Source: a virus | Lineage: Duplodnaviria; Heunggongvirae; Uroviricota; Caudoviricetes | Virus record (IMG/VR): IMGVR_UViG_3300031902_000927 | Length of the DNA: 64,000 nt | Direction: 5' to 3' (one strand) | Part shown: positions 1 through 64,000 of the stretch, one piece after another | How positions within the stretch are numbered: position 1 is the stretch's first letter | Layout of the letters: every line of letters begins with the position of its first letter | The notes under the pieces: model-generated | What the model was told of the DNA's origin: nothing | Seen by the model: the letters and a program-made list of their open reading frames with translations, nothing else | Database searches by the model: none | Position numbers and translations under genes: made by a program

Positions 1-1
1 A

Positions 2-772
2 GATGAGTGCCAAAATTGTTCTGGGGATAATTTGATGTATAGTGTTTTATCTGATGCTTTATCAAATGTTGAATATTGTTTGTCAATGAGTGGTTCACCT
101 TATAGAAATGGACCAGATACTTTTGAGATGAATAGTCTTTGCGGATTTATAATTTATACTAAAACTGTTAAAGAATTAGAAGATGAAGGTTGGGTTGCTC
201 CAGTAAAAACATATTACTTATCAATGCCACGTGCAAAATATGTAACAGAAACAGGTCATTTTGAAGCAGATTATGGAAGTTTTATTGTTAGCCACGATGA
301 AAGGAATGAAACCATTAGAGATATTGTAAAACAAAATAGACATAAAAAAATTATCATTTTAGTGAATCGTATAGGGCACGGAATTAATTTAAACGAAATG
401 ATTGGAAATTCTTTCTTTTTATATGGAGATACTCCTACTGATTTAAGAAAAGAGATGTTCAAAAAATTTAAAGAAGATAATAATGATATGGTTCTTATTT
501 CGATGGTGAAAATTCTTGGAGCAGGAATAGACGTCCCACGTCTTGATTTATTAATTAATGCTTCGGCACATTCTTCTGATGTTGATACAATACAGATTAT
601 CGGTAGATTAAGAAGAAAGTATCCTGGAAAGAATTTTGGTGTAATGATTGATTTCGCCGATGAAGAATTGTTTAAAGAAGCAGCAAGAAAAAGAATAAGA
701 ATGTTAATGGAGTATGAATATCCAATTGATTTGATTCATTACACACAATGGAAAACAATACAATTTGATTGA
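2..772 (+). CDS. SF2 helicase, C-terminal RecA-like domain (5' end lies outside window)
   Basis: Reading frame open to window edge; helicase motifs IV-VI (KKIIILVNRIGHG, GAGIDVPRLDLLINAS, QIIGRLRR). Confidence 0.6.
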   Translation, partial: DECQNCSGDNLMYSVLSDALSNVEYCLSMSGSPYRNGPDTFEMNSLCGFIIYTKTVKELEDEGWVAPVKTYYLSMPRAKYVTETGHFEADYGSFIVSHDERNETIRDIVKQNRHKKIIILVNRIGHGINLNEMIGNSFFLYGDTPTDLRKEMFKKFKEDNNDMVLISMVKILGAGIDVPRLDLLINASAHSSDVDTIQIIGRLRRKYPGKNFGVMIDFADEELFKEAARKRIRMLMEYEYPIDLIHYTQWKTIQFD

Positions 773-786
773 TGAGGAGGTATAAA

Positions 787-1320
787 ATGGATTTTATGAT
801 TGATTTGGAAACATTAGGCACAAAAGAGAATTGTGTAGTTATTAGTATTGGAGTTGTTGCTTTTAATGAAAAAGGAATTCAAGAGAAAGAATTTTATGAA
901 GTCTTTAATGTAGAAGAACAAATACAAAAAGGAAGAAAGATTGATTATTCTACATTGAAATGGTGGATGAGTCAATCCGAAGAGGCAAGAAAAGTATTTA
1001 CCGAAGGTAGTCATAGTGTAGAAACAATTTTGAATTGTTTGACGGAATATATTAATTCTTTTATGGAAGATGGCAAATCAGCATTTATATGGGGAAATGG
1101 TTCAATATTTGATATATCTATTATGCAGAATTTATACAATCAATATGATATTGAAATACCTTGGAAGTTTTGGAATGTAATGGATTTAAGAACATTTGTT
1201 AGATTTGTTGGTAATGGAGAAAGAATACAAAATAACGGAATTCAACACAACGCAAGGGATGATGCAAGAAATCAAGCAGAGTATGTAATAAGAAAGCTAA
1301 GAGAATATAAGGTGAAATAA
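787..1320 (+). CDS. DnaQ-like DEDDh 3'-5' exonuclease
   Basis: Exo I DLETLG, Exo II WGNGSIFDISIM, Exo III HNARDDARNQAEY; GAGGAGG SD 7 nt before ATG 787 (track ORF opens at 769). Confidence 0.75.
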   Translation: MDFMIDLETLGTKENCVVISIGVVAFNEKGIQEKEFYEVFNVEEQIQKGRKIDYSTLKWWMSQSEEARKVFTEGSHSVETILNCLTEYINSFMEDGKSAFIWGNGSIFDISIMQNLYNQYDIEIPWKFWNVMDLRTFVRFVGNGERIQNNGIQHNARDDARNQAEYVIRKLREYKVK

Positions 1321-1646
1321 TGCAAGAAACAAGTATAGAATCTTATAATTTATTGAAAGATACTGGTAGATTGGGAAAATTACAAAAGATAGTATATAGT
1401 TATTTATTAGAACATCCAAATTCAACTCAGAGTGAAGTGGCTTATGAATTAAAAAAACCAAAAGAAAGTGTAAATCCACGTTTTGGTGAATTATATTCAA
1501 AAGGACTAATCATTGAAACTGGAAAAAGAAGATGCAAACAAACAGGAATGAATGTTATGACTTGGAAAGTTATACCAAAAAGAGATGTGGCTATTTTGAA
1601 ATGTCCACATTGTAATCAAGTTATACGAAAGGTATCGAGGACATAA
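1320..1646 (+). CDS. putative winged-helix DNA-binding protein with C-terminal CxxC zinc ribbon
   Basis: IVYSYLLEHPNSTQSEVAYELK HTH-like segment, CPHCNQ ribbon; ATGA-coupled to upstream gene. Confidence 0.4.
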   Translation: MQETSIESYNLLKDTGRLGKLQKIVYSYLLEHPNSTQSEVAYELKKPKESVNPRFGELYSKGLIIETGKRRCKQTGMNVMTWKVIPKRDVAILKCPHCNQVIRKVSRT

Positions 1647-2056
1647 TGCAACTAGCACCAGATACAAGTAAGCAAAGAGCAGAAAAGATTGAGCTTATTA
1701 AGAAAATAGACACATTTAAATATAAAAGTGAGTCGGAAAAACAAAAAGACCAGGAGAGAGTAGGAGAGTTAGAAAAAGAAATTTTAGATATTATTCACAA
1801 GGCACTTGGGGAGCAGAAATCAGAAATTGTGGATATAAAACCAGAGTTGAAACCAGAAGAAAAGTTAATTACTTTAAAAGCAGCAAAGAGATTGCTTCGT
1901 GATAAATATGAGTATTATAGGATATTATGTCTTGATAGTCGTGAATTTACAGAAACATTAGTAAGAAAAAAAGAAGATGGAAGAAAAATTATGGAGATTA
2001 TATCTTCAGACAATTTTGATGAGAAAAAAGCTATATCAGAAATTTTGAGGTTTTGA
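1646..2056 (+). CDS. hypothetical charged coiled-coil protein
   Basis: K/E-rich, in co-directional overlapping gene chain. Confidence 0.4.
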   Translation: MQLAPDTSKQRAEKIELIKKIDTFKYKSESEKQKDQERVGELEKEILDIIHKALGEQKSEIVDIKPELKPEEKLITLKAAKRLLRDKYEYYRILCLDSREFTETLVRKKEDGRKIMEIISSDNFDEKKAISEILRF

Positions 2057-2639
2057 TGAAAATCTGTAGTGTTAAAGGATGTGAAAGTTTGTGTGTTGGG
2101 AAAGGATATTGTAGAAAACATTATATGCAAATATATAATCACGGAAAAATATTAAGTATTACAATATTCACACCAAATAAAATAATATTATATAAAGATA
2201 GAGCAGAAATAGTTTTAAGAAATATAAAACATAAAGAAGTTGGAAAAGCTATAATTGATTTAGAAGATGTTGAACGAGTAAATAAGCATAAATGGTATTT
2301 ATCTAAAGGTTATGCAGTTAGTCATATTAATAATAAATTTATTTTTTTACATAATTTTATTTTGGATAGAAAAGAAAATACAAACTATAAATATTGTTGT
2401 GACCATATAAATAGAAATAGATTAGATGATAGAAAAACTAATTTGAGAATAGTGGATTATTCTTTAAATAACATAAATAAATCTATTTCTAAATCTAATA
2501 AGTCTGGTATTGTTGGTGTATTTTTTATAAACCAACAAATAGATGGTTATCACATATAACTAAAAATGGAAAAAGACTTTCTTTAGGATATTTTAACACA
2601 AAAGAAAAGGCAGAACAAAAAAGAAAAAAGCAGAAATAG
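2053..2639 (+). pseudogene. HNH (HNH_3-type) + AP2-domain homing endonuclease, reading frame broken in a T6 run (2521-2526)
   Basis: N-terminal CxxGC...GYCRKHY zinc motif, FLHNFIL and CDHINRNRLDDRKTNLRIV HNH motifs; AP2 domain (RWLSHITKNGKRLSLGYFNTKEKAEQKRKK) continues in the -1 frame and aligns gap-free if the T-run is T7. Confidence 0.6.
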
Positions 2640-2664
2640 TAGAGTTTGGTGAGGTGATTGTAAG

Positions 2665-5469
2665 ATGATAACTGTAATTAAAGGGAAAGAAGAAGAAAGT
2701 GGAGTAACTTTAAGAATACGTGATAGTGATACAAATACAACTTCTGAAAGATACTTTGATTTCACTAATTATTTTTATATAAAAGAAGAAGACTATCAAG
2801 ATGTTTCTTACATTGTAGACCCATTAATTAAAGATAAGATATTAGTAGAAGATAAAGACAGTAATCAATATTATCAATTACTTTTAAAAAATAATTTTCA
2901 TAGAAATATGATTAGAAATCAAATTGAAGAATTAGGAATATCAACATTTGAAGCGGACCTAACAGCCGTTAAAAGAATGATGGTTGATAATGCACATTTA
3001 CCACTTCATCAAGAAGGATTAAGAATTGCATTTTACGATATAGAATCTGACGATAGAAAGCCATTTGTTAAAGATATAAAAGGTGATATTGTTCCAAAAT
3101 ATCCAATAACTTCAATGGCCGTTAAAGAGTACAAAAGAGGATTTGAAACACCTGTTTGGTATGTTAGAAACGAAGGTCTCGATGGACCAGAGTTTGACGA
3201 ATATAGAGCTTTAAGAAAAGAATATTTAGAATTAAAGAATCAAGAATTGAATACAAAAGAAGTTTATGCAAAATTACAAATATGGGATGTCGAGAAAGGT
3301 CCTGTAGATAATGCTTTATGGGAAGGCGAATATATAATGTTGCAAAAATATCTTGAATATATAAAAGATTTTGATGTAGTTAGCGCGTGGAATGGATTAA
3401 AATTTGATGACCCATATACTCGTGAAAGAACAAAATATCATATGAAATATCATCCTATAAATGATTATGAATCTTTGATGTTGGTAGGTTTTGATTATCA
3501 AGCATCTTATATGTTAAATCACTATACTCCAATAAAGTCTTTTGCTTTGAATAATGTTGCACAAGAAGAATTAATTTCAGAATTAGGAAAGGAAGGTTCC
3601 AAATTAACTCATCCAGATGAAATAAAAAAATTAGATTGGAGAGAAAGAACTAAGTGTGAAAAATATTTTGAATTATTTTTATTATTTCCAGAAGTTCATA
3701 AAGAGTACAACATACAAGATGTAAATTTATTAGAAATGTTAGAGGACAAATTAGGATTTTTCAAATTACATTTTGTACAATGTAAAAAAGCGCACTGTAT
3801 GTTAATTGATTCATTGTATGATAGTAGAATTTGTGATTATATGATTTTAAATGAGAGTAAGAATAGAAAGATTATAAAATTATCAAAGCCAAATGAGTCA
3901 GAAGTAAATGATAGAGAAAACAAATCTGCTCCTGGAGGTTACACATTCTGCGAAAAGCCAGGGATACATTGGAGTGTACTTTGTTATGATTTTCAATCAC
4001 ATTATTTGAATATTATGAGAACATTTAATATTTCTGCTGAAACTTATATAAGAAGTGTTATGCCTGATTTAACAAAAGTCTTTACACCAATTGAGCAAGA
4101 ATATGTAATGTTTTGTATGAATGAAGCTCCAAAGTTTTTAGATAAACAAAACAAATTCCAAAAGAGAAAGTACGATATTCACATTGAAGAAAAAAGAGTT
4201 CAACTTAATGTTAATACAATGGAAGTATTGATGTGGAAATTTATTAATAATTACGACCAAAAAATAGAACATTCTGAAATGGAATGTTATACACCTGCTG
4301 ATATTAATCGTGATGTAAGAGGATGGAATGTACACGGACATTATATTTTTACTAAGGAATTTAGAGGTATAACACCAACAATTTTAGACGATTTATTGGA
4401 AGATAGAAATAAAGTAAAGTATTCTTTAAAATCAATTAAAGATAGTTTTGAATACGATGAAAAGAATTATTATCAATTAGGTTTAAAAAAATTAGGTAAT
4501 GTTTTCTATGGATATTCATTATATAGAGCATCAAGAGATTACAGATTCGAGATTGGTGCAGCAATTACAACTTCGGCAAGATTTTTAACAAAAATAGCAA
4601 TAATTGAGTTAAAAGCAAATGATATGTTATTATTATTCGGAGATACGGATTCTACCTACTCTACAGGAGATAAAACTTCTGAATTTTTAAAACAAGTTTA
4701 TCAAGAATTATTTGATAGAAAATTACCTGTTTTTAATACAATGAATTTTAATGGAAAGTTACACACTATAGTTTTTGAATATGAAAAAACTTATCCTGGA
4801 ATAATACCTATTAAGAAAAAGAGATATTATTATTTTTTAGATGGAAAAATAGATGGAAAAGGTGGAGTACAAACAAGGTCAGATGTTTTAAAACTTGCTA
4901 AAGATTTACAGAAAGAATTACTTGAAGATATTTTTAACAAGAGATTTGTTAAAGAACATTGGAAAGAAAAATTATTTTCTTTAAAGACAAAAATTTCAAA
5001 TTTTGAACTTGAAGAAGAACACATTGTTAGGATTTCTGGTTTAGCAAAACCAATAAATCAATATGGAAAACCAATGTTTGATGGTGCAACTGGATTGCAA
5101 AAGACTTCAAAAGACGGAAAACCAAGATGTGCTCCTATTCCTGCAAACGTCCAAATAGCTATAAGACTTCTTGAAGAAGGAGAAAATGTAAATGTTGGAG
5201 ATAAGATTCGATTTATTGTAGCATCAACTAAACCAAAAATTCAACCAATTACTTTAAAAGAATATAGAGCAAATAAGAGATATGATGTGAACTACTACTA
5301 CGAAAAAGTAATAAAAGCAATACTTGAAATTTTAATTGTTGTTTATCCAGAGGATGTTTACACATATTTTGCAGATTGTTGGCTTTACAGTCCAAAACAA
5401 ATTAAAAGATTACAAGAAGAAATTTCAGAAGATGAAGATGAAGATTCATCTGAAGATGGCGATGAGTAA
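2665..5469 (+). CDS. family B DNA polymerase (3'-5' exo + polymerase domains)
   Basis: Exo I FYDIESDD, Exo II NGLKFDDPY, Exo III YNIQDVNLL; Pol A YDFQSHYLNIM, Pol B KKLGNVFYGYSLY, Pol C LLFGDTDSTYS; acidic C-terminal tail. Confidence 0.9.
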   Translation: MITVIKGKEEESGVTLRIRDSDTNTTSERYFDFTNYFYIKEEDYQDVSYIVDPLIKDKILVEDKDSNQYYQLLLKNNFHRNMIRNQIEELGISTFEADLTAVKRMMVDNAHLPLHQEGLRIAFYDIESDDRKPFVKDIKGDIVPKYPITSMAVKEYKRGFETPVWYVRNEGLDGPEFDEYRALRKEYLELKNQELNTKEVYAKLQIWDVEKGPVDNALWEGEYIMLQKYLEYIKDFDVVSAWNGLKFDDPYTRERTKYHMKYHPINDYESLMLVGFDYQASYMLNHYTPIKSFALNNVAQEELISELGKEGSKLTHPDEIKKLDWRERTKCEKYFELFLLFPEVHKEYNIQDVNLLEMLEDKLGFFKLHFVQCKKAHCMLIDSLYDSRICDYMILNESKNRKIIKLSKPNESEVNDRENKSAPGGYTFCEKPGIHWSVLCYDFQSHYLNIMRTFNISAETYIRSVMPDLTKVFTPIEQEYVMFCMNEAPKFLDKQNKFQKRKYDIHIEEKRVQLNVNTMEVLMWKFINNYDQKIEHSEMECYTPADINRDVRGWNVHGHYIFTKEFRGITPTILDDLLEDRNKVKYSLKSIKDSFEYDEKNYYQLGLKKLGNVFYGYSLYRASRDYRFEIGAAITTSARFLTKIAIIELKANDMLLLFGDTDSTYSTGDKTSEFLKQVYQELFDRKLPVFNTMNFNGKLHTIVFEYEKTYPGIIPIKKKRYYYFLDGKIDGKGGVQTRSDVLKLAKDLQKELLEDIFNKRFVKEHWKEKLFSLKTKISNFELEEEHIVRISGLAKPINQYGKPMFDGATGLQKTSKDGKPRCAPIPANVQIAIRLLEEGENVNVGDKIRFIVASTKPKIQPITLKEYRANKRYDVNYYYEKVIKAILEILIVVYPEDVYTYFADCWLYSPKQIKRLQEEISEDEDEDSSEDGDE

Positions 5470-5470
5470 A

Positions 5471-5701
5471 ATGAAATTCAAAGGACAAACATACGAAGAA
5501 ATAATGAAAGAATGTCGAGATTATATGGAAGGTAATCAAATGATTACTTTACCAAGTGGAACATTTTGTCATCTTTGTAATCAAGAATTATGTAAACATT
5601 TGAAACATCAGAATAAACAAAAGCTACTGATTGTTATCGCAAGTCTTGCTAGAGAACTTGAAAAGGAAAGAGAACCATTAAATGTTCGGAGTAAAGAATG
5701 A
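5471..5701 (+). CDS. small hypothetical protein with CHLC/CKH cysteine motif
   Basis: ATG at 5471, 1 nt after polB stop; track ORF extends in-frame upstream inside polB. Confidence 0.4.
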   Translation: MKFKGQTYEEIMKECRDYMEGNQMITLPSGTFCHLCNQELCKHLKHQNKQKLLIVIASLARELEKEREPLNVRSKE

Positions 5702-6036
5702 AACTTGATAATGCTAAATTAGGAGATAAATATTATGGAATCATATACAAATATTCTTTTAATTTTGTTAAAGCCGTTAGAATCATCGAATTTGAAGTTG
5801 TTAAAGTTAATGAAAAAATTGTAGGTATTTCTTTTAATAAAGAAACAAGAGAATATCCACAATTATTTAAAAAAAATAAAGATTTTAATACGATAGGTTT
5901 AGATAAAGTTAAATTAGCAGAAGATTATTTGAATGAATTTATATCTTGGGAAGACCATTCAGGTTTTTGTGGAACTAAAAAGATTATAAGGTATTTAAAA
6001 TTATTTATAAAGAAGAATAAACCACAAATTATATAA
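5698..6036 (+). CDS. hypothetical protein
   Basis: ATGA overlap with upstream gene; 112 aa. Confidence 0.4.
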   Translation: MKLDNAKLGDKYYGIIYKYSFNFVKAVRIIEFEVVKVNEKIVGISFNKETREYPQLFKKNKDFNTIGLDKVKLAEDYLNEFISWEDHSGFCGTKKIIRYLKLFIKKNKPQII

Positions 6037-6038
6037 AG

Positions 6039-6323
6039 ATGCCACCCAAAGAACTCAAAATGAATATAAAGAAGTATTTTGATGACGGAGTTATGATAGA
6101 TGTAGTTTCTGTTGAAGACGTTTGCCAAGAAATGGAATCAATGAGAAATGAATTTAAAATGAAGTCAGATGCAATCAAGAAAGAAATTTTAGAAAATTTT
6201 GATTTGATTGCCGAAGAAGTTTATTGGAATAAAAAAGTTCAAACAAATACAATTCAAGAAGATAAGTTTATTGAAATGGTAAATAAAGCATTTCTAAAAA
6301 ATTTTGATGAGGAAGAAGAATGA
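6039..6323 (+). CDS. hypothetical acidic protein
   Basis: 94-aa ORF in chain. Confidence 0.4.
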   Translation: MPPKELKMNIKKYFDDGVMIDVVSVEDVCQEMESMRNEFKMKSDAIKKEILENFDLIAEEVYWNKKVQTNTIQEDKFIEMVNKAFLKNFDEEEE

Positions 6324-6862
6324 ATGATATTGTAATAGTAAATGGAAAACAAGTTGTAATCAAACCGTCGAAGAGCAGGTTTAATAAAAGTGCTTATATA
6401 ATGTCACAAGAAATATATCGTGATTTAGAAAAGATAGGAATAACAAAAGAATTTATAGACCTTCCAATACCAAGAAATCCATTAAAGCTTGGTGAAGCTG
6501 CGCAAATAAGTTGGACTGTAAATAAACATCAGTATTATTTCTCTTCAAATAAACAAGAAAGATTTCAAGATAATTTAGGCGTTCTTGCAGTTGTTATAAA
6601 ACAAGAAAGTTATTCTATAAGAAATGGACTTAAAACTTTTACACAAGTTATGAATCAATTTGCAATAGGTTTTGATGATAAAAAAGAAAAGACAAAAACG
6701 CCGCGTGAGATAATTGGTGTTGAAGAGAATTCTAAAGATAAAGAATATATAACATTCAAATATAAACAAAAAGCTAGAACATTACATCCAGATGCAGGTG
6801 GAAATGCTGAAGAATTCAGAAAATTGAATGAAGCTTACAATGAAATTATGAAGGAGGAATAA
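6320..6862 (+). CDS. J-domain (DnaJ-like) protein
   Basis: C-terminal EYITFKYKQKARTLHPDAGGNAEEFRKLNEAYNEI matches J-domain helix II-HPD-helix III. Confidence 0.6.
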   Translation: MNDIVIVNGKQVVIKPSKSRFNKSAYIMSQEIYRDLEKIGITKEFIDLPIPRNPLKLGEAAQISWTVNKHQYYFSSNKQERFQDNLGVLAVVIKQESYSIRNGLKTFTQVMNQFAIGFDDKKEKTKTPREIIGVEENSKDKEYITFKYKQKARTLHPDAGGNAEEFRKLNEAYNEIMKEE

Positions 6863-6863
6863 A

Positions 6864-7049
6864 ATGAAAATAAAAACTTTTAGTAAAAGAATTGATGCAA
6901 CAGATATAGATAAAGATTTGAATATTTATTTAGATTCTTTGAAGGATAAAAATATTTTAAATGATGATAAGATAGAAATTCAATCCAATTCTGTAGCAGA
7001 TGGTGAAGATATTTATGTTATAACAAGAGTAATAGTGAGGGAAGGTTAA
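6864..7049 (+). CDS. hypothetical small protein
   Basis: AGGAGG SD before ATG; 61 aa. Confidence 0.35.
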   Translation: MKIKTFSKRIDATDIDKDLNIYLDSLKDKNILNDDKIEIQSNSVADGEDIYVITRVIVREG

Positions 7050-7050
7050 A

Positions 7051-7386
7051 ATGAGTAAAATAACAATAGAAATTGAGTTACCAGAAAAATTGGAAGTTTA
7101 TCCAGAAGAAGGTCAGTCTGAAGACGACTTCAAGTCAAAGGAAGCAAAGAAGAAACTCGAATCTTTTAGAAAGAAATTTACACAAGATGTTCACGATTCG
7201 GTTGAACATTCAATAAAAACTTATATGGATGATTTTGAAGATATTTTCTTTGATTATGATATGGATAATATTTCCATCGAAGGTTGGGAGTCACTAAAGG
7301 ATTATGGAATAATCATTAAAATGATTGACGAAAAAGGAAAACAAATAATTATCGGTGAAGAAAATGGAAAAAAGTCTAAAAGTTAA
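7051..7386 (+). CDS. hypothetical acidic protein
   Basis: GGAAGG SD; 111 aa, D/E-rich. Confidence 0.4.
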   Translation: MSKITIEIELPEKLEVYPEEGQSEDDFKSKEAKKKLESFRKKFTQDVHDSVEHSIKTYMDDFEDIFFDYDMDNISIEGWESLKDYGIIIKMIDEKGKQIIIGEENGKKSKS

Positions 7387-7547
7387 GGCCGATTTACCAG
7401 AAGTAGTTTCAGAAGTTGGAAGAAGACTTCATAAAATTCCAGGAGTGTTTGATGTAGAGTAACTGTGATATTGAAGTCTGGAACAATGATTAGATATAAT
7501 GCAATGATGGAAAAAGATATTAAGGATTGTGAGGAGGAATCGAAAAA

Positions 7548-8045
7548 ATGACGAGAAAAATAATAGCAAAATTTTGGTGTGAGATGTGTCAAAAGACACA
7601 GATAAAGGAATTAGCAATTGATATTGAAGAAAATAATTTTCCTTATGAAATGGGTTGGTTTGAGCTAAATTCATTTAATATGGTAGCTCCAAAGCGTTCT
7701 GGTACACCTGTTGAGATTGAATTTTCAAATAAGGATTTTTGCAGCAGAGATTGCGCTATTAATTATATTGAACAAGCACTACTACAATCTGAAACAAAAG
7801 TTCAAGAACCAAAAGCAGTTCCAACTGAACCTATTCCAACAATTCCACAAAGAGCAGAGATTTTAAGGCCAGAGCAACCACAAAAACCAGAACAAAAGCT
7901 TGGCGCGATGGGACACCCTTTATCTGAATCTTATGATAATTATACAGGTAAACCATACGACACAGAAGAGCTTGATTCTGTTCCAGAGTTAGGACCAAAA
8001 AAAACAGAAGAACCTAAGAAGAGATTTGGATTTTTTAAGAGATGA
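7548..8045 (+). CDS. hypothetical protein with N-terminal zinc ribbon
   Basis: CEMCQ...CSRDC; GAGGAGG SD; Pro-rich middle. Confidence 0.4.
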   Translation: MTRKIIAKFWCEMCQKTQIKELAIDIEENNFPYEMGWFELNSFNMVAPKRSGTPVEIEFSNKDFCSRDCAINYIEQALLQSETKVQEPKAVPTEPIPTIPQRAEILRPEQPQKPEQKLGAMGHPLSESYDNYTGKPYDTEELDSVPELGPKKTEEPKKRFGFFKR

Positions 8046-8497
8046 AGCCTTGGATTTACAAAGGTAAAGAATATACAAAAGCAGATGCGGAAATAGAAGC
8101 ATTTGTTTATTTAATTGTTGGTCCAGAAAAAACTTATATAGGAAAAAAGAACTTTTGGCATACGTTAAAAAGACCTCCAAAAAAAGGAAATAAGAATAAA
8201 AGACACGAAATAAAGGAAACAGAATGGCAATCTTATTGTGGTTCAAGTGAAGCATTATTAGAGGATATAAAAAAATTTGGAGAAGATAAATTTCATAGAG
8301 AAATATTGATTTTATGCAGCAAGAAATGTATTGCTTCTTATTTTGAATTATATTTTCAAATGCAAGAGAATGTTTTATTTGACACTTTTTCTTATAATAA
8401 TATTATTAATATACGACTTAACGGAAACATATTTCTTAATCATAAAGATGAATGTCGTAGAATTCTTAAAGAGCTTGAAGCTAAGAACAAATTTTAG
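8042..8497 (+). CDS. possible GIY-YIG-like nuclease domain protein
   Basis: FVYLIVGPEKTYIGKK resembles GIY-(9-11)-YIG, with downstream R/E; weak. Confidence 0.3.
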   Translation: MKPWIYKGKEYTKADAEIEAFVYLIVGPEKTYIGKKNFWHTLKRPPKKGNKNKRHEIKETEWQSYCGSSEALLEDIKKFGEDKFHREILILCSKKCIASYFELYFQMQENVLFDTFSYNNIINIRLNGNIFLNHKDECRRILKELEAKNKF

Positions 8498-8516
8498 GTA
8501 AAAAGATTTATATACT
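8483..8516 (+). promoter_or_regulatory. 34-nt conserved element AAGAACAAATTTTAGGTAAAAAGATTTATATACT (copy 1), BRE/TATA-like core
   Basis: Perfect 34-nt direct repeat of 20561-20594; purine-rich stretch then TTTATATA about 40 nt before next ATG (8553). Confidence 0.45.
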
Positions 8517-8552
8517 CCTTTATCACGAATATTAAAAATCAATCATTTAAGG

Positions 8553-8879
8553 TTGAAGGAGGATAAAATGGTTAGTAAGTTAAAACATTTCAGTCGTGAC
8601 CCAATGTTTCCAAAAATGAACAGAGGAAGTGGTTATTATTATAATAGAGGAAATTTAAAAGGATTCCCACATAATAGAAATGGAGAATATTGGAGTAAAT
8701 ATAACGAATCTATCGATGCTAAGAAAGCTCATTTACCAACTAAAACTTCTAATATAGTACATAGTGAGATGGAAAATCCACATAAGGGAGATTTTAGAAC
8801 TAGAAAGAAAAACGGTCACGTTGATATGACTAGGAAAACAACTAGATTATCTAACACGACTAAAAGAGGATTCTTCTAA
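8553..8879 (+). CDS. hypothetical basic protein
   Basis: AAGGAGGA SD; K/R/H-rich 108 aa. Confidence 0.4.
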   Translation: MKEDKMVSKLKHFSRDPMFPKMNRGSGYYYNRGNLKGFPHNRNGEYWSKYNESIDAKKAHLPTKTSNIVHSEMENPHKGDFRTRKKNGHVDMTRKTTRLSNTTKRGFF

Positions 8880-8915
8880 GAATCTTTTATTTTTATTTTT
8901 ATTTTTAAAATTTTT
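8869..8915 (+). promoter_or_regulatory. hairpin (GATTCT-tcta-AGAATC) plus long T/A tract ending TTTTAAAAT: terminator and/or promoter
   Basis: Inverted repeat spans stop codon of 8553..8879 and is followed by TTTTATTTTTATTTTTATTTTTAAAAT; same T/A motif recurs at 15978 and 57716. Confidence 0.4.
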
Positions 8916-8920
8916 GGAGG

Positions 8921-9757
8921 ATGATTCATATCTGTAAACTAGCCTATATAAAAACACAAGATGGAATGGCATATAAGCGTTGTGTAGATATGATAAGATT
9001 TCAAGAAAATGTTACAGCAGGTCAAAGTACAGGTTTTGTTTGGCGTGATAGACAGGGATTTCACATAAGAAAATCTATTGGAAAAGTAAATTCATTTTTA
9101 GCAAAATATCCAGATATATTAACAAATGTTAATGAATGTTTAGGTCATTCAAGATGGGCAACAATTTCTCCAATCACAATTGATAATCAACATCCAATTC
9201 CAATTATGTACAAGGGAACAAAATTGGCTTATGGAGTTCATAATGGTACTTTTCACGAATATCAAAGTTATGAATATCTAAGAAATGACATTTCAAATAA
9301 GACCGATAGCGCGTTACTCTTAACGATGTTCGGTCGAATGTTAGAAAGACTTGGAGATTCAAAATTAAATAGAGTTAAATCATTTTCTTATATAATGTCT
9401 TTGATAAATCAAGGTAGTGGAAATCACAATCTTATAATTATGTTTAAAGACGGAATGGTTCTATTTAGCGGTAACGTATTAACTTACAAAGTTAATCAAA
9501 ATAATGTAGGAATTATGACTTTTGGTCTTCCAGAACAATGTCAAGATAATGTTATTTACGAGATTAAAGACTTTACAGTTATTCAACTTGATATGGTTGT
9601 ACCACCATTTAGATTTAAACCAAGAGAACCAAAGGTTTTAAAGGTTAAAACACAAAAATCAAAAAATTCTGTTCAAACTAATTTAGAATCTTTAGATGTT
9701 TATGAAACAGAAATGTCTAATTATGAAAGAGAAATGAGAAGAGATATGAGGCGATAA
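8921..9757 (+). CDS. class-II glutamine amidotransferase (Ntn hydrolase) domain protein
   Basis: Collinear with PurF/GlmS N-domain: Cys5, VTAGQ, LGHSRWATISPITIDNQHP, GVHNGTFHEY, NKTDSALLL, LIIMFKDGMVLFSGN; a 4-aa propeptide before Cys is implied. Confidence 0.6.
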   Translation: MIHICKLAYIKTQDGMAYKRCVDMIRFQENVTAGQSTGFVWRDRQGFHIRKSIGKVNSFLAKYPDILTNVNECLGHSRWATISPITIDNQHPIPIMYKGTKLAYGVHNGTFHEYQSYEYLRNDISNKTDSALLLTMFGRMLERLGDSKLNRVKSFSYIMSLINQGSGNHNLIIMFKDGMVLFSGNVLTYKVNQNNVGIMTFGLPEQCQDNVIYEIKDFTVIQLDMVVPPFRFKPREPKVLKVKTQKSKNSVQTNLESLDVYETEMSNYEREMRRDMRR

Positions 9758-9759
9758 TA

Positions 9760-10233
9760 ATGAAAATCAATCAAAAACAACACATTACAAAGAAAGGTGT
9801 AGTCAAGAGAAATCCTGGTAAAGTTAATTCGTATTTAGAATTACAAAATAAACATAAGAAAGATATTAGTAATTTTCCAATGATATTTGCTTTTAGTGAA
9901 GAGCAGCTTAAAGAAGGATTAAAAAAGCTCGGTGTTACAAAAGATAAAGTTGTTTCAGTTTATGGTGGAGCAATTATCAGAGCTACTGATAAAGATAAAT
10001 ATTTAGCAATGAATATTAGACACGATAGAGAGCACAAAGAAATGATGAATGATAAAAATTATGTCTATAATATGTTTAAATATGAATTAGCAAATCACGA
10101 ATACAGTTATACTTTAGATGATACTGATACTTTAAGGAGTTTAGGTCTAACAAAGGAGCAAGTTAATAATAATCTATTGTTGAGAGAACAGTTAGAAAAA
10201 GCAAAACATATAACAATTAAAAATGAAAGATGA
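9760..10233 (+). CDS. MKIN-tag family protein A (conserved 19-aa N-terminus, unique C-terminal body)
   Basis: MKINQKQHITKKGVVKRNP; 5' nucleotide module shared with 5 paralogs. Confidence 0.6.
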   Translation: MKINQKQHITKKGVVKRNPGKVNSYLELQNKHKKDISNFPMIFAFSEEQLKEGLKKLGVTKDKVVSVYGGAIIRATDKDKYLAMNIRHDREHKEMMNDKNYVYNMFKYELANHEYSYTLDDTDTLRSLGLTKEQVNNNLLLREQLEKAKHITIKNER

Positions 10234-10240
10234 GGCGAAA

Positions 10241-10579
10241 ATGAAAATTAACAACAAACAACATATTACAAAGAAAGGCGTAATAAAGAGAAATCCACCA
10301 AGTGCAAATAAAACAATATTATTGAAATTGAAAAATGATAAAGTTTTTTCTAAACCAGAATGGAGAACGATTGCCCACGAAAAAGATGAAGGTAAAATAA
10401 ATGATGATGAGATTTATTTTTATGTACCAAATCTTGTAAATTTCAATAAAATAAAAATAGGCGATATTGTAGAACTTGATGAAGATTTTGTAGTCGTTGA
10501 TATTTCAAGAGAATTTAAGACGGATAAATTTATGGTTAAACCAAATAAATTAAAACGTAAAAAAATGTTTTTTGAATAA
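10241..10579 (+). CDS. MKIN-tag family protein B
   Basis: MKINNKQHITKKGVIKRNP; 50-nt identity with copy E including TGAGGCGAAAATG junction; track ORF opens at 10223. Confidence 0.6.
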   Translation: MKINNKQHITKKGVIKRNPPSANKTILLKLKNDKVFSKPEWRTIAHEKDEGKINDDEIYFYVPNLVNFNKIKIGDIVELDEDFVVVDISREFKTDKFMVKPNKLKRKKMFFE

Positions 10580-10596
10580 ATTCAAGAGGATAAATT

Positions 10597-11631
10597 ATGG
10601 CTTGGACAATTTTAACAAATCGGACAGAAGGACACAATAAGTTTTGGAGTCACGATGAAGAAGGTAACGTTCATTGGGGTAGAATTGGAACTAGAGGTCA
10701 GTCTGGAAGATATGATATGTCAAATGTAATGCACAAAGAAATGCAAAAGTTGAGTAATGGTTATGTTCTTATTACTAGAAATGGTTCAACACCTTTCCCT
10801 GGAAGTGAGCAAGGAGATAGAATCGAAGCCGTAAGAGAAACTTTAAGACAAACAAGGACTGTAACACCACAATCATTTTCAAGAATCGTAAGAAATACAA
10901 GACAAAGAGTTCATCAATCAGAATCAAATATTTCCTTAGATACACAGGATGTAGAAAATTTAAGGACAGGTGGACACAATAGAAGTACAACTAACTCCGA
11001 AGGTATGAGAGTACCAGAATTTGATAGAAATCACAATGTTCCTAATGTAGATACTTATAAAACTGATGCAGCAGGTTATATTAAATATCGAACAGGTTAT
11101 AAGAGACAATCTTTTGATAATTATTCTTCTACTTTGAAAGTTATGAAAGTAAGCGAACTTGTAAATTCAAATTTGGTTGGTGTAGATAATCCATTTTTTA
11201 AGAAGGCTAAAGAGTATTTTAATAGAATACCAGGAGATTCTCAATATAATAAGCCAGAAAACTTTGAACAATTAAGAGAAAATCATCGTCCTACTTATGC
11301 AGTATTATATTCAGTTGAAAGAAATAATATAGAATGTGTTGCAATTTTTGGAGTAAATAGAAGTTTAAAATATTGTGATTTCTTATCTTTAAAAAAGAAT
11401 ACACCATATTATAGAACGATTTTAAAATATATTATTAAGAGTATTTCAAGATTTGTAGATGTTGATGGAAAAATAAATTTTAAAATAAAGAGTCCATCGA
11501 TTAGAAAAGAAATAAAAGAAATAGCAGATTATTATATTTCTACAACAGGAGATAATATTGTTTATAATGTAAGAGATTTACAAACTGGAATTTCCGAAGA
11601 TGAAGTTAAGCCAAAAAGGTGGATAGAGTGA
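10597..11631 (+). CDS. WGR-domain protein
   Basis: N-terminal NKFWSHDEEGNVHWGRIGTRGQSG matches the WGR domain signature; 3' end overlaps next gene. Confidence 0.55.
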   Translation: MAWTILTNRTEGHNKFWSHDEEGNVHWGRIGTRGQSGRYDMSNVMHKEMQKLSNGYVLITRNGSTPFPGSEQGDRIEAVRETLRQTRTVTPQSFSRIVRNTRQRVHQSESNISLDTQDVENLRTGGHNRSTTNSEGMRVPEFDRNHNVPNVDTYKTDAAGYIKYRTGYKRQSFDNYSSTLKVMKVSELVNSNLVGVDNPFFKKAKEYFNRIPGDSQYNKPENFEQLRENHRPTYAVLYSVERNNIECVAIFGVNRSLKYCDFLSLKKNTPYYRTILKYIIKSISRFVDVDGKINFKIKSPSIRKEIKEIADYYISTTGDNIVYNVRDLQTGISEDEVKPKRWIE

Positions 11632-13967
11632 GTATAATATACGGTATTGGAATCGAGCTTGAAACGTCATATAGTTTTTCAGATACCAATAGAGTAAGTA
11701 GAAATATGACAGTTCGACAAGCTCCAAATGAATTTAGAGCAGATGATAGTAGTTATTGGAATCCAAGAGATAAATGGAATAGAAGAGAAAGTGATTCAAA
11801 TTATGTTCAATTACACGGAGATTCTACAGTAAATGGAAATGCTAATGGTGGTGGTTTTGAATTTCAATTAACTGAATCAAAAGCATTAAATAAAAACCCA
11901 AAGCAGATGTGTAATTTATTATATGATTCAGTAAATGATGGAGCAAGAGTAGTAAAATCAACATTACCAAATGTTGTACCAAGTCATTTTGGAACACAAG
12001 TTGGTTATAATACTTCTCAAGCAAATGCTAAATTTGGTTCTTATCATTTAAATGTCACAATGCCTTATGAAAGTACAAAAATGTCTAATGAGGAATATGT
12101 AGAGAATTATAGAAAAAAATTATTTAAAGGTATAAAAGTTGTAAGAGTTCTTGAACCATTATTTATAGCTATGACAGGTGGAGCAGATTTAAAATCTGTT
12201 GGAACACCTTCAAGAGCAGAAGGTTCTGGAAGACAAGCATATTTAGCTTATGGAAATTTAGGTAATACTGCTTTAAAAGAAGAATTTAGAGATGCAATAT
12301 TCTCTGAAAATTCTAGCGACACAATGTTTAAGTATAATAATGAAGCACCACAATTTAAAGATAAAATTTCTACTACTTTAGACGATGATAATGTTTCAAA
12401 AGGTGAAGTAGGAGATATTGTTGTCAAACAATACGGTAATGTTAGTAGAAGAATAAGAACAATAGAGTTTAGATTTTTAGACCCATTCTTTGTACCAAAT
12501 TTTTATGAAGTTTGTAAAGTAATGATTGCTGCAATGGAGCACGGAGAAAATGTTGGAGATATTACAGATGCTAAAACAAATCAACATTGGAATGTAGCTG
12601 CTGCAAGAATTATTGAAGAAGGTTGGAACGCAAGATTACCAAAAGAATATCAAACCTTAATCAAAGATAAATTAGATTTGGACATAAAAGTTAAAGATAA
12701 CAAAAGAGCAGATTTAGTTTTCCAGGAAGTTGCTATAGCTTTATGGAATAAAAATAAAACAGGGTTATGGGTAAAATCAATGTTTGATGAATTATCCACA
12801 CCTAAAGTTTTAAATTTAAACAGATATAATTGGGATATGCAATTCCGTCATAGGTATGTTAATGAAGATAATTTTACGAATTATATTAACAAATTTATCG
12901 CTACATTAAAAAAGATAGATACATCCAGAAGTAATGGTTGGGTCAAAGTTACTTTTGATGCAAGTGGTAAAATAGTTATAAGAGATTTAATTCAAGATGA
13001 TGATAGATTTGGTGTAGATATGTCTTCAGAAGATTATGAGGATATTTTATTTTTATTAGAAAGAGTTGGCGCAGTCGAGTTAAAAACAGATGATGCAGGT
13101 GTTATTGAAGCATTAAAAGTTACAATTACTAATCCAAAAGATGTTATGAAAAAGATTGACAATTTACAATCGATTGAAGGAATTGAAGAAACTTATTTTG
13201 GAAGAGAAGAAAGAGCTTCAACTCCAAGAAGAACTGAAACAGAAACTAGAACAGTTCAACCTTCTCCAAGTGTTGGAAGACGAGAGGTAATCAGAGAAGA
13301 TGGAACTATCGATAATGATTTATTAATGATTAGAAGAGTCACTCCAGAAGTTGATTCAACATTATATTATAATGTAAGAGATTTGCAAGAAGTATTTAAT
13401 GCAGCAAGTTTTTTAGATGAATCAAGTCAGCAATTTAGAATTAAGATAATTCCTGCTTCGATTAAATATGATAATTCTGAAAGATTAAGTTTCTGGAAAA
13501 GAGAAGGATTAAATATAACAATTTTTATTAATTCAGATGATTTTGAAAATGATGAAGATAGAATTAGTACATTGATAAATAAAATGAAAAATAATTTTTA
13601 TTCATCTTTTTCTGTACATCGTTCAAATGTTTTTACAAATAATTTATCGGTTGAACAATTCTTTTCTCGTCTAAATACAGTCTCCACAACACATTATGAT
13701 AAAAGTGGTATGGAAAAGATTTCTTTAGATAAAGCAGGGCTTGAAACTTTAAAAGAATTTGCAATTAGAATTATTTCATTGTCAAGAGGAAAATCATATT
13801 TTATAACAGATAAAGTTAAATATGCAACATTGAAAAGAAGATTTGGAGAAAAAATACAATTAATAAAATATATGCCTTATCAAAAAGGAGTATTTGTTTC
13901 TAAGCAAGGAAATACATTTACTCTTGTGATGAATAATAAACAAATAGATGTTTTACGGAGGAATTAA
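11619..13967 (+). CDS. glutamine-synthetase-like amidoligase (carboxylate-amine ligase fold) with C-terminal extension
   Basis: N-terminal GIGIELE strand, GGGFEFQL, and SRRIRTIEFRFLDP matching GS motif ARRIEVRFPDP; 782 aa. Confidence 0.55.
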   Translation: MDRVSIIYGIGIELETSYSFSDTNRVSRNMTVRQAPNEFRADDSSYWNPRDKWNRRESDSNYVQLHGDSTVNGNANGGGFEFQLTESKALNKNPKQMCNLLYDSVNDGARVVKSTLPNVVPSHFGTQVGYNTSQANAKFGSYHLNVTMPYESTKMSNEEYVENYRKKLFKGIKVVRVLEPLFIAMTGGADLKSVGTPSRAEGSGRQAYLAYGNLGNTALKEEFRDAIFSENSSDTMFKYNNEAPQFKDKISTTLDDDNVSKGEVGDIVVKQYGNVSRRIRTIEFRFLDPFFVPNFYEVCKVMIAAMEHGENVGDITDAKTNQHWNVAAARIIEEGWNARLPKEYQTLIKDKLDLDIKVKDNKRADLVFQEVAIALWNKNKTGLWVKSMFDELSTPKVLNLNRYNWDMQFRHRYVNEDNFTNYINKFIATLKKIDTSRSNGWVKVTFDASGKIVIRDLIQDDDRFGVDMSSEDYEDILFLLERVGAVELKTDDAGVIEALKVTITNPKDVMKKIDNLQSIEGIEETYFGREERASTPRRTETETRTVQPSPSVGRREVIREDGTIDNDLLMIRRVTPEVDSTLYYNVRDLQEVFNAASFLDESSQQFRIKIIPASIKYDNSERLSFWKREGLNITIFINSDDFENDEDRISTLINKMKNNFYSSFSVHRSNVFTNNLSVEQFFSRLNTVSTTHYDKSGMEKISLDKAGLETLKEFAIRIISLSRGKSYFITDKVKYATLKRRFGEKIQLIKYMPYQKGVFVSKQGNTFTLVMNNKQIDVLRRN

Positions 13968-13968
13968 A

Positions 13969-14334
13969 ATGGGAAGAAGTGAATCTAATATTCAATCAAA
14001 TGATAGACCAATACAATCAAGAAATGTTAGTCGAGCAGATATAATTATATATAAATATAATCTTGAATGGAAGATTTTCGATATTACTGGAGAAGTGAGT
14101 CGTAATTCTAAACCATTTGAAACAAGAGATGAGTTAGATAGTTATTTGGCGTTATTAAAAAAGAAAACACCAAAGAACTTAAATCTTGTAGTCAATATAA
14201 GAGAATTATCTACTAATGAAATTATTGATAAGATGCACAAAGAACAAGGTAAAAAGAATTTCAAGAGGGTGAGAGATGATAGAGCATCGATTTTAAGAAT
14301 AGATAAAAGAAGAAGAACTGTGAGGATTAAATGA
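13969..14334 (+). CDS. hypothetical basic protein
   Basis: GGAGGAAT SD before ATG 13969; track ORF opens at 13948. Confidence 0.4.
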   Translation: MGRSESNIQSNDRPIQSRNVSRADIIIYKYNLEWKIFDITGEVSRNSKPFETRDELDSYLALLKKKTPKNLNLVVNIRELSTNEIIDKMHKEQGKKNFKRVRDDRASILRIDKRRRTVRIK

Positions 14335-15278
14335 AACAAAAACCTAAGAAGAGAGCAACAGTACATATTCGAGGTAGTCCACGTTCTACTAACCCTATTG
14401 CTATCACAGGTTCGAGTAGACTTAACGAAAAAGCTGTAAAGGTTCTTGGAGCAATTAAGTTTTCACCTTCTAGTATTTCCAGGGAAGATATTTCCGATGA
14501 AACTTCATTACAAAATATAGACGTGGAAAGACAAGTAAAATTATTGATTCAATTAAATTTAATAAAAATAAATTCTAAATTTCCACAATTTCCACAACAG
14601 GGTTGGAGAGTTTATACTACTCCAGAAGAGCATTTAAAAATAATTACAATTTTGAAGCAGCACGGAATGGAAGACCCAAGAACAGAAACAACTAGAGGAT
14701 TGCTTGGTGATTATTATCCAATAGGGTTGCAGCTCGAAGGTGATGGATTACAACAAGACCGTGGTAGAAGTTATACACAAGGAATAGTTGTAATTCCAGA
14801 ATTAGAATTTAGAACAGAAGCAATAGCAGTTATGAAAAAATTTAGAGATGAGATAAAACCATTTCAACCAAAAGAATTTTCACAAGAAGCAATATTGAAG
14901 AAAAAAGAAAAATGGGTTTGGTTTGTAAAAGAAATGTCAAGGGCTTATAGAGTACCAACACCAAACGTAACTTTTGGAATATTCAGCGAAGATTCTTGGA
15001 AAAGAGAAGGTTCATCAGCAAGAGATGATGAAGGTAATTCATCAAGTTTTAATCGTGGAACAAATACATTATATTTTACAGGAAGATTCAGTCTTGTGAC
15101 ATTATTGCACGAATTTGGTCACGCTAGAGGCTTTGACGAAACTGATGCTATAATTTGGTCGCAAAATTTTGGACTTAGAATATTTCCAGTCACTTTCAAT
15201 AGATTAATTAAAGATGTTAAGCCAGGAACACATATGCTTACAAGAAGCGATGAAACACAAAGGCAATTTGAGTTATAA
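14331..15278 (+). CDS. zincin-like metallopeptidase (HExxH)
   Basis: VTLLHEFGHARGFDETD near C-terminus. Confidence 0.5.
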   Translation: MKQKPKKRATVHIRGSPRSTNPIAITGSSRLNEKAVKVLGAIKFSPSSISREDISDETSLQNIDVERQVKLLIQLNLIKINSKFPQFPQQGWRVYTTPEEHLKIITILKQHGMEDPRTETTRGLLGDYYPIGLQLEGDGLQQDRGRSYTQGIVVIPELEFRTEAIAVMKKFRDEIKPFQPKEFSQEAILKKKEKWVWFVKEMSRAYRVPTPNVTFGIFSEDSWKREGSSARDDEGNSSSFNRGTNTLYFTGRFSLVTLLHEFGHARGFDETDAIIWSQNFGLRIFPVTFNRLIKDVKPGTHMLTRSDETQRQFEL

Positions 15279-15439
15279 TACAAATATCTCCAACTCTTTC
15301 CAGAAGTTTGGGGTTAATCGAACTTTGGAGTGTTGTTGGAGGAGGAATAGAATGAACAGATGGGAAAAGTACGAAAAAACAAAAATCGTAGATGAAGACG
15401 ATTATACTGTCGTGAACGGAATGATAGTGGAGAAATAAA

Positions 15440-15760
15440 ATGGACATAACTTATGAATTAAAAGTCAAAGAAAATTCATTTGGAAATGGAAGAGATTGGA
15501 GTATTATTTTAAGAAAAGGAAATATCTTTAAGGAATTTTGGCTTGGTAATAACATTAAAGTTGTTAGCAGAATACTACATATGAGAATGGATGAAGTTGT
15601 AAAATATTATAAAGAAAAATCTGGTTCGGATAATTTTGATGTTGTTAAAGACTATATCGCATCCGATATACTTAGAGAAGTGTTAAATACGAAGAAATTA
15701 ACACAAGAACAACTTGAAAACGCTATGAAATTAAATAACTTTCAGTTTGCAGTAGAATAG
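15440..15760 (+). CDS. hypothetical protein
   Basis: 106-aa ORF in chain. Confidence 0.4.
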   Translation: MDITYELKVKENSFGNGRDWSIILRKGNIFKEFWLGNNIKVVSRILHMRMDEVVKYYKEKSGSDNFDVVKDYIASDILREVLNTKKLTQEQLENAMKLNNFQFAVE

Positions 15761-15769
15761 GGTGATAAT

Positions 15770-15973
15770 ATGACAAAGATGAAAGCATATGATTGGTTGG
15801 CATTTGCCTTGTTAGTTGTCGGTGGAATTAACTGGGGACTAGGAATTTGGGACGTAAATCTCGTAACAATGTTGTTAGGAGTAGGAACAATAGCTACTAA
15901 AATAGTCTATGGTCTGGTAGGACTTTCAGGTCTTTACGGATTGGTTATGATGATTAAATTAGCAAATGACTAA
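15770..15973 (+). CDS. small two-TM membrane protein (DUF378-like GINWGL motif)
   Basis: LLVVGGINWGLGIW...GLVGLSGLYGL. Confidence 0.5.
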   Translation: MTKMKAYDWLAFALLVVGGINWGLGIWDVNLVTMLLGVGTIATKIVYGLVGLSGLYGLVMMIKLAND

Positions 15974-15977
15974 ATAA

Positions 15978-16004
15978 ATTTATTTTTATTTTTTATTTTA
16001 AAAT
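15978..16004 (+). promoter_or_regulatory. T/A tract ending TTTTAAAAT (copy 2 of conserved intergenic motif)
   Basis: ATTTATTTTTATTTTTTATTTTAAAAT, 11 nt before ATG 16016. Confidence 0.35.
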
Positions 16005-16015
16005 ATGGAGAAAAA

Positions 16016-16342
16016 ATGAAAATTAACAACAAACAACACATTACAAGAAGAGGAGTTATTAAGAGAAATCCAATGCCTAGAGAAATGTTTACTACAGGTG
16101 AATTAGCTTCAATTCAAAGACGAACAAATAATAATTATCATATTGAAAATCGTATCTTTATTGCAAAAAAGATAGGTTCAAAATTATTACCAGAATTTGA
16201 AAGAATTAAGAAAATAATTGATAAAGGACAAGGAATAAGTGGACAAGATTCAGAGGATGAATATAAATTATCACAACAATTAATGTTAGAATTAAAAAAT
16301 AATTATCCAGGTGTATATATTAAAGTACAACCTAGATTATGA
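16016..16342 (+). CDS. MKIN-tag family protein C
   Basis: MKINNKQHITRRGVIKRNP. Confidence 0.6.
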   Translation: MKINNKQHITRRGVIKRNPMPREMFTTGELASIQRRTNNNYHIENRIFIAKKIGSKLLPEFERIKKIIDKGQGISGQDSEDEYKLSQQLMLELKNNYPGVYIKVQPRL

Positions 16343-16354
16343 GGAGGAATTAAA

Positions 16355-16534
16355 ATGTCATCATTACCAATTGATGTATTAATAATATTATTTTTCGTTG
16401 TTATATTTTTGTTTGTTGCTTATGTATATACATTAGTAAGACAAGCAAAGAAAAAAGAATGGGTTTGGTTTGTTTTGACGTTATTAATCGGACCTGTTAT
16501 GTTTATTTATTGGCTTACTAAATTATTCAAATAA
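16355..16534 (+). CDS. small membrane protein (59 aa, below ORF-track cutoff)
   Basis: GAGGAGGAAT SD; two hydrophobic segments MSSLPIDVLIILFFVVIFLFVAY...VWFVLTLLIGPVMFIYWL. Confidence 0.35.
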   Translation: MSSLPIDVLIILFFVVIFLFVAYVYTLVRQAKKKEWVWFVLTLLIGPVMFIYWLTKLFK

Positions 16535-16652
16535 AATGAAAAGAAGATTTTTAAATAAAACAATGCAGCAACATTATGAGACTCTTGTAATTAAAGATGG
16601 ATTACATTGGAAGACGGCAGAAAAGCTAGTTAAGAAAATTTATGAGTAAAAA

Positions 16653-17021
16653 ATGGCAAATAAAAATATTTTAAATAATAAGTTTACATTTTATATTGTA
16701 TTATCAATATTTATATTTTTTATAGCGATGGCTATAATTACTTCCAATATTAATAGTAAATTGACAGATGATTCTAATATTTGTTTAGATGAAATTAGAA
16801 ATAATTCTTCGATGGATAGTAGTATAAATCGAATTCATTCTACGCTTTGTATAGACAAAATTAAAGATTCTTGGAAATTTAAGTATGTATCATTTTTTTA
16901 TAGACCTAATGTACCAAGTAGTGTTTCTGTAAATCATAATTATGAAAATTTTTGTACTATAGAGGTTGCAAATCAATTCGGTGTAGCAGATAATGTTTGG
17001 AGTTATTGTAGATATAGTTAA
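16653..17021 (+). CDS. hypothetical membrane-anchored protein
   Basis: N-terminal TM FYIVLSIFIFFIAMAIITS; Cys-containing. Confidence 0.4.
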   Translation: MANKNILNNKFTFYIVLSIFIFFIAMAIITSNINSKLTDDSNICLDEIRNNSSMDSSINRIHSTLCIDKIKDSWKFKYVSFFYRPNVPSSVSVNHNYENFCTIEVANQFGVADNVWSYCRYS

Positions 17022-17029
17022 GAAAATTT

Positions 17030-17509
17030 ATGGTGAATAAAATGTATGACGAAGAAGCACAAATAAAAAAGAATCAAGAATATAGAGCAATGATTGATAA
17101 AATAAGAAAAGATAGAATTGGAACAGGTAAAACAATCGATTATAAAGGTCACGTACTGGATGCTCGTTATGATGATGCTTCTGATTTAACTGGAACTATA
17201 GATGGAAATATAGAAATTGACATAGATGATGTAGACCAAAGAATAATACAACCAGAAGACGTAATAAAATTGTTAAAAGAAGTAGTAAATAAATATCCAA
17301 ATATTCATAATAATAAAATAAGGCCAAATACAAAATGGTTCAGTTTTGAAAGAGCTAAGAATTGTCAAAGAGTATTGCTTGAAAGAGGAATACAAACTCA
17401 TCTTGTTCGAACAACTAAATTAAATAAACTATCTGGACACAGAAAACCTGCTTATCTTGTTGAAAAGACTCCTTATCAAATAAACAAAGAAAAAGGTAGA
17501 TTAAGATGA
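17030..17509 (+). CDS. hypothetical protein
   Basis: 159-aa ORF; ATGA overlap with next gene. Confidence 0.4.
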   Translation: MVNKMYDEEAQIKKNQEYRAMIDKIRKDRIGTGKTIDYKGHVLDARYDDASDLTGTIDGNIEIDIDDVDQRIIQPEDVIKLLKEVVNKYPNIHNNKIRPNTKWFSFERAKNCQRVLLERGIQTHLVRTTKLNKLSGHRKPAYLVEKTPYQINKEKGRLR

Positions 17510-19011
17510 AAACTAACGACAAAATTAAAATAGTATTATTTACATTGATTGTAATAGTTGCAGCAATTATCTCATTAGTAATTGGTGGAAAGTTAGCTAT
17601 TACGAGTGGAGATTCTTATTATGAAGAAAGATGTATTGACGTTTCTACTTATTTATCACAGGGGTATAGCAGCGCAGGAACAGATGGAAGTGGATGCCCT
17701 TTGGCTAGTATAACTAATTCATTTAATTGTATAAAGACAGGTTATGGTGGTTATGGTGGCGGTGGAGGTATTCCTTATGGTAATGCTGATAGAATTTGTA
17801 AATCATATTTCGGTTCACTTTATTCATCACCATATTCATCTTCACAAACTTGGTATTGTTGTATGACATCAGTAGACACTAAAGGTGGTTTAGAAAAAGT
17901 ATTGAATACTTGTACTGCTGATTCTGGAGATTTACTCGTTGCTCAAAGTTTTTCTGGAGCAAAAACAATTACAAAAGATGATTTACAATATCCAATAAAA
18001 TCATTTTGTAGAGCACATCCTGCAATTATTACAGACGATGCACTTCATTCAAGTACAACTTCAACAAACGTTCCACAAGATTTAATTGATTCAAAATCCG
18101 TTTCAATAAATAGCGACCAAACAATCACAATATTTTATTATGTTGATGGAACTTATAATCTTCCACATTTATGTTCAAGCGCAGATAATTTGGCTTTGGA
18201 TGTAACTACAAATACTACTTGTAAATCTACTTTAGGATTTACATATATTTGTTCACAAGGAGTATTTGATGCTTTAACTGGAAGTTGTGTTGTACAACCT
18301 GGAATAAATCAAGTATGTTCACAAGGAAGATATGATGTTCAAACTGGAAATTGTACATATAATCCACCATTACAAGTTGAATGTCCAGAAGGATATACAT
18401 TTGATTCTACATCAAATTTTTGTTATAGAATTCCACAGTCAGAAGATACTTGTACTGCTCCTTACACATTATTCAGTCCAACAGAATCAGAATGTTCTGA
18501 TTTACAAGGAGTTTGGCAAACTTGTCCACAATGTCCTGTGGATAAAATTTGCGACCAAAGTATTTGCCAACAGAAGTGTTCAAAGGGTGTTGAATGTAGA
18601 TTTATACCAGATTTAACAATTATTTGTGGAGAGAATGAAGTATTAAATAATGGAAAATGTGAAGTTAATGGAACAACTGAAATTGTTTGTCCAACGGATA
18701 GTAAATGGTCTTCGGAATCAAATGCTTGTATTGTCACACCACAAGTTATTGTAAAATGTCCAGATGGAAGTAATGTAGTTGATGGACAATGTGTTAGTGA
18801 AGCAATTGGTTACAAACAATGTGATATGGCAACAGAAGTTTTAAACCAAGGAGAATGTGTTGCAATGACACAATTAATTGAGTCTGCGATTAAACCAACG
18901 ACTATACAATTGCAAAAAACACAAACATACAATACTTATTTGGTGTATGGACTTGCAGGAGCAATTATCATAATAATTTGCTTGAGCTTGATATTAATCT
19001 TTAAAAAATAA
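17506..19011 (+). CDS. cysteine-rich repeat surface protein with N-terminal signal-anchor and C-terminal TM
   Basis: Gly-rich GYGGYGGGGG; repeated C-x2-G-[FY]-x-[FY]-D-x2-TG-x-C units; C-terminal LVYGLAGAIIIIICLSLILIF. Confidence 0.5.
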   Translation: MKTNDKIKIVLFTLIVIVAAIISLVIGGKLAITSGDSYYEERCIDVSTYLSQGYSSAGTDGSGCPLASITNSFNCIKTGYGGYGGGGGIPYGNADRICKSYFGSLYSSPYSSSQTWYCCMTSVDTKGGLEKVLNTCTADSGDLLVAQSFSGAKTITKDDLQYPIKSFCRAHPAIITDDALHSSTTSTNVPQDLIDSKSVSINSDQTITIFYYVDGTYNLPHLCSSADNLALDVTTNTTCKSTLGFTYICSQGVFDALTGSCVVQPGINQVCSQGRYDVQTGNCTYNPPLQVECPEGYTFDSTSNFCYRIPQSEDTCTAPYTLFSPTESECSDLQGVWQTCPQCPVDKICDQSICQQKCSKGVECRFIPDLTIICGENEVLNNGKCEVNGTTEIVCPTDSKWSSESNACIVTPQVIVKCPDGSNVVDGQCVSEAIGYKQCDMATEVLNQGECVAMTQLIESAIKPTTIQLQKTQTYNTYLVYGLAGAIIIIICLSLILIFKK

Positions 19012-19024
19012 TGAGGTACATAAA

Positions 19025-19393
19025 ATGAATCAAATATTGAAAAAATCTTTAATGTTGGGTGGATTTGTAGCAATACTATCCATTATATATAATTTAATTA
19101 GAGGGTTTACAGACTATATTGCTCTTCCTATCGAAGCTATAATTGCAGGTGTCGTAATAAATTTTGTAATATTTATGGCCGCAGGATTCTTGATATTTAC
19201 TTTATTCAATAAAAATAAATTGAATATTTTATTGTCAAATATATTTTTAGTGATTGCTGCATTTATAACAATATGGATTGCTCCAAATGGTATTGTACCA
19301 AATATTGAACCATTAGTATTTTCATATTCAGTATTAGGAAAATTATTCATCGCTAATATAGCATTTATGTTAGTTTACTTTTTAGGAGAATAA
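19025..19393 (+). CDS. polytopic membrane protein
   Basis: 4 predicted TM segments. Confidence 0.45.
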   Translation: MNQILKKSLMLGGFVAILSIIYNLIRGFTDYIALPIEAIIAGVVINFVIFMAAGFLIFTLFNKNKLNILLSNIFLVIAAFITIWIAPNGIVPNIEPLVFSYSVLGKLFIANIAFMLVYFLGE

Positions 19394-19477
19394 ATGATTA
19401 ATTCAGACATTGAAAGTTATGAACAATTGATTGATGAAGCAATCAACGAATCAATAGATGATTTTTGAGAGGATAAA

Positions 19478-19789
19478 ATGATGAAAGTAGACCAAAATAC
19501 ACCACAATTTAAGAGCTTTTTCGAAGGAGCAAAGAAAATAGTTGAAGGACATTATGCGAGTCTTCCTTCAATGAATATACATTTAGAGTTTAAAGAAGGA
19601 CCTAAATATATTAAGATAATAGAACAAGGTAATCAACGTTCTGCCTTTGCTTTTGTTGATAGAGAAACTGGAGATGTATTAAAAACAGCTACTTGGAATT
19701 CTCCTGCAAAACACGCAAGAGGTAATATATTCGACCAATCGAATGGATTAAAGTATCTTGGTCCATACGGAATGGCTTATTTGAGGTAA
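19478..19789 (+). CDS. hypothetical protein
   Basis: GAGAGGATAAAATG SD. Confidence 0.4.
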   Translation: MMKVDQNTPQFKSFFEGAKKIVEGHYASLPSMNIHLEFKEGPKYIKIIEQGNQRSAFAFVDRETGDVLKTATWNSPAKHARGNIFDQSNGLKYLGPYGMAYLR

Positions 19790-19791
19790 AA

Positions 19792-20088
19792 ATGGACTAT
19801 AACGAAACATTAAAACAACTGGGTGGACAGAGATTCATAGTTATGGTTGGCGCAAGAGAATTAATGAAAGCACCACGTGGAACAAACACTATGTCTTTTA
19901 GATTTATGCAAGGAAAGGAAAAGATTACACATTTGATTATTTATTTGAATTCTATGGACACATATGATTTAGAGTTTGGAAAAATATTTGCACACACTTT
20001 TGTTTCCGTTAAAAAGGTAAAAGGAGTTTATGCAGACCAATTGCAGCAAGTTTTTACAGAAGTTACAGGTCTTAGAACACATTTATGA
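19792..20088 (+). CDS. hypothetical protein
   Basis: 98 aa; ATGA overlap downstream. Confidence 0.4.
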   Translation: MDYNETLKQLGGQRFIVMVGARELMKAPRGTNTMSFRFMQGKEKITHLIIYLNSMDTYDLEFGKIFAHTFVSVKKVKGVYADQLQQVFTEVTGLRTHL

Positions 20089-20561
20089 GGTTGAAAATGA
20101 ATGGAAAAGAAAAGTTAATGTGGACATTAATTATGATTGGAGGAATTTTATTAGCGTTAGTTGCTTCTATCGTCATTAATAATTATAGTCACAAAAATAC
20201 AGAGTTGTTACTATCAGATAAGTATGAATATATACAATTAGGTGTATATAATAATGCAACTAAAATGTGTGAATTTGAAAGATATAATTGTGATGCAGGA
20301 TTCACATTTAATGCAACTTTAGGTAGTTGTATAAATAATAAGAAAAATGATTTGAATTGTAAAACAGGAGCACAAATTGATGACAATACAGAGGCAATTT
20401 GTGGAAATAATATGTGTTATGATGAAGTAACAATGATGTGTATTGCTTATCCAAATATGTATGTTTGTCCTATCAATACAGATTATAATTCAAAGACAGA
20501 TAAATGTGAATATAGTAAAGGAAAACCAGAATGTATGTATCAACACTTTATTATTCCTTAA
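20085..20561 (+). CDS. cysteine-rich secreted/membrane-anchored protein (same Cys repeat type as 17506..19011)
   Basis: Signal-anchor; CDAGFTFNATLGSC unit. Confidence 0.45.
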   Translation: MRLKMNGKEKLMWTLIMIGGILLALVASIVINNYSHKNTELLLSDKYEYIQLGVYNNATKMCEFERYNCDAGFTFNATLGSCINNKKNDLNCKTGAQIDDNTEAICGNNMCYDEVTMMCIAYPNMYVCPINTDYNSKTDKCEYSKGKPECMYQHFIIP

Positions 20562-20594
20562 AGAACAAATTTTAGGTAAAAAGATTTATATACT
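20561..20594 (+). promoter_or_regulatory. 34-nt conserved element (copy 2), followed by dyad TAGCTTT-GG-AAAGCTA
   Basis: Identical to 8483-8516. Confidence 0.45.
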
Positions 20595-20701
20595 AATAGC
20601 TTTGGAAAGCTAATATGTAATAGAGGTATTTATTATGAAGAAGAAAATTGTTTCATTTAAAGCAAAAGGTAAAAAAATTAGTTTCAAAGTAAGGAGATAA
20701 T

Positions 20702-20953
20702 ATGGAAGAAAATCCGTTAAAAATAAAAAATTATAGAGGATATAAATTTTTATCAATAGTATTAAATTTAGATGCTTTTCAGAAAAGATTTGGTGTCAAA
20801 AAAGAACTAATGCTTGAATGTGGCAAGGGACAAGATTATGATGTAAATGTAATAAGAAAAGTTTTGAATAAAATTTATCCAAATCACTATTTAGTGAGAT
20901 ATATCGATACTGGAAATCAATATAACGATTATTTTATGATTTATACAAAATGA
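20702..20953 (+). CDS. hypothetical protein
   Basis: AAGGAGATAATATG SD; 83 aa. Confidence 0.35.
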   Translation: MEENPLKIKNYRGYKFLSIVLNLDAFQKRFGVKKELMLECGKGQDYDVNVIRKVLNKIYPNHYLVRYIDTGNQYNDYFMIYTK

Positions 20954-20966
20954 GGCGAAATTAAAT

Positions 20967-21095
20967 ATGTCTAAAAATATAAAAAATCCAATTGAAAATT
21001 ATTTAATTCAAAAGGCTTGGGAAATCCGTAGAAACGGAGAATTTGACGACTTAGATGTAGCTAAATTGATAATTAGAGGTAAAATTAATGTATAA
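20967..21095 (+). CDS. small ORF (42 aa), candidate antitoxin partner
   Basis: TGAGGCGAAA junction; overlaps start of RelE/ParE-like gene by 8 nt. Confidence 0.25.
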   Translation: MSKNIKNPIENYLIQKAWEIRRNGEFDDLDVAKLIIRGKINV

Positions 21096-21405
21096 GGTTA
21101 AAGTCGAAAAAGGAGTTAGTAAATATATTCACAAACTCGGCAGTAAGGAAAGAGAATATTTTTTAGAAAGATTTGATAAATTAAAATATGATAAAACTGG
21201 TTATAGGTTGTTAGATAGAAGTGGAAATGTCGAGCTTTGGGAATTACGATGTCAAAGTCACAGAGTTTACTATACTGTAGAAAATCAATTTATAGTTATT
21301 GAAAATGTTGAATACAAAGGTAATATTGACGTAAATGATGCTTCCAATAAAAATCAACAAGAAAATAAAATTAAATTTTTAAAAAAGAAATATTTGAGGA
21401 AATAA
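21088..21405 (+). CDS. RelE/ParE (Gp49-like) family toxin
   Basis: C-terminal ELWELRCQSHRVYYTVENQFIVIENVEYKG resembles the RelE/ParE core. Confidence 0.45.
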   Translation: MYKVKVEKGVSKYIHKLGSKEREYFLERFDKLKYDKTGYRLLDRSGNVELWELRCQSHRVYYTVENQFIVIENVEYKGNIDVNDASNKNQQENKIKFLKKKYLRK

Positions 21406-21407
21406 AT

Positions 21408-21848
21408 ATGTCAAAAGGAATTAATTTAGAATTACCAAAATTTAATTGGGAGTTAGGAATTGTAGTTCTTGCTATAATATTTTTTATAGTTATGGATGCT
21501 TCTCAAAATATCGCACAGAGTTCTTTAACACCTTTCACACAAATGACTTGGTGGGGATTATCGGCTTTGGTATCTTGGTGGTTGTTCTTCTCTTTGTATA
21601 ATTTAATGTTATTCTTTGTATTCGGAAGAGCATTACGTTCAAGGGCAACATCTTACAAATATGATGTAATTGCAGGTATTGTTGCATTTGTCGGTTTAAT
21701 ATTTATTCTCGGCGCAGGTATTTTTGCATTTTATGGAGCAGGTGATACACCAATTCCTTATATGCTTAATATTCCTCAAATTACAGTTTATCACGTAGGA
21801 ATCGGTTGTCAAATTTCGGCATTATTATATTTTTTAATCACGGAGTGA
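21408..21848 (+). CDS. polytopic membrane protein (paralog of 22439..22882)
   Basis: 4 TM segments; ...ALLYFLITE C-terminus. Confidence 0.45.
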   Translation: MSKGINLELPKFNWELGIVVLAIIFFIVMDASQNIAQSSLTPFTQMTWWGLSALVSWWLFFSLYNLMLFFVFGRALRSRATSYKYDVIAGIVAFVGLIFILGAGIFAFYGAGDTPIPYMLNIPQITVYHVGIGCQISALLYFLITE

Positions 21849-21852
21849 AAAT

Positions 21853-22437
21853 ATGAAAATTAATCAAAAACAACATATTACAAGACGAGGAGTAGTTAAA
21901 AGAAATCCAGAGAAGAAAAATTTTTCAAATAAATTACAAATTTTTTCTGGACATTATAAAGGAAAGATAGATGGAAAAATACAAGATTTAGATTTTAATC
22001 TATATAATAATGAAGGATTGAATTATAATAAAACAAAAGAAGCAATAATGTATAATATGAATAGAAAACATCTTGGACCAATGCGAGTTTTATTTGCAAA
22101 GGCAGGTTTGACGCTAAAGAAATTTCAATGGTATTCACCAAATGCTTATAATTATTCTGGAGATGGTGTCGATTTAGTAATAAGTGTTTCTGATAGAGAA
22201 TTATTAAAAAGATTCATCATACATCATTCTAAAGAAATTCAAACGATGCTTGATGCAAACACATCTTATGATGGATATATGGCAACAACTTCTAGTGATA
22301 TTAAAGAAATAATCGAGAAAATAGATAAAGATTTTGATATAGATATTATGGTTATCTCTTTTATTCAATCGTTATATGTAATGGATATGTATAATGATTT
22401 ATTTGATTTATACGTTAATGAAGACGAGGAAAATTAA
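21853..22437 (+). CDS. MKIN-tag family protein D
   Basis: MKINQKQHITRRGVVKRNP. Confidence 0.6.
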   Translation: MKINQKQHITRRGVVKRNPEKKNFSNKLQIFSGHYKGKIDGKIQDLDFNLYNNEGLNYNKTKEAIMYNMNRKHLGPMRVLFAKAGLTLKKFQWYSPNAYNYSGDGVDLVISVSDRELLKRFIIHHSKEIQTMLDANTSYDGYMATTSSDIKEIIEKIDKDFDIDIMVISFIQSLYVMDMYNDLFDLYVNEDEEN

Positions 22438-22438
22438 G

Positions 22439-22882
22439 ATGGGAATTAAATTTGGATTAAGTCGTGGATTTGAACTTTTCTGTATTGGCTTAATGTTATT
22501 TTCATTAATGGCATTATTTCAAGAAACATCAATTTTTCGTCAAGAGGGTTTAACTTGGCAACCTCATTTGATTAGTGGAATTCAATTTAGTGGCGTTGCT
22601 GCATTTATAGTAACTATAGTTGTATTTCATATAGCATTTTTTATAGTAATATCAAGAAGTGTTATTGTTGAAGGCAGAAATAAAACGAGTAATTGGATTG
22701 ATTATGTTGTAGGATTTTTAGGAATTATAGGAATTTATTTTGTTGCAATGTCTACCTTTTATGTTTTATACAAAAATTTACCTAATATTGAATTTTTATT
22801 TAATATATCTACTTTAACACTAATGAGAATAGGATTTGGTATTGAAGCATTAGTTACATTATGGTTCGGATTAACGGAGTGA
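22439..22882 (+). CDS. polytopic membrane protein (paralog of 21408..21848)
   Basis: ATG 22439 one nt after upstream stop; ...LVTLWFGLTE C-terminus. Confidence 0.45.
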   Translation: MGIKFGLSRGFELFCIGLMLFSLMALFQETSIFRQEGLTWQPHLISGIQFSGVAAFIVTIVVFHIAFFIVISRSVIVEGRNKTSNWIDYVVGFLGIIGIYFVAMSTFYVLYKNLPNIEFLFNISTLTLMRIGFGIEALVTLWFGLTE

Positions 22883-22884
22883 TT

Positions 22885-23232
22885 ATGATGAAAGATATAA
22901 CAATTAAAAATGAAGGTAATTATGCAAAAGTATATCGTAAAGATATGTATATTGGAATTGTTAAAACATATCGATATAATATGAATGATGTAAATATTGA
23001 AGATATAACAGTTAAAAAACAAGGAATTTATATAAGAGTTTATTGGAAAGGACAACGTATGTGGACTGAAAACACCAAGAATATTTTAAAAAGTAATGGC
23101 GCAACTAGATTTAAAATGTTTGCCTCAATATATCATTTGATGTTAAAACAACCTTTTATTCCAAATGGAATGGAAGAATTACACAAAAAAGAAATTAATC
23201 ATAATAAACATTATCCTTATGGAGACGATTGA
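22885..23232 (+). CDS. hypothetical protein with internal duplicated 25-aa motif
   Basis: DITIKNEGNYAKVYRKDMY / DITVKKQGIYIRVYWKGQR. Confidence 0.4.
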   Translation: MMKDITIKNEGNYAKVYRKDMYIGIVKTYRYNMNDVNIEDITVKKQGIYIRVYWKGQRMWTENTKNILKSNGATRFKMFASIYHLMLKQPFIPNGMEELHKKEINHNKHYPYGDD

Positions 23233-23380
23233 ATGGTAACACATCTTGGAGATAGTAGAAGAAGAACTACATTAAGTGAACATAGACTTTTAGAAAATTA
23301 TCGAGAAGTAAATGAGAATCCGAAAATTAATACTCATTCTCCAGATGGTCGAGAAGAAATTTATATGAAATGAGGCGAAA

Positions 23381-23878
23381 ATGAAAATTAACAACAAACA
23401 ACATATTACAAAGAAAGGTATTGTTAAGAAGAATCCACCAAGTTGGAAAGATAAGTGGAAAAAGATAGCAGACAACAATTATGAAGTTGTTTTTGATTTA
23501 ATTAATATTAATAGTCCAGGTAGTGAAATTCCTTTGAAAAGAGTAAGTGTAATCAATGATTATACAGGAAGTACAGATAAATATGATTTGAATGATGCTT
23601 CTTGGTCGGTTGTAATCGCCAGTAACAATAAAGAAAGTTTTGAAAGTTTTATGGGTAAAAAAGCAGCAATGGATTATGCTATGGAGTATATGAAAAATAA
23701 TTCCAAAGTAAAAATAATACAAAATGTTTTAAATGAGAAAGAGCAGAAAATAGATAATGTTGGTAAAAGAAATTATTCCATTGACACAAAAGGTGGATTC
23801 ATTCATAAAGGAGCAGATTATTTTTTAGGTCCAGACCCAAGAAAACATAAAGATTATAAAAGATTAAAAGGTAAATAA
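23381..23878 (+). CDS. MKIN-tag family protein E
   Basis: MKINNKQHITKKGIVKKNP; 50-nt identical 5' module with copy B. Confidence 0.6.
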   Translation: MKINNKQHITKKGIVKKNPPSWKDKWKKIADNNYEVVFDLININSPGSEIPLKRVSVINDYTGSTDKYDLNDASWSVVIASNNKESFESFMGKKAAMDYAMEYMKNNSKVKIIQNVLNEKEQKIDNVGKRNYSIDTKGGFIHKGADYFLGPDPRKHKDYKRLKGK

Positions 23879-24166
23879 AATGGTAACACATCTTAAAAAA
23901 GAACTAAACTTGAAATCAGAAATTTTTCGTGGAGTTAAAGTTACTTTTAAGAAAAATGCTTTTGGATTAGTTATCGCAAGTTCAGCAGGTTATCCTTCAG
24001 AACCATATAAGAATAAAAAAGGAGCATTTCATCAGGTGATGTTGTAGATACAACGACAACTTCAACTGAAATGACTAAGACTACTATAACAAAAACATCA
24101 TTTGTCGATAATATTAAAACATTTTTCACAGATTTATTTGACATATTGATGTTTTGGAAATAAACA

Positions 24167-24379
24167 ATGAACTTTTTTAGATTTTTTATAGAAGTAATGA
24201 AAAGAATTTGGAAGGTTGCATTAGGATTATTTTTACTACCCTTTGGATTTGTTATTGCTTTATGTTATATCATTGTTTGTTTATTTACTTTTAGTATTCC
24301 AGATTCAGAAGAGCACAAAGATTTAAATTATATTGGTGTAAAAAGTTTCGAAAATATTAAAGAAGGAGTGTTAGGATAA
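24167..24379 (+). CDS. small membrane protein
   Basis: Two TM segments. Confidence 0.4.
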   Translation: MNFFRFFIEVMKRIWKVALGLFLLPFGFVIALCYIIVCLFTFSIPDSEEHKDLNYIGVKSFENIKEGVLG

Positions 24380-24757
24380 ATGAAAATCAATCAAAAACAA
24401 CACATTACAAGGAGAGGAGTTATTAAAAGAAATCCTACGAAGTTTAATAATAAGGATTTAGATTATGTGTATAAGTTAGGTGTAAAAGCTTTTAAAGATG
24501 GTAAAAAAGCTATTCCTCATTTAGATGTTGAAATGAATAATTTTATTCAAAAAAAGAAATTTAAAGTTGGAGAAGCTACTCCATATTTAAAAAAGTGGTA
24601 TGAAGGATGGAATTCAATTAATATTAAACAAAATATTTATTGTGTGACTTGTGGAGATAAGTTGAGTTCTACGGAAATTAAAAATGGTGAAGATACTTGT
24701 TATCCTTGTCAGAAAGGTAACACTCCAGAAAGTCAAGAAGAAGCTAATGCAAACTAA
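24380..24757 (+). CDS. MKIN-tag family protein F (with zinc ribbon)
   Basis: MKINQKQHITRRGVIKRNP; CVTCGD...CYPCQ. Confidence 0.6.
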   Translation: MKINQKQHITRRGVIKRNPTKFNNKDLDYVYKLGVKAFKDGKKAIPHLDVEMNNFIQKKKFKVGEATPYLKKWYEGWNSINIKQNIYCVTCGDKLSSTEIKNGEDTCYPCQKGNTPESQEEANAN

Positions 24758-24783
24758 TATGCAATACTAATGCAAACTACAAA

Positions 24784-25092
24784 ATGTCAAAATTAGGATA
24801 TTGTTATAAGGCAAATGCCGATTATTTAATGAAGATTTATTTAACAGATAGAAATACTCCAATAATTTTGTGTCACGGTAATGCTCTTGGACAAGGACCA
24901 ATTGATGGAAAAAGACACGGACACGCTTGGCTTGAAATTAACAATAGTGTGATGGATTTTTCAAATGGACGAACAGTTGTTATGGAAAAATCAAAATATT
25001 ATAAAATTGGCTATATAAAATATGTTCACAGATATACGGCAAAAGAAGCTGCAATTATGTTACTAAAACATCAGAATTACGGACCTTGGTGA
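24784..25092 (+). CDS. hypothetical protein
   Basis: 102-aa ORF. Confidence 0.4.
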   Translation: MSKLGYCYKANADYLMKIYLTDRNTPIILCHGNALGQGPIDGKRHGHAWLEINNSVMDFSNGRTVVMEKSKYYKIGYIKYVHRYTAKEAAIMLLKHQNYGPW

Positions 25093-25095
25093 AGA

Positions 25096-25389
25096 ATGAA
25101 AAAATTAAAATTATTATTTATTGCAATATTTCCAATAGTCTTGATAATATATTCTATATATTTGATGGCTAATGACGATACGATGGGTTTAAGTGGTGCA
25201 ATTGGCGCGGTATTTTTAGTGATGGCTATCGTTTCTTTAATTATCGGTTCAATTATTGGATTTATATTTAGAAAGAACAAAGTATTTGAGAAGTGGTATT
25301 TTTGGCTTGGTGTGAGTTTAGCATCAGTAATAATAACATTTATAATTTTAGTCTTATATGTAAGATTAAATGTTGCGGCTTGGTCGTAA
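25096..25389 (+). CDS. membrane protein (3 TM)
   Basis: Hydrophobic segments throughout. Confidence 0.45.
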   Translation: MKKLKLLFIAIFPIVLIIYSIYLMANDDTMGLSGAIGAVFLVMAIVSLIIGSIIGFIFRKNKVFEKWYFWLGVSLASVIITFIILVLYVRLNVAAWS

Positions 25390-25409
25390 GAATATAGGAG
25401 GATAAGAAG

Positions 25410-25604
25410 ATGGAAAAAAATAAAAAGAAAGTTGTGAAAAAAGTTGTTAAGAAAGTAATGAAGAAAGAACCAATCAAAAGAAATAAGGTTGCTTCAAATG
25501 GATTTATAAGTGCTAATACTGGAAAGATTACAAAGAAAATACCTGTGGCAAAGAAAATTGTCAAAGAAGTTCCAAGTCCAACAGAACAAAATTCCGAGGA
25601 GTAA
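25410..25604 (+). CDS. lysine-rich basic protein (KKVVKKVVKKVMKK)
   Basis: AGGAGGATAAG SD; possible nucleic-acid binding. Confidence 0.4.
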   Translation: MEKNKKKVVKKVVKKVMKKEPIKRNKVASNGFISANTGKITKKIPVAKKIVKEVPSPTEQNSEE

Positions 25605-25606
25605 AA

Positions 25607-25777
25607 ATGGCAAAGTGGCAAAATTGGATGTTATTCGGAAGTCTTTTCGCAATAATATTATTTCATTTATTGGTAATGTTTTTTACTTTAAGTGCAGGTG
25701 TGTACAAATTTCACAATATATCTACAATTGTATTGTGTGTCTTTGCAATAATTGGCGCATTAGCTAAGAAATGGTAG
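25607..25777 (+). CDS. small membrane protein (56 aa, not in ORF track)
   Basis: ATG 25607 with GAGGAG SD; MAKWQNWMLFGSLFAIILFHLLVMFF...; preferred over overlapping track ORF 25510..25767. Confidence 0.3.
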   Translation: MAKWQNWMLFGSLFAIILFHLLVMFFTLSAGVYKFHNISTIVLCVFAIIGALAKKW

Positions 25778-25787
25778 AGGAAACGAA

Positions 25788-26864
25788 ATGAAAAAAAATA
25801 TTTTAATTTTATTTTTTATAATGTTTATGAGCATTGGATTTGTTGCAGCTATAGATATTTCTCCTTATGAATTTGTCAATGAAGGAAATTTCGATGTATC
25901 TAATATGCCACAATTTGATTTTGGAAATTGTACACAGGCTTATGATGGAAATTTAGAAACATATTGTGATATTTCTACTGGAAGTAATGATAGAACAGGT
26001 TATGTCTATTTTTATTTCAATGCTACAGATTCTCATTATAATGTTAATTTGACGATGTTATGGACACCTTTTGCAGTTAATAGTGCAGATGATGGTGAAG
26101 GTGGTTGTACTACCCCAACTTATACACATCCTTGGAATGTTTCTTTATACAATGTAAATACAGATAGCTATGATTTAATTAATATAGTTTCTGGAACATC
26201 TTATGATTTGTCTTCAGATTATGTTTCTTCTAATGGTTCTATTGTTGTTAGGGTTTATACAGAAGAATTTGACCCAACAATGAGATTTGCTTCTGGTTGT
26301 ACTAACACTCCTTTAACTTCATTGTATGATGTTGTTGTAGGATATAATGATGTTGCACCAGATAATAATGCACCTTCTTGTAATGTTACAATAAATGATG
26401 TAATTTTTGAGAATGGTATGATAATCAATACAGAAAATAATACGATATTGTTTAGTTGCAATGATAATCAATCAGGTATGCAGAATATGGTATTTGATTT
26501 ACAAGCTCCAGGTAGTGTTTCAATTTTTACATCAGCAGCTAGTGGTGTAACAGAATTATTAAATTATGCAAATAATTTAGTTAATGGAACAACTTATACT
26601 TTTGTTTCAATGTTAGGGTATGATAACAATAATAATGTTTATGATGGTGGTTATCAACAATACTTTATAGTAGAATTATCTGTAGCTAATATAACACAGA
26701 ATATCACACAGAATATAACACAAAATGATACGACAGGTCATAGTCATCATAATTTAATTTCTGGAGATGTTGTTTCAGATACTTCAAACACGAATACAAA
26801 TATTGAGAGTCAAAATATATTTCAGAGATTTTGGAATTGGATTTTATCTTTATTTAAATCGTAA
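25788..26864 (+). CDS. secreted protein with NITQ sequon repeats
   Basis: Signal peptide MKKNILILFFIMFMSIGFVAA; NITQNITQNITQN; many N-x-S/T. Confidence 0.5.
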   Translation: MKKNILILFFIMFMSIGFVAAIDISPYEFVNEGNFDVSNMPQFDFGNCTQAYDGNLETYCDISTGSNDRTGYVYFYFNATDSHYNVNLTMLWTPFAVNSADDGEGGCTTPTYTHPWNVSLYNVNTDSYDLINIVSGTSYDLSSDYVSSNGSIVVRVYTEEFDPTMRFASGCTNTPLTSLYDVVVGYNDVAPDNNAPSCNVTINDVIFENGMIINTENNTILFSCNDNQSGMQNMVFDLQAPGSVSIFTSAASGVTELLNYANNLVNGTTYTFVSMLGYDNNNNVYDGGYQQYFIVELSVANITQNITQNITQNDTTGHSHHNLISGDVVSDTSNTNTNIESQNIFQRFWNWILSLFKS

Positions 26865-26880
26865 AATTTATATAAAGATT
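26864..26880 (+). promoter_or_regulatory. AAATTTATATAAAGATT motif (copy 1), TATA-like
   Basis: Identical 17-mer at 51670; TTTATATA centre about 27 nt before ATG 26899. Confidence 0.4.
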
Positions 26881-26898
26881 CTATAATTGGAGTTTAAT

Positions 26899-27105
26899 AT
26901 GGGAAAAGATGGAGCAAATTGGATTGGAATTAATATCGGATTCACAGGGGGATTATTTTTATTATTTCTTGGATTAAAACTAGGAAAAGTAATTGATTGG
27001 TCTTGGTGGTTTATTTTTATGCCGCTTTATGCCGTTCCAGTTTTAGCAATAATAGCATTTTTGATAATTATGCTTGTTGTTTTCATAATGAAGAAGTTAA
27101 ATTGA
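26899..27105 (+). CDS. small membrane protein
   Basis: ATG 26899 with TGGAG SD; track ORF opens at TTG 26887. Confidence 0.4.
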   Translation: MGKDGANWIGINIGFTGGLFLLFLGLKLGKVIDWSWWFIFMPLYAVPVLAIIAFLIIMLVVFIMKKLN

Positions 27106-27171
27106 AAAAAAGTTTTAAAACGCAGAGATGGTTATTTTGTCGATTGGAATAAAGTTAAGGGAGTATTTAAA

Positions 27172-27618
27172 ATGAAGGTATTTACGTACGGTACACTAAT
27201 GCAAGGATTTAGAAATCATCGAGTGATGCAAGAAGCACAAGGAAAATTAATTGGAAAAGCAATTCTTTCAAATAAATCAATATATTTCACAAACCCAGGG
27301 TCATTTCCTGCCGTTATTGATGGAAAAGGTAATGTTTATGGGGAAGTTTGGGAAATAAGCGAGAACAAGATTACAACGCCTTATGGTGAGAGTATATATC
27401 CAATTCAAATTCTCGATAGACTTGAAGGTTACAATCCAAAAAGGCCTAAAGAAAATAATATGTATAATCGACAAAAAGCGATTGTAACGATGGCTAATGG
27501 AAAAAAAGTTTGGATTTCTTATTATCATTGGAATGGTGAAATTGTTGCAAGTCTTCGAATAAAATCTGGAGATTTTGCAAAAGAATATCAACATTATCAT
27601 AGTCGTTATCAAGGGTAA
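27172..27618 (+). CDS. gamma-glutamyl cyclotransferase-like (AIG2/GGCT fold) protein
   Basis: MKVFTYGTLMQGFRNHRVM...FPAVIDGKGNVYGEVWEI matches AIG2-like YGTL...GEV. Confidence 0.65.
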   Translation: MKVFTYGTLMQGFRNHRVMQEAQGKLIGKAILSNKSIYFTNPGSFPAVIDGKGNVYGEVWEISENKITTPYGESIYPIQILDRLEGYNPKRPKENNMYNRQKAIVTMANGKKVWISYYHWNGEIVASLRIKSGDFAKEYQHYHSRYQG

Positions 27619-27620
27619 AA

Positions 27621-27872
27621 ATGGAAAAGAAAACAAAATATATATTAACTTTATTCATAATTGGATTTATAGGATTATTTATGTCTGCATCATTATTTTA
27701 TTTAAGTGGATTTAGTTTGGCTGTATCGACACTATTTTTGATTGGTATTGTTGGTATTAGTATGGGTATCAATAAATCTTTTTCTAGTAAAACAAAATAT
27801 GTAATGATTTCATTTTTTATTGCAATTATTTTTATAATATTAGGTATGCTTCCTTATTTTTTGGTGGTTTAA
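27621..27872 (+). CDS. membrane protein
   Basis: 3 TM segments. Confidence 0.45.
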   Translation: MEKKTKYILTLFIIGFIGLFMSASLFYLSGFSLAVSTLFLIGIVGISMGINKSFSSKTKYVMISFFIAIIFIILGMLPYFLVV

Positions 27873-27941
27873 CAGTATTGTATGAAATTATTGGTGTTTC
27901 TGCACTAATTTTAGGTATAGTAAGGTTATTCAAAAAATAAA

Positions 27942-28151
27942 ATGAGTTCTATTCCAACTTGGATATGGTTTGCTGCAATTCCTTCAATTATAGCAATTGC
28001 TATAATAGATTATTTTTGTTTTCGTGATTGGTTTAAATGTGAAAATTGTCATTATAGTCGTGTAAAATGGTACAATTGGCTTTTACCAACGACTTTAGAA
28101 ATATTATTATTTTTATCTGGAATTGCAATTGGTTATATTGTTCGAGGATGA
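27942..28151 (+). CDS. small membrane protein with CxxC
   Basis: 2 TM; CENCHYS. Confidence 0.4.
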   Translation: MSSIPTWIWFAAIPSIIAIAIIDYFCFRDWFKCENCHYSRVKWYNWLLPTTLEILLFLSGIAIGYIVRG

Positions 28152-28153
28152 AT

Positions 28154-28264
28154 ATGATAGAACCTTCTGAATGTAAATATTGTAAATCAAAAAAGATTAA
28201 GAAACATTTCCAACAAGGAAAATATCATTATACAACTTGTAAGGAATGTTTTAGAGTTATGTAA
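28154..28264 (+). CDS. small zinc-ribbon protein
   Basis: CKYC...CKEC; ATG 28154. Confidence 0.35.
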   Translation: MIEPSECKYCKSKKIKKHFQQGKYHYTTCKECFRVM

Positions 28265-28469
28265 AATGAAAAAGAAATATTGTCAAGGTTGTGATGAAGA
28301 ACTCGGCCAAGCGATTTATTATCAAGAGGAATTTGGATTATTTTTTGCGACATCGATTGATAATGAATTTTGGGAAAGAGAACATTTCACAATATTAATG
28401 GTTGATGAAGAAGGAAAAATTAAAGTCGAATAGAAAGTATTAAATATAATAATACTTATAATCATTACA

Positions 28470-28760
28470 ATGGTATCGCTAAAAGATAGAAGGAATTCTG
28501 GAAAATATACTCCAAAGGCGACTTGTAGTTCCAAGGAGTTAAAACAAAATAATTTATTTATCGATGAATATTATGATGATTGGGAAGACCATCGCGATGG
28601 TTCTCGTGATTGGTTTCGTGATGGAAAAATGATTAAAGTTGTACCAAATTATATAAATTCAGATTCTTCATTTATAAAAAGGGTAGCTTTGAATAAAAAG
28701 CAAGAAATGTTGTTGCGCCGAAGGAAAGCTAGAAAGAAAAAATTAGAAAACTTTATATAA
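28470..28760 (+). CDS. hypothetical protein
   Basis: 96 aa; basic C-terminus. Confidence 0.35.
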   Translation: MVSLKDRRNSGKYTPKATCSSKELKQNNLFIDEYYDDWEDHRDGSRDWFRDGKMIKVVPNYINSDSSFIKRVALNKKQEMLLRRRKARKKKLENFI

Positions 28761-28781
28761 AAGTTCGTGTTTTGAGGTTTT

Positions 28782-29741
28782 ATGAGGAAAGCGTTTGTGG
28801 GGTTTGTGGGTGTATTAGTTATCTTATCTATATTTACAACAGGTTGCAGCAAAAGTGACCCTTATAATCCTTCAAATTTTATAGATTATTCTAAGCCGAG
28901 ATTCAGTTGGTTTGATAAAGACAAGCCAAATGCAACAATATCAAATTCTACGACATTTACAAAGACTAAATTTGTTCAACAAATTCCAGAAGGTAGAGAT
29001 TATTGGATAGGAACATTTAACATTGAAACGTTTGGCGCAACTAAGGCCGAAAATACGCCTGTTTATGAGGCAATTTTAAACATTATTAGACAATATGATA
29101 TTATAGCCATACAAGAAATCCGTGATAATTCTGGGACAGTTGCCGCGCATCTAGGAAATATTAGTGGGTATCGGTTGGAGATGTCTGATAGGTTGGGGAG
29201 AAGTATTTCTAAGGAACAATATGCGTTCCTATGGACAGGCAGGGTTGTTCCAGGAGTGTCACGGCAATATCCAGACTCAAATGACAAATTCGAGAGACCA
29301 CCATTTATGATGGACTTTACTTTAGATGATTATCATTTTGTAATAATTACAGTTCACACAAAACCAGAAGATGCACAAGAAGAAATTAAAGCTCTTCCAG
29401 AAGTAGTAGATTGGGCGAGAACACAATATCAATTAGATGATATTTTTATAATGGGAGACCTAAATATGGATTGCACATATTTTAATAAATTTAATTTAGC
29501 GTTTACAAATTATACACTTTTAATAAATGAGAAGGCAGATACTACAGTCTCTAAGACTACTAATTGTGCTTATGATAGGATTGTTGCAACTAGAATTAAT
29601 GATAATATTTTATCAAGTGGTGTGGATAACGAAGAAGCAGCCACAGATGGTGATGAAACATTACAGTCGGCAATTTCCGACCATTGGCCTGTTTATTGGA
29701 CTTATAAGAAAGCAGAAATAAATACTACCATTGAGAATTGA
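28782..29741 (+). CDS. secreted lipoprotein nuclease/phosphatase of the endonuclease-exonuclease-phosphatase (EEP, DNase I-like) family
   Basis: Signal + lipobox-like FTTGC; IIAIQEIRD, FIMGDLNMD and SDHWPVY EEP motifs. Confidence 0.7.
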   Translation: MRKAFVGFVGVLVILSIFTTGCSKSDPYNPSNFIDYSKPRFSWFDKDKPNATISNSTTFTKTKFVQQIPEGRDYWIGTFNIETFGATKAENTPVYEAILNIIRQYDIIAIQEIRDNSGTVAAHLGNISGYRLEMSDRLGRSISKEQYAFLWTGRVVPGVSRQYPDSNDKFERPPFMMDFTLDDYHFVIITVHTKPEDAQEEIKALPEVVDWARTQYQLDDIFIMGDLNMDCTYFNKFNLAFTNYTLLINEKADTTVSKTTNCAYDRIVATRINDNILSSGVDNEEAATDGDETLQSAISDHWPVYWTYKKAEINTTIEN

Positions 29742-29966
29742 ATATGAACAAAATAATAAAATCAATTAAAAATTTTATCGATAAGTATTGGATTTTATTG
29801 TTAATTATTGGAATAACATTAATTATTGTTGGGTTATGGTTATGAATAAAAAAAGACAAATGTGATGTTTGTGCTTGTACAATTTATGATAAAAATAATA
29901 AGGTTGTAGTTAATAATATTACTTATCATAAACGATGTTTCAAAGATAAATCTAAGAGGAAATCAA

Positions 29967-30386
29967 ATGAATGATGAAGAATTGAAAAAGGAATTTGGAG
30001 AAGATGTGATTAAAAAGGATGATAATATTACTCCTAAGAAAAAAGATAGTTTTTGGAAGTCTCTATTTTTTCCAATTTTAGTTATAGTATTAGCAATTGT
30101 AGCTTTGATTTATTTCGGAGCAATACCTAGTATAATACATAAAGTAAATGAGACACAAAATAATACTCAAAATATTTCGTTATATACACAAGAAACTTGT
30201 AAATGTGGTCCTTGTAATATGACAATATCTTTATCAAATTTATCTAAAGAAGGATATAAAGATTTAAAATGTTGTGTTCACGCAACTTGGAATACTACGA
30301 CCAATCAATGTGATTTTAAATATCAAACAACAAAGATAGTATTACCAAAACCAACTGTTGTGAATAGTACAACTAATGCAAGTTAA
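29967..30386 (+). CDS. membrane-anchored Cys-containing protein
   Basis: TM LFFPILVIVLAIVALIYFGAIP; CKCGPC. Confidence 0.4.
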   Translation: MNDEELKKEFGEDVIKKDDNITPKKKDSFWKSLFFPILVIVLAIVALIYFGAIPSIIHKVNETQNNTQNISLYTQETCKCGPCNMTISLSNLSKEGYKDLKCCVHATWNTTTNQCDFKYQTTKIVLPKPTVVNSTTNAS

Positions 30387-30394
30387 TACTCACA

Positions 30395-30975
30395 ACGAGT
30401 GCCTACACGATAGTTTTTGGGTTTTGTTCTGATTTTAACGATGACGAACATACTCACATCTTTTTCCCAATAACAAATGAGTGTAGTAAAATCATATGCG
30501 AGATTGAAGAGTCTCTAAAAAGCATATCCGTAAAAGGGAGTACAGACGTAAATCGTAAGGTGGTCTGTATTTGATATTTTCAAATTCCTGAAACATCCAC
30601 AGTCTTATTGGTGTGTTATGACTTTGAGGGTTTAAGAGTCTGTTTCGATAAAATATTTTATTGATGCGAGTAAAGAGATAATTCCTCTTTGTAAAAATTA
30701 TACGCCCTACGCTGACTGTAGAACAAACAAGATTTATCCAAGAGGTAAAACTCGGCGAAAGCTTCAAATGGCTTGTTTGTGGATGCAGGATAGACCAGGT
30801 GGTAAGGCACACAAATAAGTCCTTATTGCCTTAAAAATTATCTCGGAAATGCGATAGGGACAAAAGTGTTAGCAGACGGTTAGAACACGATGAAGCTTGG
30901 ATGCTTTGCTTGATTTAATAATCGTTATAAGACGCATTGACACACAAATCCTCGCAAGTTTTCCGAGATTAATTA
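30395..30975. ncRNA. GC-enriched island without + strand ORF: candidate structured RNA or cis element
   Basis: About 580 nt with clearly higher GC than flanks; only a low-complexity minus ORF (30492..30812). Confidence 0.25.
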
Positions 30976-30977
30976 CA

Positions 30978-31073
30978 ATGATAAAAGTTAAATGCGAAAG
31001 ATGCGATAAACCAAAAGACAATCCTTATGAATATTTTGAAGGAATGTGTAAAGAATGTTATTATGGAGAATAA
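30978..31073 (+). CDS. tiny zinc-ribbon protein (31 aa)
   Basis: MIKVKCERCDKPKDNPYEYFEGMCKECYYGE. Confidence 0.3.
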   Translation: MIKVKCERCDKPKDNPYEYFEGMCKECYYGE

Positions 31074-31074
31074 A

Positions 31075-31506
31075 ATGAGTGCTACCGATTATTATTTTTG
31101 TCCTAAGTGTAAAAATAAAGTTATTGATTATGTAAATAAATGGATTTTATTAATTGATAATGAATATGGAAAAGTAGATTTGTCCACGTGGGAAATGTTA
31201 GTAAAGTGTAAAGCTTTAATAATTGATTATCAAAAAGCTTGGAAGAATGAGTCGGAATCCTTTAAAGAACCGAAAGATGCTTCAAAACTATTTGATTATT
31301 TAGAAGAACATTTTGAAGGAGATTTTGATGGTTGTGAAATTCAAGGAGTAGAAAATTCATTCACAACAATTCGTTATGATTCCGATACGGCAATAAGTGA
31401 TGATGGTTTATTAGATATGTCAGAAACATATGATTGTCAATGTTGTGATTTTCATATTGAAATATCTAAGATTTGGAAAGAAGGAAAGAATGAAGAGGCA
31501 AAATGA
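31075..31506 (+). CDS. hypothetical protein with N-terminal CPKC zinc motif
   Basis: ATG 31075 directly after upstream stop; track ORF opens at 31027. Confidence 0.45.
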   Translation: MSATDYYFCPKCKNKVIDYVNKWILLIDNEYGKVDLSTWEMLVKCKALIIDYQKAWKNESESFKEPKDASKLFDYLEEHFEGDFDGCEIQGVENSFTTIRYDSDTAISDDGLLDMSETYDCQCCDFHIEISKIWKEGKNEEAK

Positions 31507-31682
31507 ATAGTAGTTTATTTCAACCAGATTGGTTTTGGATAACATTTATATTTGTAATCTGTTTAGGAGCAGCATTAGAAGTGTGGTCTCATAATAAAAA
31601 TAATCACGGGTATTTTAGTGATGCTTTAATTTTAGCAGCTTTAATGGGGTTTGCTAAATATACAATTATAAGAGGTTGGTAA
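31503..31682 (+). CDS. small membrane protein (59 aa)
   Basis: ATGA overlap; WFWITFIFVICLGAAL. Confidence 0.3.
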   Translation: MNSSLFQPDWFWITFIFVICLGAALEVWSHNKNNHGYFSDALILAALMGFAKYTIIRGW

Positions 31683-31953
31683 TTTGGATTGTAAAAAGAT
31701 TATGAGAAATGGGAACAGATGTCCAAAAACAGCAATGCTTTCTGGATATTGTATTAGACATTATACTCAAGTAATGGAAGTAAAAAGGTACAAAAAGTGA
31801 AATATTCCAAAGAATTAAAAGAAGCTTGTCAAGAACTTTCAACTAATCTTGATGATTGGATTGAAATGAAAGATGGTCCGATGATTATTAAACAATTACA
31901 AAAAATCAAGACGACTATTATGAAATTTGAAGTAGAAAATATGAGATGATATT

Positions 31954-32256
31954 ATGAATTCAGAAGGAACACAAAATAAAGAAATATATGTAGATGATGA
32001 AGATATGTATAAATATTGTCCAATTTGTGCCGAACCTTGGGAAAATCACACATCTGGTTTAATACTAGATGAGAATGGTAAACAACAGATGGAGTGTAAT
32101 CCTTTAAGATTAATAATGTTGAGAAAGCCAAGATTTTATGTAATTGATGTTGATAATTACAACGAGGAATTCCTAAAAAGTATAATATTGTGGCAAGATG
32201 AATATATAAATTATCTTGTTAAAGAAAATTTAATTTTAAAAGAAAAGAATAAATGA
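31954..32256 (+). CDS. zinc-ribbon protein
   Basis: CPICAEPWENH...C. Confidence 0.4.
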   Translation: MNSEGTQNKEIYVDDEDMYKYCPICAEPWENHTSGLILDENGKQQMECNPLRLIMLRKPRFYVIDVDNYNEEFLKSIILWQDEYINYLVKENLILKEKNK

Positions 32257-32434
32257 GGTAATAACTTGAACGATTCCTTAGAAACGATTTGTTTGAACCA
32301 ATTTATTAAACCAAAATATCATATTGAAAGAGAAGGTTATGGAAATTGCATAACTTGTCTTAGAGATTAAAGTAACATTAAATGTAAAGGGTATTATCCA
32401 ATAAAAATTAGATATTTTATAGTAGAGGATAAAA

Positions 32435-32551
32435 ATGGTTAAAGTTAAATGTCCCAAGTGTAAAGAAAAGATTTTAGGAGATAAGGAAGTTGGTAAAGAA
32501 TTAACTTGTTGTAAATGCCAACATAAATTCGTTGTGACTAAAAATGGATAA
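32435..32551 (+). CDS. tiny zinc-ribbon protein (38 aa)
   Basis: GAGGATAAAAATG; CPKC...CCKC. Confidence 0.35.
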   Translation: MVKVKCPKCKEKILGDKEVGKELTCCKCQHKFVVTKNG

Positions 32552-32744
32552 TTTAATATATGATGATATGGTTAAGAAGTATGCTGAAATTCAAAGATTT
32601 GGTTTTCGTATTAAATTTGTTTGCATTAAATGTGGAGCATCTTTTGATGTAGATGATTTAAATTTAGCATTACCACATAAAATAAATTGTGATATGATTA
32701 ATAGAAATAATGATTTTAGGAGTAAAAATGAAAATAACATTTAA
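32544..32744 (+). CDS. small Cys-containing protein
   Basis: CIKCG...C. Confidence 0.35.
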   Translation: MDNLIYDDMVKKYAEIQRFGFRIKFVCIKCGASFDVDDLNLALPHKINCDMINRNNDFRSKNENNI

Positions 32745-33336
32745 ATTAGTTGATGAGCAACACGTTGATATAATGTGTGGAGAAAATAAGATAGGACATA
32801 TTTTTAGTCCGAGTGGTTCTGGAGAAAATGTTTTAAATGCTATTCAAGTGTGTGGCTTCGATGAAGCATTTTCTTTATGGGGATGTGGATGTTTTGCAGA
32901 GAAGAAAAAGAAAGATTCTAAAGCAGGTGAATATTCTTGTTCTTCTATTATGAAGAAGGATATTCAGTTGAGATTTTCCGATTATGTTAATGATAAAGAT
33001 TCTAATAATCATTATTACCGTAATTGTACAAGATGTTATAATAGTCCTTGTACTTGTGAAGTTCTAGGACAAAATGGCATACCTTTTATTGTTAAGCACG
33101 AATATGAGATTAAGGATAAATTGGAGTATAAGAATGGAGAAATTGCTGCTCAAAATGAAGTAGAACAATTTTCTATGGGAAATATAAATAATTCACAAAA
33201 GATAGATGGTAGTAATCTTTGTCCAAAATGCAAATCTAAAAATATTAGATATTTTCAACAACCAGATGAATGGATGAAAAATCAACCTTATAATTCAATA
33301 TGTGAAAATTGTAAACATAGATTTAATCGAGTATAA
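32728..33336 (+). CDS. cysteine-rich protein with C-terminal zinc ribbons
   Basis: CPKCKSKN...CENCKHRF. Confidence 0.4.
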   Translation: MKITFKLVDEQHVDIMCGENKIGHIFSPSGSGENVLNAIQVCGFDEAFSLWGCGCFAEKKKKDSKAGEYSCSSIMKKDIQLRFSDYVNDKDSNNHYYRNCTRCYNSPCTCEVLGQNGIPFIVKHEYEIKDKLEYKNGEIAAQNEVEQFSMGNINNSQKIDGSNLCPKCKSKNIRYFQQPDEWMKNQPYNSICENCKHRFNRV

Positions 33337-33337
33337 A

Positions 33338-33565
33338 ATGAAAGAATCAAAATTTCATTTGATATTATTTTTTGTATTTTTTGTATTTTTAGTTTTTTCT
33401 ACATATTGTTTTGTAAGAAATAGTCAATTAAAATTATACGAATATATGTTTTTATTTTTTTTTATTTTCGTGGCAAATTATTTTAATTGGACAAGATTTA
33501 TTGATATTAAAAAGAAAGAAGAATTTAAAGAATGGAAAAAGAGTGTACTTGGAGAGGATTTGTAG
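33338..33565 (+). CDS. small membrane protein
   Basis: 2 TM; internal ATG after upstream stop. Confidence 0.35.
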   Translation: MKESKFHLILFFVFFVFLVFSTYCFVRNSQLKLYEYMFLFFFIFVANYFNWTRFIDIKKKEEFKEWKKSVLGEDL

Positions 33566-33574
33566 GAGGACAAA

Positions 33575-33829
33575 ATGCGTTATAGTAGAAAGAATGTTAC
33601 AAATACACGTAGAAGCAGCGTAAAGAAGCTAGTTTCTGCTAAAAAGAAAATAATCCATATACCATTATCTATAAGAAAGATAAATAAAGATAATATAATA
33701 AAGATTTGTGATTTTTGTAGCACTCCTACAGATGATATTTGTAATGAATGTAAACGACCAATTTGTTCGATACATTCGTTAGAAAATAAATCACATCAAT
33801 GTGAAATTAATAAAAATAAAAAGAAATAA
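33575..33829 (+). CDS. basic zinc-finger protein
   Basis: CDFCSTP...CNECKRPIC. Confidence 0.4.
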   Translation: MRYSRKNVTNTRRSSVKKLVSAKKKIIHIPLSIRKINKDNIIKICDFCSTPTDDICNECKRPICSIHSLENKSHQCEINKNKKK

Positions 33830-34141
33830 AATGGATATACAATTAAGATATTATGGAGTGTGTCTTGGAGTTTGTTCTGGAGCTTCTATAATGTTAGGAT
33901 TTATTGCTTTATCACCTAAAGGTGTAAGTTTATCACATCCAATTTTATTTGGTATATTTTTATTATTTTAGCAATAGTTACATTTATTGGAGCACTATAT
34001 ACTGTAAAAAGGTCAGATAAATGAACAATAGAACTCACAAATGTATAAGATGCAGAAAAACGTATCTTATCACACCAGAAGCTACACAATTTCATTTGAC
34101 GTGCGAAATAGTTAAATGGAACGCAAATTGGAAGAAATAAA

Positions 34142-34357
34142 ATGCAAGTAGATAAAATTCAACTCCATAAAAAACTTCCTAATGGAAAAAAACAAGTATA
34201 TTTTAGATGGATATGCTCTTGTGGAAGTTCAAATAAAGAAGATACATTTAGATGTAAAAAATGTTCAACTGATAGATTTACATTTGTAGAAGAATTAGCA
34301 TTGGGTAAGAGAATTACAAAAAAATTATTACAATTAAAAAGGAAACACATATCATAG
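34142..34357 (+). CDS. zinc-ribbon protein
   Basis: CSCGS...CKKCS. Confidence 0.4.
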   Translation: MQVDKIQLHKKLPNGKKQVYFRWICSCGSSNKEDTFRCKKCSTDRFTFVEELALGKRITKKLLQLKRKHIS

Positions 34358-34390
34358 TCCAAAAATAATTCTTGCAATGGACAAACCTCT

Positions 34391-34427
34391 TGGGTAGGGA
34401 TTGGCGAATCTCTACCCAGTTATTTTT
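34391..34427 (+). terminator. rho-independent terminator-like hairpin + T-run
   Basis: TGGGTAG...CTACCCA stem followed by TTATTTTT. Confidence 0.5.
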
Positions 34428-34435
34428 AAAGCAAG

Positions 34436-34711
34436 ATGGAGATTAAAATGGGAAATTATAATTACAAGAAAGATATAATAGTTAGTCCAAAAGATAAAGT
34501 TAAAATAAAAATTGGAGAATATATTTCAGTAGTATTTGAAAAAGATAAGAATGAATATTTTGGTCCAGAGACATTAAAAGAAGGAGATTGTTTTTGGACA
34601 ATAAGAATGGATAAAGATACTTATTTTGATACTTTAAGACAAGAAGATGCAATTATCATAAGTAATCAAATTAAAATAATGTCGATGCTTACTGATATGG
34701 TTAGGGAATAA
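34436..34711 (+). CDS. hypothetical protein
   Basis: 91 aa. Confidence 0.4.
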   Translation: MEIKMGNYNYKKDIIVSPKDKVKIKIGEYISVVFEKDKNEYFGPETLKEGDCFWTIRMDKDTYFDTLRQEDAIIISNQIKIMSMLTDMVRE

Positions 34712-34712
34712 A

Positions 34713-34994
34713 ATGGGAAGAAAAGAATGTAGGTGCAGAACGTGCAGTCATATTAATCATTTGAGATTTGATAAAAGGCTTAGAGAACAAGGCAAGAAAA
34801 CAGATGTTTATGATATAATTAATATTGATTTTGAAGAGAAAATTGGCATAATTCATTGGCGTGGAGGTTGGAGGCAGTATGTTTCAAGAACCAATCCAGA
34901 AGTTGATATGTCAAGAAGCTGCAACAAAGAAGTAAATGATTTTATTGATAAATTGATGGAAGAGAGAAGGAGAAAAGATGAAGAAAATAATTAA
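34713..34994 (+). CDS. hypothetical protein with CRCRTCSH motif
   Basis: 93 aa. Confidence 0.4.
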   Translation: MGRKECRCRTCSHINHLRFDKRLREQGKKTDVYDIINIDFEEKIGIIHWRGGWRQYVSRTNPEVDMSRSCNKEVNDFIDKLMEERRRKDEENN

Positions 34995-35238
34995 TTCGAA
35001 AACTATTGAATCATTATATATTATATCTTTGGAAAATTTATTAGTTATCACATTTCTTATTGTATCGATTGTTTATCATATAATATATGGAATTATATTT
35101 TTATCTATTTTCTTTGTATTATTTAATCTTTTAGCATATGTATCTGTTATCAGAGATTTAGATAAATATAATTTTCAAGAATGGAAAGCAAGAAATATTT
35201 ATTTGATTGATTGGAAGAATGTCAAGGAGAAGAAATGA
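34978..35238 (+). CDS. membrane protein
   Basis: 2 TM. Confidence 0.4.
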   Translation: MKKIINSKTIESLYIISLENLLVITFLIVSIVYHIIYGIIFLSIFFVLFNLLAYVSVIRDLDKYNFQEWKARNIYLIDWKNVKEKK

Positions 35239-35855
35239 AACTAACAATAGGAGATTTATCCGAAGCCTTAGCAAGATTGAAGAAAAAGAATGGATATATG
35301 TATAATCCTTCTGAAAATGAAATACGAGAAGAAGCTATCTTATACGTAGGAGAACAGAATGGTTGGTTGATTGGATTTTTTGAAGGGCAAGTAAGTTTCA
35401 GCGTGAATATTTCCTTGACAAGTACAAAGAATAAAAGATATGTATTTTTCAAGCCAAATATAATTATATCTAATTCTGATGAGCATCAATTGAAATTTAT
35501 TGTAGATGTTTTACAATTAAAAACAAATATTACTAAAAAGAAGAAGAGAGATTCTTCTCACAATGATTGTCATACACTTAATATACAAGACCTTTCAGAT
35601 ATTTGTAATGTAATTGATAAGCTCTCAAATTGTGATTTTGTTTCACAAATAAAAAAAGAAAAGTTCCAGAGATTTGTTGATTGCTGCGCTTATATAACTA
35701 GGAACAACCTTGCTTCTAATACGGAATGGAAGGAGTCTTTTGTTGAAGCTCTTGATAAAAAGTTAAAGATTAATGATTCGCGTTCTAACATTGCTTCTCA
35801 AAGATATAGTAAAGAGGTCTGGGTAAACAAGATAAAGGACCATTTAGATTCTTGA
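35235..35855 (+). CDS. degenerate LAGLIDADG-like homing endonuclease/maturase-like protein
   Basis: GWLIGFFEGQVSFSVNISLTS...RYVFFKPNIIISNSDEHQLKFIVDVL parallels I-CreI LAGFVDGDGSIIAQIKPNQSYKFKHQLSLTF, but the catalytic Asp position is Gln. Confidence 0.35.
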   Translation: MKLTIGDLSEALARLKKKNGYMYNPSENEIREEAILYVGEQNGWLIGFFEGQVSFSVNISLTSTKNKRYVFFKPNIIISNSDEHQLKFIVDVLQLKTNITKKKKRDSSHNDCHTLNIQDLSDICNVIDKLSNCDFVSQIKKEKFQRFVDCCAYITRNNLASNTEWKESFVEALDKKLKINDSRSNIASQRYSKEVWVNKIKDHLDS

Positions 35856-35859
35856 GGCA

Positions 35860-36420
35860 TTGAATTATTCTGAAATGTATTGTTCTAAATTTATTTTATA
35901 ATTGCTACGTAGGTCTATCTCCATACGTAATTAGGAGCTTGTTAGGATAAAATTACTTATTTTCCACTAATATTGACGATAGAATTGACCGTTTTCTAAG
36001 AAGTATGCAAGGCATACAATGTATGCAATGTATGTGGCCAGATTCACAGATATATGTGAAAGAAACTCAATTCAATTATGGATTCTTACAGATTTTGTAA
36101 GAATAATACGCAATTGGACTACATATCCTATACAATTCGCGTAGTTGTTCCCATATTTAACGCCGTAGGCTTCAGCAGATGGGTCTGCTACACGACTTCT
36201 TAGCAGCTTTGGTAGGATTCTTGGTACAGATGGTACTGTTGCTTCCGAAGAGGCTTCCGCTTCAGAAATAGATGGGAACAACCTGCTGCGCTGCTTCAGA
36301 AACGGTCTGAAGCTACATCAAACTTCAGTAAACTTCAGTAAACTGCCGTAAACTAAACGTTTAGAATTTATATAAAGTCATCCGAAACCTTTATAAATGA
36401 CTATATTATTTCCAAATTGT
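35860..36420. ncRNA. GC-enriched island without + strand ORF with long-range pairing: candidate structured RNA
   Basis: GTTGTTCCCAT (about 36146) pairs with ATGGGAACAAC (about 36275); hairpin GCTTCAGA-aacgg-TCTGAAGC; GTAAACT x4 and CAATGTATG repeats. Confidence 0.3.
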
Positions 36421-36712
36421 GAGAAATCACAGAGGCCAAACAATGACAACAAAAACTAAAAAATGTGTTGGATATAATCAATTACAATCGATTATTTCCG
36501 AGATAATGGATATGCAAACATACCCTAACTGGGATTTTATCAACAATGTATTATCTTGCAAAAATATATTTGGAGAAAATACTTTGTGGTTCTGGATTGG
36601 CGAACTATATATAGTTAGACCAGGCCAGAAAACGGCAGGAGAAATGGAAATTCTTGATGATTGGAATACTGAATTAGATGGTACATTTACTTTTATTGGA
36701 AAGAATAGTTGA
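36419..36712 (+). CDS. hypothetical protein
   Basis: 97 aa; alternative ATG at 36443. Confidence 0.35.
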   Translation: MRNHRGQTMTTKTKKCVGYNQLQSIISEIMDMQTYPNWDFINNVLSCKNIFGENTLWFWIGELYIVRPGQKTAGEMEILDDWNTELDGTFTFIGKNS

Positions 36713-36807
36713 AGAAATGAAATAGCAAAAATGTTTAATGTTAGTAGAAGATTAATTTGTGGTATAAGAAACAACAAAATGTGGACACATATAAAATTGG
36801 AGGAATT

Positions 36808-37230
36808 ATAATGAAAAAATTACAAACAACAAATGATATTGAATTAGAATTTAATAAAGATAAAAATGTTGAGCAAGTTATGATAATACCTTTTCAAGAT
36901 TTATTATTATCAATGAAACTTGTTGAAAAAGATAAAGATAGAAAAACAAAAACTCCTTATGTTAAAATAGAAATAGTTGTCCCAAATGAAATTGGAACAA
37001 CCATTAATGAAGTAATGAACTCTAAATGGAAATTAGCCCTTCTTGGTGTTCAGTATAAACCAGAAAAAGCTAAAAAGATGCAATATAAAACCGAAGAAGA
37101 AAGACTTGACGAAGGATTATGCCCAGAATGTGAAACAGATTTAGTTAAAGCATCACATAATGGTGGCAGTCACGATGATAAACATTCAGTATGTCCAAAT
37201 AAGAAGTGTGGATGGGAGGATTCAGAATGA
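36808..37230 (+). CDS. hypothetical protein with C-terminal zinc ribbon
   Basis: GGAGGAATTATAATG SD; CPECETD...CPNKKCGWED. Confidence 0.45.
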   Translation: MMKKLQTTNDIELEFNKDKNVEQVMIIPFQDLLLSMKLVEKDKDRKTKTPYVKIEIVVPNEIGTTINEVMNSKWKLALLGVQYKPEKAKKMQYKTEEERLDEGLCPECETDLVKASHNGGSHDDKHSVCPNKKCGWEDSE

Positions 37231-37532
37231 TACTTGATGAAGGATACGGATTTATTTCAAGCCAGTACACAGAGGACGGAAAATTCAAAGTAATTCAAAT
37301 CAAAAAAGACTTTCTAAAAAGATTTGAAGGTATCTTTGAAGCAGAAGAAGATGGAAATGTCTATGGTAAAGAAGAAAGACAAGCTGAACTTGATGAAGTA
37401 TTTGATTTTGCAATAAGTTTTCTTGCAGATGTACTTGACCCTGCGAATCATAAAATAGAAATATTAACAAAAGAAGAATTTACCGAAAGACATATGCCAA
37501 AACCAAAACCAAAAGAAGGCGAGAATATGTGA
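37228..37532 (+). CDS. hypothetical acidic protein
   Basis: ATGA overlap. Confidence 0.4.
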
Positions 37533-37646
37533 AATAGATGGAAAGTATCGTGGAGAAGATTGGAACTCTGCTCGTATGGAAAAGAGAAGAGCATTAATCA
37601 TTCAGTACAACCAAGAACGGAAAAATAAAATTGTAGAGGTTAAAAA

Positions 37647-37832
37647 GTGAGAATAATTGTTAATGTAATTCAAGGCGCGTTAATCGTAATAGCGAGAAAT
37701 AAACGTATAGCTCTTGAAGAAATGAAGAAAAATTTTCCAGAATTTGTTTTAACAAATACATTAACTTATGCGTCAAATTCAAGTGGAGAATTAGGAGAAT
37801 ATATGTTTATTAAAAGAGAAATAAAAAAATGA
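37647..37832 (+). CDS. small hypothetical protein (non-ATG start likely)
   Basis: 61 aa. Confidence 0.3.
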   Translation: MRIIVNVIQGALIVIARNKRIALEEMKKNFPEFVLTNTLTYASNSSGELGEYMFIKREIKK

Positions 37833-38761
37833 CGGAAGACGGCGTAAAGGAATATGTAGAATTTGGAAAGCGAGTTCAAACCTTTGCCAAAAATGTTTTA
37901 ACAGGTAAAGCTGAAACATTACACGGCACATCGACTGAACACTTTTCACAAAGAATTCAAAGAATATACTCGAAGAGTCATTTATATAAAATTGACGAGA
38001 ATACTAAGAAATTATTGATGCTCACAAATGCTCCTAAAGAAAATGGACAAATAAAATTACCTTTTCCAGAAATGTTTATTGGATGTCATTTTACTAAAGA
38101 AGAAATTGAAAAATATACTGGAATCAAAATAGAATATGACGATATATTCGGTTTATTATTACAAGAAGGTGGAGAAAGTGCCGTCTTCGATAAAATTACA
38201 GGCAAATCAACCTTGATGGAATTAAATAATTCAATTAAAATTATTGCTTGTTGTGAAGAAAAATTAAGCGACGGAAGATTCGACGTAGTATTCAATACTA
38301 TGCACGTTAATGTAGTCTTTGATGAAGATTTGGATTATGATGCAATAGCTAACATTAGCAGTAAGGATGCAGAGAAAACCAAAAAGTTTTCAAAGATATT
38401 TATGATGAATGTTTTAAATTTAATTCATAATCCAGAAGTAGAATTTGTCACAAGTAATCGAGATGATAATCAAAATAAAAAGAGAATTAATAGAGGACAA
38501 TTACCATTACCAGGTCAATCAGTAATTAGATTAACAGGCAAGTTAAAAATATATGTTGATAGTCTTTCCGATGGTGAATCATTTACCTATAATCATAAAT
38601 TTTATGTACGAGGATTTTGGAGACAACTTAAATCTGATAGATACGTTAATGCTCTTAAAGAAAATAAATATGGTAGAGGTTTTGGTGTTGTGTGGGTTCT
38701 TCCGTCAATAAAAGGACAGGGCTTACTTATCGAAAAAGACTACGAGGTTAATGTACAATGA
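37829..38761 (+). CDS. hypothetical protein (310 aa)
   Basis: ATGA overlap both sides. Confidence 0.45.
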   Translation: MTEDGVKEYVEFGKRVQTFAKNVLTGKAETLHGTSTEHFSQRIQRIYSKSHLYKIDENTKKLLMLTNAPKENGQIKLPFPEMFIGCHFTKEEIEKYTGIKIEYDDIFGLLLQEGGESAVFDKITGKSTLMELNNSIKIIACCEEKLSDGRFDVVFNTMHVNVVFDEDLDYDAIANISSKDAEKTKKFSKIFMMNVLNLIHNPEVEFVTSNRDDNQNKKRINRGQLPLPGQSVIRLTGKLKIYVDSLSDGESFTYNHKFYVRGFWRQLKSDRYVNALKENKYGRGFGVVWVLPSIKGQGLLIEKDYEVNVQ

Positions 38762-38928
38762 AACTTAAATTATATCGAGAATATTTTTTGATTGGATTAT
38801 GTATAATAACTATAATTGGATTTTGTTTTGCAGAATATTTGACTACTACTAAAGAGTTTAGATATGAAGTTATGATTTTAATTGCAATAGTTGGTTTATA
38901 TTTTCCAAATAAGAAGAGGTCAAAATGA
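38758..38928 (+). CDS. small membrane protein (56 aa)
   Basis: 2 TM. Confidence 0.3.
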   Translation: MKLKLYREYFLIGLCIITIIGFCFAEYLTTTKEFRYEVMILIAIVGLYFPNKKRSK

Positions 38929-39446
38929 AATTAAGAATTGAAATAGATAATGAAGAAATGTCGGCAGTACAAACTTGCGAGACTTTACAAAAAACTATTA
39001 CTAATGTTATAGCAATTGCTAATAAACAAACAGGTGAATTCAAAAATAAACTTCAAATGGAATTAAAAGTTATGCCAGAATTTAAGATGATTGAAATATC
39101 TTTTGAAGGCAAGAAAATTGACGAAGATATGAAAAATAAAAATGATATTACTATCTTTATACTTCAAATGAAAAAAGATAAAACCGAAGAACAACGTCTT
39201 GATGATGTTATTTTTATGTCAATTGAAGTATTTATTGAGAATTGGTTAAAATATAGAATTAAACAAATAACGATTGATTATGATAAAGAGAAATGTTTAG
39301 TTGAAATTCCACGAGGATTTAATAATCCAACATTATATTACGATTCTTTATGTGGTTATCATCAAGATTCTTTTCTTTGGAAGTCAAATTATGACATTAC
39401 TGATGAATTACATAAGGTAGGAGGATTGAAAGATGATTATAATTAA
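38925..39446 (+). CDS. hypothetical protein
   Basis: 173 aa. Confidence 0.4.
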   Translation: MKLRIEIDNEEMSAVQTCETLQKTITNVIAIANKQTGEFKNKLQMELKVMPEFKMIEISFEGKKIDEDMKNKNDITIFILQMKKDKTEEQRLDDVIFMSIEVFIENWLKYRIKQITIDYDKEKCLVEIPRGFNNPTLYYDSLCGYHQDSFLWKSNYDITDELHKVGGLKDDYN

Positions 39447-39559
39447 ATCAATTGAAGATGGGAAACAAAAGACTAGAAGATTTGATTTATCTAGGAATGA
39501 TGAAAAGAATATCATACCAATATTATCTGCTCTTGAAGATTTGAATAATAGAGAGATTA

Positions 39560-40054
39560 ATGATTAAAATGAATGAAAATAAGATAACTAAACATTCAAT
39601 CGACATTGAACCAACTTGGATGGGTATATTAAGTATTACTGATGCAGATAACATCGAAGAAATGCGCCCAAACCTCGAAAAAATGGCAGCCGTAAGCGAT
39701 ATTTTACGTCAAGCGCAGAAAGAGTTCAAGACAATAATATGCTATCCAGATGGAAGAATCGAGGAAATGACTTCACAACAAATGTTAATGTTAGATAACA
39801 CTAAAAAAGATATTTCACTTAAACAAACAATTATTAAAAAATTAAGATATGAGATTGATAACAAATTTACTTCTTATGAAGAAAAATGTTGTTTATTAGA
39901 GATTCTTAAAATGATTGAAATGATAGGAGAAAAATGTCCAAAATGTCATTATGAAAAATATTCAATGTGTTCTGTTGCTTGTCATTGTTGGATGTTAGAA
40001 ACAGGTAAGATTACACAAAAGCAATATGATGAAATAATTAGAGGTTTAAAATGA
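39560..40054 (+). CDS. hypothetical protein with CPKCH...C...CHC motif
   Basis: 164 aa. Confidence 0.4.
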   Translation: MIKMNENKITKHSIDIEPTWMGILSITDADNIEEMRPNLEKMAAVSDILRQAQKEFKTIICYPDGRIEEMTSQQMLMLDNTKKDISLKQTIIKKLRYEIDNKFTSYEEKCCLLEILKMIEMIGEKCPKCHYEKYSMCSVACHCWMLETGKITQKQYDEIIRGLK

Positions 40055-40404
40055 ATCTAAATCCAAAGAGTAATTTATTAGTAGCTGAAACATTATTACA
40101 AAGAGTCAAAGCAAAATTTGTTGAATTAAAAGAAGATAAGACAAGTATATGGTATGAATGTTTTGATAATTGTAGAGAGCAAGGATTTGTTATAATAGTT
40201 TGGTGTAAACCAGATGCTTTAAGGATTGCATTTAGTGAACATAGAAATTCCGATAGTATTGTCGTGTATAAATACAGAAAAAATAAAGGAGTTTCAAATT
40301 TACCAGATGAAGGTGAATGGGAAAATAACCGACATTTTGGTTACGGCAATTATGATGATGCAGCAGAATATATATTTAATTTAATTAAAGAGGAGATGAA
40401 ATAA
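40051..40404 (+). CDS. hypothetical protein
   Basis: 117 aa. Confidence 0.4.
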   Translation: MNLNPKSNLLVAETLLQRVKAKFVELKEDKTSIWYECFDNCREQGFVIIVWCKPDALRIAFSEHRNSDSIVVYKYRKNKGVSNLPDEGEWENNRHFGYGNYDDAAEYIFNLIKEEMK

Positions 40405-40661
40405 TGAAAATTGATTTTGAATATCGAGAATTAATTACGATAAAAGAAGTAATTAATAATAGAAATCAACACAATTGGTTAAAATTATCTAATAGAATTA
40501 AAAAAGGAACATCTTTTGAAGAGGTCAAAGCTATCAAAAAAGAATTTGATGAAAATGTAAATCCTTGGACAGAAGAGGGTAGATGTAATTCAATCTTAAA
40601 AAAGATTGAAGATTTTGAAACAAAAGTTGCAAAACTAATGGATGGTCAAAATGAAAATTAA
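40404..40661 (+). CDS. hypothetical protein
   Basis: 85 aa. Confidence 0.4.
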   Translation: MKIDFEYRELITIKEVINNRNQHNWLKLSNRIKKGTSFEEVKAIKKEFDENVNPWTEEGRCNSILKKIEDFETKVAKLMDGQNEN

Positions 40662-42012
40662 ATTAGAAATAGAAATGCCGATTGAAATTGTAGGAAATTA
40701 CGTCGTGATAAAATCACAAGAGACTATGAATCAATTATTTGGTATAGTATTACCTTTAGGAGTTAATGAATTTGAAGATAATTATTCCATACCATTGTCA
40801 AGATTTAAAGAAATTTACAAAGAAAAAAGTTTCGAGTTAAATCATATTTTAGGAAAGATAAAAGATTTACAACAAAAAACTTCGATAATGAAACAAATTT
40901 TAGAAGGTCGAGATATAGATAATATTAAACAATCTAAACCTATAAAGAAGTGGTTTGATGCAGAGAATAATATAAAACCAAAATCAAATAATTTTGGGCA
41001 AGAATGGACAGAAAAAGAATTAGATATTTTAAAGAAAAATATAAAACTTACTTCAAAGCAGCTAAAAGTTATTTTACCAAATCGAAGTATAAAATCCATT
41101 TCTATAAAGAAGTGGAAAGTCGGAGTAGATATTGAAAATATTGAAAACAGAAATATTCCTTCACCTTGGAGTCAAAAAGATTGTGAAGTTATTTTAAATA
41201 ATTTAGATAAAACTAATCAAGAGCTTGTCGATTTATTATCAGAAAAAAGAACTTATACGAGTGTAGCAATGAAGAAATGTCAATTGATGAAAGCAAACAA
41301 TATCAAAGTAGACCCAAATGTTAGAAAGAAGTCTTTAGAGGCACGTTCACTTTCAACAACAACTTTATCTTCAAATAAAGCTTGGAGTCGTGGAGAATTA
41401 CAAACATTAAAGAATAATCCAAAAGCAACTTATAAAGAGTTAATGCAATATCTTCCAGGACGTTCTAAGATAGCAGTTAAACAAGCAAGATATAAGTTGA
41501 AACATAATGCAAAGTTATTTGAAAATTTGATGAAAAATAGCGTTGATGTAACCGATTCTGTTGAACACAATGAGGAAGTTATTAAAAAAGCTAAAGAAAT
41601 TGAACAAACTGAAAAGCTAGATTTTTGGAATGATATTGACAAAAAAGCAAAAGAGTTATCAGAAGAAATAGAAAATTCTGAAAAAGAAATTTCAAATACT
41701 ATTATGGTTGATGAAATTTCTAAATTTAATAAAAAAGAAATTTCTTATTCGATGATTGATTTAAGTAAAATGAAGCTTTTAGATGCAACTGTACGACATA
41801 ATTTGATTGGTAAAAAAGTATTATCTTTCAGAGACGTTGCTTGGATTCCAACAACTTATGAAAATAAGAAATGGAATATAGACATATGGAATCAATTTAT
41901 TGACGAATTTATGTATCAATCAGATATGATTGCAGAATTTTATGGAGTAAAAAATACATTCGTTGTTAATAATGACGATGATATGAAAAAGATAAAAATA
42001 TTTGAAGAATAA
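40642..42012 (+). CDS. protein with three tandem SANT/Myb-like helix-turn-helix repeats
   Basis: EWTEKELDILKKN..LPNRSIKSISIKKWK / PWSQKDCEVIL..LSEKRTYTSVAMKK / AWSRGELQTLKNN..LPGRSKIAVKQARYK. Confidence 0.5.
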   Translation: MVKMKIKLEIEMPIEIVGNYVVIKSQETMNQLFGIVLPLGVNEFEDNYSIPLSRFKEIYKEKSFELNHILGKIKDLQQKTSIMKQILEGRDIDNIKQSKPIKKWFDAENNIKPKSNNFGQEWTEKELDILKKNIKLTSKQLKVILPNRSIKSISIKKWKVGVDIENIENRNIPSPWSQKDCEVILNNLDKTNQELVDLLSEKRTYTSVAMKKCQLMKANNIKVDPNVRKKSLEARSLSTTTLSSNKAWSRGELQTLKNNPKATYKELMQYLPGRSKIAVKQARYKLKHNAKLFENLMKNSVDVTDSVEHNEEVIKKAKEIEQTEKLDFWNDIDKKAKELSEEIENSEKEISNTIMVDEISKFNKKEISYSMIDLSKMKLLDATVRHNLIGKKVLSFRDVAWIPTTYENKKWNIDIWNQFIDEFMYQSDMIAEFYGVKNTFVVNNDDDMKKIKIFEE

Positions 42013-42032
42013 GATTATTAAGGAGGCCTAAA

Positions 42033-43040
42033 ATGGAATTACAAAAAATAAATAAAAAATTAATCAATTTCGACCCACAAAATCCACGTGTAGATTTTGA
42101 TAAAAATGAATTGGAACAACTTCAAGCAAGTATTGAAGATAGAGGACAATTAGAACCTGTACACCTGGAAGAATTATCTAAAGACTCTTTTCTAGTTAAT
42201 GAAGGTAATATGAGAGTTGCAGCTATAAAAAAGTCTACTAAAGTTGATTATGTCTTGGCAATTATCGAAAAAAAGCTTACAGATGAAGATAGATTACTCA
42301 AACAAATCATAATCGATACACATCGAAAGAATTGGTCTACGTTCGACCGTGACAAGTCTTGGAAAAAACTTTGGTTGATGGGACAATTTCATTATGATGT
42401 CGATACTTTTGCTAAAAAGATTTCCGTTACTAAAGATACTGTCGAAGCTTTTGTCGATAGAATGAATCTTGGTGAAGAATTTATATCAAAAATGAAAAAT
42501 ATTAGTGCATCAAATATAACGGAAACTAAAAGAATCAATGATATTAAATTACGTAAAAAAGTATTAGCATATGCTGATAAAAAAGGACTCACCAGAAATG
42601 ATGTTAGAAAGCTTACAGAAGTAGCTAATAAGGTTTCTGATGAAGTTATGGATGATTTGACTAATGATAAGATTTCGATTGATGATGCTTCAAATATGAA
42701 AGGAATGACGGTCAAAGAACAATCTATGGCATTGGTTACTACAAAAGCTTTGAATCACCACAAGAAAAAGCTTAAATCAATGATTAGTAAAGGCAGCATA
42801 AAGGAGTCAAAACCTCTAATTGAGGCAACAAATAAAGTTAATGAGTTCCAGACAAGATTCTTCAAATTAAGTGCAGATTTGAGAGATATGGGCTACGCTT
42901 TGGAAGAATTAGGAAAGAAAGATATTAAAAAAGAGATTAACGAACCAATGCGAATAATTTTGAAGGGTTGTCTCAAAGAATTGAAGAGTAAAGTTGAACC
43001 TGCTATAAAAAAGCTTGAAGATAATTTGGGGGACTTGTAA
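42033..43040 (+). CDS. ParB/Srx-like nuclease-domain protein
   Basis: INFDPQNPRVDFDKNELEQLQASIEDRGQLEPV...NEGNMRVAAI resembles ParB N-terminal box. Confidence 0.55.
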   Translation: MELQKINKKLINFDPQNPRVDFDKNELEQLQASIEDRGQLEPVHLEELSKDSFLVNEGNMRVAAIKKSTKVDYVLAIIEKKLTDEDRLLKQIIIDTHRKNWSTFDRDKSWKKLWLMGQFHYDVDTFAKKISVTKDTVEAFVDRMNLGEEFISKMKNISASNITETKRINDIKLRKKVLAYADKKGLTRNDVRKLTEVANKVSDEVMDDLTNDKISIDDASNMKGMTVKEQSMALVTTKALNHHKKKLKSMISKGSIKESKPLIEATNKVNEFQTRFFKLSADLRDMGYALEELGKKDIKKEINEPMRIILKGCLKELKSKVEPAIKKLEDNLGDL

Positions 43041-43041
43041 A

Positions 43042-43947
43042 ATGACTGATAATATAAGTTTTCAAAAAGAATCTAATTACGGAACAGATAGAATTGACAT
43101 TCACGCGCAAATTAAATTGGATGAAAGACAATGCGATTGCGCTATTGCTATCTGGAAAAAGATGGGAGTATTTGAAACAGAGGCAAGTATAATGAAAGTA
43201 GTTCGAGATAGATTTGATGAAGAGAAGTGTATCTGGCCGAGAACTTTTAGAAATTACGATATTGATAATGAAAAAGATTACAATAAGATGAAGAGATTTA
43301 CTTCACAAATCATCGAAAGATATAAAGACAACATTCATTTTACTGGAGTAGATAGAATAGATTTCCGTAAAAATAATGATGCTTGGACGATAATTTGTAA
43401 ACCAGGTAAAGAATTTACTAATCGAAAATATAATTTTGGTATAGGTACATCAGCAACAAATTTTGCGAAATCAAGTAAGATAAATTTAGAATTTGCTTTA
43501 AATCGACGTAGTTTTTCAGATTTCTTACAAAGAATCGACAAGAAAGTACCAAATTTAATTGATAGAAGGACACTTTTACAAGAGATTATAGAAAGCGCAC
43601 AACAAAAAGCAAGAGACGTTGATGATATGATTTTATTAGGTGATGCAGAAAGTAATGGGGGAATAATAACTAGAATAGAACATCAACGTGATGTTCAAGA
43701 AACAGAACCTACACCTATTAATGAAGAAGTAGATGTTTATGGAACTCATATGTGTATTCCAAATCAAATAAAATCTTGTCCGACTAATAATAATGACGAT
43801 ATTTGTGAAACTTGTAATCATTCACGTTTGGAGCACATCGAAGGATGGAAACAAGGCGATGGATGTAGTCATATAAATAAGGCACACGCGCAATGTTGTT
43901 CAGACGAATATTGTGATTGTAAATCATTTAAGGAGATAATAAAATGA
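43042..43947 (+). CDS. hypothetical protein with C-terminal Cys/His-rich metal-binding region
   Basis: CETCNHSRLEH...GCSH...CCSDEYCDCK. Confidence 0.45.
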   Translation: MTDNISFQKESNYGTDRIDIHAQIKLDERQCDCAIAIWKKMGVFETEASIMKVVRDRFDEEKCIWPRTFRNYDIDNEKDYNKMKRFTSQIIERYKDNIHFTGVDRIDFRKNNDAWTIICKPGKEFTNRKYNFGIGTSATNFAKSSKINLEFALNRRSFSDFLQRIDKKVPNLIDRRTLLQEIIESAQQKARDVDDMILLGDAESNGGIITRIEHQRDVQETEPTPINEEVDVYGTHMCIPNQIKSCPTNNNDDICETCNHSRLEHIEGWKQGDGCSHINKAHAQCCSDEYCDCKSFKEIIK

Positions 43948-44087
43948 GTGAACTTAAAATTTTTACAAAAGAAGAATGGTCTTATTTTACAGGAAAAATA
44001 AATTTTGGAGCATCATTTCTTGATGCAAGAGCTATTCGTATTATGAATAAGCCTTATAACAAAGAAAATGATTGTGATGAAAAATGA
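43944..44087 (+). CDS. small ORF (47 aa)
   Basis: ATGA overlap. Confidence 0.25.
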   Translation: MSELKIFTKEEWSYFTGKINFGASFLDARAIRIMNKPYNKENDCDEK

Positions 44088-44405
44088 TTGACATTGAAGA
44101 AATGATGGAAAGATTTTTCGAACATTTAAGAAAATAGACGGATATAGTTTTATGATTGGATTTTTATCTGCTCTTGTAGGATTAGCATTTGGTGTAGCTT
44201 TATTTTTAATAATACTTGGAATGACAAAATAATCATTCCGAATTGTAAACTAATAATGGAGGAAACAAAATGAATAAAAATTTGGGAATTTTGGGTATAA
44301 TGTTGTTATTGGCAATTGGAACAGTTGCAGCAACAGGGTATGCTGAAAAAGTTCGAAAACAGAATGGAGAAACTTTTTACAATTATATGTTAGAAAGAGG
44401 TAAGA

Positions 44406-44687
44406 ATGGTAAAAACTAAAGAACACATAATGATGGATAACCTAGAACGACAAAAAGAATGGGTCGAAGCTTTTAAAGAGTATCTTCCAAAAGCACCTAA
44501 ACACGAAGTAGAATCGATTATGAATAAAAATACAGGTATTTTGATGGATGTCTTACGATTACAAGCTCTGACAGAATATTTGCTTAAAATTAAAAATCCT
44601 CCTTTAAGAAATGTTGATTATGCTATAATGCGCCACGGAAATATACGTGCAAAGATTTCAAAAAGATATAAAATATTATTGAGGTAA
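44406..44687 (+). CDS. hypothetical protein
   Basis: 93 aa. Confidence 0.4.
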   Translation: MVKTKEHIMMDNLERQKEWVEAFKEYLPKAPKHEVESIMNKNTGILMDVLRLQALTEYLLKIKNPPLRNVDYAIMRHGNIRAKISKRYKILLR

Positions 44688-44689
44688 AA

Positions 44690-44917
44690 ATGGCAAATAA
44701 AAAATTATTCAATGTTTTAGGACAAGTTTGGTTTACTTTGAGAAGCGACCAAATTGTTGGAATTGTTTTAATGAACAACGGTTACGAAGATAAAGCTTAT
44801 ATTGGAATGGGAAAAGTCGAAGATAAACAAGCCGACATAGATTTTATATTGGCTTGGGGAAAACCATTTCCTGTTGAAGCAGCAAAATTAATCTTTACAG
44901 GTAAAAATGATTATTGA
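44690..44917 (+). CDS. hypothetical protein
   Basis: 75 aa. Confidence 0.4.
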   Translation: MANKKLFNVLGQVWFTLRSDQIVGIVLMNNGYEDKAYIGMGKVEDKQADIDFILAWGKPFPVEAAKLIFTGKNDY

Positions 44918-45224
44918 AAACTTTAATTTATTCAGTTGGTGTATAGGCGTAGCTTTTGGACTACTTGCAGGTTGGCTGCTTACTTGGACTATATACTCGG
45001 CAAAGATGCGCAAATTAACAATATCTTTATGGAGTTATAAAGACGATGTTTGGGACAGTATTTTTGATTGGTCCAATAAAGAACTAAAAAATATTGAAAC
45101 AAAAGATATATTTTCACCACAAGGCAAGATAATTTATCATAACGTCATATTGAATTTTCAAGGTTTCATTCGAGAAGAAAAGCTTAAATTAACTAAAATC
45201 AAGAGGGACAAATGCCAAAAATAA
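44907..45224 (+). CDS. membrane-anchored protein
   Basis: TM WCIGVAFGLLAGWLLTWTIY. Confidence 0.4.
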   Translation: MIIENFNLFSWCIGVAFGLLAGWLLTWTIYSAKMRKLTISLWSYKDDVWDSIFDWSNKELKNIETKDIFSPQGKIIYHNVILNFQGFIREEKLKLTKIKRDKCQK

Positions 45225-45571
45225 TAATAACTACTGAAAATTGGACAGATTGTACATATTGTAATAAAACAAATATAGAAACAGAACAAGAAGGAGCACC
45301 AATAAGCGGTTTTTATCCAGTATGTAAAGAATGTAGAAGAATAGAAGCAGAATTTTATGATGATAAAAAAGGATTAATATATCAAGAAAATGAGACTTCT
45401 GAAACAGTTTATACTAAAGATGAAATCAAAGAATTTAAAGAAAAATTAAAAGGAAATATATGTGACAAAAGAACATATGATGAAAAGACAAGGTTATTGA
45501 TTCCTTGTAACAAATGTTATTTTTGTATTAAATTAGACAACAATTTCAAAAACGGATTAAAAATTGAGTGA
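45212..45571 (+). CDS. zinc-ribbon protein
   Basis: CTYC...CKEC...CNKC. Confidence 0.4.
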   Translation: MPKIIITTENWTDCTYCNKTNIETEQEGAPISGFYPVCKECRRIEAEFYDDKKGLIYQENETSETVYTKDEIKEFKEKLKGNICDKRTYDEKTRLLIPCNKCYFCIKLDNNFKNGLKIE

Positions 45572-45577
45572 AATAAA

Positions 45578-45778
45578 ATGAACGAATGTCATACTGAAAG
45601 AGAAGTAAGAATTTATACTTATCATACAATTACTTTGAAAAATCCATCAATTGATGGTATTGGTAGATTACATTTGTGGTGTAAAAATTGTGTCGCTAAA
45701 ACTATCTGTATGAATGGAAAGTTAAAAGATTATAGAGAAGGACAAGTAATTAAAACATTACACGGTGGAGAAGTATGA
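45578..45778 (+). CDS. small zinc-ribbon protein
   Basis: CHTE...CKNCVAKTIC. Confidence 0.4.
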   Translation: MNECHTEREVRIYTYHTITLKNPSIDGIGRLHLWCKNCVAKTICMNGKLKDYREGQVIKTLHGGEV

Positions 45779-45873
45779 AGTGCAAAAATTGTAATAAAAC
45801 ATTGACAGATGAAGATAGAGTAGAAGGTTATTTAACAATCTATCAACATTGTGGAGAATATTATTTCGCTTAA
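45775..45873 (+). CDS. tiny zinc-ribbon protein (32 aa)
   Basis: MKCKNCNK...QHCG. Confidence 0.3.
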   Translation: MKCKNCNKTLTDEDRVEGYLTIYQHCGEYYFA

Positions 45874-45882
45874 AAGTGGAGA

Positions 45883-45939
45883 GATGCCAGGCCGCGTGAC
45901 ACATTGTGACGGCCTCTCAATTAGTTCTGGTCTGGCATC
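45883..45939 (+). other. GC-rich compound hairpin
   Basis: Outer GATGCCAG/CTGGCATC and inner AGGCCG/CGGCCT stems. Confidence 0.35.
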
Positions 45940-45962
45940 CCACAATTTATATGGAGAATAAA

Positions 45963-46232
45963 ATGAGTTACGAACCAAGAATATTATTAGAAAAGAAGGA
46001 TTTATTAGCAATTGAAAACAAATTACTTGCCAAGGAATTTGACGAAAAAGCTAGAGTGGAGAAGTATTTACTCGAACAACTTCGGTATGAACCTTGTATA
46101 TTCAAGTGTAAATTATCTTTCCCTTCTTGCGACCACGAATTATTAATAATGAAACCAGAACTTTCAAGCTTTAATGCAGAAGTTAGAAAGTTTTTAGATA
46201 AAAATAAAATTTATTATGCGATAGATTATTGA
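45963..46232 (+). CDS. hypothetical protein
   Basis: ATG 45963 after GGAGAATAAA; track ORF opens inside the hairpin. Confidence 0.4.
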   Translation: MSYEPRILLEKKDLLAIENKLLAKEFDEKARVEKYLLEQLRYEPCIFKCKLSFPSCDHELLIMKPELSSFNAEVRKFLDKNKIYYAIDY

Positions 46233-46349
46233 GGATTAAAATGGAAAATACATTTAATTTTATAAGAATTCGAAATGAAGATGATGTCCGTCTGGTGCAA
46301 GGGTATTGAATTATAGAGAAGTAAAAGAATATAGTTGGGTTGAGAAAAA

Positions 46350-46742
46350 ATGAAAATAACAAAAGGAACAATACTTAATATAAAATCGGTCAGAAAAGGA
46401 GACTTCGAAGGCATAGCTTCCGAAGACTTTGATACAAATGATGAATGGTATCACGTTAAAGTTAATCAGAAAGAATCTATTTCTGGATTATCTACTATTT
46501 GGCATTATGGTGATGAAATACCTTGCCGTAAAGGAATAGAATATATAATGTTCGAATGTGATGTATGTCATAAATATAAAAAAGAAATTGAATTTTCATC
46601 GATAGGTGACATTGGTAAATATTGTAAATTGTGTATTCAAGAAATAGAAGAATCAGATGATAATTATTGTTGTGAAGAATGTGACCCAAATCGTAGAGAT
46701 GATGATGAATCTGACCCAAATCGTAGAGATGATGAAGAATGA
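46350..46742 (+). CDS. Cys-rich protein with C-terminal 10-aa tandem repeat
   Basis: CDVCHKY...CKLC...CCEEC; DPNRRDDDES/DPNRRDDEE from a 30-bp tandem duplication (46684-46741). Confidence 0.45.
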   Translation: MKITKGTILNIKSVRKGDFEGIASEDFDTNDEWYHVKVNQKESISGLSTIWHYGDEIPCRKGIEYIMFECDVCHKYKKEIEFSSIGDIGKYCKLCIQEIEESDDNYCCEECDPNRRDDDESDPNRRDDEE

Positions 46743-47098
46743 ACGAACTAGATATTGAAAGAATAAGGCAAGATGCCAAAATGTCGATGTTAAAAGATGG
46801 AAATTTAATGCCTCTTGTATATTTAGAAAAAAGAGATGGTATTATTTTCCATTTCGAATTACATAATAACTTCGAAACTGTTGTATTAATGTTAAAAAGT
46901 GGAACATATAAAAGTTATTTACACGTTTACAAAAAAGAATACAAAGTTAATTACATTAAAAAACAAGCAATATCAATTGTGTATAAAGACGAATTTGGGC
47001 AAGGATTTGATGAGATAATACCATTCATTCAGACCCAAACTAAGGTATATTTTGACGTGCCTGTACACAGAAAGACAAATACTAAATTTGTGGAGTAA
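46739..47098 (+). CDS. hypothetical protein
   Basis: 119 aa. Confidence 0.4.
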   Translation: MNELDIERIRQDAKMSMLKDGNLMPLVYLEKRDGIIFHFELHNNFETVVLMLKSGTYKSYLHVYKKEYKVNYIKKQAISIVYKDEFGQGFDEIIPFIQTQTKVYFDVPVHRKTNTKFVE

Positions 47099-47101
47099 AT
47101 A

Positions 47102-47260
47102 ATGAAATGTCCGTTGTGTGGTAATTATTTTCAACAAGAAAATACAACATTTTATCGAATATATCCAAAAGGAAAAGAACCAATAAGGGTTTGTAAAGAT
47201 TGTTGTGATGAATTTAAACGTGAGGAGGAAAAGAATGGCACAAAAGAAAGAAAGTTTTAA
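47102..47260 (+). CDS. tiny zinc-ribbon protein (52 aa)
   Basis: MKCPLCGNYF...CKDCCDEF. Confidence 0.3.
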   Translation: MKCPLCGNYFQQENTTFYRIYPKGKEPIRVCKDCCDEFKREEEKNGTKERKF

Positions 47261-47429
47261 GGCAAGAATAACAGCAGAAGCATATTACAATGAATTATTT
47301 TCATTGGAAACAAGAAAGAAAGAACTGACAACAGAATTACAATCAATAAATAAAAGAATGGAAGAATTAAATAAAATGGAAATCAGTAATGATGCCAGAA
47401 CAATTGCAATGACAAGAAGTAGACAATAA
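47235..47429 (+). CDS. small coiled-coil protein (paralog of 48663..48860)
   Basis: GAGGAGGAAAAG SD; shared KARITAEAYYNELFSLETRKKEL. Confidence 0.45.
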   Translation: MAQKKESFKARITAEAYYNELFSLETRKKELTTELQSINKRMEELNKMEISNDARTIAMTRSRQ

Positions 47430-47439
47430 TGGAGGAAAA

Positions 47440-47754
47440 ATGAAAATAACAGAAAAAGGAATGGAAATATCTAAGTATATTATAACAATTGAAGGTATTG
47501 ATTACTTTAATCCAAATACCGATGTGTATTTTAAGCTTGATAGTAAAGCAAAACCACACGAAGAACACACAACTTGGAATTTTTATTGCAACCCACACAC
47601 AGGCGACATACATTATGCCACAAGAAAAGGTTGTCAAATGGGTGGCGGATTTTTTGAACAACATTTCCGTAAACAAGACATAAAGAAATTTAAAGAAATA
47701 TGTAGAAAGGCCAAAGATGATGTGTTGAAATATGTAGAAAAAGGCCAAAGATGA
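47440..47754 (+). CDS. hypothetical protein, 3' end altered by a 32-34-bp tandem duplication
   Basis: Duplication 47697-47762 introduces frameshift and stop. Confidence 0.4.
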   Translation: MKITEKGMEISKYIITIEGIDYFNPNTDVYFKLDSKAKPHEEHTTWNFYCNPHTGDIHYATRKGCQMGGGFFEQHFRKQDIKKFKEICRKAKDDVLKYVEKGQR

Positions 47755-47795
47755 TGTGTTGAAACAATTAGAAAATATAAAACTAAAGGTGTAAA

Positions 47796-48068
47796 ATGAA
47801 CTACAAATTAATTGCAAGAAAATGGGCGATTGAAATATTAAAAATATTGAAAAACTCCGAGGATAAATTAAGATACAATGAAATAAAAAAGAAATTACCA
47901 AGAACAACTCCAAAACAATTATCACTTTGTTTGAATGATTTGGTTTATGAAAAAATTATAACAAAAGAAATCATTTCAACTAAAATGCCTATTCAATGTT
48001 GGTATTCTTTAACAAATAAAGGTAATAAACTTATGATTATTTTAGAAGATTTGGAGAAACTAAAATGA
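47796..48068 (+). CDS. HxlR/MarR-like winged-helix transcription regulator
   Basis: KWAIEILKIL...LRYNEIKKKL...KQLSLCLNDLVYEKII...YSLTNKG. Confidence 0.5.
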   Translation: MNYKLIARKWAIEILKILKNSEDKLRYNEIKKKLPRTTPKQLSLCLNDLVYEKIITKEIISTKMPIQCWYSLTNKGNKLMIILEDLEKLK

Positions 48069-48332
48069 ATATATCAAAAAGATTAGAACAAGCACAATTT
48101 TATTTTGAAGACGGAGCTATAGATACTACGATAGATATTCTAAATACTTGTTTAATTGATTTAAAAAATATAAAAGAAGCTAAAGACAAATTATTAGCAG
48201 AACAAATATTATCTGGGAAGGCGAAAGTATGAAAATAATATTAGATGTTGATGGGGATTTAAATCAGATGATTGATTATATCAATGCAATAAATATTGAT
48301 AATGATTTAATCAATAGTATAACTTTTGAGAA

Positions 48333-48638
48333 ATGATAATGATGCGAATTGTTGGTAGAATAATTAGAGATTTACGAAGAGAAGAAATCACTAAATTGTA
48401 TGCTAATAAAAATAGATATATCCCACAAAATATCTATACCAAATTAAAAAATAAAAAGAAATGTGATAAATGTGGAAAAGGATTATGTGGATTACCAGAG
48501 ATTCATCATATAATCTCCGTTGAAGATGGTGGTGAAAGTATTGAATCAAATTTAATGGCTGTACACGAAAATGTCACGAAATACTTGATAGACAATATCA
48601 AGAAGCTAAAAGAACAAATAACATTCAAGCATACTTGA
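48333..48638 (+). CDS. small HNH endonuclease
   Basis: CDKCGKGLC...EIHHIISVEDGGESIESNLMAVHENV. Confidence 0.55.
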   Translation: MIMMRIVGRIIRDLRREEITKLYANKNRYIPQNIYTKLKNKKKCDKCGKGLCGLPEIHHIISVEDGGESIESNLMAVHENVTKYLIDNIKKLKEQITFKHT

Positions 48639-48662
48639 AAAATTTAAAAATGAGGAAAGAAA

Positions 48663-48860
48663 ATGGGAGTACAAAAGAAAGAACCGTTTAAACAAAGAAT
48701 AACCGCCGAAGCATATTACAATGAGTTATTTTCACTCGAAACTAGAAAGAAAGAACTTGTTAATGAATTAGCAGCAACCAATAAAAGACTTGAAGAATTA
48801 AACAGAATGGAAATTTGCAACGATGCCAAAACAATTGCAATTTCCAGGAGTAAACAATGA
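48663..48860 (+). CDS. small coiled-coil protein (paralog of 47235..47429)
   Basis: About 75% identical to 47235 product. Confidence 0.45.
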   Translation: MGVQKKEPFKQRITAEAYYNELFSLETRKKELVNELAATNKRLEELNRMEICNDAKTIAISRSKQ

Positions 48861-49063
48861 TTAATGACGAAGATGAAGGAAAGAAAATGTATGATTGTCG
48901 AGTTTGGATTGGTAAAGATTTCGCCGTAGCAATATCAAATATGTTTAGTAGATGTCCTAAAATTTCTAATCTATTACAATATATGAAAGATAAAAATTTC
49001 AAATATATAGATACAATACAAGGTTCAATATACTTCGAGAAGGTAAAAAATGAAAAAGAATGA
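48857..49063 (+). CDS. hypothetical protein
   Basis: 68 aa. Confidence 0.35.
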   Translation: MINDEDEGKKMYDCRVWIGKDFAVAISNMFSRCPKISNLLQYMKDKNFKYIDTIQGSIYFEKVKNEKE

Positions 49064-49481
49064 TTTGAGAAAAAGATTAGACGAAGAATATCAAGAAAGA
49101 ATAAACTTTTTTACAATAATGACATTTGTTGCTTTTGGATTTTGTCTTGTGTTTTTAGTCCTATTTTCTGGAGAACACGCTAGAAACGTTGATAATCAAA
49201 GAGCTTACGAGCAACAAAAAGAACTAAATGACTTAGATTTTAAATATCAAAAAGATTTGAAACTTGAATTAACATATTGTAAAGAAAATACTTTAAAAAT
49301 TGTGACAGATACAAGAAATCAAATTATAGAATGTAGGAAAGATAATTTGAATCGATGTTTAAGAAATGTTTCAATCAATGTATCTGTTTATGATAAATGG
49401 AATACTACACAAACATCACATTTAATATCAATATATCGTGAAAATAATACTACTTTATTACCAATATCTATGACAAAATGA
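49050..49481 (+). CDS. membrane-anchored protein
   Basis: TM FFTIMTFVAFGFCLVFLVLF. Confidence 0.4.
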   Translation: MKKNDLRKRLDEEYQERINFFTIMTFVAFGFCLVFLVLFSGEHARNVDNQRAYEQQKELNDLDFKYQKDLKLELTYCKENTLKIVTDTRNQIIECRKDNLNRCLRNVSINVSVYDKWNTTQTSHLISIYRENNTTLLPISMTK

Positions 49482-49752
49482 CATCCTTAAAATATCAACT
49501 CTTAAAAGAAGCTGCTAAAGGTCGCGAAACCTTTAGTTCTTCAAAATTTTCATTATTGTTAGATGAATGTGTTAAAATATATGGAGTGAAACAATGAATA
49601 AGACTGCAAAATTTGTAAAACCAACGAGGCAATGGGTGACAAGGCACATAAATTTGATGTAATGGCAATTAAATCTATAATTGAAGATGTAGAAGTAAGT
49701 AAATGGTTAAAAGAAATGGATAAACTAGCTTTAATTCCTAAAAAGAGATAAA

Positions 49753-50019
49753 ATGAACTCATTAATAATTGAAAACCAGTCAATACCAAGAACTATATTT
49801 GGAGTAATGCACACTAAAAAAGATGAGAATAAAATAACTTTCAATATATGTAGAATATTTCCAACAGAAGCACAAGCTCTTGCAGAATATAATGGATTAA
49901 TGCAATATCCAACATTATATCTCAATGTAAAAAAATTAAAATGGTCTATGAACACAAGTGACTGGGATAATGATATGATAGAAAAATGTAATTGTGTAAT
50001 TTATCCATATCCACATTAA
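49753..50019 (+). CDS. hypothetical protein
   Basis: 88 aa. Confidence 0.35.
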   Translation: MNSLIIENQSIPRTIFGVMHTKKDENKITFNICRIFPTEAQALAEYNGLMQYPTLYLNVKKLKWSMNTSDWDNDMIEKCNCVIYPYPH

Positions 50020-50192
50020 AAATCGGATGTATGTGTAAAATAATGAGGTAATAAATATGAAAACGTACTTAGAATTAACAAACGAATTAGCTGAATTGGA
50101 TAGAAAATATCCTAAATATTCTGAAAGAAAAGATATAGAAAAAACAAAACTTATTGTTTCTTACAACAAAGAACGTAAAGGTGTAAAATCCA

Positions 50193-50480
50193 ATGAATTG
50201 CATAATCTGTAAAAATGGAACAGAAGTAATTGACAAACGTACATCAGAAGATAATATTACGCGCCGTCGAAGACAATGCTTAAAATGTGGTGTAAGATTT
50301 TCCACCAAAGAAACATTGATTGAAAAAAAAGAAAAAATAAATGTTAATGAAATGTCAATGTTGAAAAAGATTGATAAACATTGTGAAAATAAAATTAAAG
50401 AGAAAAAAGTAATAATTGAAAAAATTCCTTTAACTCCCGAGAAAGAAAATTTGATAAAATTATTTCGAGGTAAGAAATGA
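50193..50480 (+). CDS. NrdR-like zinc-ribbon protein lacking ATP-cone
   Basis: [40 protein letters not shown] parallels the NrdR N-terminus (CPFC..VIDSR..RRRRECL.CG.RFTT.E). Confidence 0.45.
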
Positions 50481-50761
50481 AAAATAATCCAATAGCAACA
50501 TTATGTATAATGATATTATTTGTTATACGAATAATAATAACTACTTGTATTAATTTTATTAGATATATTTTTGGAATTTTAATGTTTTGTACTTTTCTAA
50601 GTATAATTTATATTTTTAGTTATTATGATTCACAAGAATCATATCATATAAGTATAGGAATTTATGAAGAAATGTGTCAAAAACATACTGAAAATATTAT
50701 GATATATAGTTGGAAACAATCAATAAAGTGGTTAGATAAATCAATTGGTTCGAATGAATAA
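50477..50761 (+). CDS. membrane protein
   Basis: 2-3 TM. Confidence 0.4.
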
Positions 50762-50762
50762 G

Positions 50763-51110
50763 ATGAAAACTCTCGAAGAGGCTAAAGCTCTGGGTAATCA
50801 ATTTGCCGAAGAACTACAAAAAGAATTCGAAGTCGAATTAATTTGGTGGTTCGTTGGTTCAATCAAAAATGATAAATATAATCCAGGAACAAGTGACATC
50901 GATATGGTTATCATACCTAAGAAAGAAGGTATGTTTGGAGTAGATGCAATCAAAAGAATCCTTGAAAAGATGGAAGAATATAAGAAATATGGCACGGTTT
51001 TTAAGAAAGGTCGAGATATATCATTAATCGATTGTTTAATATTTTTCGATTTAAAATCCGTTGATTTTTTAAGAAATCATTATAATAGTGTGGGGAAAGA
51101 AAATGAATGA
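50763..51110 (+). CDS. minimal nucleotidyltransferase (Pol beta superfamily)
   Basis: WWFVGSIKNDKYNPGTSDIDMVIIP = GS...DxD motif. Confidence 0.55.
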   Translation: MKTLEEAKALGNQFAEELQKEFEVELIWWFVGSIKNDKYNPGTSDIDMVIIPKKEGMFGVDAIKRILEKMEEYKKYGTVFKKGRDISLIDCLIFFDLKSVDFLRNHYNSVGKENE

Positions 51111-51372
51111 ATTGGAAGAAGTGAAGCAATTTTGTTTAGACAATATCATATTGAGTGGGTGTAGACCTGCAACAATTGATGGAACTTTAATGTATTTGAA
51201 GAACTTTGCTTCAAAAACACATATGAGTCAAGAAAAAATTTGTGAAAAATTTGGAGTTTCCACAGTTGCATTAAGAAATAATGTAAAAAAGATAAGACTA
51301 TCAAAAGAATATCCAAAAATAAAAGAAATGTTGAAGAATCCTTTTATAGATAGTGTGAGGAATCGTTTATGA
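51103..51372 (+). CDS. hypothetical HTH-containing protein
   Basis: ATG 51103 overlaps upstream stop; ICEKFGVSTVALRNNVKKI. Confidence 0.4.
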   Translation: MNELEEVKQFCLDNIILSGCRPATIDGTLMYLKNFASKTHMSQEKICEKFGVSTVALRNNVKKIRLSKEYPKIKEMLKNPFIDSVRNRL

Positions 51373-51473
51373 AACGAGCAAGATTTAAAAAGAAATGTGA
51401 AAATCCAAAATGTGGAAAATATTTTTTACCAAAAAATAGTATGAGAAAATTTTGTTATAAATGTAAAAAGTGA
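51369..51473 (+). CDS. tiny zinc-ribbon protein (34 aa)
   Basis: CENPKCG...CYKC. Confidence 0.3.
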   Translation: MKRARFKKKCENPKCGKYFLPKNSMRKFCYKCKK

Positions 51474-51478
51474 TTGTT

Positions 51479-51664
51479 ATGAGACGTGGGAGAAATTCAG
51501 AAGTAAGTGTAATGTTATTAAAAAAATGGGCAGAAGATGTTAAAAGACGGCGCGAAATAAGCCGTCAAAAGTCAAGTAAGCGCAAAAAGATTCAAAGAAA
51601 ACGCCTTTTGAAAAAACGTGAAAAGAAAAGCGCACATATTCAATGGATTGTAGATACAGACTAA
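51479..51664 (+). CDS. highly basic R/K-rich protein
   Basis: KRRREISRQKSSKRKKIQRKRLLKKREKK. Confidence 0.35.
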   Translation: MRRGRNSEVSVMLLKKWAEDVKRRREISRQKSSKRKKIQRKRLLKKREKKSAHIQWIVDTD

Positions 51665-51669
51665 AACCG

Positions 51670-51686
51670 AAATTTATATAAAGATT
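51670..51686 (+). promoter_or_regulatory. AAATTTATATAAAGATT motif (copy 2)
   Basis: TTTATATA centre about 27 nt before GAGGAG SD of gene 51718. Confidence 0.4.
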
Positions 51687-51717
51687 AGATGATTTTGAAA
51701 TGTTGTGAGGAGACTTT

Positions 51718-51936
51718 ATGGTGGATAAAATAAAAAAATTAAAGGTTGTAGAGATAAGTATTTTAGATGGCGATAAAAAGACATTAAACGTTAGCAGACC
51801 TATACCAATTCTAAAAGGAAAAGCAGCTAAAAGATTCTATAAAATTATAAATCAAGGCAAAATTAGTGAGAAACAAAATAAATTCTTAAAAGATTGTGTT
51901 AAATTGTCTAAAAAGACTAAGAGGACTAAGAAATGA
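51718..51936 (+). CDS. hypothetical basic protein
   Basis: 72 aa. Confidence 0.4.
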   Translation: MVDKIKKLKVVEISILDGDKKTLNVSRPIPILKGKAAKRFYKIINQGKISEKQNKFLKDCVKLSKKTKRTKK

Positions 51937-52952
51937 GTAAATCTATAAATTTAAATGAAAAAATTAAACCACAATTATACGTAAATCAATTAGCTACTGT
52001 TAAAGACTCCAAAGTATATGTTGTGAGTTATGATGAAATTATGGACGAAAAAGGCAATTCTACTGGAGATAAAGAAGCAAATTATGTTGAAATTCCTTCT
52101 GGAAAATATCTATATTCAACAAAAATGGATGGTGTTAGAACAGTAATAACAGACCATTCTATAGAAAGTCGTTCTAAAACAACTTTTCCAAATGATAATC
52201 TCACCAAAGAATTTAAACATTTGAAAGAATATTGTAAAGAAAATAATGTTATATTAGATGGTGAATTTTACTCCCACGAAGTGAATTTTTCTGATATAAT
52301 AACAATATGTATGACAAAAGGAAACAAAATTGAAATACCAAGCAGCTTAAAGTTTCATTGTTTCGACTGCATACCTATAAATGACCTAGAAATGCCATTT
52401 AACGAAAGAATTAAATTAATTCCTACAAATCTACCTAAACTGGAAATTGTAGAACAAAAAGAGGTTTTAATACCACAAGAATCTGATATTTTAAGCCAAG
52501 AATTTAGAAAAATGCTAGATTTGAGTTTTGAAGGACTTATAATTCGTGGTGCAACAAGTAAATATAAATTTGGAAGAACCACACCAACCTGTGGAACAGG
52601 CTACAAATTTAAAGAATATGTCACATACGATGCAAAAATATTAGATGTAATTCAAGCAACTGTCGTTAAAGATGGTGTTGAAACAACTACAAATCAACTT
52701 GGAAAGAGTGTTACAAGTAAAAAGAAAGATGACCGAGAAACAATTGAACAAGCAAGTGGTTTTTACTGTGAATTAGATGGAAAAAAATTTACAGTAACTT
52801 TAGGATTGAGTGATGAATTTTCAACAAAAATATGGCAAGAAAAAGAAAAATATATTGGAGAATACTGTGAATTTAAAGCAATGGAAACAACTAAAGACTT
52901 ACCACGTAATCCAGGATATTTAAGAATGAGATGGAAAAATCAAGACGAATAA
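51933..52952 (+). CDS. ATP-dependent DNA ligase (compact, nucleotidyltransferase + OB)
   Basis: Motif I KMDGVR, III ILDGEFY, IIIa FHCFDCI, IV EGLIIRG, V KFKE, VI PRNPGYLRMRWKNQ. Confidence 0.85.
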   Translation: MSKSINLNEKIKPQLYVNQLATVKDSKVYVVSYDEIMDEKGNSTGDKEANYVEIPSGKYLYSTKMDGVRTVITDHSIESRSKTTFPNDNLTKEFKHLKEYCKENNVILDGEFYSHEVNFSDIITICMTKGNKIEIPSSLKFHCFDCIPINDLEMPFNERIKLIPTNLPKLEIVEQKEVLIPQESDILSQEFRKMLDLSFEGLIIRGATSKYKFGRTTPTCGTGYKFKEYVTYDAKILDVIQATVVKDGVETTTNQLGKSVTSKKKDDRETIEQASGFYCELDGKKFTVTLGLSDEFSTKIWQEKEKYIGEYCEFKAMETTKDLPRNPGYLRMRWKNQDE

Positions 52953-53068
52953 AATGTTAAGAAAAGGCCAAAAATTAGTAAATTACTTTTTAGAAAATGG
53001 TTGGAAGAACGAAGATATACATAAAGCCATATTCTATATTGATGACGAAGGTTTTGATAAAATATTAA

Positions 53069-53599
53069 ATGGGGATAAATAAAATGAATAAAAAGGGAAT
53101 AGAATTATCAATTAATGTTATAATAATTGCTGCATTAGGATTATTAATTGTAGCAATTCTTGCTGTATTGATAATAAATGGTAATAATGAAAATAAATTA
53201 AGAAATAATAATCAAACAACAATAAATTTATCTTCTGAAAATACCGAAACAACTATAAAATTTACATCAGAGAATCCAGATGTTCTACAAGAAAATGATA
53301 CCAATTGCTGCAATCCTTGGAATGAAAATTCTAGTTGTGAAGAAAATACATCAATATGTAGTGGTATTATTGTTGATGAACCAAAATGGGAATGGAGTAT
53401 AATAAAACCAAATATATCTATTGGAAATAGTTTCACGTTCTCTAGTAATGGTAGTAAGTATCATTTAATTGTAACTAGCACTGAAAATTATACTAATTAC
53501 ACCATTACTATTGATAATAATTATTTTAAAACAGTACCTTGTAATTATTCTACAGAAAATATGGATAATGAAAATTACACGTGTTATATGGAGAGATAA
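53069..53599 (+). CDS. secreted Cys/Asn-rich protein with prepilin-like (class III-like) N-terminus
   Basis: MNKKG|IELSINVIIIAALGLLIVAILAVLI. Confidence 0.4.
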   Translation: MGINKMNKKGIELSINVIIIAALGLLIVAILAVLIINGNNENKLRNNNQTTINLSSENTETTIKFTSENPDVLQENDTNCCNPWNENSSCEENTSICSGIIVDEPKWEWSIIKPNISIGNSFTFSSNGSKYHLIVTSTENYTNYTITIDNNYFKTVPCNYSTENMDNENYTCYMER

Positions 53600-53820
53600 A
53601 AATGAGTGAAACAATAGAAAAGAAAAAAGTCAATTATTTAAATTCTTGGAGATTTTGGTTTATGCAGTAATAATGATAATTTTAGTTATGATTGGATATT
53701 TTATAAATTATGATAAAATTAGTATTGTAAAATCATTAATAGTAACACTTAGTTTACTTATTGCTTTATCTTTAGGAGTCCTATTAGAAAAGTGGTCTAT
53801 TAAATATAAATGGTAATAAA

Positions 53821-53955
53821 ATGAAAGAACGATGGCTACCAATCAAAGGATATGAAGGTTCTTATGAAATATCTGAATTTAATATTTCCATTAGTTCAGT
53901 TTGTAAAATAAAATCAAAAAGTATATGGAAACACATCACGAAGGTTTTGAAATGA
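53821..53955 (+). pseudogene. NUMOD4-like N-terminal fragment of a homing endonuclease
   Basis: MKERWLPIKGYEGSYEIS matches NUMOD4; ORF ends after 44 aa. Confidence 0.3.
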
Positions 53956-54194
53956 GTATCGCAGGAAAAATATTTTCATTTATTATGGTAGGATTTATCA
54001 TAATACTATTAATTGGTATAATATTTTCTTCTTGTGAATTAGAAGACGATACTTGTTATTATCATCAATACGTTTATAGTAAAGGTGGCGGCTACTCTTA
54101 CGATAAAGTTGTAAAATGTTCCGACCCAAACGTTACAGGCCATAAGAAAATGTGTATTTCTACACATTATTTCTGGAGTGATTGGTTTAGATGA
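53952..54194 (+). CDS. small membrane protein with Cys
   Basis: ATGA overlap; TM IFSFIMVGFIIILLIGIIF. Confidence 0.35.
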   Translation: MSIAGKIFSFIMVGFIIILLIGIIFSSCELEDDTCYYHQYVYSKGGGYSYDKVVKCSDPNVTGHKKMCISTHYFWSDWFR

Positions 54195-54601
54195 AAAATA
54201 CAATAAATTATATTTGGATAATATTTATTTTTATGATGTTTTCTATTGTATTAATTAGTGGATGTGCTAAATCACCTTGTATGGATGTAAGTCATTTGTT
54301 ATCAGAAGGATATGAAAATAATGGAATAGACTCAAATGGCTGTCAATTAATTAAAAAGACTATAACAACAAATTCCTCCGAATTATATTATAATTTATCA
54401 GATATTGTTATGACTAAAGGTGTTTTAAATTCAACATTAATAACTTATTCAAAATTAAATATTTCAAATTTGATGTATGAAGGCCAACACGTTCAATGGG
54501 TTTATCAAAATAGAATAAATGTTGTTGAAGGAATTGAAAAAATAATTCCTTGTATTATATTAGAAAATAATACAAGATTATGTCAAGAGGATTTACCGTG
54601 A
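54191..54601 (+). CDS. lipoprotein sharing N-terminal module with 17506..19011
   Basis: Lipobox VLISGC; CMDVSHLLSEGYENNGIDSNGCQL vs CIDVSTYLSQGYSSAGTDGSGCPL. Confidence 0.45.
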   Translation: MKNTINYIWIIFIFMMFSIVLISGCAKSPCMDVSHLLSEGYENNGIDSNGCQLIKKTITTNSSELYYNLSDIVMTKGVLNSTLITYSKLNISNLMYEGQHVQWVYQNRINVVEGIEKIIPCIILENNTRLCQEDLP

Positions 54602-55032
54602 ATAAAGAACTAAAATTAAAGCCAAACGAATTAGCATTATTAAATGAAAATTATAGCACTTACGAGACAGTACCAGGTTTCATACTCAAAAAACCAAAAG
54701 ATAAAGTAATCTTCATTAAAAAAGAATTAATCAAGAAATGGTTCGAAGCTAATCAAGGGAGAAAAAGAGCTTTACCTTTAAATCAAATTGCAGGAAATCT
54801 CGGTTTTGAAAAATATGGAAATTCAGTTGAATTTAGATTCCTTGTTGCTTCATTAGTTGTTGATGATTTATACCCTGTAATTAGTTGCTCTGAAGGTTAT
54901 TATAAAGCAAGTTGTCTAAGTGACATAACAAATAACATTCACACCGAAGAATGTAGAGTTAAAGGAATTCAGAGAAGAATTGATGCCCTGGAGAAAATTA
55001 GAGCTTGGGCAGGTAAAATTGGGATGAAATAA
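54580..55032 (+). CDS. hypothetical protein
   Basis: 150 aa. Confidence 0.4.
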   Translation: MSRGFTVNKELKLKPNELALLNENYSTYETVPGFILKKPKDKVIFIKKELIKKWFEANQGRKRALPLNQIAGNLGFEKYGNSVEFRFLVASLVVDDLYPVISCSEGYYKASCLSDITNNIHTEECRVKGIQRRIDALEKIRAWAGKIGMK

Positions 55033-55364
55033 TGAAAAATAAATACAATTATGCAATACTACAAGGAGATTTATCAACTATAAAATTATCAAATAAATAT
55101 GATAATAGACCTTCAACTGATTTAGTTTTTGAAAATTATAAATTGACAAAAACCAAAATCTCTGGAAAAATATTTGATTATAAATTTGCAATGCACTCTG
55201 AAGATATAGAATTATCTAAAGTAGATGAAAAAGAAATAATTAATAAAAAATTCTTAATTTGGAAATGGAAAACTTATAGAAAGGGATGGCTACTATTAAA
55301 AGAAAGAAAGCTAATGAAAATTGAAAATCCAAAAGGGTTCATTTTGATTGAAGGTGATTTATGA
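55032..55364 (+). CDS. hypothetical protein
   Basis: 110 aa. Confidence 0.4.
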   Translation: MKNKYNYAILQGDLSTIKLSNKYDNRPSTDLVFENYKLTKTKISGKIFDYKFAMHSEDIELSKVDEKEIINKKFLIWKWKTYRKGWLLLKERKLMKIENPKGFILIEGDL

Positions 55365-55966
55365 AAATTGTAAAAAATACTTGTAAAAATTGTGGGTATT
55401 CAGAAACCTTTACAAAAAAAGAACTTGCAATCAAATATTTTTTAGGATTAGTTAAAGAAATATTCTTTGTTCTAGGTATATTATTTATTGTTTTAATCAT
55501 ACTTATAGGTCCTTCTATCTTTTTAGATAATTTTGGTTCGGCAATAATGATGAAAAGTATGGAAAATAATGTTGGAAAAAATGAATTAAGAACCCTTGCA
55601 ATCAATTGGACCGAAGGAACTTGTTCAGATAAAACTTTATGTTATGCTGAAAAGATATTCAATCATACGAAAAATATTCCCTATGTACCTGCTAGTAAAT
55701 TTGAATTAGTATCTTCAAATTTATCAGAGAGTTTTAAGGGAAATGATTGTAAGAATACGGCGATTTTATATACGGCGTTAATGCGTAGCGTAGGGCAAGA
55801 TACACAAGTCATATGTTCTGTAAAATATGCACATTGTGTAAGTAAAGTTAATATTGATTCAACTAATTATTTAATAATCGATTTAACAGGGCCTAAAGCA
55901 TATTTAATGAATAATACTCAACAACCTTGGACATATTTTAACGAAGGTGTTGAAATCTGGAATTAG
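55361..55966 (+). CDS. membrane-anchored transglutaminase-like cysteine protease domain protein
   Basis: N-terminal TM; GNDCKNTAILYTALMRSVGQ (Cys), YAHCVSKV (His), LIIDLTGP (Asp). Confidence 0.45.
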   Translation: MKIVKNTCKNCGYSETFTKKELAIKYFLGLVKEIFFVLGILFIVLIILIGPSIFLDNFGSAIMMKSMENNVGKNELRTLAINWTEGTCSDKTLCYAEKIFNHTKNIPYVPASKFELVSSNLSESFKGNDCKNTAILYTALMRSVGQDTQVICSVKYAHCVSKVNIDSTNYLIIDLTGPKAYLMNNTQQPWTYFNEGVEIWN

Positions 55967-56345
55967 TGGTAAGGTGGTAAATATGGAAAAAAATAAAAAA
56001 TTAAAAAAGATTAATTGTTGGGCAGTTGCATCGTGCGTATTACTCGTAAGTTCAGTAATATTCTTGATAATGTTTATACAAAAAAATAATGAATTAAATG
56101 AATTTAAACTAGCACAAGTTCATTTTGATATGGATAGTTATATAGCAAATCAATTTGTTAATGGAAAAATAACATACGATTTATATGCTAGATATGAACA
56201 CGATAAATATTACAATGGTTCTGTTGCTCTATTTGGAATTGCCGCAGTTGTAGCTGCTTTAGGAATATTAATTCACGGAATATCTTTAGTTAATATAGAT
56301 AATTCTCATCACAACAAAAAAGAAAATGAGGATTTTCTAAAATGA
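55947..56345 (+). CDS. membrane protein
   Basis: 2 TM. Confidence 0.4.
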   Translation: MLKSGISGKVVNMEKNKKLKKINCWAVASCVLLVSSVIFLIMFIQKNNELNEFKLAQVHFDMDSYIANQFVNGKITYDLYARYEHDKYYNGSVALFGIAAVVAALGILIHGISLVNIDNSHHNKKENEDFLK

Positions 56346-56725
56346 ATAGAAAAGGGTATGGTGAAATACAATTCTTTATCGCTGCAATAGTAGTAATTCC
56401 TTTTATTATATTTATGTTTACAATTACTGGAATTACAAAAATAACCATTGAACAACCTTATCATACAGAATATACAAAGTGTGTGCAAGAAAAACAAAAT
56501 ATAAATGATAAATTAATCTATTGTCAAGATGTAAAAGGTATAAATAACAATAATCCTTTTAGTCCTTTATTCTATATTTTGACAATTCTATTATTTATGG
56601 GTGGAATAGCATTATTTGTATTCGGTGCTATTAAGAAAAATAAATTAGATGCACTAGAAATAGAAATTGGAAAAAGAAGTTATGAAATAACTAAAAGAGA
56701 AGAAGAAGTAATTAAAAAGAAGTAA
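56342..56725 (+). CDS. membrane protein
   Basis: 2 TM. Confidence 0.4.
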   Translation: MNRKGYGEIQFFIAAIVVIPFIIFMFTITGITKITIEQPYHTEYTKCVQEKQNINDKLIYCQDVKGINNNNPFSPLFYILTILLFMGGIALFVFGAIKKNKLDALEIEIGKRSYEITKREEEVIKKK

Positions 56726-56794
56726 AAGTAAATAAAACAATGAATGAAGTCGCGAATGAAATTAGTGTATTAAATCGACTTAAAGAGAAAAAAA

Positions 56795-57715
56795 ATGGTA
56801 AGAAAAAAAACAAATAAACAAGTTAGTCTTGAGGATGACGAAATGAAAACAAACGAAAGTAAAAAAGCACAAGGTATGTGGATATTATTTGGAGCAATAG
56901 TTTTTATCGGATTTATCGTAATGATGTTAGGATTCGATACCGTAGAACCTAGCCATATGGGTGTCAAGGTAAATTTTGGTAATATACAAGGTTCTATGAT
57001 GCCAGGAACTCAATGGACAGGTGTCTTTACCCACGTAGAACAATACGATATGAGAATTAGAAAAGATGTAATTGAACTAAAATGCTTTAAAGATGAAACA
57101 ACTAAAATATTAGATTGTTCAAATGCAGCAGCAACCAAACAAGGACAAGCAGTTTATACGACTATAAATGTAAATTATAGAATTAAAAACAACGATGTTG
57201 TAACAGAATTATATAAAAATGTTGGAACTGATACAGAAATAGATGATAAATTAAACATAAAAGCAATCATAATGGAAGGTTTCAAACAAACAACTGTAAA
57301 ATATGATTGGATTGGTATATTAGAAAATAGAGAACAAGTAAAACTTGAAGCAATAGCAAATATAAAAACTAATTTCCCAAAAGATTATCTTGAAATTCAA
57401 GATGTAGTAATCACTAACATCGGATTTAGCCCAGAATTCCAATCTGAATTAGAAGCTAAACAAATTGCTGAACAAACAGGACTTAAAGAAAAGAATAATC
57501 TTGAAGTTGTAAAAAATCAACAAGCACAAGAGATTGAAAAATACAAAGCAGAAGCAGAAAAAATGAGATTACAGAAGAGTGAAATTACTGCTTTACTTGT
57601 ACAACAACAATGGATTGCTAAATGGGACGGTCATACACCTATGTATATGATAACATCACAAGACCAAGCAAATTACTTGTTGCAATTACCTGGTGTACAA
57701 ACTACAACTAAGTAA
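56795..57715 (+). CDS. SPFH/band-7 (stomatin-prohibitin) family membrane protein
   Basis: N-terminal TM then VEPSHMGVKVNFGNIQGSMMPGTQWTGVFTHVEQYDMRI; C-terminal coiled coil. Confidence 0.55.
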   Translation: MVRKKTNKQVSLEDDEMKTNESKKAQGMWILFGAIVFIGFIVMMLGFDTVEPSHMGVKVNFGNIQGSMMPGTQWTGVFTHVEQYDMRIRKDVIELKCFKDETTKILDCSNAAATKQGQAVYTTINVNYRIKNNDVVTELYKNVGTDTEIDDKLNIKAIIMEGFKQTTVKYDWIGILENREQVKLEAIANIKTNFPKDYLEIQDVVITNIGFSPEFQSELEAKQIAEQTGLKEKNNLEVVKNQQAQEIEKYKAEAEKMRLQKSEITALLVQQQWIAKWDGHTPMYMITSQDQANYLLQLPGVQTTTK

Positions 57716-57749
57716 ATTTTTTTTTATTTTATTTTTAATTTTTTAAAAT
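57716..57749 (+). promoter_or_regulatory. T/A tract ending TTTTAAAAT (copy 3)
   Basis: Followed by GGAGGG SD and ATG 57763. Confidence 0.35.
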
Positions 57750-57762
57750 TGGAGGGATTAAT

Positions 57763-57945
57763 ATGCCAAATGGAAGAATAATATTAGCATTTATATTATG
57801 TGCGTGTGCTTTAGCACTAATTTTAGTTTATGTTGTACCATTCATTAGAAGATTTCTAACAGATTGGAAGAAAACATACAATAAAGAAGATGAATTGTTA
57901 AATCCAAAAGAAAAGGAAGAAAAGAAACCTAAGAAGAAAAAATGA
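57763..57945 (+). CDS. small membrane protein with basic tail
   Basis: TM ILAFILCACALALILVYVV. Confidence 0.35.
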   Translation: MPNGRIILAFILCACALALILVYVVPFIRRFLTDWKKTYNKEDELLNPKEKEEKKPKKKK

Positions 57946-58333
57946 ATGAATTTATAATATTATTAATAGCCATCATTTTGGCGATTGCTTTTAAAATAAG
58001 TAGAAAAAAATATAAAGCAAGACCAAAAGATGTATATTAATGAAGCGAAAACTACAAATCTATCTAAGTAAGCTAACCAAAACAATTTCAGAATTTATTG
58101 GAAGAAACTTAATACTTTTGGTAATTACTTTGAGTAGTTTATATTTAATTAATGTGGTAAAAAATGGCAAAAGAAAATAACTGGAGAAATAAATAGAGAA
58201 TACGTAATATCTACACAAGAATTAGAAAAGAAATTAAAATTAACAGGTAATATCACAACAATCACAAATGAAGGTATGAAAGAAGGACTGTATTTAATAA
58301 AAACAATTGAAAATAAAGACTAAGTTGATTTAA

Positions 58334-58567
58334 ATGGGTGAAGATGATACACAAGTAATAACGTTAGTTTGTTATAGTTGTAAACGTACACTTTCACAAT
58401 TATATATGAATCCTTTAGATGATTTATGCTGCTTATCTATACGATGTTGTAGATGTCAAATGAAAAATGTTGATTGGAAACAATCTGTAAAAACTGCTGA
58501 TAAAGAAAGAGCAGAAATGTGGTCTAAAATTGTTTCAATGAATAGTAGGAAAAATAACAATGAATAA
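58334..58567 (+). CDS. small Cys-rich protein
   Basis: CYSCKRT...CCLSIRCCRCQ. Confidence 0.35.
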   Translation: MGEDDTQVITLVCYSCKRTLSQLYMNPLDDLCCLSIRCCRCQMKNVDWKQSVKTADKERAEMWSKIVSMNSRKNNNE

Positions 58568-58778
58568 AATAAACTATCATTCTATTCAACATTGTATCGA
58601 CCAAAGATTTGAAGATTTATCAAGTTATACCAATACTTCTTTAAATGAAATATTCGAATATTATGACAAACAATTAAATTTTTCTGAAACCATATTATTA
58701 GACTATTATAGACATAAATCTAAAATTATGGTAAATGCTTATGTAAATACAATTAAAAAATACTACAAACCGATTTAA
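58560..58778 (+). CDS. hypothetical protein (last + strand gene)
   Basis: 72 aa. Confidence 0.35.
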   Translation: MNKINYHSIQHCIDQRFEDLSSYTNTSLNEIFEYYDKQLNFSETILLDYYRHKSKIMVNAYVNTIKKYYKPI

Positions 58779-59122
58779 TTCTTTTTTTGAAGTATTTGAA
58801 TAGACTTTGCTAAAGATAATCTAGTGTTATCTATCTTGTTCCCACATTCTTCAAGCTTCCTAGCTGCTTCTCCTGTTGCAGTCTTAATATCTGATGTCTC
58901 TTCATATTCCTTAACCAAAGCCCAAATTTTATCACTTATCGCATCCATTTCTTGCTCAATTTTCTTGATTTCTTCTTCTAAAACCATTCTTTTCACTCTC
59001 CGCTTCTGTTCAAATATATAGTTAAAAAACTCTTTCATAGTGAGATGTTCCCATATTTTACCTGGCAATTGGGTGTGAGGAGGACGAATAGTGGGTTCAT
59101 CCCTTAGATGGATTTTACCCAA
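58775..59122 (-). CDS. hypothetical coiled-coil protein
   Basis: First gene of convergent minus-strand block. Confidence 0.4.
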   Translation of the reverse strand: MGKIHLRDEPTIRPPHTQLPGKIWEHLTMKEFFNYIFEQKRRVKRMVLEEEIKKIEQEMDAISDKIWALVKEYEETSDIKTATGEAARKLEECGNKIDNTRLSLAKSIQILQKKN

Positions 59123-59134
59123 TTACCATCTGGT

Positions 59135-59518
59135 TTATGGGAACACCGTGAACGACAAAGTACCTTTCTCTACCTGACCTGACAAGTATCTAACTTCATA
59201 ATCGACATAGTATGTACCTCTTTCTACCGATTCTGGTACATTAAAATGAACTTTTTCCTCAATATATTCTCCTTTATAGGTTGTAAACATCTTATAAGTC
59301 TGTCCATTTGAAAATTTTACCCATTCAAGTGTTGAAGGAGTAAGTACATTTCTTTTCAAATTAATATAACCTGCATCATTTCTTTCTGGAGTTAATACAA
59401 TCTTTTTATCAAAATTTCCACTCTTAAAAATTAAATTAGTTTGTGTTATAACTAAAAATACTGACAATAATACTCCAAAAATCATCATAACAACTATAAA
59501 CCAAGGTATCTGCTTCAT
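59135..59518 (-). CDS. N-terminally anchored membrane protein
   Basis: TM WFIVVMMIFGVLLSVFLVI. Confidence 0.45.
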   Translation of the reverse strand: MKQIPWFIVVMMIFGVLLSVFLVITQTNLIFKSGNFDKKIVLTPERNDAGYINLKRNVLTPSTLEWVKFSNGQTYKMFTTYKGEYIEEKVHFNVPESVERGTYYVDYEVRYLSGQVEKGTLSFTVFP

Positions 59519-60084
59519 CTTTTTTTAACCCTCAAATATGTTATAAGTAATATAATCATTAAAATAAAAATAATTATTGCAATCATAGGCCATCTTGAAT
59601 TTGGATTGGTTAAAACTTTACTCGTAGAGTTTACTATTCCATTTTGAACATTTATTTTTAAATTTAATATCTTAGAAGTATTTTGTGATTTTACTTCAAT
59701 AATTCCTCTATAAATTCCAATATCTGCATCATTTGGAATCTTTACATAATAATAAAATACATAATTATTATCGACAATATATAATCCTTCAGCAGCTTTT
59801 TCTGATATGTATTTGTTTTCATCTAAAGATACCCATTCCATATTAGATTTTAATGTAGTTCCAGGTACATAATTTTCTATAATAAAAGAACCTTTAATTA
59901 AATCTCCCTGTTTTACATACAAATCATCTTCATAAGTATCGAGAGAATAGGCTAAAGCCGCGTATGTAGTGATGGCTAATAAGAAAACAACAATTATTAT
60001 AGTCCAAACTAATCTACTTCTTCTCTTTCTTTTATAATCCAAATCATTATCTATCGTAGGAATAGCCACCAAATTAAAAAACAC
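59515..60084 (-). CDS. bitopic membrane protein (N- and C-terminal TM)
   Basis: ATGA-coupled; LVWTIIIVVFLLAITTYAALA and MIAIIIFILMIILLITYL. Confidence 0.45.
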   Translation of the reverse strand: MFFNLVAIPTIDNDLDYKRKRRSRLVWTIIIVVFLLAITTYAALAYSLDTYEDDLYVKQGDLIKGSFIIENYVPGTTLKSNMEWVSLDENKYISEKAAEGLYIVDNNYVFYYYVKIPNDADIGIYRGIIEVKSQNTSKILNLKINVQNGIVNSTSKVLTNPNSRWPMIAIIIFILMIILLITYLRVKKR

Positions 60085-60671
60085 CCCACTATAATTACAA
60101 TTATTGATAAAAAATATGTTAAATTAAAAACTTTTGATTCAACACTTCCATCTGCATTTGTTTTAACATCATATTCAAAAGACATAAAGCTTTTTTGATA
60201 CCACTCATTTCTTTGAATTCTATTTGTAACTGTATCTGAAAATTCAGTTTGTCCTTCTTTGTATAAAACAATTGTAGGTTTTATTTCATTAGTTGATACT
60301 GAAATGTCGTCTATATAATAATCTCCATTTAACTTTAAATATTGTTTTTTACTATCTTTCGTTATCTTAAAAACTACATCTTGTGGAGCAGATGTTATTA
60401 ATCCGATTGTATCATTTCCATAAAAAGTCACATCTAATTCTCCTCCTTTAACAATAAATACAAATTTTTGATTACTATTTAATAAAATTCCATCCGATAC
60501 AATTTTAAAAGAATCTACTGATACGCCTTTAATGAAATGATAATTAATACTCTTATCAGAAAAGGTTGTATTTTCCGTAAAATCTAAAGCGTTTGTTAAA
60601 GGTAAAATTAACAACACCATTATTCCCACTAATAATGTAAATTTTTTCATTCTTATATCAAAACAGTTCAA
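60051..60671 (-). CDS. secreted protein
   Basis: Signal peptide MKKFTLLVGIMVLLILPLTNA. Confidence 0.45.
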   Translation of the reverse strand: MNCFDIRMKKFTLLVGIMVLLILPLTNALDFTENTTFSDKSINYHFIKGVSVDSFKIVSDGILLNSNQKFVFIVKGGELDVTFYGNDTIGLITSAPQDVVFKITKDSKKQYLKLNGDYYIDDISVSTNEIKPTIVLYKEGQTEFSDTVTNRIQRNEWYQKSFMSFEYDVKTNADGSVESKVFNLTYFLSIIVIIVGCFLIWWLFLR

Positions 60672-63600
60672 TCCTTTTTATTATTTTTGTTTTTTCCACT
60701 AAACATAATCGAAATCAATATTACTAATAAGACAATTAATATTACAAAAAATGTAATACCAGACAGTAATAAGTTGTTCCTAATAAATACTGGTAATCTT
60801 TGCTGCACTTTATCCCACCAAGTTAAATTAGTGACCTCAAATGTGTGATAAACTGTAATGGTTGGTTGAACTACAGTCTCATACTGCGCCTTAAATTGAA
60901 ATTGACCTGCATCAGTACCTAAAGGAAGAGTAACAGACCTCTCTATCTGTGTCGTTCCTACTGGAATTTCTAAAAATTGCTCCTTAGTTACACCATATTT
61001 GTTCCCTGTTGAATCTTCAAGCCAATAAGTCAGAACTGTGTCCTGGTCTGGTACATCCCCTGTGTTTTTAATCAAGATGTCAGCGCGAATTGGTTCTGTT
61101 GAAGTCCAAGTATCATATAACGGTGTCACAATAACATCATAAAGCCCTGCCTTTGGCCCATTATCGTTCAAATGAACAACATTTAAGTCTCCAACATAAT
61201 CTAATGGGAAACTTTGCCAAAAACCTCTACCATCAAGCATTTCGACCCTTACCCAAACATTGTAGTGTTGTTCTACCTTGAATTGTGGTGAAAGGCCATC
61301 TGAAGATAAGCTTAATTCGTGACTTCCAACTCCATTTATTGTAGTTTGAAACTCTTTAGTTAAATCTCCAGAATTTTTATTGTAGAAATAATAATTTAAT
61401 CTAAAATTGTCTCCTTCCAATGGTAATCTTAATGTATCAATCCCAACCTTGAACATAGCAGTCTCTAATATGGAAGGAGTATTAATCGACAAATTATTGT
61501 AATAATAACTTGCATTTTGATTTTGGAAATAAGATACATCAGCTAAAGCAATAGAAATTAAGTCGCTTTGATTTTGTAACATTTGTTGAATTGATGATAA
61601 TTGTGAAAGGTAAGAATATACTGTTCCATTTATAATTATAGATAAATTAGATAAAGAATCAATCTTACTATTAATAATCATAGTCATATTTTTAATCTCA
61701 TAATTAGTAGAATTAATTGTAAAAATTATAGAATGTATATCCGTTAATGTTTGATTCATTTCTTCTACAGAATTTCCAAAATAATTCATTGAATTGTTCA
61801 AACTAAATAACATTCCTTCTACATTTGATAAATTAATATTTTGACTTACAGATAAATTCATTGTACCATTAGCTATGTTATTTATTGTGGCGTTCATTTG
61901 TAATAAAGTAGCATATATGTTATCAATCTTAGAATTAACGGAGTTTAAAGTTCCGTTGATTGTTAAAATTTGATTAGATACTCCATTTATAGTTCCATTA
62001 ATACTTATGATATTTGCATCAACAGTAATTATTGCGTTTTGTATTTGATTTACAGTACCATTCATATAATTTAATGTATTTTGAGTAGAAGTAATTGTAT
62101 TATTAATATAAATAAGTGATGTTGCTATTCCTTGAGTTGTATTGTGAACTAAATAAAGTGTATTATTCATATTAACAACATTACCATCTATTGTGTGTAC
62201 AACATTATTTGTATCTAAAATAGTTGAATTCATATTCATTAAAGAAAGTGTAATTCCTGTAACATCTTGCTGCATCAGATATAACGAACCATTTACATTT
62301 ACTAAAAGTGAGTGTATATCATTTACTTTTGTTTGAGTATTTATTATAGTTCCATTCATAGATACTAATGATGCTTCGATACCATCAACTTTACTTTGAA
62401 TATATACAAGCGTTCCATTCATATTTATGAAAGTAGATTGAAGATTATCTAATTTAGTATTTGCTGCAACTAAACTTGAATTAATATCTAATAAAGATAT
62501 TTTAATGCCTGTTACATCATTTTGTATTCCATAAACTGTTCCATTTACATCTAATATAGTAGTTGCTATATTATTTACTTTTGTTTGAACATTAATTAAT
62601 GTAGAATTAATTCCAATTAAATAAGACATTATACTTCCATTTATTTCATCTAATTTATTTAAAACATTCTGATTTGACGTATTTATATTTGATATTGAAT
62701 TTATTATGCTACCATTTATAGATATTATTGTATTTGAAAGACCATTAACACTTCCATTGATAGATATTACTCCAGAATTTACATTTAAAACTCCAGAATA
62801 TATATTATTCGCCGTGTTATTTAACTCAAATAATCCAGATAATAATTGATTATTTACAGAAGATATGTTTTGAACATTTTGATAAATATTACTAACTATA
62901 CCATTAATTTCTACTACGTTAGAATTAATGGTTGTAGTCGTACCATTTATATTGAGAACAACTTGCTCAATTCCATTAATATCTCCTTGAATAGAAACAA
63001 CAGAAGCATTTATTTGATGAGCATAATTATATACTCCATATAAAGTTTGATTCATTTGTTGTAATAAATTGTAAATATCATAAACAGTCCCATTTAATAT
63101 TACAAATTTATTATTTGTGTCATTAACAATATTTTCAATAGATAATAATTTTCCATCAATTGTGTTCAATGTCATATTTAATGAAGATAAATCTACTGTT
63201 GGATAATATGTCAAATTTCTTGTAGGATAATTCCAAACTGCAATGCTTACACTATTACTTATCAAAGAATAATTAGTAACATCATCATAGAATGTTAAAT
63301 TTCTATTAGATTGATTCCATACATAAAATCCAATTAAACTATAATCTGTCATATCTTCTTGACTAGGATAATATGTCAAATTTCTATTTTCCGAATTCCA
63401 AACTGCATTTGATATATCTGTAGCATTTATTGTGTTAGATGTTAATGTTCGATTAAAATGATTCCAAACATTATCTGCTATCAAAGTATAATTAATACTA
63501 ACATCATTTGGATAATATGTTAAATTTCTATTTGTATAACTCCAAACTAAGAAAGCAATATTACTCATATCTGCTCCTGTAAGACTTACGGTTCTATTTG

Positions 63601-64000
63601 AATAATTCCAAATATAAGTAGATAAAGAATCGTAATTAACTTTTTCTGGAATAAAAGATTCATTTAATATTGTAATTGCCGTTGCGCCATCTGCAAGATA
63701 ATCTCCAAAATCACAAGTTTCTTTCGTGGAATAAGAACCCATTGTGGTAAAATTGTACACGTAGATACTTGTTCCATTTCCTGTCTTACTCATATTAGTC
63801 TTAGGCAGTATGACTCCACCTACTGCATCATAAATAATAATGGTAGCATTTGCCGCAGCTCTCAATTGAAAGTTTCTTATACAAGAAGTCGTTATAGTGG
63901 TGGGGTGGTTTGAATATCCTACAATCTCTTCAGCAAATGCTACATTGATACTTAAAATCATTAATATTGCCACTATCCAATACAAATTTTGTTTTTTCAT
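60668..64000 (-). CDS. large repeat-built surface protein (signal peptide, WN..NRNLTYYP repeats, about 25 sequon-headed 21-aa repeats, Ig-like C-terminal domain, C-terminal TM anchor)
   Basis: ATG at 63998-64000; repeats visible in translation; C-terminal LLLSGITFFVILIVLLVILISIMF + KNKNNKKD. Confidence 0.6.
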   Translation of the reverse strand: MKKQNLYWIVAILMILSINVAFAEEIVGYSNHPTTITTSCIRNFQLRAAANATIIIYDAVGGVILPKTNMSKTGNGTSIYVYNFTTMGSYSTKETCDFGDYLADGATAITILNESFIPEKVNYDSLSTYIWNYSNRTVSLTGADMSNIAFLVWSYTNRNLTYYPNDVSINYTLIADNVWNHFNRTLTSNTINATDISNAVWNSENRNLTYYPSQEDMTDYSLIGFYVWNQSNRNLTFYDDVTNYSLISNSVSIAVWNYPTRNLTYYPTVDLSSLNMTLNTIDGKLLSIENIVNDTNNKFVILNGTVYDIYNLLQQMNQTLYGVYNYAHQINASVVSIQGDINGIEQVVLNINGTTTTINSNVVEINGIVSNIYQNVQNISSVNNQLLSGLFELNNTANNIYSGVLNVNSGVISINGSVNGLSNTIISINGSIINSISNINTSNQNVLNKLDEINGSIMSYLIGINSTLINVQTKVNNIATTILDVNGTVYGIQNDVTGIKISLLDINSSLVAANTKLDNLQSTFINMNGTLVYIQSKVDGIEASLVSMNGTIINTQTKVNDIHSLLVNVNGSLYLMQQDVTGITLSLMNMNSTILDTNNVVHTIDGNVVNMNNTLYLVHNTTQGIATSLIYINNTITSTQNTLNYMNGTVNQIQNAIITVDANIISINGTINGVSNQILTINGTLNSVNSKIDNIYATLLQMNATINNIANGTMNLSVSQNINLSNVEGMLFSLNNSMNYFGNSVEEMNQTLTDIHSIIFTINSTNYEIKNMTMIINSKIDSLSNLSIIINGTVYSYLSQLSSIQQMLQNQSDLISIALADVSYFQNQNASYYYNNLSINTPSILETAMFKVGIDTLRLPLEGDNFRLNYYFYNKNSGDLTKEFQTTINGVGSHELSLSSDGLSPQFKVEQHYNVWVRVEMLDGRGFWQSFPLDYVGDLNVVHLNDNGPKAGLYDVIVTPLYDTWTSTEPIRADILIKNTGDVPDQDTVLTYWLEDSTGNKYGVTKEQFLEIPVGTTQIERSVTLPLGTDAGQFQFKAQYETVVQPTITVYHTFEVTNLTWWDKVQQRLPVFIRNNLLLSGITFFVILIVLLVILISIMFSGKNKNNKKD

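What the first reader, a model, noticed from the sequence alone, without database searches (positions are those of the whole stretch)
8921..15278. Putative peptide-ligation/tagging cluster: GAT-II (Ntn) domain, WGR protein, GS-like amidoligase, HExxH zincin
8921..9757 aligns collinearly with class-II glutamine amidotransferase domains, matching at the nucleophile Cys, the GH.RWAT region, HNG and TDSE.LL motifs.

11619..13967 carries glutamine-synthetase-fold hallmarks: an N-terminal GIGIELE strand and RTIEFRFLDP, compare GS ARRIEVRFPDP. It is translationally coupled to an upstream WGR-domain protein (10597..11631). A zincin (HEFGH) lies at 14331..15278. An AIG2/gamma-glutamyl-cyclotransferase-like gene lies further on at 27172..27618.

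The combination of amidoligase, GAT-II and GGCT matches comparative-genomics predictions of phage and bacterial systems that build or remove peptide or gamma-glutamyl tags on proteins or metabolites. The WGR fusion neighbour and the peptidase would be new accessory parts.

The WGR protein and the amidoligase ORF also share a 21-nt block encoding YNVRDLQ (about 11564 and 13367). Two MKIN-tag genes sit inside the cluster.
Basis: partly seen in the sequence, partly recalled or inferred. Interest (0 to 1): 0.8.

Follow-up and report, generated by a model that had tools for sequence, protein, structure and literature searches.

The report
Conserved phage amide-ligase gene module
An uncultured phage carries a tightly packed, conserved five-gene set: an ATP-dependent amide-bond-forming enzyme from a family absent from Pfam and NCBIfam, a glutamine-type amidohydrolase, and three partners, two of them with DNA-binding-type domains; this looks like a new variant of a predicted but untested viral modification system.

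Summary
The sequence features are real. 8921-9757 is a stand-alone class-II (Ntn) glutamine amidotransferase-type protein. 10597-11631 has an N-terminal WGR domain.

14331-15278 is a MarR-like winged helix fused to a domain with an invariant HExxHxxGxxE motif. 27172-27618 is a GGACT cyclotransferase.

With a small basic protein (13969-14334), the first four form a five-gene module. It is conserved in nine related metagenomic phage loci. Its core (ligase plus HExxH domain, plus GAT-II or a fused WGR) recurs next to very distant ligase relatives.

The ligase matches neither Pfam Amidoligase_2, COOH-NH2_lig nor GCS2. Its family has no Pfam model and is common in giant-virus MAGs.

The peptide-tagging reading is not shown. 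No tag-like protein is evident, GGACT is only loosely linked, and the zincin fold could not be verified.

The accumulation of DNA-binding-type domains favours a nucleic-acid-associated target, but this is inference. Verdict: a new variant of the known, uncharacterised phage ligase/GAT-II systems; moderately interesting.

The parts
8921..9757 (+). Stand-alone class-II (Ntn) glutamine amidotransferase-type protein. The catalytic Cys codon is at 8933. The C-terminal ~90 residues are of unknown function.
   Evidence: Pfam GATase_6 scores 28 bits against a cut-off of 27. NCBIfam GlmS N-terminal match at 5.9e-8. PDB profile hit to PurF at 1.5e-3. The invariant Cys/Arg/Asn-Gly/Asp set is present. Orthologues start Met-Cys, whereas the window has ATC at that codon.
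9760..10233 (+). Inserted MKIN-tagged gene (DUF7659). It is not part of the conserved core.
   Evidence: Pfam DUF7659 at 3.7e-38. No homologue was found in L003, L004 or L009 beyond the 19-26-residue N-terminal tag, and in L003/L004 the GAT-II gene abuts the WGR gene.
10241..10579 (+). Inserted MKIN-tagged gene. Its L001 counterpart carries an extra C-terminal WGR domain.
   Evidence: 80% identity to the N-terminal part of the L001 195-aa protein. The C-terminus of that L001 protein matches the WGR region of the 344-aa protein.
10597..11631 (+). WGR-domain protein: WGR (residues 1-65), a low-complexity linker, and a conserved C-terminal alpha/beta domain of unknown fold.
   Evidence: Alignment with invariant WGRIG. 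The WGR profile links to ligase-fused WGR domains. The C-terminal domain gave no PDB or Pfam hit. A weak collinear match to the L012 gene upstream of the ligase scores E 0.009.
11628..13967 (+). Large ligase. Domains: GS/GCL/YbdK/PafA-fold carboxylate-amine ligase (~1-315), helical domain (~320-430), winged helix (~454-514), disordered linker (518-561) and C-terminal alpha/beta domains (569-782). Residue numbers follow the ORF from 11619.
13969..14334 (+). Small conserved protein: a ~65-residue alpha/beta core plus a basic C-terminal tail.
   Evidence: Present directly after the ligase in all 9 related loci. GGAGG lies 7 nt upstream of ATG 13969. No family match.
14331..15278 (+). MarR-like winged helix (~28-95) fused to a C-terminal domain with an invariant HExxHxxGxxE motif. 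Putative zinc-dependent hydrolase.
27172..27618 (+). GGACT/AIG2-like gamma-glutamyl(amine) cyclotransferase, loosely associated with the module.
   Evidence: Pfam GGACT at 1.7e-20 and PHROG gamma-glutamyl cyclotransferase at 2.4e-21. A GGACT gene lies ~0.3 kb from the last module gene in L003 and ~1.4 kb from the GAT-II gene in L010. None appears in the fetched flanks of L001, L004, L008, L009 or L011.

Best explanation
This is a conserved, translationally coupled phage operon. It makes, and probably also trims, an amide linkage on a macromolecular target that is most likely nucleic acid or a nucleic-acid-bound protein.

Shown:
- The 779-aa protein has a glutamine-synthetase-fold carboxylate-amine ligase domain with an invariant set of acidic, His and Arg residues.
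- The first gene is a stand-alone Ntn (class II) amidotransferase-type enzyme. It keeps the Cys nucleophile, the Asn-Gly oxyanion pair, and the Arg and Asp that in GlmS and PurF hold the alpha-carboxylate and alpha-amino group of glutamine.
- The five genes travel together.

Inferred mechanism:
- The ligase uses ATP to form an acyl-phosphate on a carboxylate and couples it to an amine.
- The GAT-II protein has no fused synthase domain. It most likely hydrolyses a gamma-glutamyl/glutamine-type amide, as EgtC or YafJ do. Alternatively it supplies ammonia to the ligase.
- The HExxH protein is a metal-dependent hydrolase that processes or reverses the product.
- The WGR domain, the winged helix inside the ligase, the MarR-like wHTH on the hydrolase and the basic-tailed small protein bring the enzymes to DNA/RNA or to a nucleoprotein substrate.

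For: Invariant residues in the ligase domain. GAT-II assignment and residues.

Operon structure: GTGA and ATGA overlaps, and GGAGG before the small gene.

Conservation of all five genes in L001, L003, L004, L009, L010 and L011, and in part of L008.

Deep conservation:
- Stand-alone HExxH domains sit upstream of the distant ligases, within 0.8 kb in L012 and about 1.8 kb in L013.
- A GAT-II gene is present in L012.
- WGR is fused to the ligase in P0029 and P0024.

Nucleic-acid-type domains: WH hits within the ligase and a MarR-like wHTH. WGR is regarded as DNA-binding in PMC7824862.

Position: between DNA polymerase B and DNA ligase.

Precedents:
- Amidoligase and amidotransferase genes co-occur with thymidine hypermodification clusters (PMC8989533).
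- An ATP-dependent amide ligase acts on a DNA base carboxylate, and relatives carry an AsnB-type glutaminase domain (PMC12783734).
Against: - No biochemical data exist.
- No enzyme that would create a reactive handle on a base was found among the window proteins scanned (pyrimidine hydroxymethylase, C5-methyltransferase/CmoX, TET/JBP, 5-HMUDK, aGPT-Pplase). Only 64 kb of a contig of at least 105 kb was seen.
- Winged helices and WGR can also mediate protein contacts.
- The HExxH domain gave no fold or profile match to known zincins.
- Giant-virus relatives of the ligase have none of the partners nearby.
- In the window the GAT-II Cys is not directly after the ATG.
Confidence: 0.4

Rival explanations
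1. Peptide or protein tagging. The GS-fold ligase attaches glutamate or a small peptide to phage or host proteins, as PafA attaches Pup. The Ntn hydrolase and the HExxH peptidase prepare or remove the tag.
Against: The only small co-conserved protein has a variable, basic C-terminus with no conserved Gln, Glu or Gly end. Pup-like features are absent. YbdK/GS/GCL-type small-molecule ligases are closer structural neighbours than PafA. This view does not explain the three nucleic-acid-type domains.
Confidence: 0.2
2. Small-molecule gamma-glutamyl metabolism. The ligase gamma-glutamylates a free amine (a polyamine, amino acid or cell-wall precursor) or makes a gamma-glutamyl peptide. GAT-II and GGACT recycle it. 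This would resemble PuuA/PuuD or EgtA/EgtC, as an auxiliary metabolic or host-takeover function.
For: The best structural matches are small-molecule ligases: YbdK-like, GS and GCL. The GAT-II keeps the residues that bind a free glutamine or gamma-glutamyl head group. A GGACT gene is in the same genome and lies adjacent to the module in L003 and L010.
Against: About 460 residues of extra domains on the ligase, including a WH, would be unnecessary. The same applies to the obligatory WGR, wHTH-HExxH and small basic partners. GGACT linkage is inconsistent. No transporter or other metabolic genes are nearby.
Confidence: 0.2
3. Co-located but functionally separate genes. For example, the wHTH-HExxH protein could be a transcription regulator or anti-repressor protease and the WGR protein a transcription factor, simply inherited next to a ligase/GAT-II pair.
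For: wHTH and WGR domains occur in phage transcription factors (PMC7824862). Mobile genes are inserted between module genes in the window and in L001, which shows the block tolerates interruption.
Against: Start/stop overlaps link WGR, ligase, small protein and HExxH protein. Order and content are kept down to 35-50% identity. The HExxH domain persists beside very distant ligases without its wHTH, and WGR is fused to the ligase in two relatives.
Confidence: 0.1

Closest known systems
Phage COOH-NH2 ligase / GAT-II / GGCT clusters of the phiEco32/LUZ24 type (Iyer, Abhiman, Burroughs & Aravind 2009; Pfam PF12224 Amidoligase_2, PF14395 COOH-NH2_lig)
   Same: Both combine an ATP-dependent amide ligase with a class-II amidotransferase-type protein and an AIG2/GGACT gene. 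Both lie beside replication genes of a lytic phage. In both cases the function has not been established experimentally, as far as the papers I could read say (PMC10580990). LUZ24 gp16, gp18, gp19 and gp22 were verified.
   Different: - The ligase here matches neither Pfam family and shows no hhalign similarity to LUZ24 gp16 or gp18.
- It is about twice as long and has WH and further domains.
- The GAT-II is 278 aa rather than 510 aa.
- No ATP-grasp partner was found in the window.
- The WGR protein, small basic protein and wHTH-HExxH protein are new partners.
- GGACT is not stably adjacent.
YbdK/GCS2 carboxylate-amine ligases, and the EgtA-EgtC pair of ergothioneine synthesis
   Different: Sequence identity is 13%. 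There is no Pfam GCS2 match. The extra domains and nucleic-acid-type partners are absent from those small-molecule pathways.
PafA/Dop pupylation enzymes
   Different: There is no Pup-like tag. PafA and Dop are more distant structural neighbours than YbdK and GS. The partners differ.
CmoY and AsnB-type amide ligases of phage DNA hypermodification (PMC12783734)
   Same: ATP-dependent formation of an amide on a macromolecular (DNA) carboxylate. Some relatives carry a class-II glutaminase domain that supplies ammonia. This is the functional model for the DNA-directed reading.
   Different: CmoY is an AMP-forming asparagine-synthetase homologue, not a GS-fold enzyme. CmoA and CmoX partners were not found in the window.

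Membership tests
Class-II (Ntn) glutamine amidotransferase domain | Profile match at or above the curated threshold | tested here: met
   Pfam GATase_6 scores 28.0 bits against a cut-off of 27. The match is marginal on its own. It is backed by the NCBIfam GlmS N-terminal match at 5.9e-8 and a PDB PurF hit at 1.5e-3 with an orthologue profile. Gene calls on L011 and L012 list unmarked Pfam GAT hits (GATase_4 and GATase_6, E at most 1e-5).
Class-II (Ntn) glutamine amidotransferase domain | Nucleophile Cys as the first residue after the initiator Met | tested here: inconclusive
   Four orthologues start MCKLA. In the window the aligned start codon is ATC, and the only ATG gives MIHI-C. This needs ATC initiation or removal of a 4-residue propeptide.
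Class-II (Ntn) glutamine amidotransferase domain | Glutamine-binding Arg, oxyanion Asn-Gly and Asp | tested here: met
   GHSR.AT, HNG and KTDSALL are invariant in 5 orthologues and align to the PurF motifs. Residue roles are taken from GlmS/PurF knowledge.
Class-II (Ntn) glutamine amidotransferase domain | Fused acceptor (synthase) domain, as in GlmS, PurF and AsnB | tested here: not met
   The protein is 278 aa and no second domain was recognised. It is stand-alone like EgtC and YafJ.
Glutamine synthetase / GCL / carboxylate-amine ligase fold superfamily | Fold similarity to solved members | tested here: met
Glutamine synthetase / GCL / carboxylate-amine ligase fold superfamily | Conserved metal/ATP-binding Glu, His and Arg residues | tested here: inconclusive
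   E13, E15, E81, H143, E283 and R285 are invariant and persist in distant relatives. Residue-by-residue superposition on a GS active site was not possible with these tools.
Glutamine synthetase / GCL / carboxylate-amine ligase fold superfamily | ATP-dependent amide-bond formation | not testable with these tools
   Needs an enzyme assay.
Pfam Amidoligase_2 (PF12224) / COOH-NH2_lig (PF14395) / GCS2 | Match to the family profile | tested here: not met
   No hit at E up to 1 for the window protein. None of 68 distant relatives hits these families. The positive control worked: LUZ24 gp18 and gp16 hit them. hhalign against gp16 and gp18 gave E 0.4-0.6.
WGR domain (PF05406) | Profile match and the W-G-R-[IV]-G signature | tested here: met
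   The direct Pfam score is 17.3 bits, below the cut-off of 22. The signature is invariant. The region's profile finds the domains fused to two distant ligases (8.9e-12 for P0029, 1.3e-6 for P0024). One of the 68 distant ligases scanned is called WGR by Pfam at 9.1e-12. Membership is therefore by a transitive match.
Zincin metallopeptidases | HExxH on a helix plus a third metal ligand | tested here: met
   H260, E261, H264, G267 and E270 are invariant in 26 homologues and in two distant short forms. The motif lies on predicted helix 255-265, after strand 246-249. E270 as the third ligand is inferred.
Zincin metallopeptidases | Fold or profile similarity to known zincins | tested here: inconclusive
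GGACT / AIG2-like gamma-glutamyl cyclotransferase | Profile match above threshold | tested here: met
   74.2 bits against a cut-off of 22.8.
Iyer-2009-type phage ligase/GAT-II/GGCT system | Stable gene-neighbourhood linkage of ligase, GAT-II and GGCT | tested here: inconclusive
   Ligase and GAT-II are linked in every locus that reaches far enough. GGACT lies within 5 kb in L003 and L010 only. It is 12 kb away in the window and absent from the flanks of five other loci.
Pup-like protein tagging | Small tag protein with a conserved C-terminal Gln/Glu (or Gly-Gly) | tested here: not met
   The only small conserved partner ends in variable basic tails of different length.

The most novel reading that the evidence does not exclude
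The module is a DNA-directed amide ligase system of a fold not yet known to act on nucleic acids. The GS-fold ligase is guided by WGR and winged-helix domains. It attaches glutamate or another amine/amino acid to a base-borne or end-borne group, or amidates that group with GAT-II-derived ammonia. The HExxH hydrolase and GGACT trim the adduct. The result would be a new phage DNA hypermodification pathway. The same ligase family in giant viruses could then mark a wider, unrecognised viral modification chemistry.
Probability: 0.2. Interest if true: 0.85.

Novelty: new variant of a known kind. Interest (0 to 1): 0.6.

Why it matters
Phage ligase/GAT-II clusters have been annotated since 2009 and are widespread, yet the papers I could read still describe their function as unexplored (PMC10580990).

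This module supplies a much richer context: obligatory WGR, wHTH-HExxH and small basic partners, plus ligase-WGR fusions. That narrows the hypotheses towards a macromolecular, probably nucleic-acid-associated, substrate and gives a defined five-protein set to reconstitute.

It also exposes a GS-fold ligase family that has no Pfam or NCBIfam model. At least 160 clusters at 50% identity reach E of 0.001 or better. The family is shared by tailed phages and giant-virus MAGs.

If the target is DNA, this would add a new enzyme fold to DNA hypermodification chemistry. If the target is protein, it would be a viral analogue of pupylation.

Tried and rejected
- BLASTN and TBLASTN of the cluster and the ligase against 50,697 phage records: no match.
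- Pfam, PHROGs, NCBIfam and PADLOC on the ligase, WGR protein, small protein and HExxH protein: nothing significant.
- PDB sequence and profile searches for the ligase, HExxH protein (full length and C-terminal domain), and WGR protein (full length and C-terminal domain): no credible hits.
- IMG/VR and GTDB genome scans with the close-family alignment: nothing confirmed.
- Common domain behind the YNVRDLQ motif shared by the WGR protein, the ligase and (loosely) the small protein: rejected. hhalign gave E 0.05-0.44, and one shared 7-mer is near the chance expectation.
- GNAT-like fold for the C-terminal domain of the WGR protein: not supported. The only leads were a weak ArsN2 hit in the L012 neighbour and E 0.009 collinearity. 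Pfam and PDB searches gave nothing.
- Small protein as a Pup-like tag: rejected on its C-terminus.
- Fold search for the HExxH domain: uninformative, because wHTH hits saturated both lists. The afdb50 library was unavailable.
- Promoter/terminator scan: not above the shuffles.
- Search for base-modification genes in the window: none found.
- Structural-protein reading of 11619-13967: rejected by the fold result.
Full report
CONTEXT

The window is 28% G+C, with nearly all genes on one strand. It encodes a family-B DNA polymerase (2665-5469), an ATP-dependent DNA ligase (51933-52952), a ParB-N protein, a segE-type GIY-YIG homing endonuclease (8042-8497), and long fibre-like proteins.

It is therefore part of a large tailed phage genome. 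It has no nucleotide or protein-level relative among 50,697 deposited phage records. Identical proteins occur on JGI metagenome contigs of up to 105.7 kb.

THE OBSERVATION

GAT-II (8921-9757)
- It reaches the Pfam GATase_6 threshold (28.0 vs 27 bits).
- It matches the GlmS N-terminal domain in NCBIfam (5.9e-8).
- As a five-sequence profile it finds PurF in the PDB (1.5e-3).
- The Cys nucleophile, the Arg of GHSR.AT, the HNG oxyanion pair and the Asp of KTDSALL are invariant.
- Orthologues begin Met-Cys. In the window the aligned start codon has become ATC, 9 nt after the same GGAGG, and an ATG directly after the GGAGG adds MIHI. An active enzyme here needs ATC initiation or loss of four residues.

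The large protein
- It has no Pfam, PHROG, NCBIfam or PDB sequence match.
E81, H143, R176, E201 and R205 are also invariant.
- Beyond residue ~315 the model shows a helical domain, a winged helix (~454-514, many WH hits), a disordered linker and C-terminal alpha/beta domains.
- The likely start is GTG 11628, forming GTGA with the upstream stop.

The WGR protein
- It has an invariant WGRIG core.
- Its direct Pfam score is sub-threshold.
- Its profile recovers WGR domains fused to two distant ligases. One of the 68 distant ligases scanned is a clear Pfam WGR match at 9.1e-12.

The 315-aa protein

Other features
- GGACT at 27172-27618 is unambiguous.
- The YNVRDLQ block is 20/21 nt identical. A single shared 7-mer is near the chance expectation (0.53 in shuffles), and no domain homology underlies it.

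A CONSERVED MODULE

The genes recur in the same order in L001, L003, L004, L009, L010 and L011, and partly in L008. The order is GAT-II, WGR protein, ligase, a small basic protein (13969-14334, preceded by GGAGG) and the wHTH-HExxH protein. Across these loci the ligase identity falls to 35-47% in the blast-aligned loci, and the L010/L011 ligases are more divergent still (profile scores 526-579 against 1,077-1,221 bits).

In L003 and L004 the five genes are contiguous. In the window and in L001, MKIN-tagged genes are inserted after the GAT-II gene. Start/stop overlaps join WGR, ligase, small protein and hydrolase.

An exhaustive profile search with the ligase domain found 160 cluster representatives.
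- Next to one distant relative (L012) lie a GAT-II gene and a stand-alone HExxH domain.
- Upstream of another (L013) lies a stand-alone HExxH domain, and the ligase itself ends in a WGR domain.
- A third relative (P0024) starts with WGR.

The links ligase-HExxH, ligase-WGR and ligase-GAT-II are therefore old and not accidents of one lineage.

GGACT is different. It lies beside the module in L003 and L010. It is 12 kb away in the window, and it is absent from the flanks of the other five loci for which gene calls were available.

FAMILY PLACEMENT OF THE LIGASE

None of 68 distant relatives hits Amidoligase_2, COOH-NH2_lig, GCS2 or Gln-synt in Pfam.

As a positive control, LUZ24 gp16 (COOH-NH2_lig), gp18 (Amidoligase_2), gp19 (GAT-II) and gp22 (GGACT) are recognised. 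Those genes form the already known type of phage cluster. hhalign finds no similarity between our family and gp16 or gp18.

A scan of IMG/VR with the distant alignment returned 79 loci, mostly giant-virus MAG contigs. Two further relatives lie on giant-virus-like contigs. None of the 79 loci has the phage partners within 8 kb.

The ligase therefore belongs to the GS-fold superfamily, in a family that the curated libraries do not hold.

MECHANISM

What the data show is a GS-fold ligase and a stand-alone Ntn amidotransferase-type enzyme in an operon with three conserved partners.

From established knowledge of the superfamily, the ligase should phosphorylate a carboxylate with ATP and couple it to an amine. 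Class-II GAT domains that deliver ammonia are normally fused to their synthase. Stand-alone forms such as EgtC hydrolyse gamma-glutamyl amides. I therefore rank hydrolysis or trimming above ammonia supply, but I cannot exclude the latter.

The putative zinc hydrolase would process or reverse the product. Its fold assignment remains inferential, because both fold searches returned only wHTH matches and profile searches were empty.

For the target, the accumulation of WGR, an internal WH, a MarR-like wHTH and a basic-tailed protein points to nucleic acid or a nucleoprotein. So do the location in the replication block and the published links between amide ligases or amidotransferases and DNA hypermodification (PMC8989533, PMC12783734).

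Against this, no handle-making base-modification enzyme was seen among the window proteins scanned. Only L004 carries a Mom gene nearby.

The peptide-tagging reading is possible but lacks a tag. A free-metabolite reading fits the nearest structural neighbours but not the partners.

NOVELTY AND VERDICT

The module works like the phage ligase/GAT-II/GGCT systems predicted in 2009 (own knowledge of Iyer et al.; example verified). It fails the membership tests for their ligase families and has a different, larger set of partners.

I rate it a new variant of a known kind, with interest 0.6. The most novel reading not excluded is a GS-fold enzyme system that hypermodifies DNA (probability about 0.2).

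Noticed in passing
window 9760, 10241, 16016, 21853, 23381, 24380 (gene starts); also L001, L003, L009, L012, L013: A 19-residue N-terminal peptide, MKIN[NQ]KQHIT[KR][KR]GV[IV]KRNP, heads six otherwise unrelated genes. DNA conservation starts exactly at the ATG and ends at the Pro codon, with synonymous changes and no conserved upstream DNA, so the peptide itself is under selection. Related basic tags head genes right next to the distant ligases in L012 (including the HExxH protein) and L013. It could be a targeting signal, a propeptide or a modification substrate.
   Followed up: partly
L017-L095 (IMG/VR), L014, L015: The ligase domain family (GxGxExE ... GSYHxNxTLP ... QWxEPL ... EGSxR ... 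ExRFxD) has no Pfam model and is common in giant-virus MAG contigs. 79 loci were found, with proteins of 460-780 aa and none of the phage partners nearby. One relative is fused to alanine-dehydrogenase/PNT domains.
   Followed up: partly
L004 258-1019: A Mom-family gene (PF25680) abuts the DNA polymerase gene 3.5 kb upstream of the module in one related phage. Mom was recently shown to be a tRNA-dependent adenine-modifying enzyme (PMC13219725). No Mom was seen in the window.
   Followed up: no
window 8930-8932: The ancestral ATG of the GAT-II gene is ATC in this phage, with a new in-frame ATG three codons upstream, directly after the GGAGG. This could mean non-canonical initiation, a short propeptide or an inactivated enzyme.
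   Followed up: partly
window 11563-11583 and 13368-13388: YNVRDLQ is shared by the WGR protein and the ligase. A YNxxDL-type motif is kept at the same place in both families. It is statistically unremarkable as a single 7-mer and remains unexplained.
   Followed up: yes
window 8042-8497: A segE-type GIY-YIG homing endonuclease gene lies shortly upstream of the module, about 0.4 kb before the GAT-II gene with one small ORF between (Pfam 1.3e-26). SegE-type genes are also near the module in L003 and L004.
   Followed up: no
window 42033-43040 and elsewhere: Other recognisable genes include a ParB-N domain protein, an Rv2179c-like 3'-5' exoribonuclease (769-1320, 1.5e-47) and a DnaJ-domain protein (6320-6862). 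Band_7, HxlR, NrdR-type zinc ribbon, nucleotidyltransferase and transglutaminase-core hits were also found, but I did not map them to ORFs.
   Followed up: no

Follow-up and report, generated by a model that had tools for sequence, protein, structure and literature searches.

Six dispersed genes in 64 kb of DNA from an uncultured, AT-rich, virus-like element encode small proteins that begin with almost the same 19 residues and are unrelated thereafter. Two questions follow from this arrangement: whether selection maintains the peptide or the DNA that encodes it, and what a constant N-terminus would do on otherwise unrelated proteins. Here, the whole 64-kb stretch that was analysed is termed the window, the six genes are termed A to F, and the common 19 residues are termed the tag.

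The tag and the genes that carry it

Open reading frames (ORFs) on the + strand start at 9760, 10241, 16016, 21853, 23381 and 24380, where the preliminary description of this DNA had placed six genes for proteins of 108–194 aa. The first 19 residues of all six products fit MKIN[QN]KQHIT[KR][KR]G[VI][VI]K[RK]NP, and 13 of the 19 positions are identical in the six copies. In an all-against-all BLASTP of the window ORFs, the products are connected only via residues 1–19 (at most ~1–37), and no body-to-body similarity was found among the six, so the described combination of near-identical starts and unrelated remainders holds. A six-frame motif scan of the 64 kb found no seventh copy, and a 29-nt tag probe allowing up to 3 mismatches finds four sites in the window and none in 100 shuffles. 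The two subtypes are distributed as originally reported, with INNKQ in B, C and E and INQKQ in A, D and F. The tag has a net charge of about +6 over its 19 residues, is followed by a Lys-rich linker, and has no hydrophobic run of more than two consecutive residues. The features referred to below are as follows.

9757..10597, + strand: variable slot from the conserved GATase-like gene (8921–9757) to the WGR gene; contains genes A and B
9760..10233, + strand: gene A, 157 aa; tag at 9760–9816; DUF7659 body (Pfam DUF7659 at residues 25–149)
10230..10278, + strand: 49-nt block, copy 1 (at gene B); identical to 23370–23418
10241..10579, + strand: gene B, 112 aa; tag at 10241–10297; body without family
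10597..11631, + strand: untagged WGR gene, 344 aa; WGR domain N-terminal
16016..16342, + strand: gene C, 108 aa; tag at 16016–16072
21853..22437, + strand: gene D, 194 aa; tag at 21853–21909; acidic body (pI 5.2) without family
23370..23418, + strand: 49-nt block, copy 2 (at gene E); identical to 10230–10278
23381..23878, + strand: gene E, 165 aa; tag at 23381–23437
24380..24757, + strand: gene F, 125 aa; tag at 24380–24436; zinc-ribbon body (CxxC...CxxC)

The ORF of gene B also permits a start at 10223 (118 aa), and gene callers choose 10241. The body of gene B gives a sub-threshold match to ENCP4 (E = 0.07; 13.7 bits against a cut-off of 31.4) and is joined to a WGR domain in relatives (P0009). 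This tag-B-WGR fusion represents domain accretion behind the tag. The WGR protein at 10597..11631 is untagged in the window, and tagged WGR proteins are found in the relatives L011 and P0009/L024. Gene C lies directly downstream of a DUF378 membrane-protein gene and has tagged orthologues in L010 and L024. Gene E has the C-terminal motif YFLGxDPxKHKDYK in common with another tagged protein, P0021. The CxxC ribbon previously noticed on one body belongs to gene F, which has a weak Pfam match to DZR.

The tagged genes are placed in slots of variable content, with conserved core genes on either side. The slot that holds A and B in the window is empty in L014, and it contains two tagged and three untagged small genes in L024. 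Replication genes and small accessory genes surround the tagged genes, which are not part of an identified structural module. A sigma-70 promoter and terminator scan gave no enrichment over shuffles.

Peptide-level versus DNA-level conservation

Synonymous sites of the six tags are saturated, with a pS of 0.556 against 0.555 in unaligned control codons, while pN is 0.081 and pN/pS is 0.15. Because pS is saturated while pN is low, the tag is under purifying selection as a peptide and not as DNA or RNA. Comparison of 18–24 tags shows synonymous variation at almost every codon, and the similarity of the tag DNA is essentially that expected from the peptide and a biased codon usage. The earlier claim that conservation extends to the DNA level therefore stands only in part. 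The perfect block of ~50 nt in B and E is real and measures 49 nt, but the remaining similarity is accounted for by the peptide and codon bias.

This block covers the Shine-Dalgarno (SD) region and the first 12–13 codons, including non-coding upstream bases, and it is an argument for reading the tag as a DNA-level feature (a recombination substrate, translational operator or enhancer) with an incidental peptide. A rare AGA-CGA pair, which encodes RR in the tag of gene D and in five tags of other contigs, and an overall number of identical codons slightly above expectation (2292 rather than 2132) point in the same direction. The B and E tags have identical codons at 14 of 15 positions (p = 0.007, uncorrected), but no tag pair has a significant excess after multiple-test correction, and the upstream regions of the six genes do not align past the SD. 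Together with the saturated synonymous sites and the low pN/pS, these results largely refute a DNA-level feature as the main cause, and we consider it very unlikely. The B/E block and the common AGA-CGA pair hint that the segment comprising the SD and the tag has occasionally been copied. To this extent the proposal that conserved 5' DNA drives recombinational shuffling of cassettes survives; for the most part, the saturated synonymous sites contradict it.

Distribution of the tag and diversity of its bodies

An exhaustive profile search with the 19-mer over cluster representatives at 50% identity recovered about 42 further tagged protein clusters, whereas a word-indexed protein search with tag profiles returned 2–5 proteins only. 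The tag-bearing elements come from wetland, freshwater, polar-lake and marine metagenomes and have a GC content of 25–32%; the tag also occurs on other genes of contigs L007–L024. It is N-terminal in every protein found, beginning at residues 1–3, and the tagged proteins are small (41–236 aa) and mostly single-domain. Among 47 tags, none differs at K2, H8, T10, G13, K16, N18 or P19; all 47 terminate in K-[RKN]-N-P and lack a conserved Glu. Some tags accept an additional residue after Met (MVK-, MAK-, MTK-), and a single natural variant ends in KSNR in place of NP.

The preliminary description did not recognise the 19-mer from any described family, and the searches agree. The tag profile has no match over residues 1–19 in Pfam, PHROGs or NCBIfam, and a profile search of the PDB gave no match at E values up to 10. 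Degenerate DNA patterns did not find the tag in IMG/VR viral contigs or in 185,579 GTDB species genomes, and literature queries with the tag sequence and the bodies' Pfam names had no relevant result. A PolB-based search for related loci recovered no relatives in viral and genome collections, and the closest cultured-phage PolB is <25% identical.

The bodies are unrelated in nearly all tagged clusters, and most are without family annotation. Those identified include DUF7659, DUF5049, DUF6876, WGR, LPD29, ART-PolyVal and zinc ribbons. One tagged body matches LPD29 with E = 4.3e-7, and another matches ART-PolyVal with E = 1.4e-5, although its 26.3 bits are under the Pfam cut-off of 31.2. The Pfam domains, five to six different ones, begin at about residue 24, just past the tag, so the tag does not form the beginning of a single globular domain. 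The bodies do not have one common fold either, since ART, WGR, zinc ribbon and helical DUF7659 differ in fold. Four DUF7659 homologues of gene A have the tag and nine do not, and the N-terminus of the untagged ones is the exact point where the tag stops. WGR is likewise found tagged and untagged, even inside one contig. Because both domains also exist untagged, the tag is a modular add-on to independent domains, and the description of an unchanging N-terminal module joined to unrelated cargo also holds outside the window. Since the tag sits on dozens of unrelated proteins in relatives, it resembles an address label that can be moved between proteins.

An AlphaFold2 model of gene A predicts a flexible beta-hairpin (E7-10/E13-16; pLDDT 64–68) outside a folded body with pLDDT >90. 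Foldseek comparison of this model with the PDB found nothing below E = 0.9.

Proposed particle loading and the competing explanations

The best explanation, which we hold tentatively, is that the tag addresses proteins to a common partner, most likely for incorporation into a particle and delivery with the DNA. The 19 residues would act as a portable label at the peptide level, forming a short basic beta-hairpin (QHIT, a two-residue turn, and G[VI][VI]K) that is capped by the invariant Asn-Pro and connected by a joint of 3–5 residues to the following domain. The AT-rich (25–32% GC) virus-like lineage would place this label on exchangeable small accessory proteins, all of which could then be recognised by one partner, most likely the particle-assembly or delivery machinery. 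Tagged proteins would be loaded into the particle and reach the next cell together with the DNA, where their bodies may act early against the host. The single partner, its identity as a virion or delivery apparatus and the early anti-host role of the bodies are points that we infer. In a more specific form, the beta-hairpin would be the universal loading tag of a previously unrecognised lineage of large AT-rich mobile elements. Whichever small protein acquires it would dock to a receptor dedicated to this task, located in the particle or transfer machinery, and would travel with the DNA; this form is possible but doubtful. The tags might also assemble different effectors into one complex.

The preliminary description had drawn an analogy to the capsid targeting sequence (CTS) of phage internal proteins. 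T-even phages' internal proteins form a very varied defence set whose common part is the CTS of 10–19 N-terminal residues (PMC3012670; PMC9026906). The T-even CTS (on IPI, IPII, IPIII and Alt) and the tag are alike in being short N-terminal peptides on unrelated, rapidly exchanged small proteins; in the window, six small proteins of a single genome have nothing but residues 1–19 in common. In both cases, the genes lie in variable loci, and the T4 cargo comprises anti-restriction proteins and an ADP-ribosyltransferase (PMC3012670; PMC9026906; PMC5512222). On the other hand, the two peptides have no sequence similarity, and the tag is strongly basic and a predicted beta-hairpin ending in Asn-Pro. 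None of the 47 tags ends in a site for the prohead protease gp21 (L/I-x-E type, with Glu at P1); CTS processing determinants are described in PMC9026906. The bodies are not uniformly DNA-binding, unlike T4 internal proteins, because their charge is mixed (23 acidic and 19 basic across tagged proteins). The analogy is reasonable as to cargo and gene position but does not extend to a common sequence or cleavage motif; the tag would be analogous and not homologous to the CTS. Pfam and PHROGs searches of window ORFs of ≥70 aa, with ~32 kb of the 105.6-kb contig left out, gave no match to capsid, portal, scaffold, prohead-protease or terminase families, and T4-type head genes were likewise not detected in the window. 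Sequence searches of the PDB with the L022 module, a candidate for morphogenesis, and with conserved proteins of 782 and 315 aa were empty, as were PHROGs searches with the candidate modules of L020 and L018. These negative results speak against particle loading, as do the lack of the tag in IMG/VR contigs and the neighbourhood of the tagged genes. No receptor gene for the tag was identified.

The delivery reading is strengthened by the LPD29 and sub-cut-off ART-PolyVal bodies and by the variable slots. Polyvalent proteins, for which delivery along with DNA is predicted, are the source of the ART-PolyVal and LPD29 domain definitions, and the T4 ADP-ribosyltransferase Alt is packaged and injected (PMC5512222). 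The tagged set may resemble polyvalent proteins (Iyer et al. 2017) in these matches, of which that to ART-PolyVal is below cut-off, and in the proposed role as effectors acting at or just after entry. Polyvalent proteins are single giant polypeptides with 2–15 domains, whereas the tagged proteins have 41–236 aa and mostly one domain. The arsenal would here be unbundled, because each small domain is its own gene with its own tag copy. Since most bodies are unannotated, it is a few families that carry the anti-host theme. Cargo peptides of encapsulins and bacterial microcompartments (BMCs) are also short terminal peptides with a short linker, and they direct diverse cargo into a single protein shell. 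Encapsulin peptides are mostly C-terminal and BMC peptides are amphipathic helices, in contrast to the N-terminal, basic predicted hairpin, and the tag is far more invariant in sequence than either. No encapsulin or BMC shell family was found in the window, the sub-threshold ENCP4 match in the body of gene B being the only related one. The MIX and LXG markers of polymorphic secreted effectors likewise have an N-terminus that stays constant while the C-terminal cargo varies, but they are folded domains with lengths from ~100 residues upward and are linked to a secretion system. Neither a secretion system nor a hydrophobic signal is present here, and the proposed secreted-effector leader is a misfit because a hydrophobic core is missing from the tag. 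A Sec, Tat or lipoprotein signal peptide is rejected for the same lack of a hydrophobic core after the basic N-region. A 2A-like NPGP skip site is also rejected, as the residue following NP is variable.

Modularity and invariant polar residues would fit equally well with docking to one partner shared inside the cell and distinct from the particle, by which accessory proteins would be recruited to one site in the cell. RNA polymerase, the ribosome, the nucleoid, a chaperone or the element-encoded J-domain (DnaJ) protein at 6320–6862 are candidates, the last being encoded nearby, and the tagged genes have replication and early-type genes around them. A simple docking motif needs neither a strictly N-terminal position nor small cargo, and we regard docking as rather unlikely. 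The extreme N-terminal placement and the sharp edge at invariant N18-P19, with variable sequence after it, would also suit a degron or processing leader through which a host or element protease times the removal or activation of the accessory set. The window encodes a protein with the zinc motif HEXXHXXGXXD (14331–15278) and a transglutaminase-like cysteine-protease fold (55361–55966). A Pfam search of the HEXXH protein detected no protease family, and its single-sequence AlphaFold2 model has an unusable pLDDT of 35. Bonds preceding Pro are poor protease substrates, and the KSNR variant dispenses with NP. Cleavage after the Asn-Pro boundary, as once suggested, is unsupported, with no protease gene found in the window, and this explanation is unlikely.

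The charge of the tag and its Lys-rich linker, along with several nucleic-acid-related bodies (WGR, zinc ribbons), could indicate a basic arm that tethers the proteins to RNA or to element DNA, hence possible co-packaging. Near-invariant H8, T10, N18 and Q7 across distant elements exceed what non-specific charge needs, and the tag is unlike AT-hooks and any PDB chain, making such an arm quite improbable. An AT-hook itself is rejected, as the GRP core is absent and positions 11–12 are variable. By visual comparison, the HU arm and bL35/bL34 are presumably not homologues of the tag, as the spacing does not fit. Least probable is a nascent-peptide element that pauses the ribosome via the exit tunnel and co-regulates the tagged genes. 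Selection at the peptide level is compatible with it, and known arrest peptides are similar in length (~19 aa) and in having an invariant Pro at the C-terminal end. Known arrest peptides are mostly separate leader ORFs, the tag tolerates an extra residue after Met, and a supporting context is absent.

If particle loading is correct, the tag would flag the proteins that these uncultured elements dispatch ahead, together with their DNA, and the tagged set would list at least 45 anti-host effector candidates, the majority of them without a known family. The logic of T4 capsid targeting would then have evolved independently in an unrelated lineage. In its more specific form, the system would be a non-covalent and exchangeable counterpart of polyvalent proteins and a new natural protein-packaging system. 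If the 19 residues are sufficient for targeting, they would be a ready-made tool for engineering cargo-loaded particles. Even with another partner, the extreme invariance of a free-standing 19-mer on unrelated proteins would represent a specific and testable recognition system.

The tag in the window and in other contigs

The window has a GC content of 28.5% and holds almost all of its genes up to ~58.7 kb on the + strand. Six of its genes encode proteins with the N-terminus MKIN[QN]KQHIT[KR][KR]G[VI][VI]K[RK]NP. We will use the term "tag" for these 19 residues and "body" for whatever follows them.

Tagged genes of the window
ORF start 9760, + strand, gene A, 157 aa
ORF start 10241, + strand, gene B, 112 aa
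ORF start 16016, + strand, gene C, 108 aa
ORF start 21853, + strand, gene D, 194 aa
ORF start 23381, + strand, gene E, 165 aa
ORF start 24380, + strand, gene F, 125 aa

The preliminary description of six proteins with a common N-terminus and unrelated continuations is borne out by a motif scan and by all-against-all BLASTP of the window ORFs, which links the six through their N-termini only. The only other paralogy is an unrelated small pair (47208–47429 and 48663–48860, 76% identical). The perfect ~50-nt block described for B and E is present as 49 nt at 10230–10278 and 23370–23418. A 29-nt tag probe finds four sites at ≤3 mismatches, compared with none in 100 shuffles, and a six-frame motif scan found no seventh copy in the window.

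The tag is real and reaches well beyond the window, which corresponds to part of a 105.6-kb metagenomic contig seen in many samples. A degenerate DNA pattern matched at seven loci of the JGI and TARA metagenomes, and 1.84 billion representatives, searched exhaustively with a profile (E up to 1e-3), yielded 46 matches, 42 with the tag and four repeat-protein artefacts. The true matches are proteins of 41–236 aa in which the tag starts at residue 1–3, except for one start at residue 30, probably a mis-called start. Across 47 aligned tags, K2, H8, T10, G13, K16, N18, and P19 are invariant and N4, Q7, and I9 nearly so, while the 3–5 residues directly after the tag are variable and Lys-rich; one natural variant has a KSNR ending. 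In the stretches sampled, the element of the window carries six tagged genes in 74 kb, the related contig L014/L009 four in ~18 kb, L022 and L024 three each in 17–20 kb, and L007 two. Pfam, PHROGs, NCBIfam, and PDB returned no match to the tag. It was not found in IMG/VR contigs or in 185,579 species genomes, and is absent from the searchable literature. It is new with respect to these sources.

Diversity of the bodies and exchange of tagged genes

Only six related pairs have been found among the 47 bodies by BLASTP, none of them within the window six. The gene A body is DUF7659 (Pfam, E = 3.7e-38); others match DUF5049 and WGR (two proteins each), DUF6876, LPD29, zinc ribbons, and, below its Pfam cut-off, ART-PolyVal. 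These domains begin at about residue 24 or later, beyond the tag. Four of 13 DUF7659 homologues are tagged, and the nine untagged ones begin exactly at the tag's end point. Likewise, WGR is tagged in contig L011 and in P0009, a protein encoded on L024, and untagged as the N-terminus of a conserved 339–344-aa protein of the window, L014, and L024. In an AlphaFold2 model of gene A, built from a 13-sequence alignment, pLDDT is above 90 in the body and 64–68 in the tag, which is modelled as a β-hairpin (strands 7–10 and 13–16). On these grounds, the tag is a constant module, as had been proposed. It does not open a single globular domain, and its bodies do not share one fold.

P0009 (L024 10001–10588; compare window 10241–11631) joins a B-type body to a duplicate of the neighbouring core gene's WGR behind a single tag; thus, gene fusion and domain accretion occur downstream of the tag. 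Residues ~143–165 of E (window 23381–23878) hold a C-terminal motif, YFLGPDPRKHKDYKRLKGK, shared with the C-terminus of the tagged protein P0021 (70% over 20 aa); this motif could be another short portable module.

Tagged genes sit in variable slots of the window and its relatives. One such slot lies between the conserved GATase-like and WGR genes: L014 has nothing there, the window has A and B, and L024 has two tagged and three untagged small genes. In L014/L009, the A orthologue lies at another site, adjoining three other tagged genes.

Gene content of the window and its relatives

The window encodes PolB, a helicase, an Rv2179c-like exonuclease, DNA ligase, ParB, a J-domain protein, a Band-7 protein, and many small cysteine-rich or membrane proteins. 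None of its genes was recognised as belonging to a capsid, portal, terminase, or protease family. A conserved block comprises the WGR protein, a 782-aa protein, a 128-aa protein, and a 315-aa candidate peptidase, which has no Pfam match, is 66% identical to its L014 counterpart, and carries HEFGHARGFDE, a zinc-binding HEXXHXXGXXD motif of metzincin/snapalysin type.

Other genes of the window
8042–8497, 35211–35855, and 48333–48638, homing-endonuclease-type genes GIY-YIG (SegE-like), LAGLIDADG, and HNH (three in 64 kb)
8921–9757, class-II glutamine amidotransferase-like (Ntn) protein
14331–15278, + strand, 315-aa HEXXHXXGXXD protein
17506–19011, 25788–26864, and 53069–53599, + strand, secreted or membrane-anchored, cysteine- and sequon-rich proteins, one with tandem NITQNITQNITQN; a short motif is common to 17506–19011 and 54191–54601
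27172–27618, GGACT/AIG2-like gamma-glutamyl cyclotransferase
55361–55966, membrane-anchored transglutaminase-like protein
60668–64000, − strand, 1110-aa protein with a signal sequence, C-terminal membrane anchor, dense N-x-S/T sequons, and repeats such as NRNLTYYP

The unusual trio of amidotransferase-like, cyclotransferase, and transglutaminase-like proteins hints at gamma-glutamyl or isopeptide chemistry. The 1110-aa protein may be glycosylated and either sit on the surface or bind a receptor, a hint that the host is an archaeon or another N-glycosylating organism.

Scattered genes are common to the window and its relatives, and among relatives. The relatives encode integrase, TnpB, and a DUF87 (HerA/FtsK-type) ATPase. 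Since TnpB (OrfB_IS605) and tyrosine integrases occur (L007 9310–10452 and 11292–11525; L018 12793–13647), some lineage members may integrate into the host genome. A syntenic six-gene module (566/637, 167/164, 322/341, 114/125, and 227/240 aa, then the DUF87 ATPase) at L020 13013–19560 and L022 1124–7436 has no PHROG or PDB match and may serve these elements in morphogenesis or packaging. The DUF87 ATPases of L018 and L020 contain inteins.

Selection on the tag and its putative role

Selection acts on the tag peptide and not on a DNA or RNA element. Among the six tags, pS is 0.556, matching the 0.555 of control codons that were not aligned; pN is 0.081 and pN/pS 0.15, or 0.26 when 18 tags drawn from several contigs are compared. 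Where two tags have the same residue, they use the same codon only slightly more often than genome codon usage predicts (2292 cases against 2132 expected), with no tag pair significant after multiple-test correction. A DNA-level element is therefore largely refuted and very unlikely, as is the earlier suggestion that conserved 5' DNA drives shuffling. What may stand of that suggestion is occasional copying of the SD-plus-tag segment in front of new bodies. Two minor exceptions suggest it: the B/E block takes in 11 non-coding bases, and the RR tag of D has the rare codon pair AGA-CGA in common with those of five genes from other contigs.

A free-standing, near-invariant, strictly N-terminal 19-mer, many kinds of unrelated small cargo, selection on the peptide, and cargo exchange in variable slots together point to recognition by one common partner. 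As a reading of the tag, docking to an intracellular hub is doubtful; a shared degron or leader is improbable, a nucleic-acid-binding arm quite improbable, and a nascent-chain pause hardly to be expected. The reading we tentatively favour, although its probability falls somewhat short of even, is a loading or delivery tag, which would mark diverse small proteins in the manner of T-even phage cargo. Among known systems, the nearest is the capsid targeting sequence (CTS) of T-even phages, whose 10–19 N-terminal residues are the sole conserved feature of diverse, fast-evolving packaged anti-defence proteins (PMC3012670; PMC9026906); both systems combine a short shared N-terminus with diverse cargo. 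Also in favour, two bodies match polyvalent-protein domain families (LPD29, and ART-PolyVal below Pfam's cut-off). Such proteins are predicted to travel with DNA, and T4 Alt is a packaged ADP-ribosyltransferase (PMC5512222).

The tag has neither sequence similarity to the T4 CTS nor its Glu-type cleavage site, and no T4-type head genes were detected in the window. By these comparisons, the tag does not belong to the T4 CTS family. That one unchanging peptide can target variable cargo is a known idea, of which the tag is best classed as a new instance with a putative targeting role.

Follow-up and report, generated by a model that had tools for sequence, protein, structure and literature searches.

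A GC-enriched, ORF-free island in a putative archaeal virus genome: a candidate lineage-specific structured non-coding segment

Compact viral genomes rarely retain inert DNA, and a long gap between two genes of such a genome therefore raises the question of what it contains. The locus examined here is a GC-enriched interval without a plus-strand open reading frame in a record from the IMG/VR collection (IMGVR_UViG_3300031902_000927), within a stretch of 64,000 nucleotides that was analyzed as a whole and is referred to below as the window. The first-pass annotation, which was made from the sequence alone, had described an island of about 580 nt at this site and regarded it as a candidate structured RNA or a replication or packaging element. 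Our answer is tentative. We place at about 0.4 the probability that a polycistronic plus-strand transcript carries the island as a structured RNA segment specific to this lineage, and at best it represents an unconfirmed lineage-specific RNA element.

The island and its genomic setting

The window has a GC content of 28.5%, and the genes in its first 58 kb lie almost entirely on the plus strand, often with overlapping stop and start codons; every ORF of at least 150 aa in this region is on the plus strand save 47383..47925. The encoded proteins include a family B DNA polymerase (PolB), an ATP-dependent ligase, a ParB-like protein, a DNase I-like (Exo_endo_phos) lipoprotein, and a LAGLIDADG-like protein. 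The polymerase shares only 22-24% identity with those of cultured phages, few PHROG matches were obtained among ten large proteins tested, and a nucleotide search of the phage collection with the window gave no match. Among cellular proteins, the best homologues of the DNase I-like protein belong to Methanomicrobiaceae and Methanolobus (Methanomicrobia). Moreover, the motif AAANTTTATATAAAG, which resembles an archaeal BRE/TATA promoter, was found 25-35 nt before the ATGs of several gene clusters. On these sequence grounds, we infer that the virus infects an archaeon, possibly a methanogen, and belongs to a novel, almost unsampled lineage.

The island extends from the TAA stop codon (30384-30386) of the upstream ORF to the next plus-strand start, an ATG at 30978 (Table 1), and gene callers left this interval empty on 15 independent metagenomic contigs. 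Stop codons interrupt all six frames (12, 11, 20, 11, 6, and 9 per frame), and all three stop codons occur in five of the six, the exception being a minus frame that lacks TAG. Because every frame is interrupted and five use every stop codon, recoding of a stop codon cannot rescue an ORF, and a hidden or recoded reading frame was ruled out by the 6-20 stops per frame. The sole ORF of at least 60 aa is a 106-aa frame on the minus strand.

At 0.369, the GC content of the island exceeds the window mean of 0.285 by a z of about +3 (sd 0.028 among 591-nt windows), and just 0.35% of 591-nt windows are as GC-rich. Within the island, GC peaks at 0.425 at 30700-30899. The enrichment is real, though not unique in the window, since the DNase I-like gene (28.7-29.4 kb), another gap (35.7-36.7 kb), and a portion of a gene on the minus strand near 60.8 kb reach equal values. 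When ORFs of at least 50 aa are counted, the first 58 kb contain two plus-strand gaps longer than 500 nt, namely the island and 35856..36418; the remaining listed gaps contain small ORFs, which leaves two non-coding gaps longer than 300 nt in 58 kb, the island included. The earlier description of a GC-enriched island without a plus-strand ORF, set among otherwise tightly packed plus-strand genes, was thus essentially correct, coordinates included.

The island is single-copy, with no paralog or second copy in the window. No repeats beyond chance-level two-copy repeats were detected in it, whether tandem, dispersed, or iteron-like, and no known motif, promoter, terminator, or repeat was recognized. 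Its 5' part contains T5 runs at 30414 and 30461, which were considered as archaeal terminators and rejected; T5 runs are too frequent in this genome (144 per 58.5 kb) for these two to be called as such.

Table 1. Features of the island and its surroundings. Folded elements are predictions, and the per-domain z-scores are inflated because domain boundaries were picked after folding.
Feature	Coordinates	Strand	Evidence or remark
Upstream gene, 139-aa single-pass membrane, Cys-rich protein	29967..30386	+	Complete, not interrupted
Island, ORF-free and GC-enriched intergenic segment	30387..30977 (591 nt)	+	Six-frame stops, GC, fold z-scores
5' part of the island, no significant structure	30387..30492	+	z -1.27 (+), -1.06 (-) for 30387-30500 (first 114 nt)
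Predicted hairpin UAUGC GAGAUU / AGUCUC GCAUA	30493..30528	+	Probabilities 0.91-0.99; z -3.49 (+), -2.01 (-)
Predicted 8-bp hairpin, 15-nt loop	30539..30571	+	z -3.21 (+), -3.63 (-); not strand-specific
Domain A, predicted 205-nt multibranch	30586..30790	+	Probabilities 0.84-0.99; z -3.38 (+), -2.67 (-)
18-nt segment AAACTCGGCGAAAGCTTC with GCGAAAGC GNRA-type hairpin	30748..30765	+	Deleted in variant L015
Hairpin B, predicted 11-bp stem AGGUGGUAAGG / CCUUAUUGCCU, three G·U pairs	30797..30831	+	Probability 0.98; z -4.08 (+), -0.92 (-)
Domain C, predicted 130-nt irregular hairpin	30840..30969	+	Probabilities 0.81-0.95; z -3.60 (+), -3.27 (-)
106-aa ORF, rejected as a gene	30492..30812	-	No homologue, no Pfam match, uncalled in 15 contigs
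31-aa CxxC...CxxC (zinc-ribbon-like) ORF, putative first gene of the lineage-specific block	30978..31073	+	Sequence inspection only
143-aa gene, second gene of the lineage-specific block	31075..31506	+	Relatives only L016 and L017, in other neighbourhoods, no island upstream
Lineage-specific block of about 4.8 kb (island and about 15 small genes)	30387..35210	+	No counterpart between homologous flanks in L019/L022

Predicted RNA fold and comparison with known RNAs

Folding of the plus strand of the island gave a minimum free energy of -152.7 kcal/mol, where dinucleotide shuffles averaged -130.4 ± 6.2 (z -3.58; 0 of 100 folded as well), and an independent run gave a z of -4.29 (30 shuffles). 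The baseline z of 28 other 591-nt plus-strand windows was -0.09 ± 1.33, and the island was the most negative of about 30 windows of this length. The signal is strong, yet not of another order than the background, in which one coding window reached the minimum of -3.19. The minus strand of the island scored -2.17, and stability on one strand beyond that expected from composition, a generic test for structured ncRNAs, was therefore found. In 200-nt windows, z was negative throughout 30200-30999 and returned to about 0 in the flanking genes.

The predicted structured core spans about 480 nt (30493..30969) and consists of two small hairpins, domain A, hairpin B, and domain C, with helix pair probabilities of 0.8-0.99 in the island. 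Domain A is closed by the helix UCCUG..CAUCC / GGAUG CAGGA and has three internal hairpins, among its helices a 9-bp arm (30723-30731 / 30772-30780). The stability of hairpin B is specific to the plus strand. Domain C is nearly palindromic, and its two strands fold almost equally well; it rests on a perfect 10-bp helix, AUCUCGGAAA / UUUCCGAGAU, and ends 9 nt before the ATG at 30978. The fair statistics for this fold are the whole-island z and the strand asymmetry, and both favour RNA structure on the coding strand over a DNA palindrome, domain C excepted.

The covariance-model scan proposed in the first-pass annotation was performed, and no family was matched. Rfam 15 (4227 models) gave no match over the whole window at gathering thresholds; at E up to 10, the interval 30200-31200 gave four noise matches with 14-19 bits against thresholds of 37-71. 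The models presumably include group I/II introns, ROOL, GOLLD, OLE, RNase P, SRP, 6S, riboswitches, and ribozymes. A scan of the related viral loci described below, at E up to 10, likewise returned nothing. ARAGORN detected no tRNA or tmRNA in the window, and the T-loop motif GTTCRA was absent from the island by eye. A C/D-box or H/ACA sRNA was considered on account of GAUGA and CUGA motifs and rejected, as their spacing and box order were wrong by eye and the match to SNORD11B (E 5.4) was noise. The structured-RNA proposal is thus upheld in part, with weak though genuine support: the fold is extreme and stronger on the plus strand, whereas no Rfam 15 family or homologue was matched and the island is absent in relatives.

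GC-rich non-coding islands are said to mark structured RNA genes in AT-rich archaeal genomes, an observation attributed to Klein, Misulovin and Eddy (2002) and to Schattner (2002). This heuristic was reportedly validated on hyperthermophiles, in which the contrast is far larger and the RNAs were found to be conserved and expressed. The present island resembles those cases in its GC rise within a 28.5% GC genome, its freedom from ORFs, and its one-strand folding above background, but its GC excess is modest (0.37 vs 0.285) and is common to some coding segments.

Large multi-domain RNAs offer a second comparison. Like ROOL and GOLLD of phages and prophages, and like OLE, raiA, and HEARO, the island measures about 500-600 nt, has a multi-domain prediction, lies in a viral genome, and has no adjacent partner protein identified. 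Unlike them, it gives no Rfam score above noise, and whereas those families are defined by wide conservation and covariation, the island has no known homologue. It is rather unlikely that it represents an undescribed large (about 480 nt) multi-domain RNA, an archaeal-virus counterpart of ROOL/GOLLD sampled in a single viral species. ORF-less group I/II introns share its length, GC enrichment, and lack of an ORF, and the genome does encode a LAGLIDADG-like protein; however, there was no Rfam match at E up to 10, intron models included, and the flanks are unrelated complete ORFs, the downstream one with its own ATG. Because both flanking ORFs are complete and the upstream one ends like its L019 homologue, there is no interrupted gene for an intron to splice. 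A self-splicing intron was rejected, as neither joined exons nor a catalytic core (P3-P9 with a G-binding site, or domain V) was found. The island fits no described family and is a candidate lineage-specific structured non-coding segment of the viral genome.

If the fold is functional, the island would be transcribed as an internal part of a long polycistronic plus-strand transcript. The best plus-strand matches to AAANTTTATATAAAG are at 26863, 28748, 36363, and 51669, the first two standing about 25-35 nt ahead of their ATGs. No match with two or fewer mismatches lies inside the island, and since the nearest plus-strand ones are at 28748 and 36363, the island is probably contained within one long operon transcript. 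Acting in cis, it would serve as a structured leader or spacer where an accessory block of about 4.8 kb begins. The 3' arm of domain C contains the sole SD-like GAG upstream of the ATG at 30978, 9-18 nt away (a weak GAG, read from the sequence), and the 10-bp basal helix could sequester it and thereby gate translation of the downstream gene or genes. The arrangement suggests such sequestration, on the strength of this weak GAG and a putative 31-aa ORF. A cis-acting spacer might also decouple translation of the downstream genes from that of the upstream genes, possibly with a role in stability or as a processing site. Alternatively, the island may be cut out as a stable ncRNA; we give no preference to either the cis-acting or the processed version.

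Synteny, population variation, and the possibility of a remnant

Relatives were reached through three flanking proteins: the 143-aa protein, the 139-aa protein, and the DNase I-like protein. P0019, also tried as a route, proved to lie in a cellular BREX neighbourhood. The 143-aa protein has two distant relatives with 57% and 50% identity, on contigs of 1.2-1.5 kb (L016 and L017); in L017, a 221-aa ORF abuts the homologue and thus leaves no island there. Word search with the 139-aa protein found itself alone, and an alignment-based metagenome scan yielded L022, whose genes are arranged as in L019. The related viral loci L018 (68%), L019 (51%), L020 (47%), and L021 (45%) were reached through homologues of the DNase I-like protein.

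In L019 and L022, the order is DNase, 104 aa, C5 methylase, 119 aa, a 45-nt spacer, 213 aa, and 166 aa. The 119-aa protein is the homologue of the window's 139-aa gene product (L019 11110-11469; 36% identity in the alignment, same end point), and the 166-aa protein is the homologue of window 35211..35855. In the window, the 139-aa gene is separated from a 214-aa gene by the island and about 15 small genes (30387..35210). On the basis of this synteny, the island forms the left edge of a block of about 4.8 kb that is specific to this virus. At the syntenic position in L019/L022 it is absent, and the next gene starts after 45 nt.

Sequence searches agreed with this picture. No island homologue was detected in L016-L021 by nhmmer --max or permissive blastn, and a covariance model of hairpin B and domain C, with and without filters, matched itself alone on the five related viral loci. 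BLAST of the island against phage and plasmid collections gave no match. Exact k-mers of the GC-rich core had no match in the IMG/VR collection that was scanned, which lacks the virus itself, and protein-pattern scans there also returned none. Exact 18-22-mers from the core were likewise not found in 185,579 GTDB genomes (two 20-22-mers, exact matches only), and host-derived sequence was set aside on these negative scans, which constitute a weak test limited to exact matches. The comparative alignment proposed earlier therefore found no homologue on which compensatory changes could be counted, either in L016-L021 or through L019/L022 synteny. A lack of conservation in comparative analysis, which the first-pass annotation had named as an argument against its own proposal, is what the nearest relatives display at the syntenic site.

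The virus itself is abundant. Its 139-aa upstream protein is indexed in 34 blocks of the collection, and 24 carrying contigs were read. The 15 population contigs that were fetched are clonal, with 1 SNP in about 85 kb aligned, and the island is 100% identical wherever covered, apart from one indel; because the copies are clonal, this variation is silent on purifying selection. The lone indel in the 85 kb is an 18-nt deletion inside the island, in L015. Within domain A it removes no more than the tip of the 9-bp arm, keeps the stem, and has AAA microhomology at its flanks. We counted the intact stem for the RNA reading; nevertheless, a tolerated change in a peripheral RNA helix and slippage in unconstrained DNA fit the deletion equally.

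These observations bear directly on the strongest rival explanation, that the island is a functionless remnant at the left end of a recently acquired accessory block: either DNA left over at a recombination junction, or an acquired gene or mobile element that has eroded fully, with a GC content that is foreign, perhaps from the host, and a fold that is incidental. We consider this nearly as likely as the structured-RNA reading. The position of the island coincides exactly with the boundary that separates a conserved gene from the block of about 4.8 kb that relatives lack, and the island is conserved in none of them. One kilobase upstream lies the DNase I-like gene, a foreign-looking GC-rich segment, and GC enrichment here may for this reason simply mark acquired DNA. 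The single indel polymorphism of the population falls inside the island, as unconstrained DNA would show, and the absence of any promoter, terminator, repeat, or known motif points in the same direction.

Several results oppose a remnant. No trace of protein ancestry was recovered: Pfam recognized no family in six-frame translations of the island, tblastn of the relatives' neighbouring proteins, C5 methylases included, found no trace, a profile of the gene that follows the upstream-gene homologue in L019 gave no match, and the minus-strand ORF likewise gave no match. A decayed gene was rejected on the first three of these grounds. The 6-20 stops observed per frame are close to the value of about 15 per 203 codons (about 0.07 per codon) calculated for random sequence of this composition. 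Terminal inverted repeats and extra copies are missing, a plus-strand-biased fold with z of -3.6 to -4.3 is unexpected for junk, and about 600 nt of inert DNA is rarely retained by compact viral genomes. The structured-RNA reading also gains from the fact that the island is one of two large gaps in a compact 58 kb and that the second gap, 35856..36418, carries conserved cis-elements.

Known kinds of acquired DNA match the island in part. In tailed viruses, moron-style mosaic junctions carry accessory blocks flanked by non-coding DNA with its own signals. Similarly, the island marks the exact edge of a lineage-specific block whose flanking genes are neighbours or near-neighbours in relatives; however, it has no recognizable promoter or terminator, and typical junction DNA is much shorter. 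MITEs and other non-autonomous mobile elements share its size, non-coding nature, higher GC content, and patchy distribution. Unlike them, the island shows neither terminal inverted repeats nor a target-site duplication, chance-level 10-mers apart, no second copy exists in the window, and two 20-22-mers were unmatched in the GTDB genomes. A MITE or IS remnant was rejected for want of terminal inverted repeats, target-site duplication, and multiple copies.

Regulatory-DNA and replication-origin readings, and significance

A DNA-level regulatory region, with weak promoters, operators, or a transcription-unit boundary for the accessory block and no role for RNA structure, appears improbable. Such a region would be well placed directly upstream of the first gene of a distinct block. 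TATA-like A/T boxes are present (TTTAATAA at 30914; AAAAATTAT at 30694 and 30833), and the folding of domain C on both strands could reflect an inverted repeat bound by protein. However, the virus's strong promoter motif has no match in the island at two or fewer mismatches, repeated operator-like sites were not found, and 590 nt far exceeds the other promoter regions of this virus, in which the motif stands about 25-35 nt before the ATG. This explanation would also leave the GC enrichment and the G·U-dependent plus-strand helices unaccounted for.

The proposal of a replication origin or packaging site was not borne out, and we regard it as very unlikely. A large non-coding gap in a compact genome, a local GC-skew dip at 30200-30500, and the long imperfect palindrome of domain C are in its favour. 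Against it, neither iterons nor repeats of the tandem or dispersed kind were found in the island, its composition is GC-rich and it lacks an AT-rich unwinding element, and it is not conserved in relatives; the cumulative GC skew climbs straight through it, the lone strand switch lying near 58 kb. The origin reading is further weakened because the gap at 35856..36418, 5 kb downstream, is more origin-like. Of the 18 CTTCAG sites in the window, 6 fall in that gap within a span of 170 nt, and it also contains 10-nt tandem repeats and GTTGTTCCCAT/ATGGGAACAAC, a perfect 11-nt inverted repeat conserved in L019. There, the non-coding region at the syntenic position (16542..17027) has GTTGTTCCCAT/ATGGGAACAAC at similar spacing, similar CTTCAG-type repeats, and a TTTATATAAAG box. 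The gap is thus the better candidate for an origin or regulatory hub.

Least probable of all is an orphan protein gene in the 106-aa minus-strand frame: it is longer than chance for this composition (roughly p 0.03-0.1 by our own calculation) and has AAGGA about 10 nt upstream of its GTG, but a phmmer search of 1.84 billion representative proteins gave no homologue at E up to 0.001, Pfam gave no match, the frame was never called in the 15 contigs, it opposes the nearly uniform plus-strand orientation of the larger ORFs, antisense frames typically share its richness in Leu, Ser, Arg, and Thr, and 270 nt of the island would stay unexplained. The earlier judgement that this frame is not protein-like therefore holds. 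A conserved protein translated from it in relatives, which had been named as an argument against structured RNA, was not found; with no relative among the 1.84 billion representatives, that objection does not apply.

The present value of the island is that of a flagged candidate, and our understanding of the virus is unchanged by its description. Descriptions of structured non-coding RNAs from archaeal viruses are, to our knowledge, few. Should the fold signal stem from a real RNA, the island would be a large structured ncRNA in an almost unsampled virus lineage, as its divergent polymerase (22-24% identity) and few PHROG matches indicate. A confirmed structured ncRNA in an archaeal virus would merit follow-up.

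A second non-coding gap and other fold signals

The gap at 35856..36418 is more promising than the island itself (the ORF-free, GC-enriched stretch at 30387..30977). Its minimum free energy (MFE) z-score against shuffled sequences lies between -2 and -3, and it contains a perfect 11-nt inverted repeat (GTTGTTCCCAT/ATGGGAACAAC) with arms 117 nt apart, 10-nt tandem repeats (AAACTTCAGT) and a promoter-like box (TTTATATAAAG) ahead of the next gene. Additionally, 6 of the 18 CTTCAG sites in the window are packed into 170 nt of this gap. A syntenic non-coding counterpart, located where transcription diverges, was identified in the related viral locus L019 (16542..17027); it carries the identical inverted repeat, there with arms 93 nt apart, together with CTTCAG-type repeats and a TATA box. 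Candidate roles for the gap are those of a replication origin, a regulatory hub or a structured element under conservation.

Features in and around the island (window coordinates unless a locus is named)
Feature	Location	Size	Details
DNase I-like (Exo_endo_phos) gene	28782..29741		encoded protein with lipoprotein-type signal (…TTGC)
Virus-specific block	30387..35210	~4.8 kb	~15 very small genes; specific to the present virus
Clean deletion inside the island	30748..30765	18 nt	in L015, a population contig from a different sample
LAGLIDADG-like ORF	35211..35855	214 aa	weak LAGLIDADG_1 match, E 2.6e-4, under the Pfam cut-off
Second ORF-free, GC-enriched gap	35856..36418	563 nt	GC 0.357
Recurrent AAANTTTATATAAAG motif	26863, 28748, 36363, 51669		+ strand; 25-35 nt ahead of gene starts
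Hairpin-forming non-coding stretch	L018 2135..2236	~100 nt	GC-rich (0.38)

Among the 30 windows of 591 nt tested, the second most negative MFE z-score (-3.19) belonged to 23000..23590, which is mostly coding. This segment overlaps a 148-nt gap (23233..23380) without ORFs of at least 50 aa. In L018, the closest relative by DNase I-like protein (68% identity), the hairpin-forming stretch has a small membrane ORF on one side and a C5 methylase on the other, and its position downstream of the DNase gene roughly matches that of the island. No similarity between this stretch and the island was detected by nhmmer, blastn or a covariance model built on hairpin B and domain C of the island.

Variation and gene order around the island

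The deletion in L015, possibly an assembly artefact, is the sole indel across ~85 kb of population sequence that is clonal apart from this deletion and a single SNP (31730). Many of the small genes in the virus-specific block encode CxxC pairs. At the counterpart sites in L019 (11470..12153) and in L022, a related locus from a metagenome scan (4346..5029), homologues of the block-flanking genes are separated by one gene alone, whose window homologue is found elsewhere, at 2053..2559. Because of this difference, gene order comparison indicates rearrangement or mosaicism.

The LAGLIDADG-like ORF is retained in three relatives (L019, L020 and L021) at 40-53% identity and therefore behaves like a resident gene of these viruses rather than a sporadic homing endonuclease.

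Promoter-like motifs and the DNase I-like gene

The AAANTTTATATAAAG motif resembles an archaeal BRE/TATA promoter in style, and a 25-nt sequence (TTTTAGGTAAAAAGATTTATATACT) occurs in two identical copies 12 kb apart (8492..8516 and 20570..20594). These recurrent elements suggest archaeal-type transcription units.

GC is locally high within the DNase I-like gene (0.445 at 29100-29299). The closest cellular homologues of its product are from Methanomicrobiaceae and Methanolobus, with animal DNase I representing remoter homologues. The gene was probably taken from the host, and it hints that this host is a methanogen.

Follow-up and report, generated by a model that had tools for sequence, protein, structure and literature searches.

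A LAGLIDADG-fold gene and the spacer behind it

The window, by which we mean the whole stretch of 64,000 nucleotides that was analysed, belongs to a phage-like genome with a GC content of 28.5%. Small genes are closely packed on its plus strand up to 58.5 kb, and the proteins encoded include a family-B DNA polymerase, an ATP-dependent ligase and a ParB-like protein. A scan of the window for tRNA and tmRNA genes returned zero hits. The same phage also has a SegE-type GIY-YIG gene. The phage sequence was found at an identity of at least 99.8% in many metagenome contigs, the longest of which, ENA ERZ27248970 k141_9644736, measures 105.6 kb; the samples with this uncultivated phage include JGI 3300029983 and 3300030838. 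A blastn search of positions 34000-38000 against phage records matched nothing, and relatives sought in IMG/VR through the ORF at 35235-35855, the 89-aa gene that follows it and a 310-aa gene gave none; the alignment of the LAGLIDADG family, used as query against IMG/VR, JGI metagenomes and GTDB genomes, returned a single contig, which was previously known.

The features of the locus are listed in Table 1. The ORF at 35235-35855 starts 5 nt past an AAGGAG sequence, and its start codon ATG overlaps with the stop codon TGA of the preceding gene, which encodes a membrane protein of 86 aa (34978-35238). It is followed by a spacer of 587 nt (35856-36442) and by the gene for the 89-aa protein.

Table 1. 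Features of the LAGLIDADG gene, the spacer, the downstream gene and the related helix at 59 kb (positions in the window)
Feature	Position	Strand	Basis
AAGGAG ribosome-binding site (35224-35229) and ATGA start/stop overlap	35224-35238	+	Read from the sequence
206-aa single-domain LAGLIDADG-fold gene, free-standing	35235-35855	+	Pfam, PDB profile, Foldseek, alignments
7-nt stretch deleted in the otherwise identical contig L001	35647-35653	+	Contig comparison
AT-rich left part of the spacer with candidate protein-binding sites	35856-36104		Repeats and palindromes
TTTGTAAGAATAATACGC, boundary of AT-rich and GC-rich parts, resembling an extended -10 promoter	36094-36111	+	Resemblance only
GC-rich foldable core, multibranch domain	36105-36320		Folding, composition, inverted repeats
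10-nt tandem repeat AAACTTCAGT x3.5	36320-36354	+	Repeat analysis
AATTTATATAAAG, candidate promoter of the downstream operon (TTTATATAA class)	36365-36377	+	Recurrence
Putative 5' leader of the downstream operon, with the GAGG ribosome-binding site of the 89-aa gene at 36432-36435	36372-36442	+	Sequence
Complete 89-aa gene, not an exon	36443-36712	+	Homologues P0006-P0008
Twin helix, TGTTCCCAT (59046-59054) with ATGGGAACA (59137-59145)	59046-59145	-	Inverted pair and folding

The overlapping arrangement of start and stop recurs at the homologues of the LAGLIDADG gene in contigs L002, L004 and L006. In L021 the homologue is tightly packed among its neighbours, with gaps of 15 nt and 1 nt, in L002 it is likewise wedged between genes, and in L004 it adjoins a TnpB (IS605) gene. 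No spacer-like DNA accompanies the homologues of the ORF in four other contigs. On the downstream side, the homologues of the 89-aa protein (56-65% identity, 88-91% coverage) have the same N-terminus and lie in unrelated neighbourhoods. Since the 89-aa gene is preceded by a GAGG site for itself and has the N-terminus of these homologues, there is no split host gene at the locus.

Fold and catalytic position of the LAGLIDADG protein

The resemblance of the ORF to single-motif LAGLIDADG proteins, noticed in an earlier note made from the letters of this DNA, was confirmed by profile and structure comparisons. Pfam LAGLIDADG_1 (PF00961) matched the ORF at E=2.5e-4 over model positions 1-98 of 102, with a score of 22.3 bits that falls 0.8 bit short of the gathering cut-off of 23.1 bits; the profile of the family gave a stronger match to solved LAGLIDADG enzymes in the PDB (E=1.4e-9), and homologues of the ORF hold precomputed PF00961 matches. 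The AlphaFold (AF2) model of the product (pLDDT 79) has helices at residues 27-50, 83-93 and 120-131 and strands at residues 54-63, 70-81, 99-101 and 113-117. Foldseek assigned it a probability of 1.0 to I-Vdi141I, I-TnaI, I-OnuI and I-CvuI, with two homodimeric enzymes, I-Vdi141I and I-TnaI, ranking first. The product shares 48-54% identity with four homologues that are 166-170 aa long; the alignment begins at ORF residue 40, and the N-terminal helical extension of 38 aa in the ORF of this phage has no counterpart in them. The C-terminal tail W-x-x-K-I-x-x-H-L is conserved.

The same note had placed a Gln at the catalytic Asp position, within the segment FFEGQVS, and the alignments agree. This segment corresponds to residues 48-54, and in the alignment of the family profile with the PDB, Q52 stands opposite the catalytic Glu of both I-LtrI domains (G-F-F-E-G-Q-V-S-F in the ORF, G-F-T-A-G-E-G-S-F and G-F-A-D-G-E-S-S-F in I-LtrI). 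The Asp or Glu with which the motif helix ends, and which binds the catalytic metals, is absent from the ORF, and Q52 is invariant in all four closest homologues. A profile search over 1.84 billion representatives gave 77 proteins at a threshold of E≤0.001. About 45 of these, clusters at E<1e-9, form a family of proteins of 155-180 aa that is known from metagenomes only, and in 38 of its 43 aligned representatives the catalytic position is non-acidic (Q in 9, N in 8, K in 8, R in 5, S in 4 and H in 4), the remaining five keeping D or E. More distant matches, for example P0052-P0063, have the canonical G-[DE]-G.

Published structures of LAGLIDADG enzymes show that this acidic residue binds the catalytic metals and that catalysis depends on it, and its loss typifies derivatives that are not nucleases, such as WhiA and some maturases (PMC3384342). 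With a Gln in place of the metal-holding Asp or Glu, the product of the ORF most likely lost its nuclease activity and would bind nucleic acid without cutting it. The Gln does not prove that the activity is absent, and five of the 43 relatives keep the acid; judged from the residue, cleavage by the product is unlikely. The 7-nt deletion in contig L001 shifts the reading frame and leaves a product of 151 aa, which indicates that at least some members of the population can dispense with the gene. It may also be decaying.

Among known systems, the homodimeric LAGLIDADG enzymes (I-CreI, I-Vdi141I, I-TnaI and I-CvuI) are the best matches to the ORF in both structure and sequence. The ORF differs from them in having Gln for Asp/Glu at motif position 8, in being free-standing in a phage instead of lying inside an intron or intein, and in carrying the W-x-x-K-I-x-x-H-L tail and, in this phage only, the 38-aa extension. 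WhiA/DUF199 and group I intron maturases (e.g., bI3, mitochondrial) kept the fold and lost the metal-binding acids, as the ORF did (PMC3384342). However, WhiA, a protein of Gram-positive bacteria, is a monomer with two domains and a fused helix-turn-helix, whereas the ORF has a single domain and no helix-turn-helix, and maturases are encoded inside the introns that they fold, whereas the ORF lacks an intron and occurs solely in metagenome contigs that resemble phages. The seg and mob genes of T4-like phages are, like the ORF, stand-alone cassettes among other genes, and the ORF is dispensable in at least one variant; they encode active nucleases of the GIY-YIG or HNH type, while the ORF is of the LAGLIDADG type and its active site looks disabled. 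If this is indeed a nuclease-dead, free-standing protein of the homodimer type that a family of uncultivated phages retains, it would be a viral addition to the few domestications of the LAGLIDADG fold (WhiA, maturases) and a compact natural scaffold for binding DNA or RNA.

Composition, repeats and folding of the spacer

The two largest intergenic gaps in the window are the spacer and 30387-31026. The earlier note had described 35860-36420 as GC-enriched and free of plus-strand ORFs, and both observations largely stood up. All six frames of the spacer contain stop codons; the plus strand of 35856-36442 has two ORFs of 41 aa each and the minus strand a single unsupported ORF of 69 aa, the minus-strand ORF called by JGI has no homologue, and Pfam gave zero matches on the stop-free stretches. 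The GC maximum of the whole window is at 36101-36400, with 0.47 against a mean of 0.285.

Metagenomes supplied nine copies of the spacer, which are 100% identical to one another. Diverged relatives, sought via the flanking genes, DNA patterns and sequence collections, were not found, and because the copies are identical and no diverged relative is at hand, none of the base pairs described below is backed by covariation. Neither similarity nor synteny was seen between the spacer and the loci of other LAGLIDADG homologues or of homologues of the 89-aa gene, and the long-stem DNA pattern was not found in viral contigs, nor the hairpin pattern in GTDB genomes. Scans for sigma-70 promoters and for terminators gave matches no commoner than in shuffled sequences, with neither an intrinsic terminator nor a clear sigma-70 promoter that would bound a transcript, and k-mer enrichment in the intergenic DNA gave no sharp motif.

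The AT-rich left part of the spacer contains a 9-nt array, GTATGCAAT x3.6, with dyad symmetry at 36003-36034, a near-palindrome, TTCACAGATATATGTGAA, at 36043-36060 and a perfect 23-bp palindrome, ATTCTTACA-gattt-TGTAAGAAT, at 36082-36104; these may be sites bound by proteins. Two of the 26 perfect short palindromes of the window fall in the spacer. The direct repeat CAATGTATG, reported before as three copies, is real and belongs to the 9-nt array, with two copies present. The promoter-like TTTGTAAGAATAATACGC shares 16 of its 18 bases with the like boundary of the other large non-coding island (30688-30705), a match that is not significant by shuffling (score 26 vs 22 ± 2.5). The idea that the two GC islands descend from one source was rejected, since the comparison gave this match only.

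A transcription unit appears to begin in the right end of the spacer, with promoter function suggested by recurrence and position. The A-tracts of the AAACTTCAGT array are in helical phase and lie 10-45 nt upstream of the promoter-like box; the repeat GTAAACT, for which four copies had been claimed, is part of this array and occurs in three. The 13-mer AATTTATATAAAG has three exact copies in the window, each just upstream of a plus-strand gene. Its shorter form TTTATATAA lies before the gene starts 23027, 26867, 28752 and 51673 and, in six copies, in a divergent control region of 1 kb (L024, 446-1483) that is situated upstream of the window. In L015-L017 and L019, TTTATATA precedes the homologues of the 89-aa gene by about 50-60 nt. 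The putative leader contains an imperfect hairpin (36372-36381 with 36397-36406).

Between these two parts lies the core, which has 46% GC with G and C in balance. The 11-nt long-range complement of the earlier note is exact (GTTGTTCCCAT at 36144-36154, ATGGGAACAAC at 36272-36282), with 117 nt measured between the arms where about 115 had been given. Perfect 11-nt inverted repeats within 150 nt number 10 in the window and 12.3 in shuffles; with about 12 such repeats per window expected by chance, this one proves nothing by itself. The perfect 8-bp hairpin, GCTTCAGA-aacgg-TCTGAAGC, is likewise exact at 36293-36313, and its 5' arm, GCTTCAGAAA, is duplicated at 36259-36268. The hexamer CTTCAG is strongly clustered, with six of the 18 copies in the window falling in 36170-36340; the core itself has five copies of CTTCAG and one of CTGAAG.

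The whole 587-nt spacer folds moderately better than shuffled sequences (z=-2.8 on the plus strand, z=-2.3 on the minus strand), and in a GC-adjusted scan of minimum free energy over 1277 windows, 36001-36400 was among the roughly five most stable on both strands. The multibranch fold of the core, closed by the 11-bp helix, has -45.9 kcal/mol on the plus strand and -42.5 on the minus strand, and this near-equal folding of both strands is also compatible with an element that acts as DNA.

A second copy of the closing helix is present at 59 kb (Table 1). The 9-mer of its arms has five exact copies in the window, of which four make up the 36-kb and 59-kb pairs, and the 5' arms of the two helices have 16 of 17 bases in common (TGTTCCCATATTTnAC), while the interiors are unrelated. 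Dinucleotide shuffling, repeated 200 times, never gave an inverted-repeat arm of three or more G/C at two loci. The recurrence of the closing stem at 59046/59137 is not chance. The 59-kb copy occupies a 96-nt spacer separating two minus-strand genes, and the minus strand forms a three-helix hairpin of -45.6 kcal/mol with z=-5.55, against z=-2.0 for the plus strand; one of its G.U pairs is possible on the minus strand only. This points to a role of the 59-kb copy at the RNA level, and, extended to the 36-kb copy, makes an RNA-level role its most economical reading. The two copies are in direct orientation on the DNA in oppositely transcribed regions, which leaves room for a DNA-level reading. 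The shared closing helix suggests recognition by a common factor.

Explanations of the locus

We lean, at somewhat better than even confidence, towards a composite reading in which a disabled, free-standing LAGLIDADG gene stands beside an independent inter-operon spacer with a structured, probably RNA-level core and a promoter. The ORF would be the free-standing descendant of a LAGLIDADG homing endonuclease of the homodimer type, with which translation of the upstream operon would end, and it would have no intron to mature. The 587-nt spacer would be a composite inter-operon region, whose right end (36320-36442) would comprise the phased A-tract repeats, a promoter of the TTTATATAA type and the leader of the next operon. 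The core (about 36105-36320) would most likely be transcribed and act as a structured RNA, either within the upstream transcript, as its 3' end or as a structure for processing or stability, or as a small non-coding RNA, and its closing helix would be a repeated motif that also closes the mRNA hairpin between two genes at 59 kb. In this genome of at least 105 kb, where genes are tightly packed, there are only two long GC-rich islands that are non-coding, and the spacer is one of them; an island this rare whose closing helix is reused elsewhere is, on composition, foldability and the repeated stem alone, a reasonable candidate for a new regulatory RNA of phages.

The earlier note had proposed that 35235-36420 is filled by a mobile group I or II intron or another ribozyme, with the LAGLIDADG-like protein as its maturase. 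Maturases are indeed known among LAGLIDADG proteins without the catalytic acid (PMC3384342), and the spacer is GC-rich and foldable. We searched Rfam 15 (4227 models) at the gathering score over the 64-kb window and at E≤10 on three sub-regions. No family reached the threshold in the window, nothing relevant appeared at E≤10 in any of the sub-regions, among them 35000-37000 and, with relaxed filters, 36080-36370 (291 nt), where Intron_gpI and Intron_gpII were among the models without a match, and the group I intron core (P3-P8 with the G-binding P7; RF00028) was unmatched at either setting. The flanking ORFs are complete genes, the upstream one ending in the ATGA overlap and the downstream one with a ribosome-binding site and N-terminus of its own, and the members of the protein family are free-standing in every context seen. 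An intron-encoded maturase was rejected on the same grounds, the gene being translationally coupled to an unrelated upstream gene and no intron RNA model being matched. The reading of the region as an intron or ribozyme with its maturase is thus not supported, and we hold it to be very improbable.

Two further explanations were weighed. In the one, which we consider rather unlikely, it is a replication origin or operator at which proteins, possibly including the nuclease-dead LAGLIDADG dimer, occupy the short repeats and palindromes, namely the 9-nt and 10-nt arrays, the CTTCAG cluster, the 23-bp palindrome and the TGTTCCCAT/ATGGGAACA pairs. Repeat arrays flank the core on either side, the clustering of CTTCAG and the two palindromes would fit, as would the equal folding of both strands, and the 23-bp palindrome at 36082-36104 has what we take to be the size and symmetry of a site for a homodimeric LAGLIDADG protein. 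Against this, the 59-kb twin gains markedly in stability when it is folded as minus-strand RNA, typical iterons are longer and more numerous than these repeats, and the GC enrichment is the opposite of what a DNA-unwinding region shows. Iteron-type origins have several direct repeats of about 17-22 bp beside an AT-rich unwinding region and usually an initiator gene; here there are the 9-nt x3.6 and 10-nt x3.5 arrays, a GC-rich core and no recognisable initiator gene adjacent to them. Cumulative GC skew makes a flat step near the spacer, without an inflection, which is little informative since the genes share one strand. The iteron-bearing origin, offered in the earlier note as the alternative to an intron, is a possible but weak candidate. 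In the other explanation, an unlikely one in our judgement, the GC-rich core is a functionless remnant of decayed foreign or mobile DNA, for example the leftover of a homing-endonuclease or transposon cassette, and its GC-richness and self-complementarity would be accidental. The core adjoins a gene of the type carried by selfish elements, one variant of that gene is already frameshifted, the L004 homologue lies next to a TnpB/IS605 gene and the composition is foreign to the genome. Yet no frame contains a trace of protein, similarity to L004 or the other compared loci is absent, the sequences tried matched nothing in phage records, viral contigs or GTDB genomes, 0.5 kb of junk is rarely retained by phage genomes, and the closing helix is common to a second, clearly structured element. 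A TnpB/IS605 remnant in the spacer, suggested by L004, was rejected on nil sequence similarity.

A bolder form of the RNA-level reading seems quite improbable to us. It would unite the core at 36.1-36.3 kb, the hairpin at 59.05-59.15 kb and possibly the island at 30.4-31.0 kb in an undescribed class of structured phage RNA, whose shared closing helix UGUUCCCAU/AUGGGAACA would be read by a phage factor; the adjacent nuclease-dead LAGLIDADG protein could be the partner that binds this RNA or DNA, acting like a maturase without an intron. Among known systems, a parallel to the structured element is provided by the intercistronic processing or stability hairpins in the mRNAs of phages, for which RNase III sites in the early RNA of T7 are an example. 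Such hairpins are long and imperfect, lie between genes and share stem sequence, and the 59-kb twin fits this description well. The present case differs in that there are two copies only, with a putative processing role, and in that the copy at 36 kb closes, instead of a simple hairpin, a multibranch domain of 117 nt within the 587-nt spacer.

Possible alternative pairing in the spacer core and a related hairpin

The core of the spacer 3′ of the LAGLIDADG-like gene contains GCTTCAGAAA twice and a single TCTGAAGC able to pair with either copy, so that two mutually exclusive hairpins are possible, and the 3′ arm of the 11-nt long-range helix would fall inside one of them. The sequence of this long-range stem is identical to the basal helix of an intercistronic hairpin that is very stable on the minus strand (-45.6 kcal/mol, z=-5.55). 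This hairpin lies between genes 59135-59518 and 58775-59038 and carries a CCUCCU stretch in its apical part.

Coordinates of the features described in this section
Feature	Location	Strand	Size
Long-range stem	window 36144-36154 / 36272-36282		11 nt per arm
GCTTCAGAAA copies	window 36259 and 36293
TCTGAAGC	window 36306
Alternative hairpins	window 36259-36313
Intercistronic hairpin	window 59046-59145	minus
Second GC-enriched island	window 30387-31026		640 nt
TTTGTAAnAATnATACGC in second island	window 30688-30705
Divergent region	L024 446-1483		1 kb
SegE-type gene	window 8042-8497
Small membrane-protein ORFs	window 33302-33565		87 aa
	window 34978-35238		86 aa
Homologue locus	L004 331-2246

Other non-coding regions of the phage

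Besides the spacer studied, the window holds a second large non-coding GC-enriched island (peak GC 0.43; fold z=-2.85), for which an Rfam search at E<=10 returned no match. The only sequence that it has in common with the 36-kb island is TTTGTAAnAATnATACGC, located in both at the AT-to-GC boundary. A non-coding divergent region on L024, a locus of the same phage, lies upstream of the window, some 7.7-8.8 kb from its position 1. It contains six TTTATATAA boxes, a GC-rich hairpin and several direct repeats, among them TCTCAAAAT and GAGATT repeats, and resembles the phage's principal early control region, or else an origin.

Mobile-type genes, the LAGLIDADG-like family and small ORFs

According to the precomputed Pfam annotation of L022, a locus of this phage, the product of one gene contains a SegE-type GIY-YIG homing-endonuclease domain, and the phage therefore has at least one further free-standing gene of homing-endonuclease type. 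At the metagenome locus L004, a TnpB/IS605 OrfB gene with a DNA methylase after it is preceded, at a distance of 183 nt, by a LAGLIDADG-like homologue; hot spots for mobile genes seem to be the setting of this family. The family profile also matches 24 separate stretches of P0010, a predicted protein of 6128 aa from outside the window (profile positions 33-103, E=2.4e-49), which may represent a giant repeat protein or else an artefact of assembly or gene calling.

The two small membrane-protein ORFs have a similar C-terminal motif, E-F-[KQ]-E-W-K, and look like paralogues.
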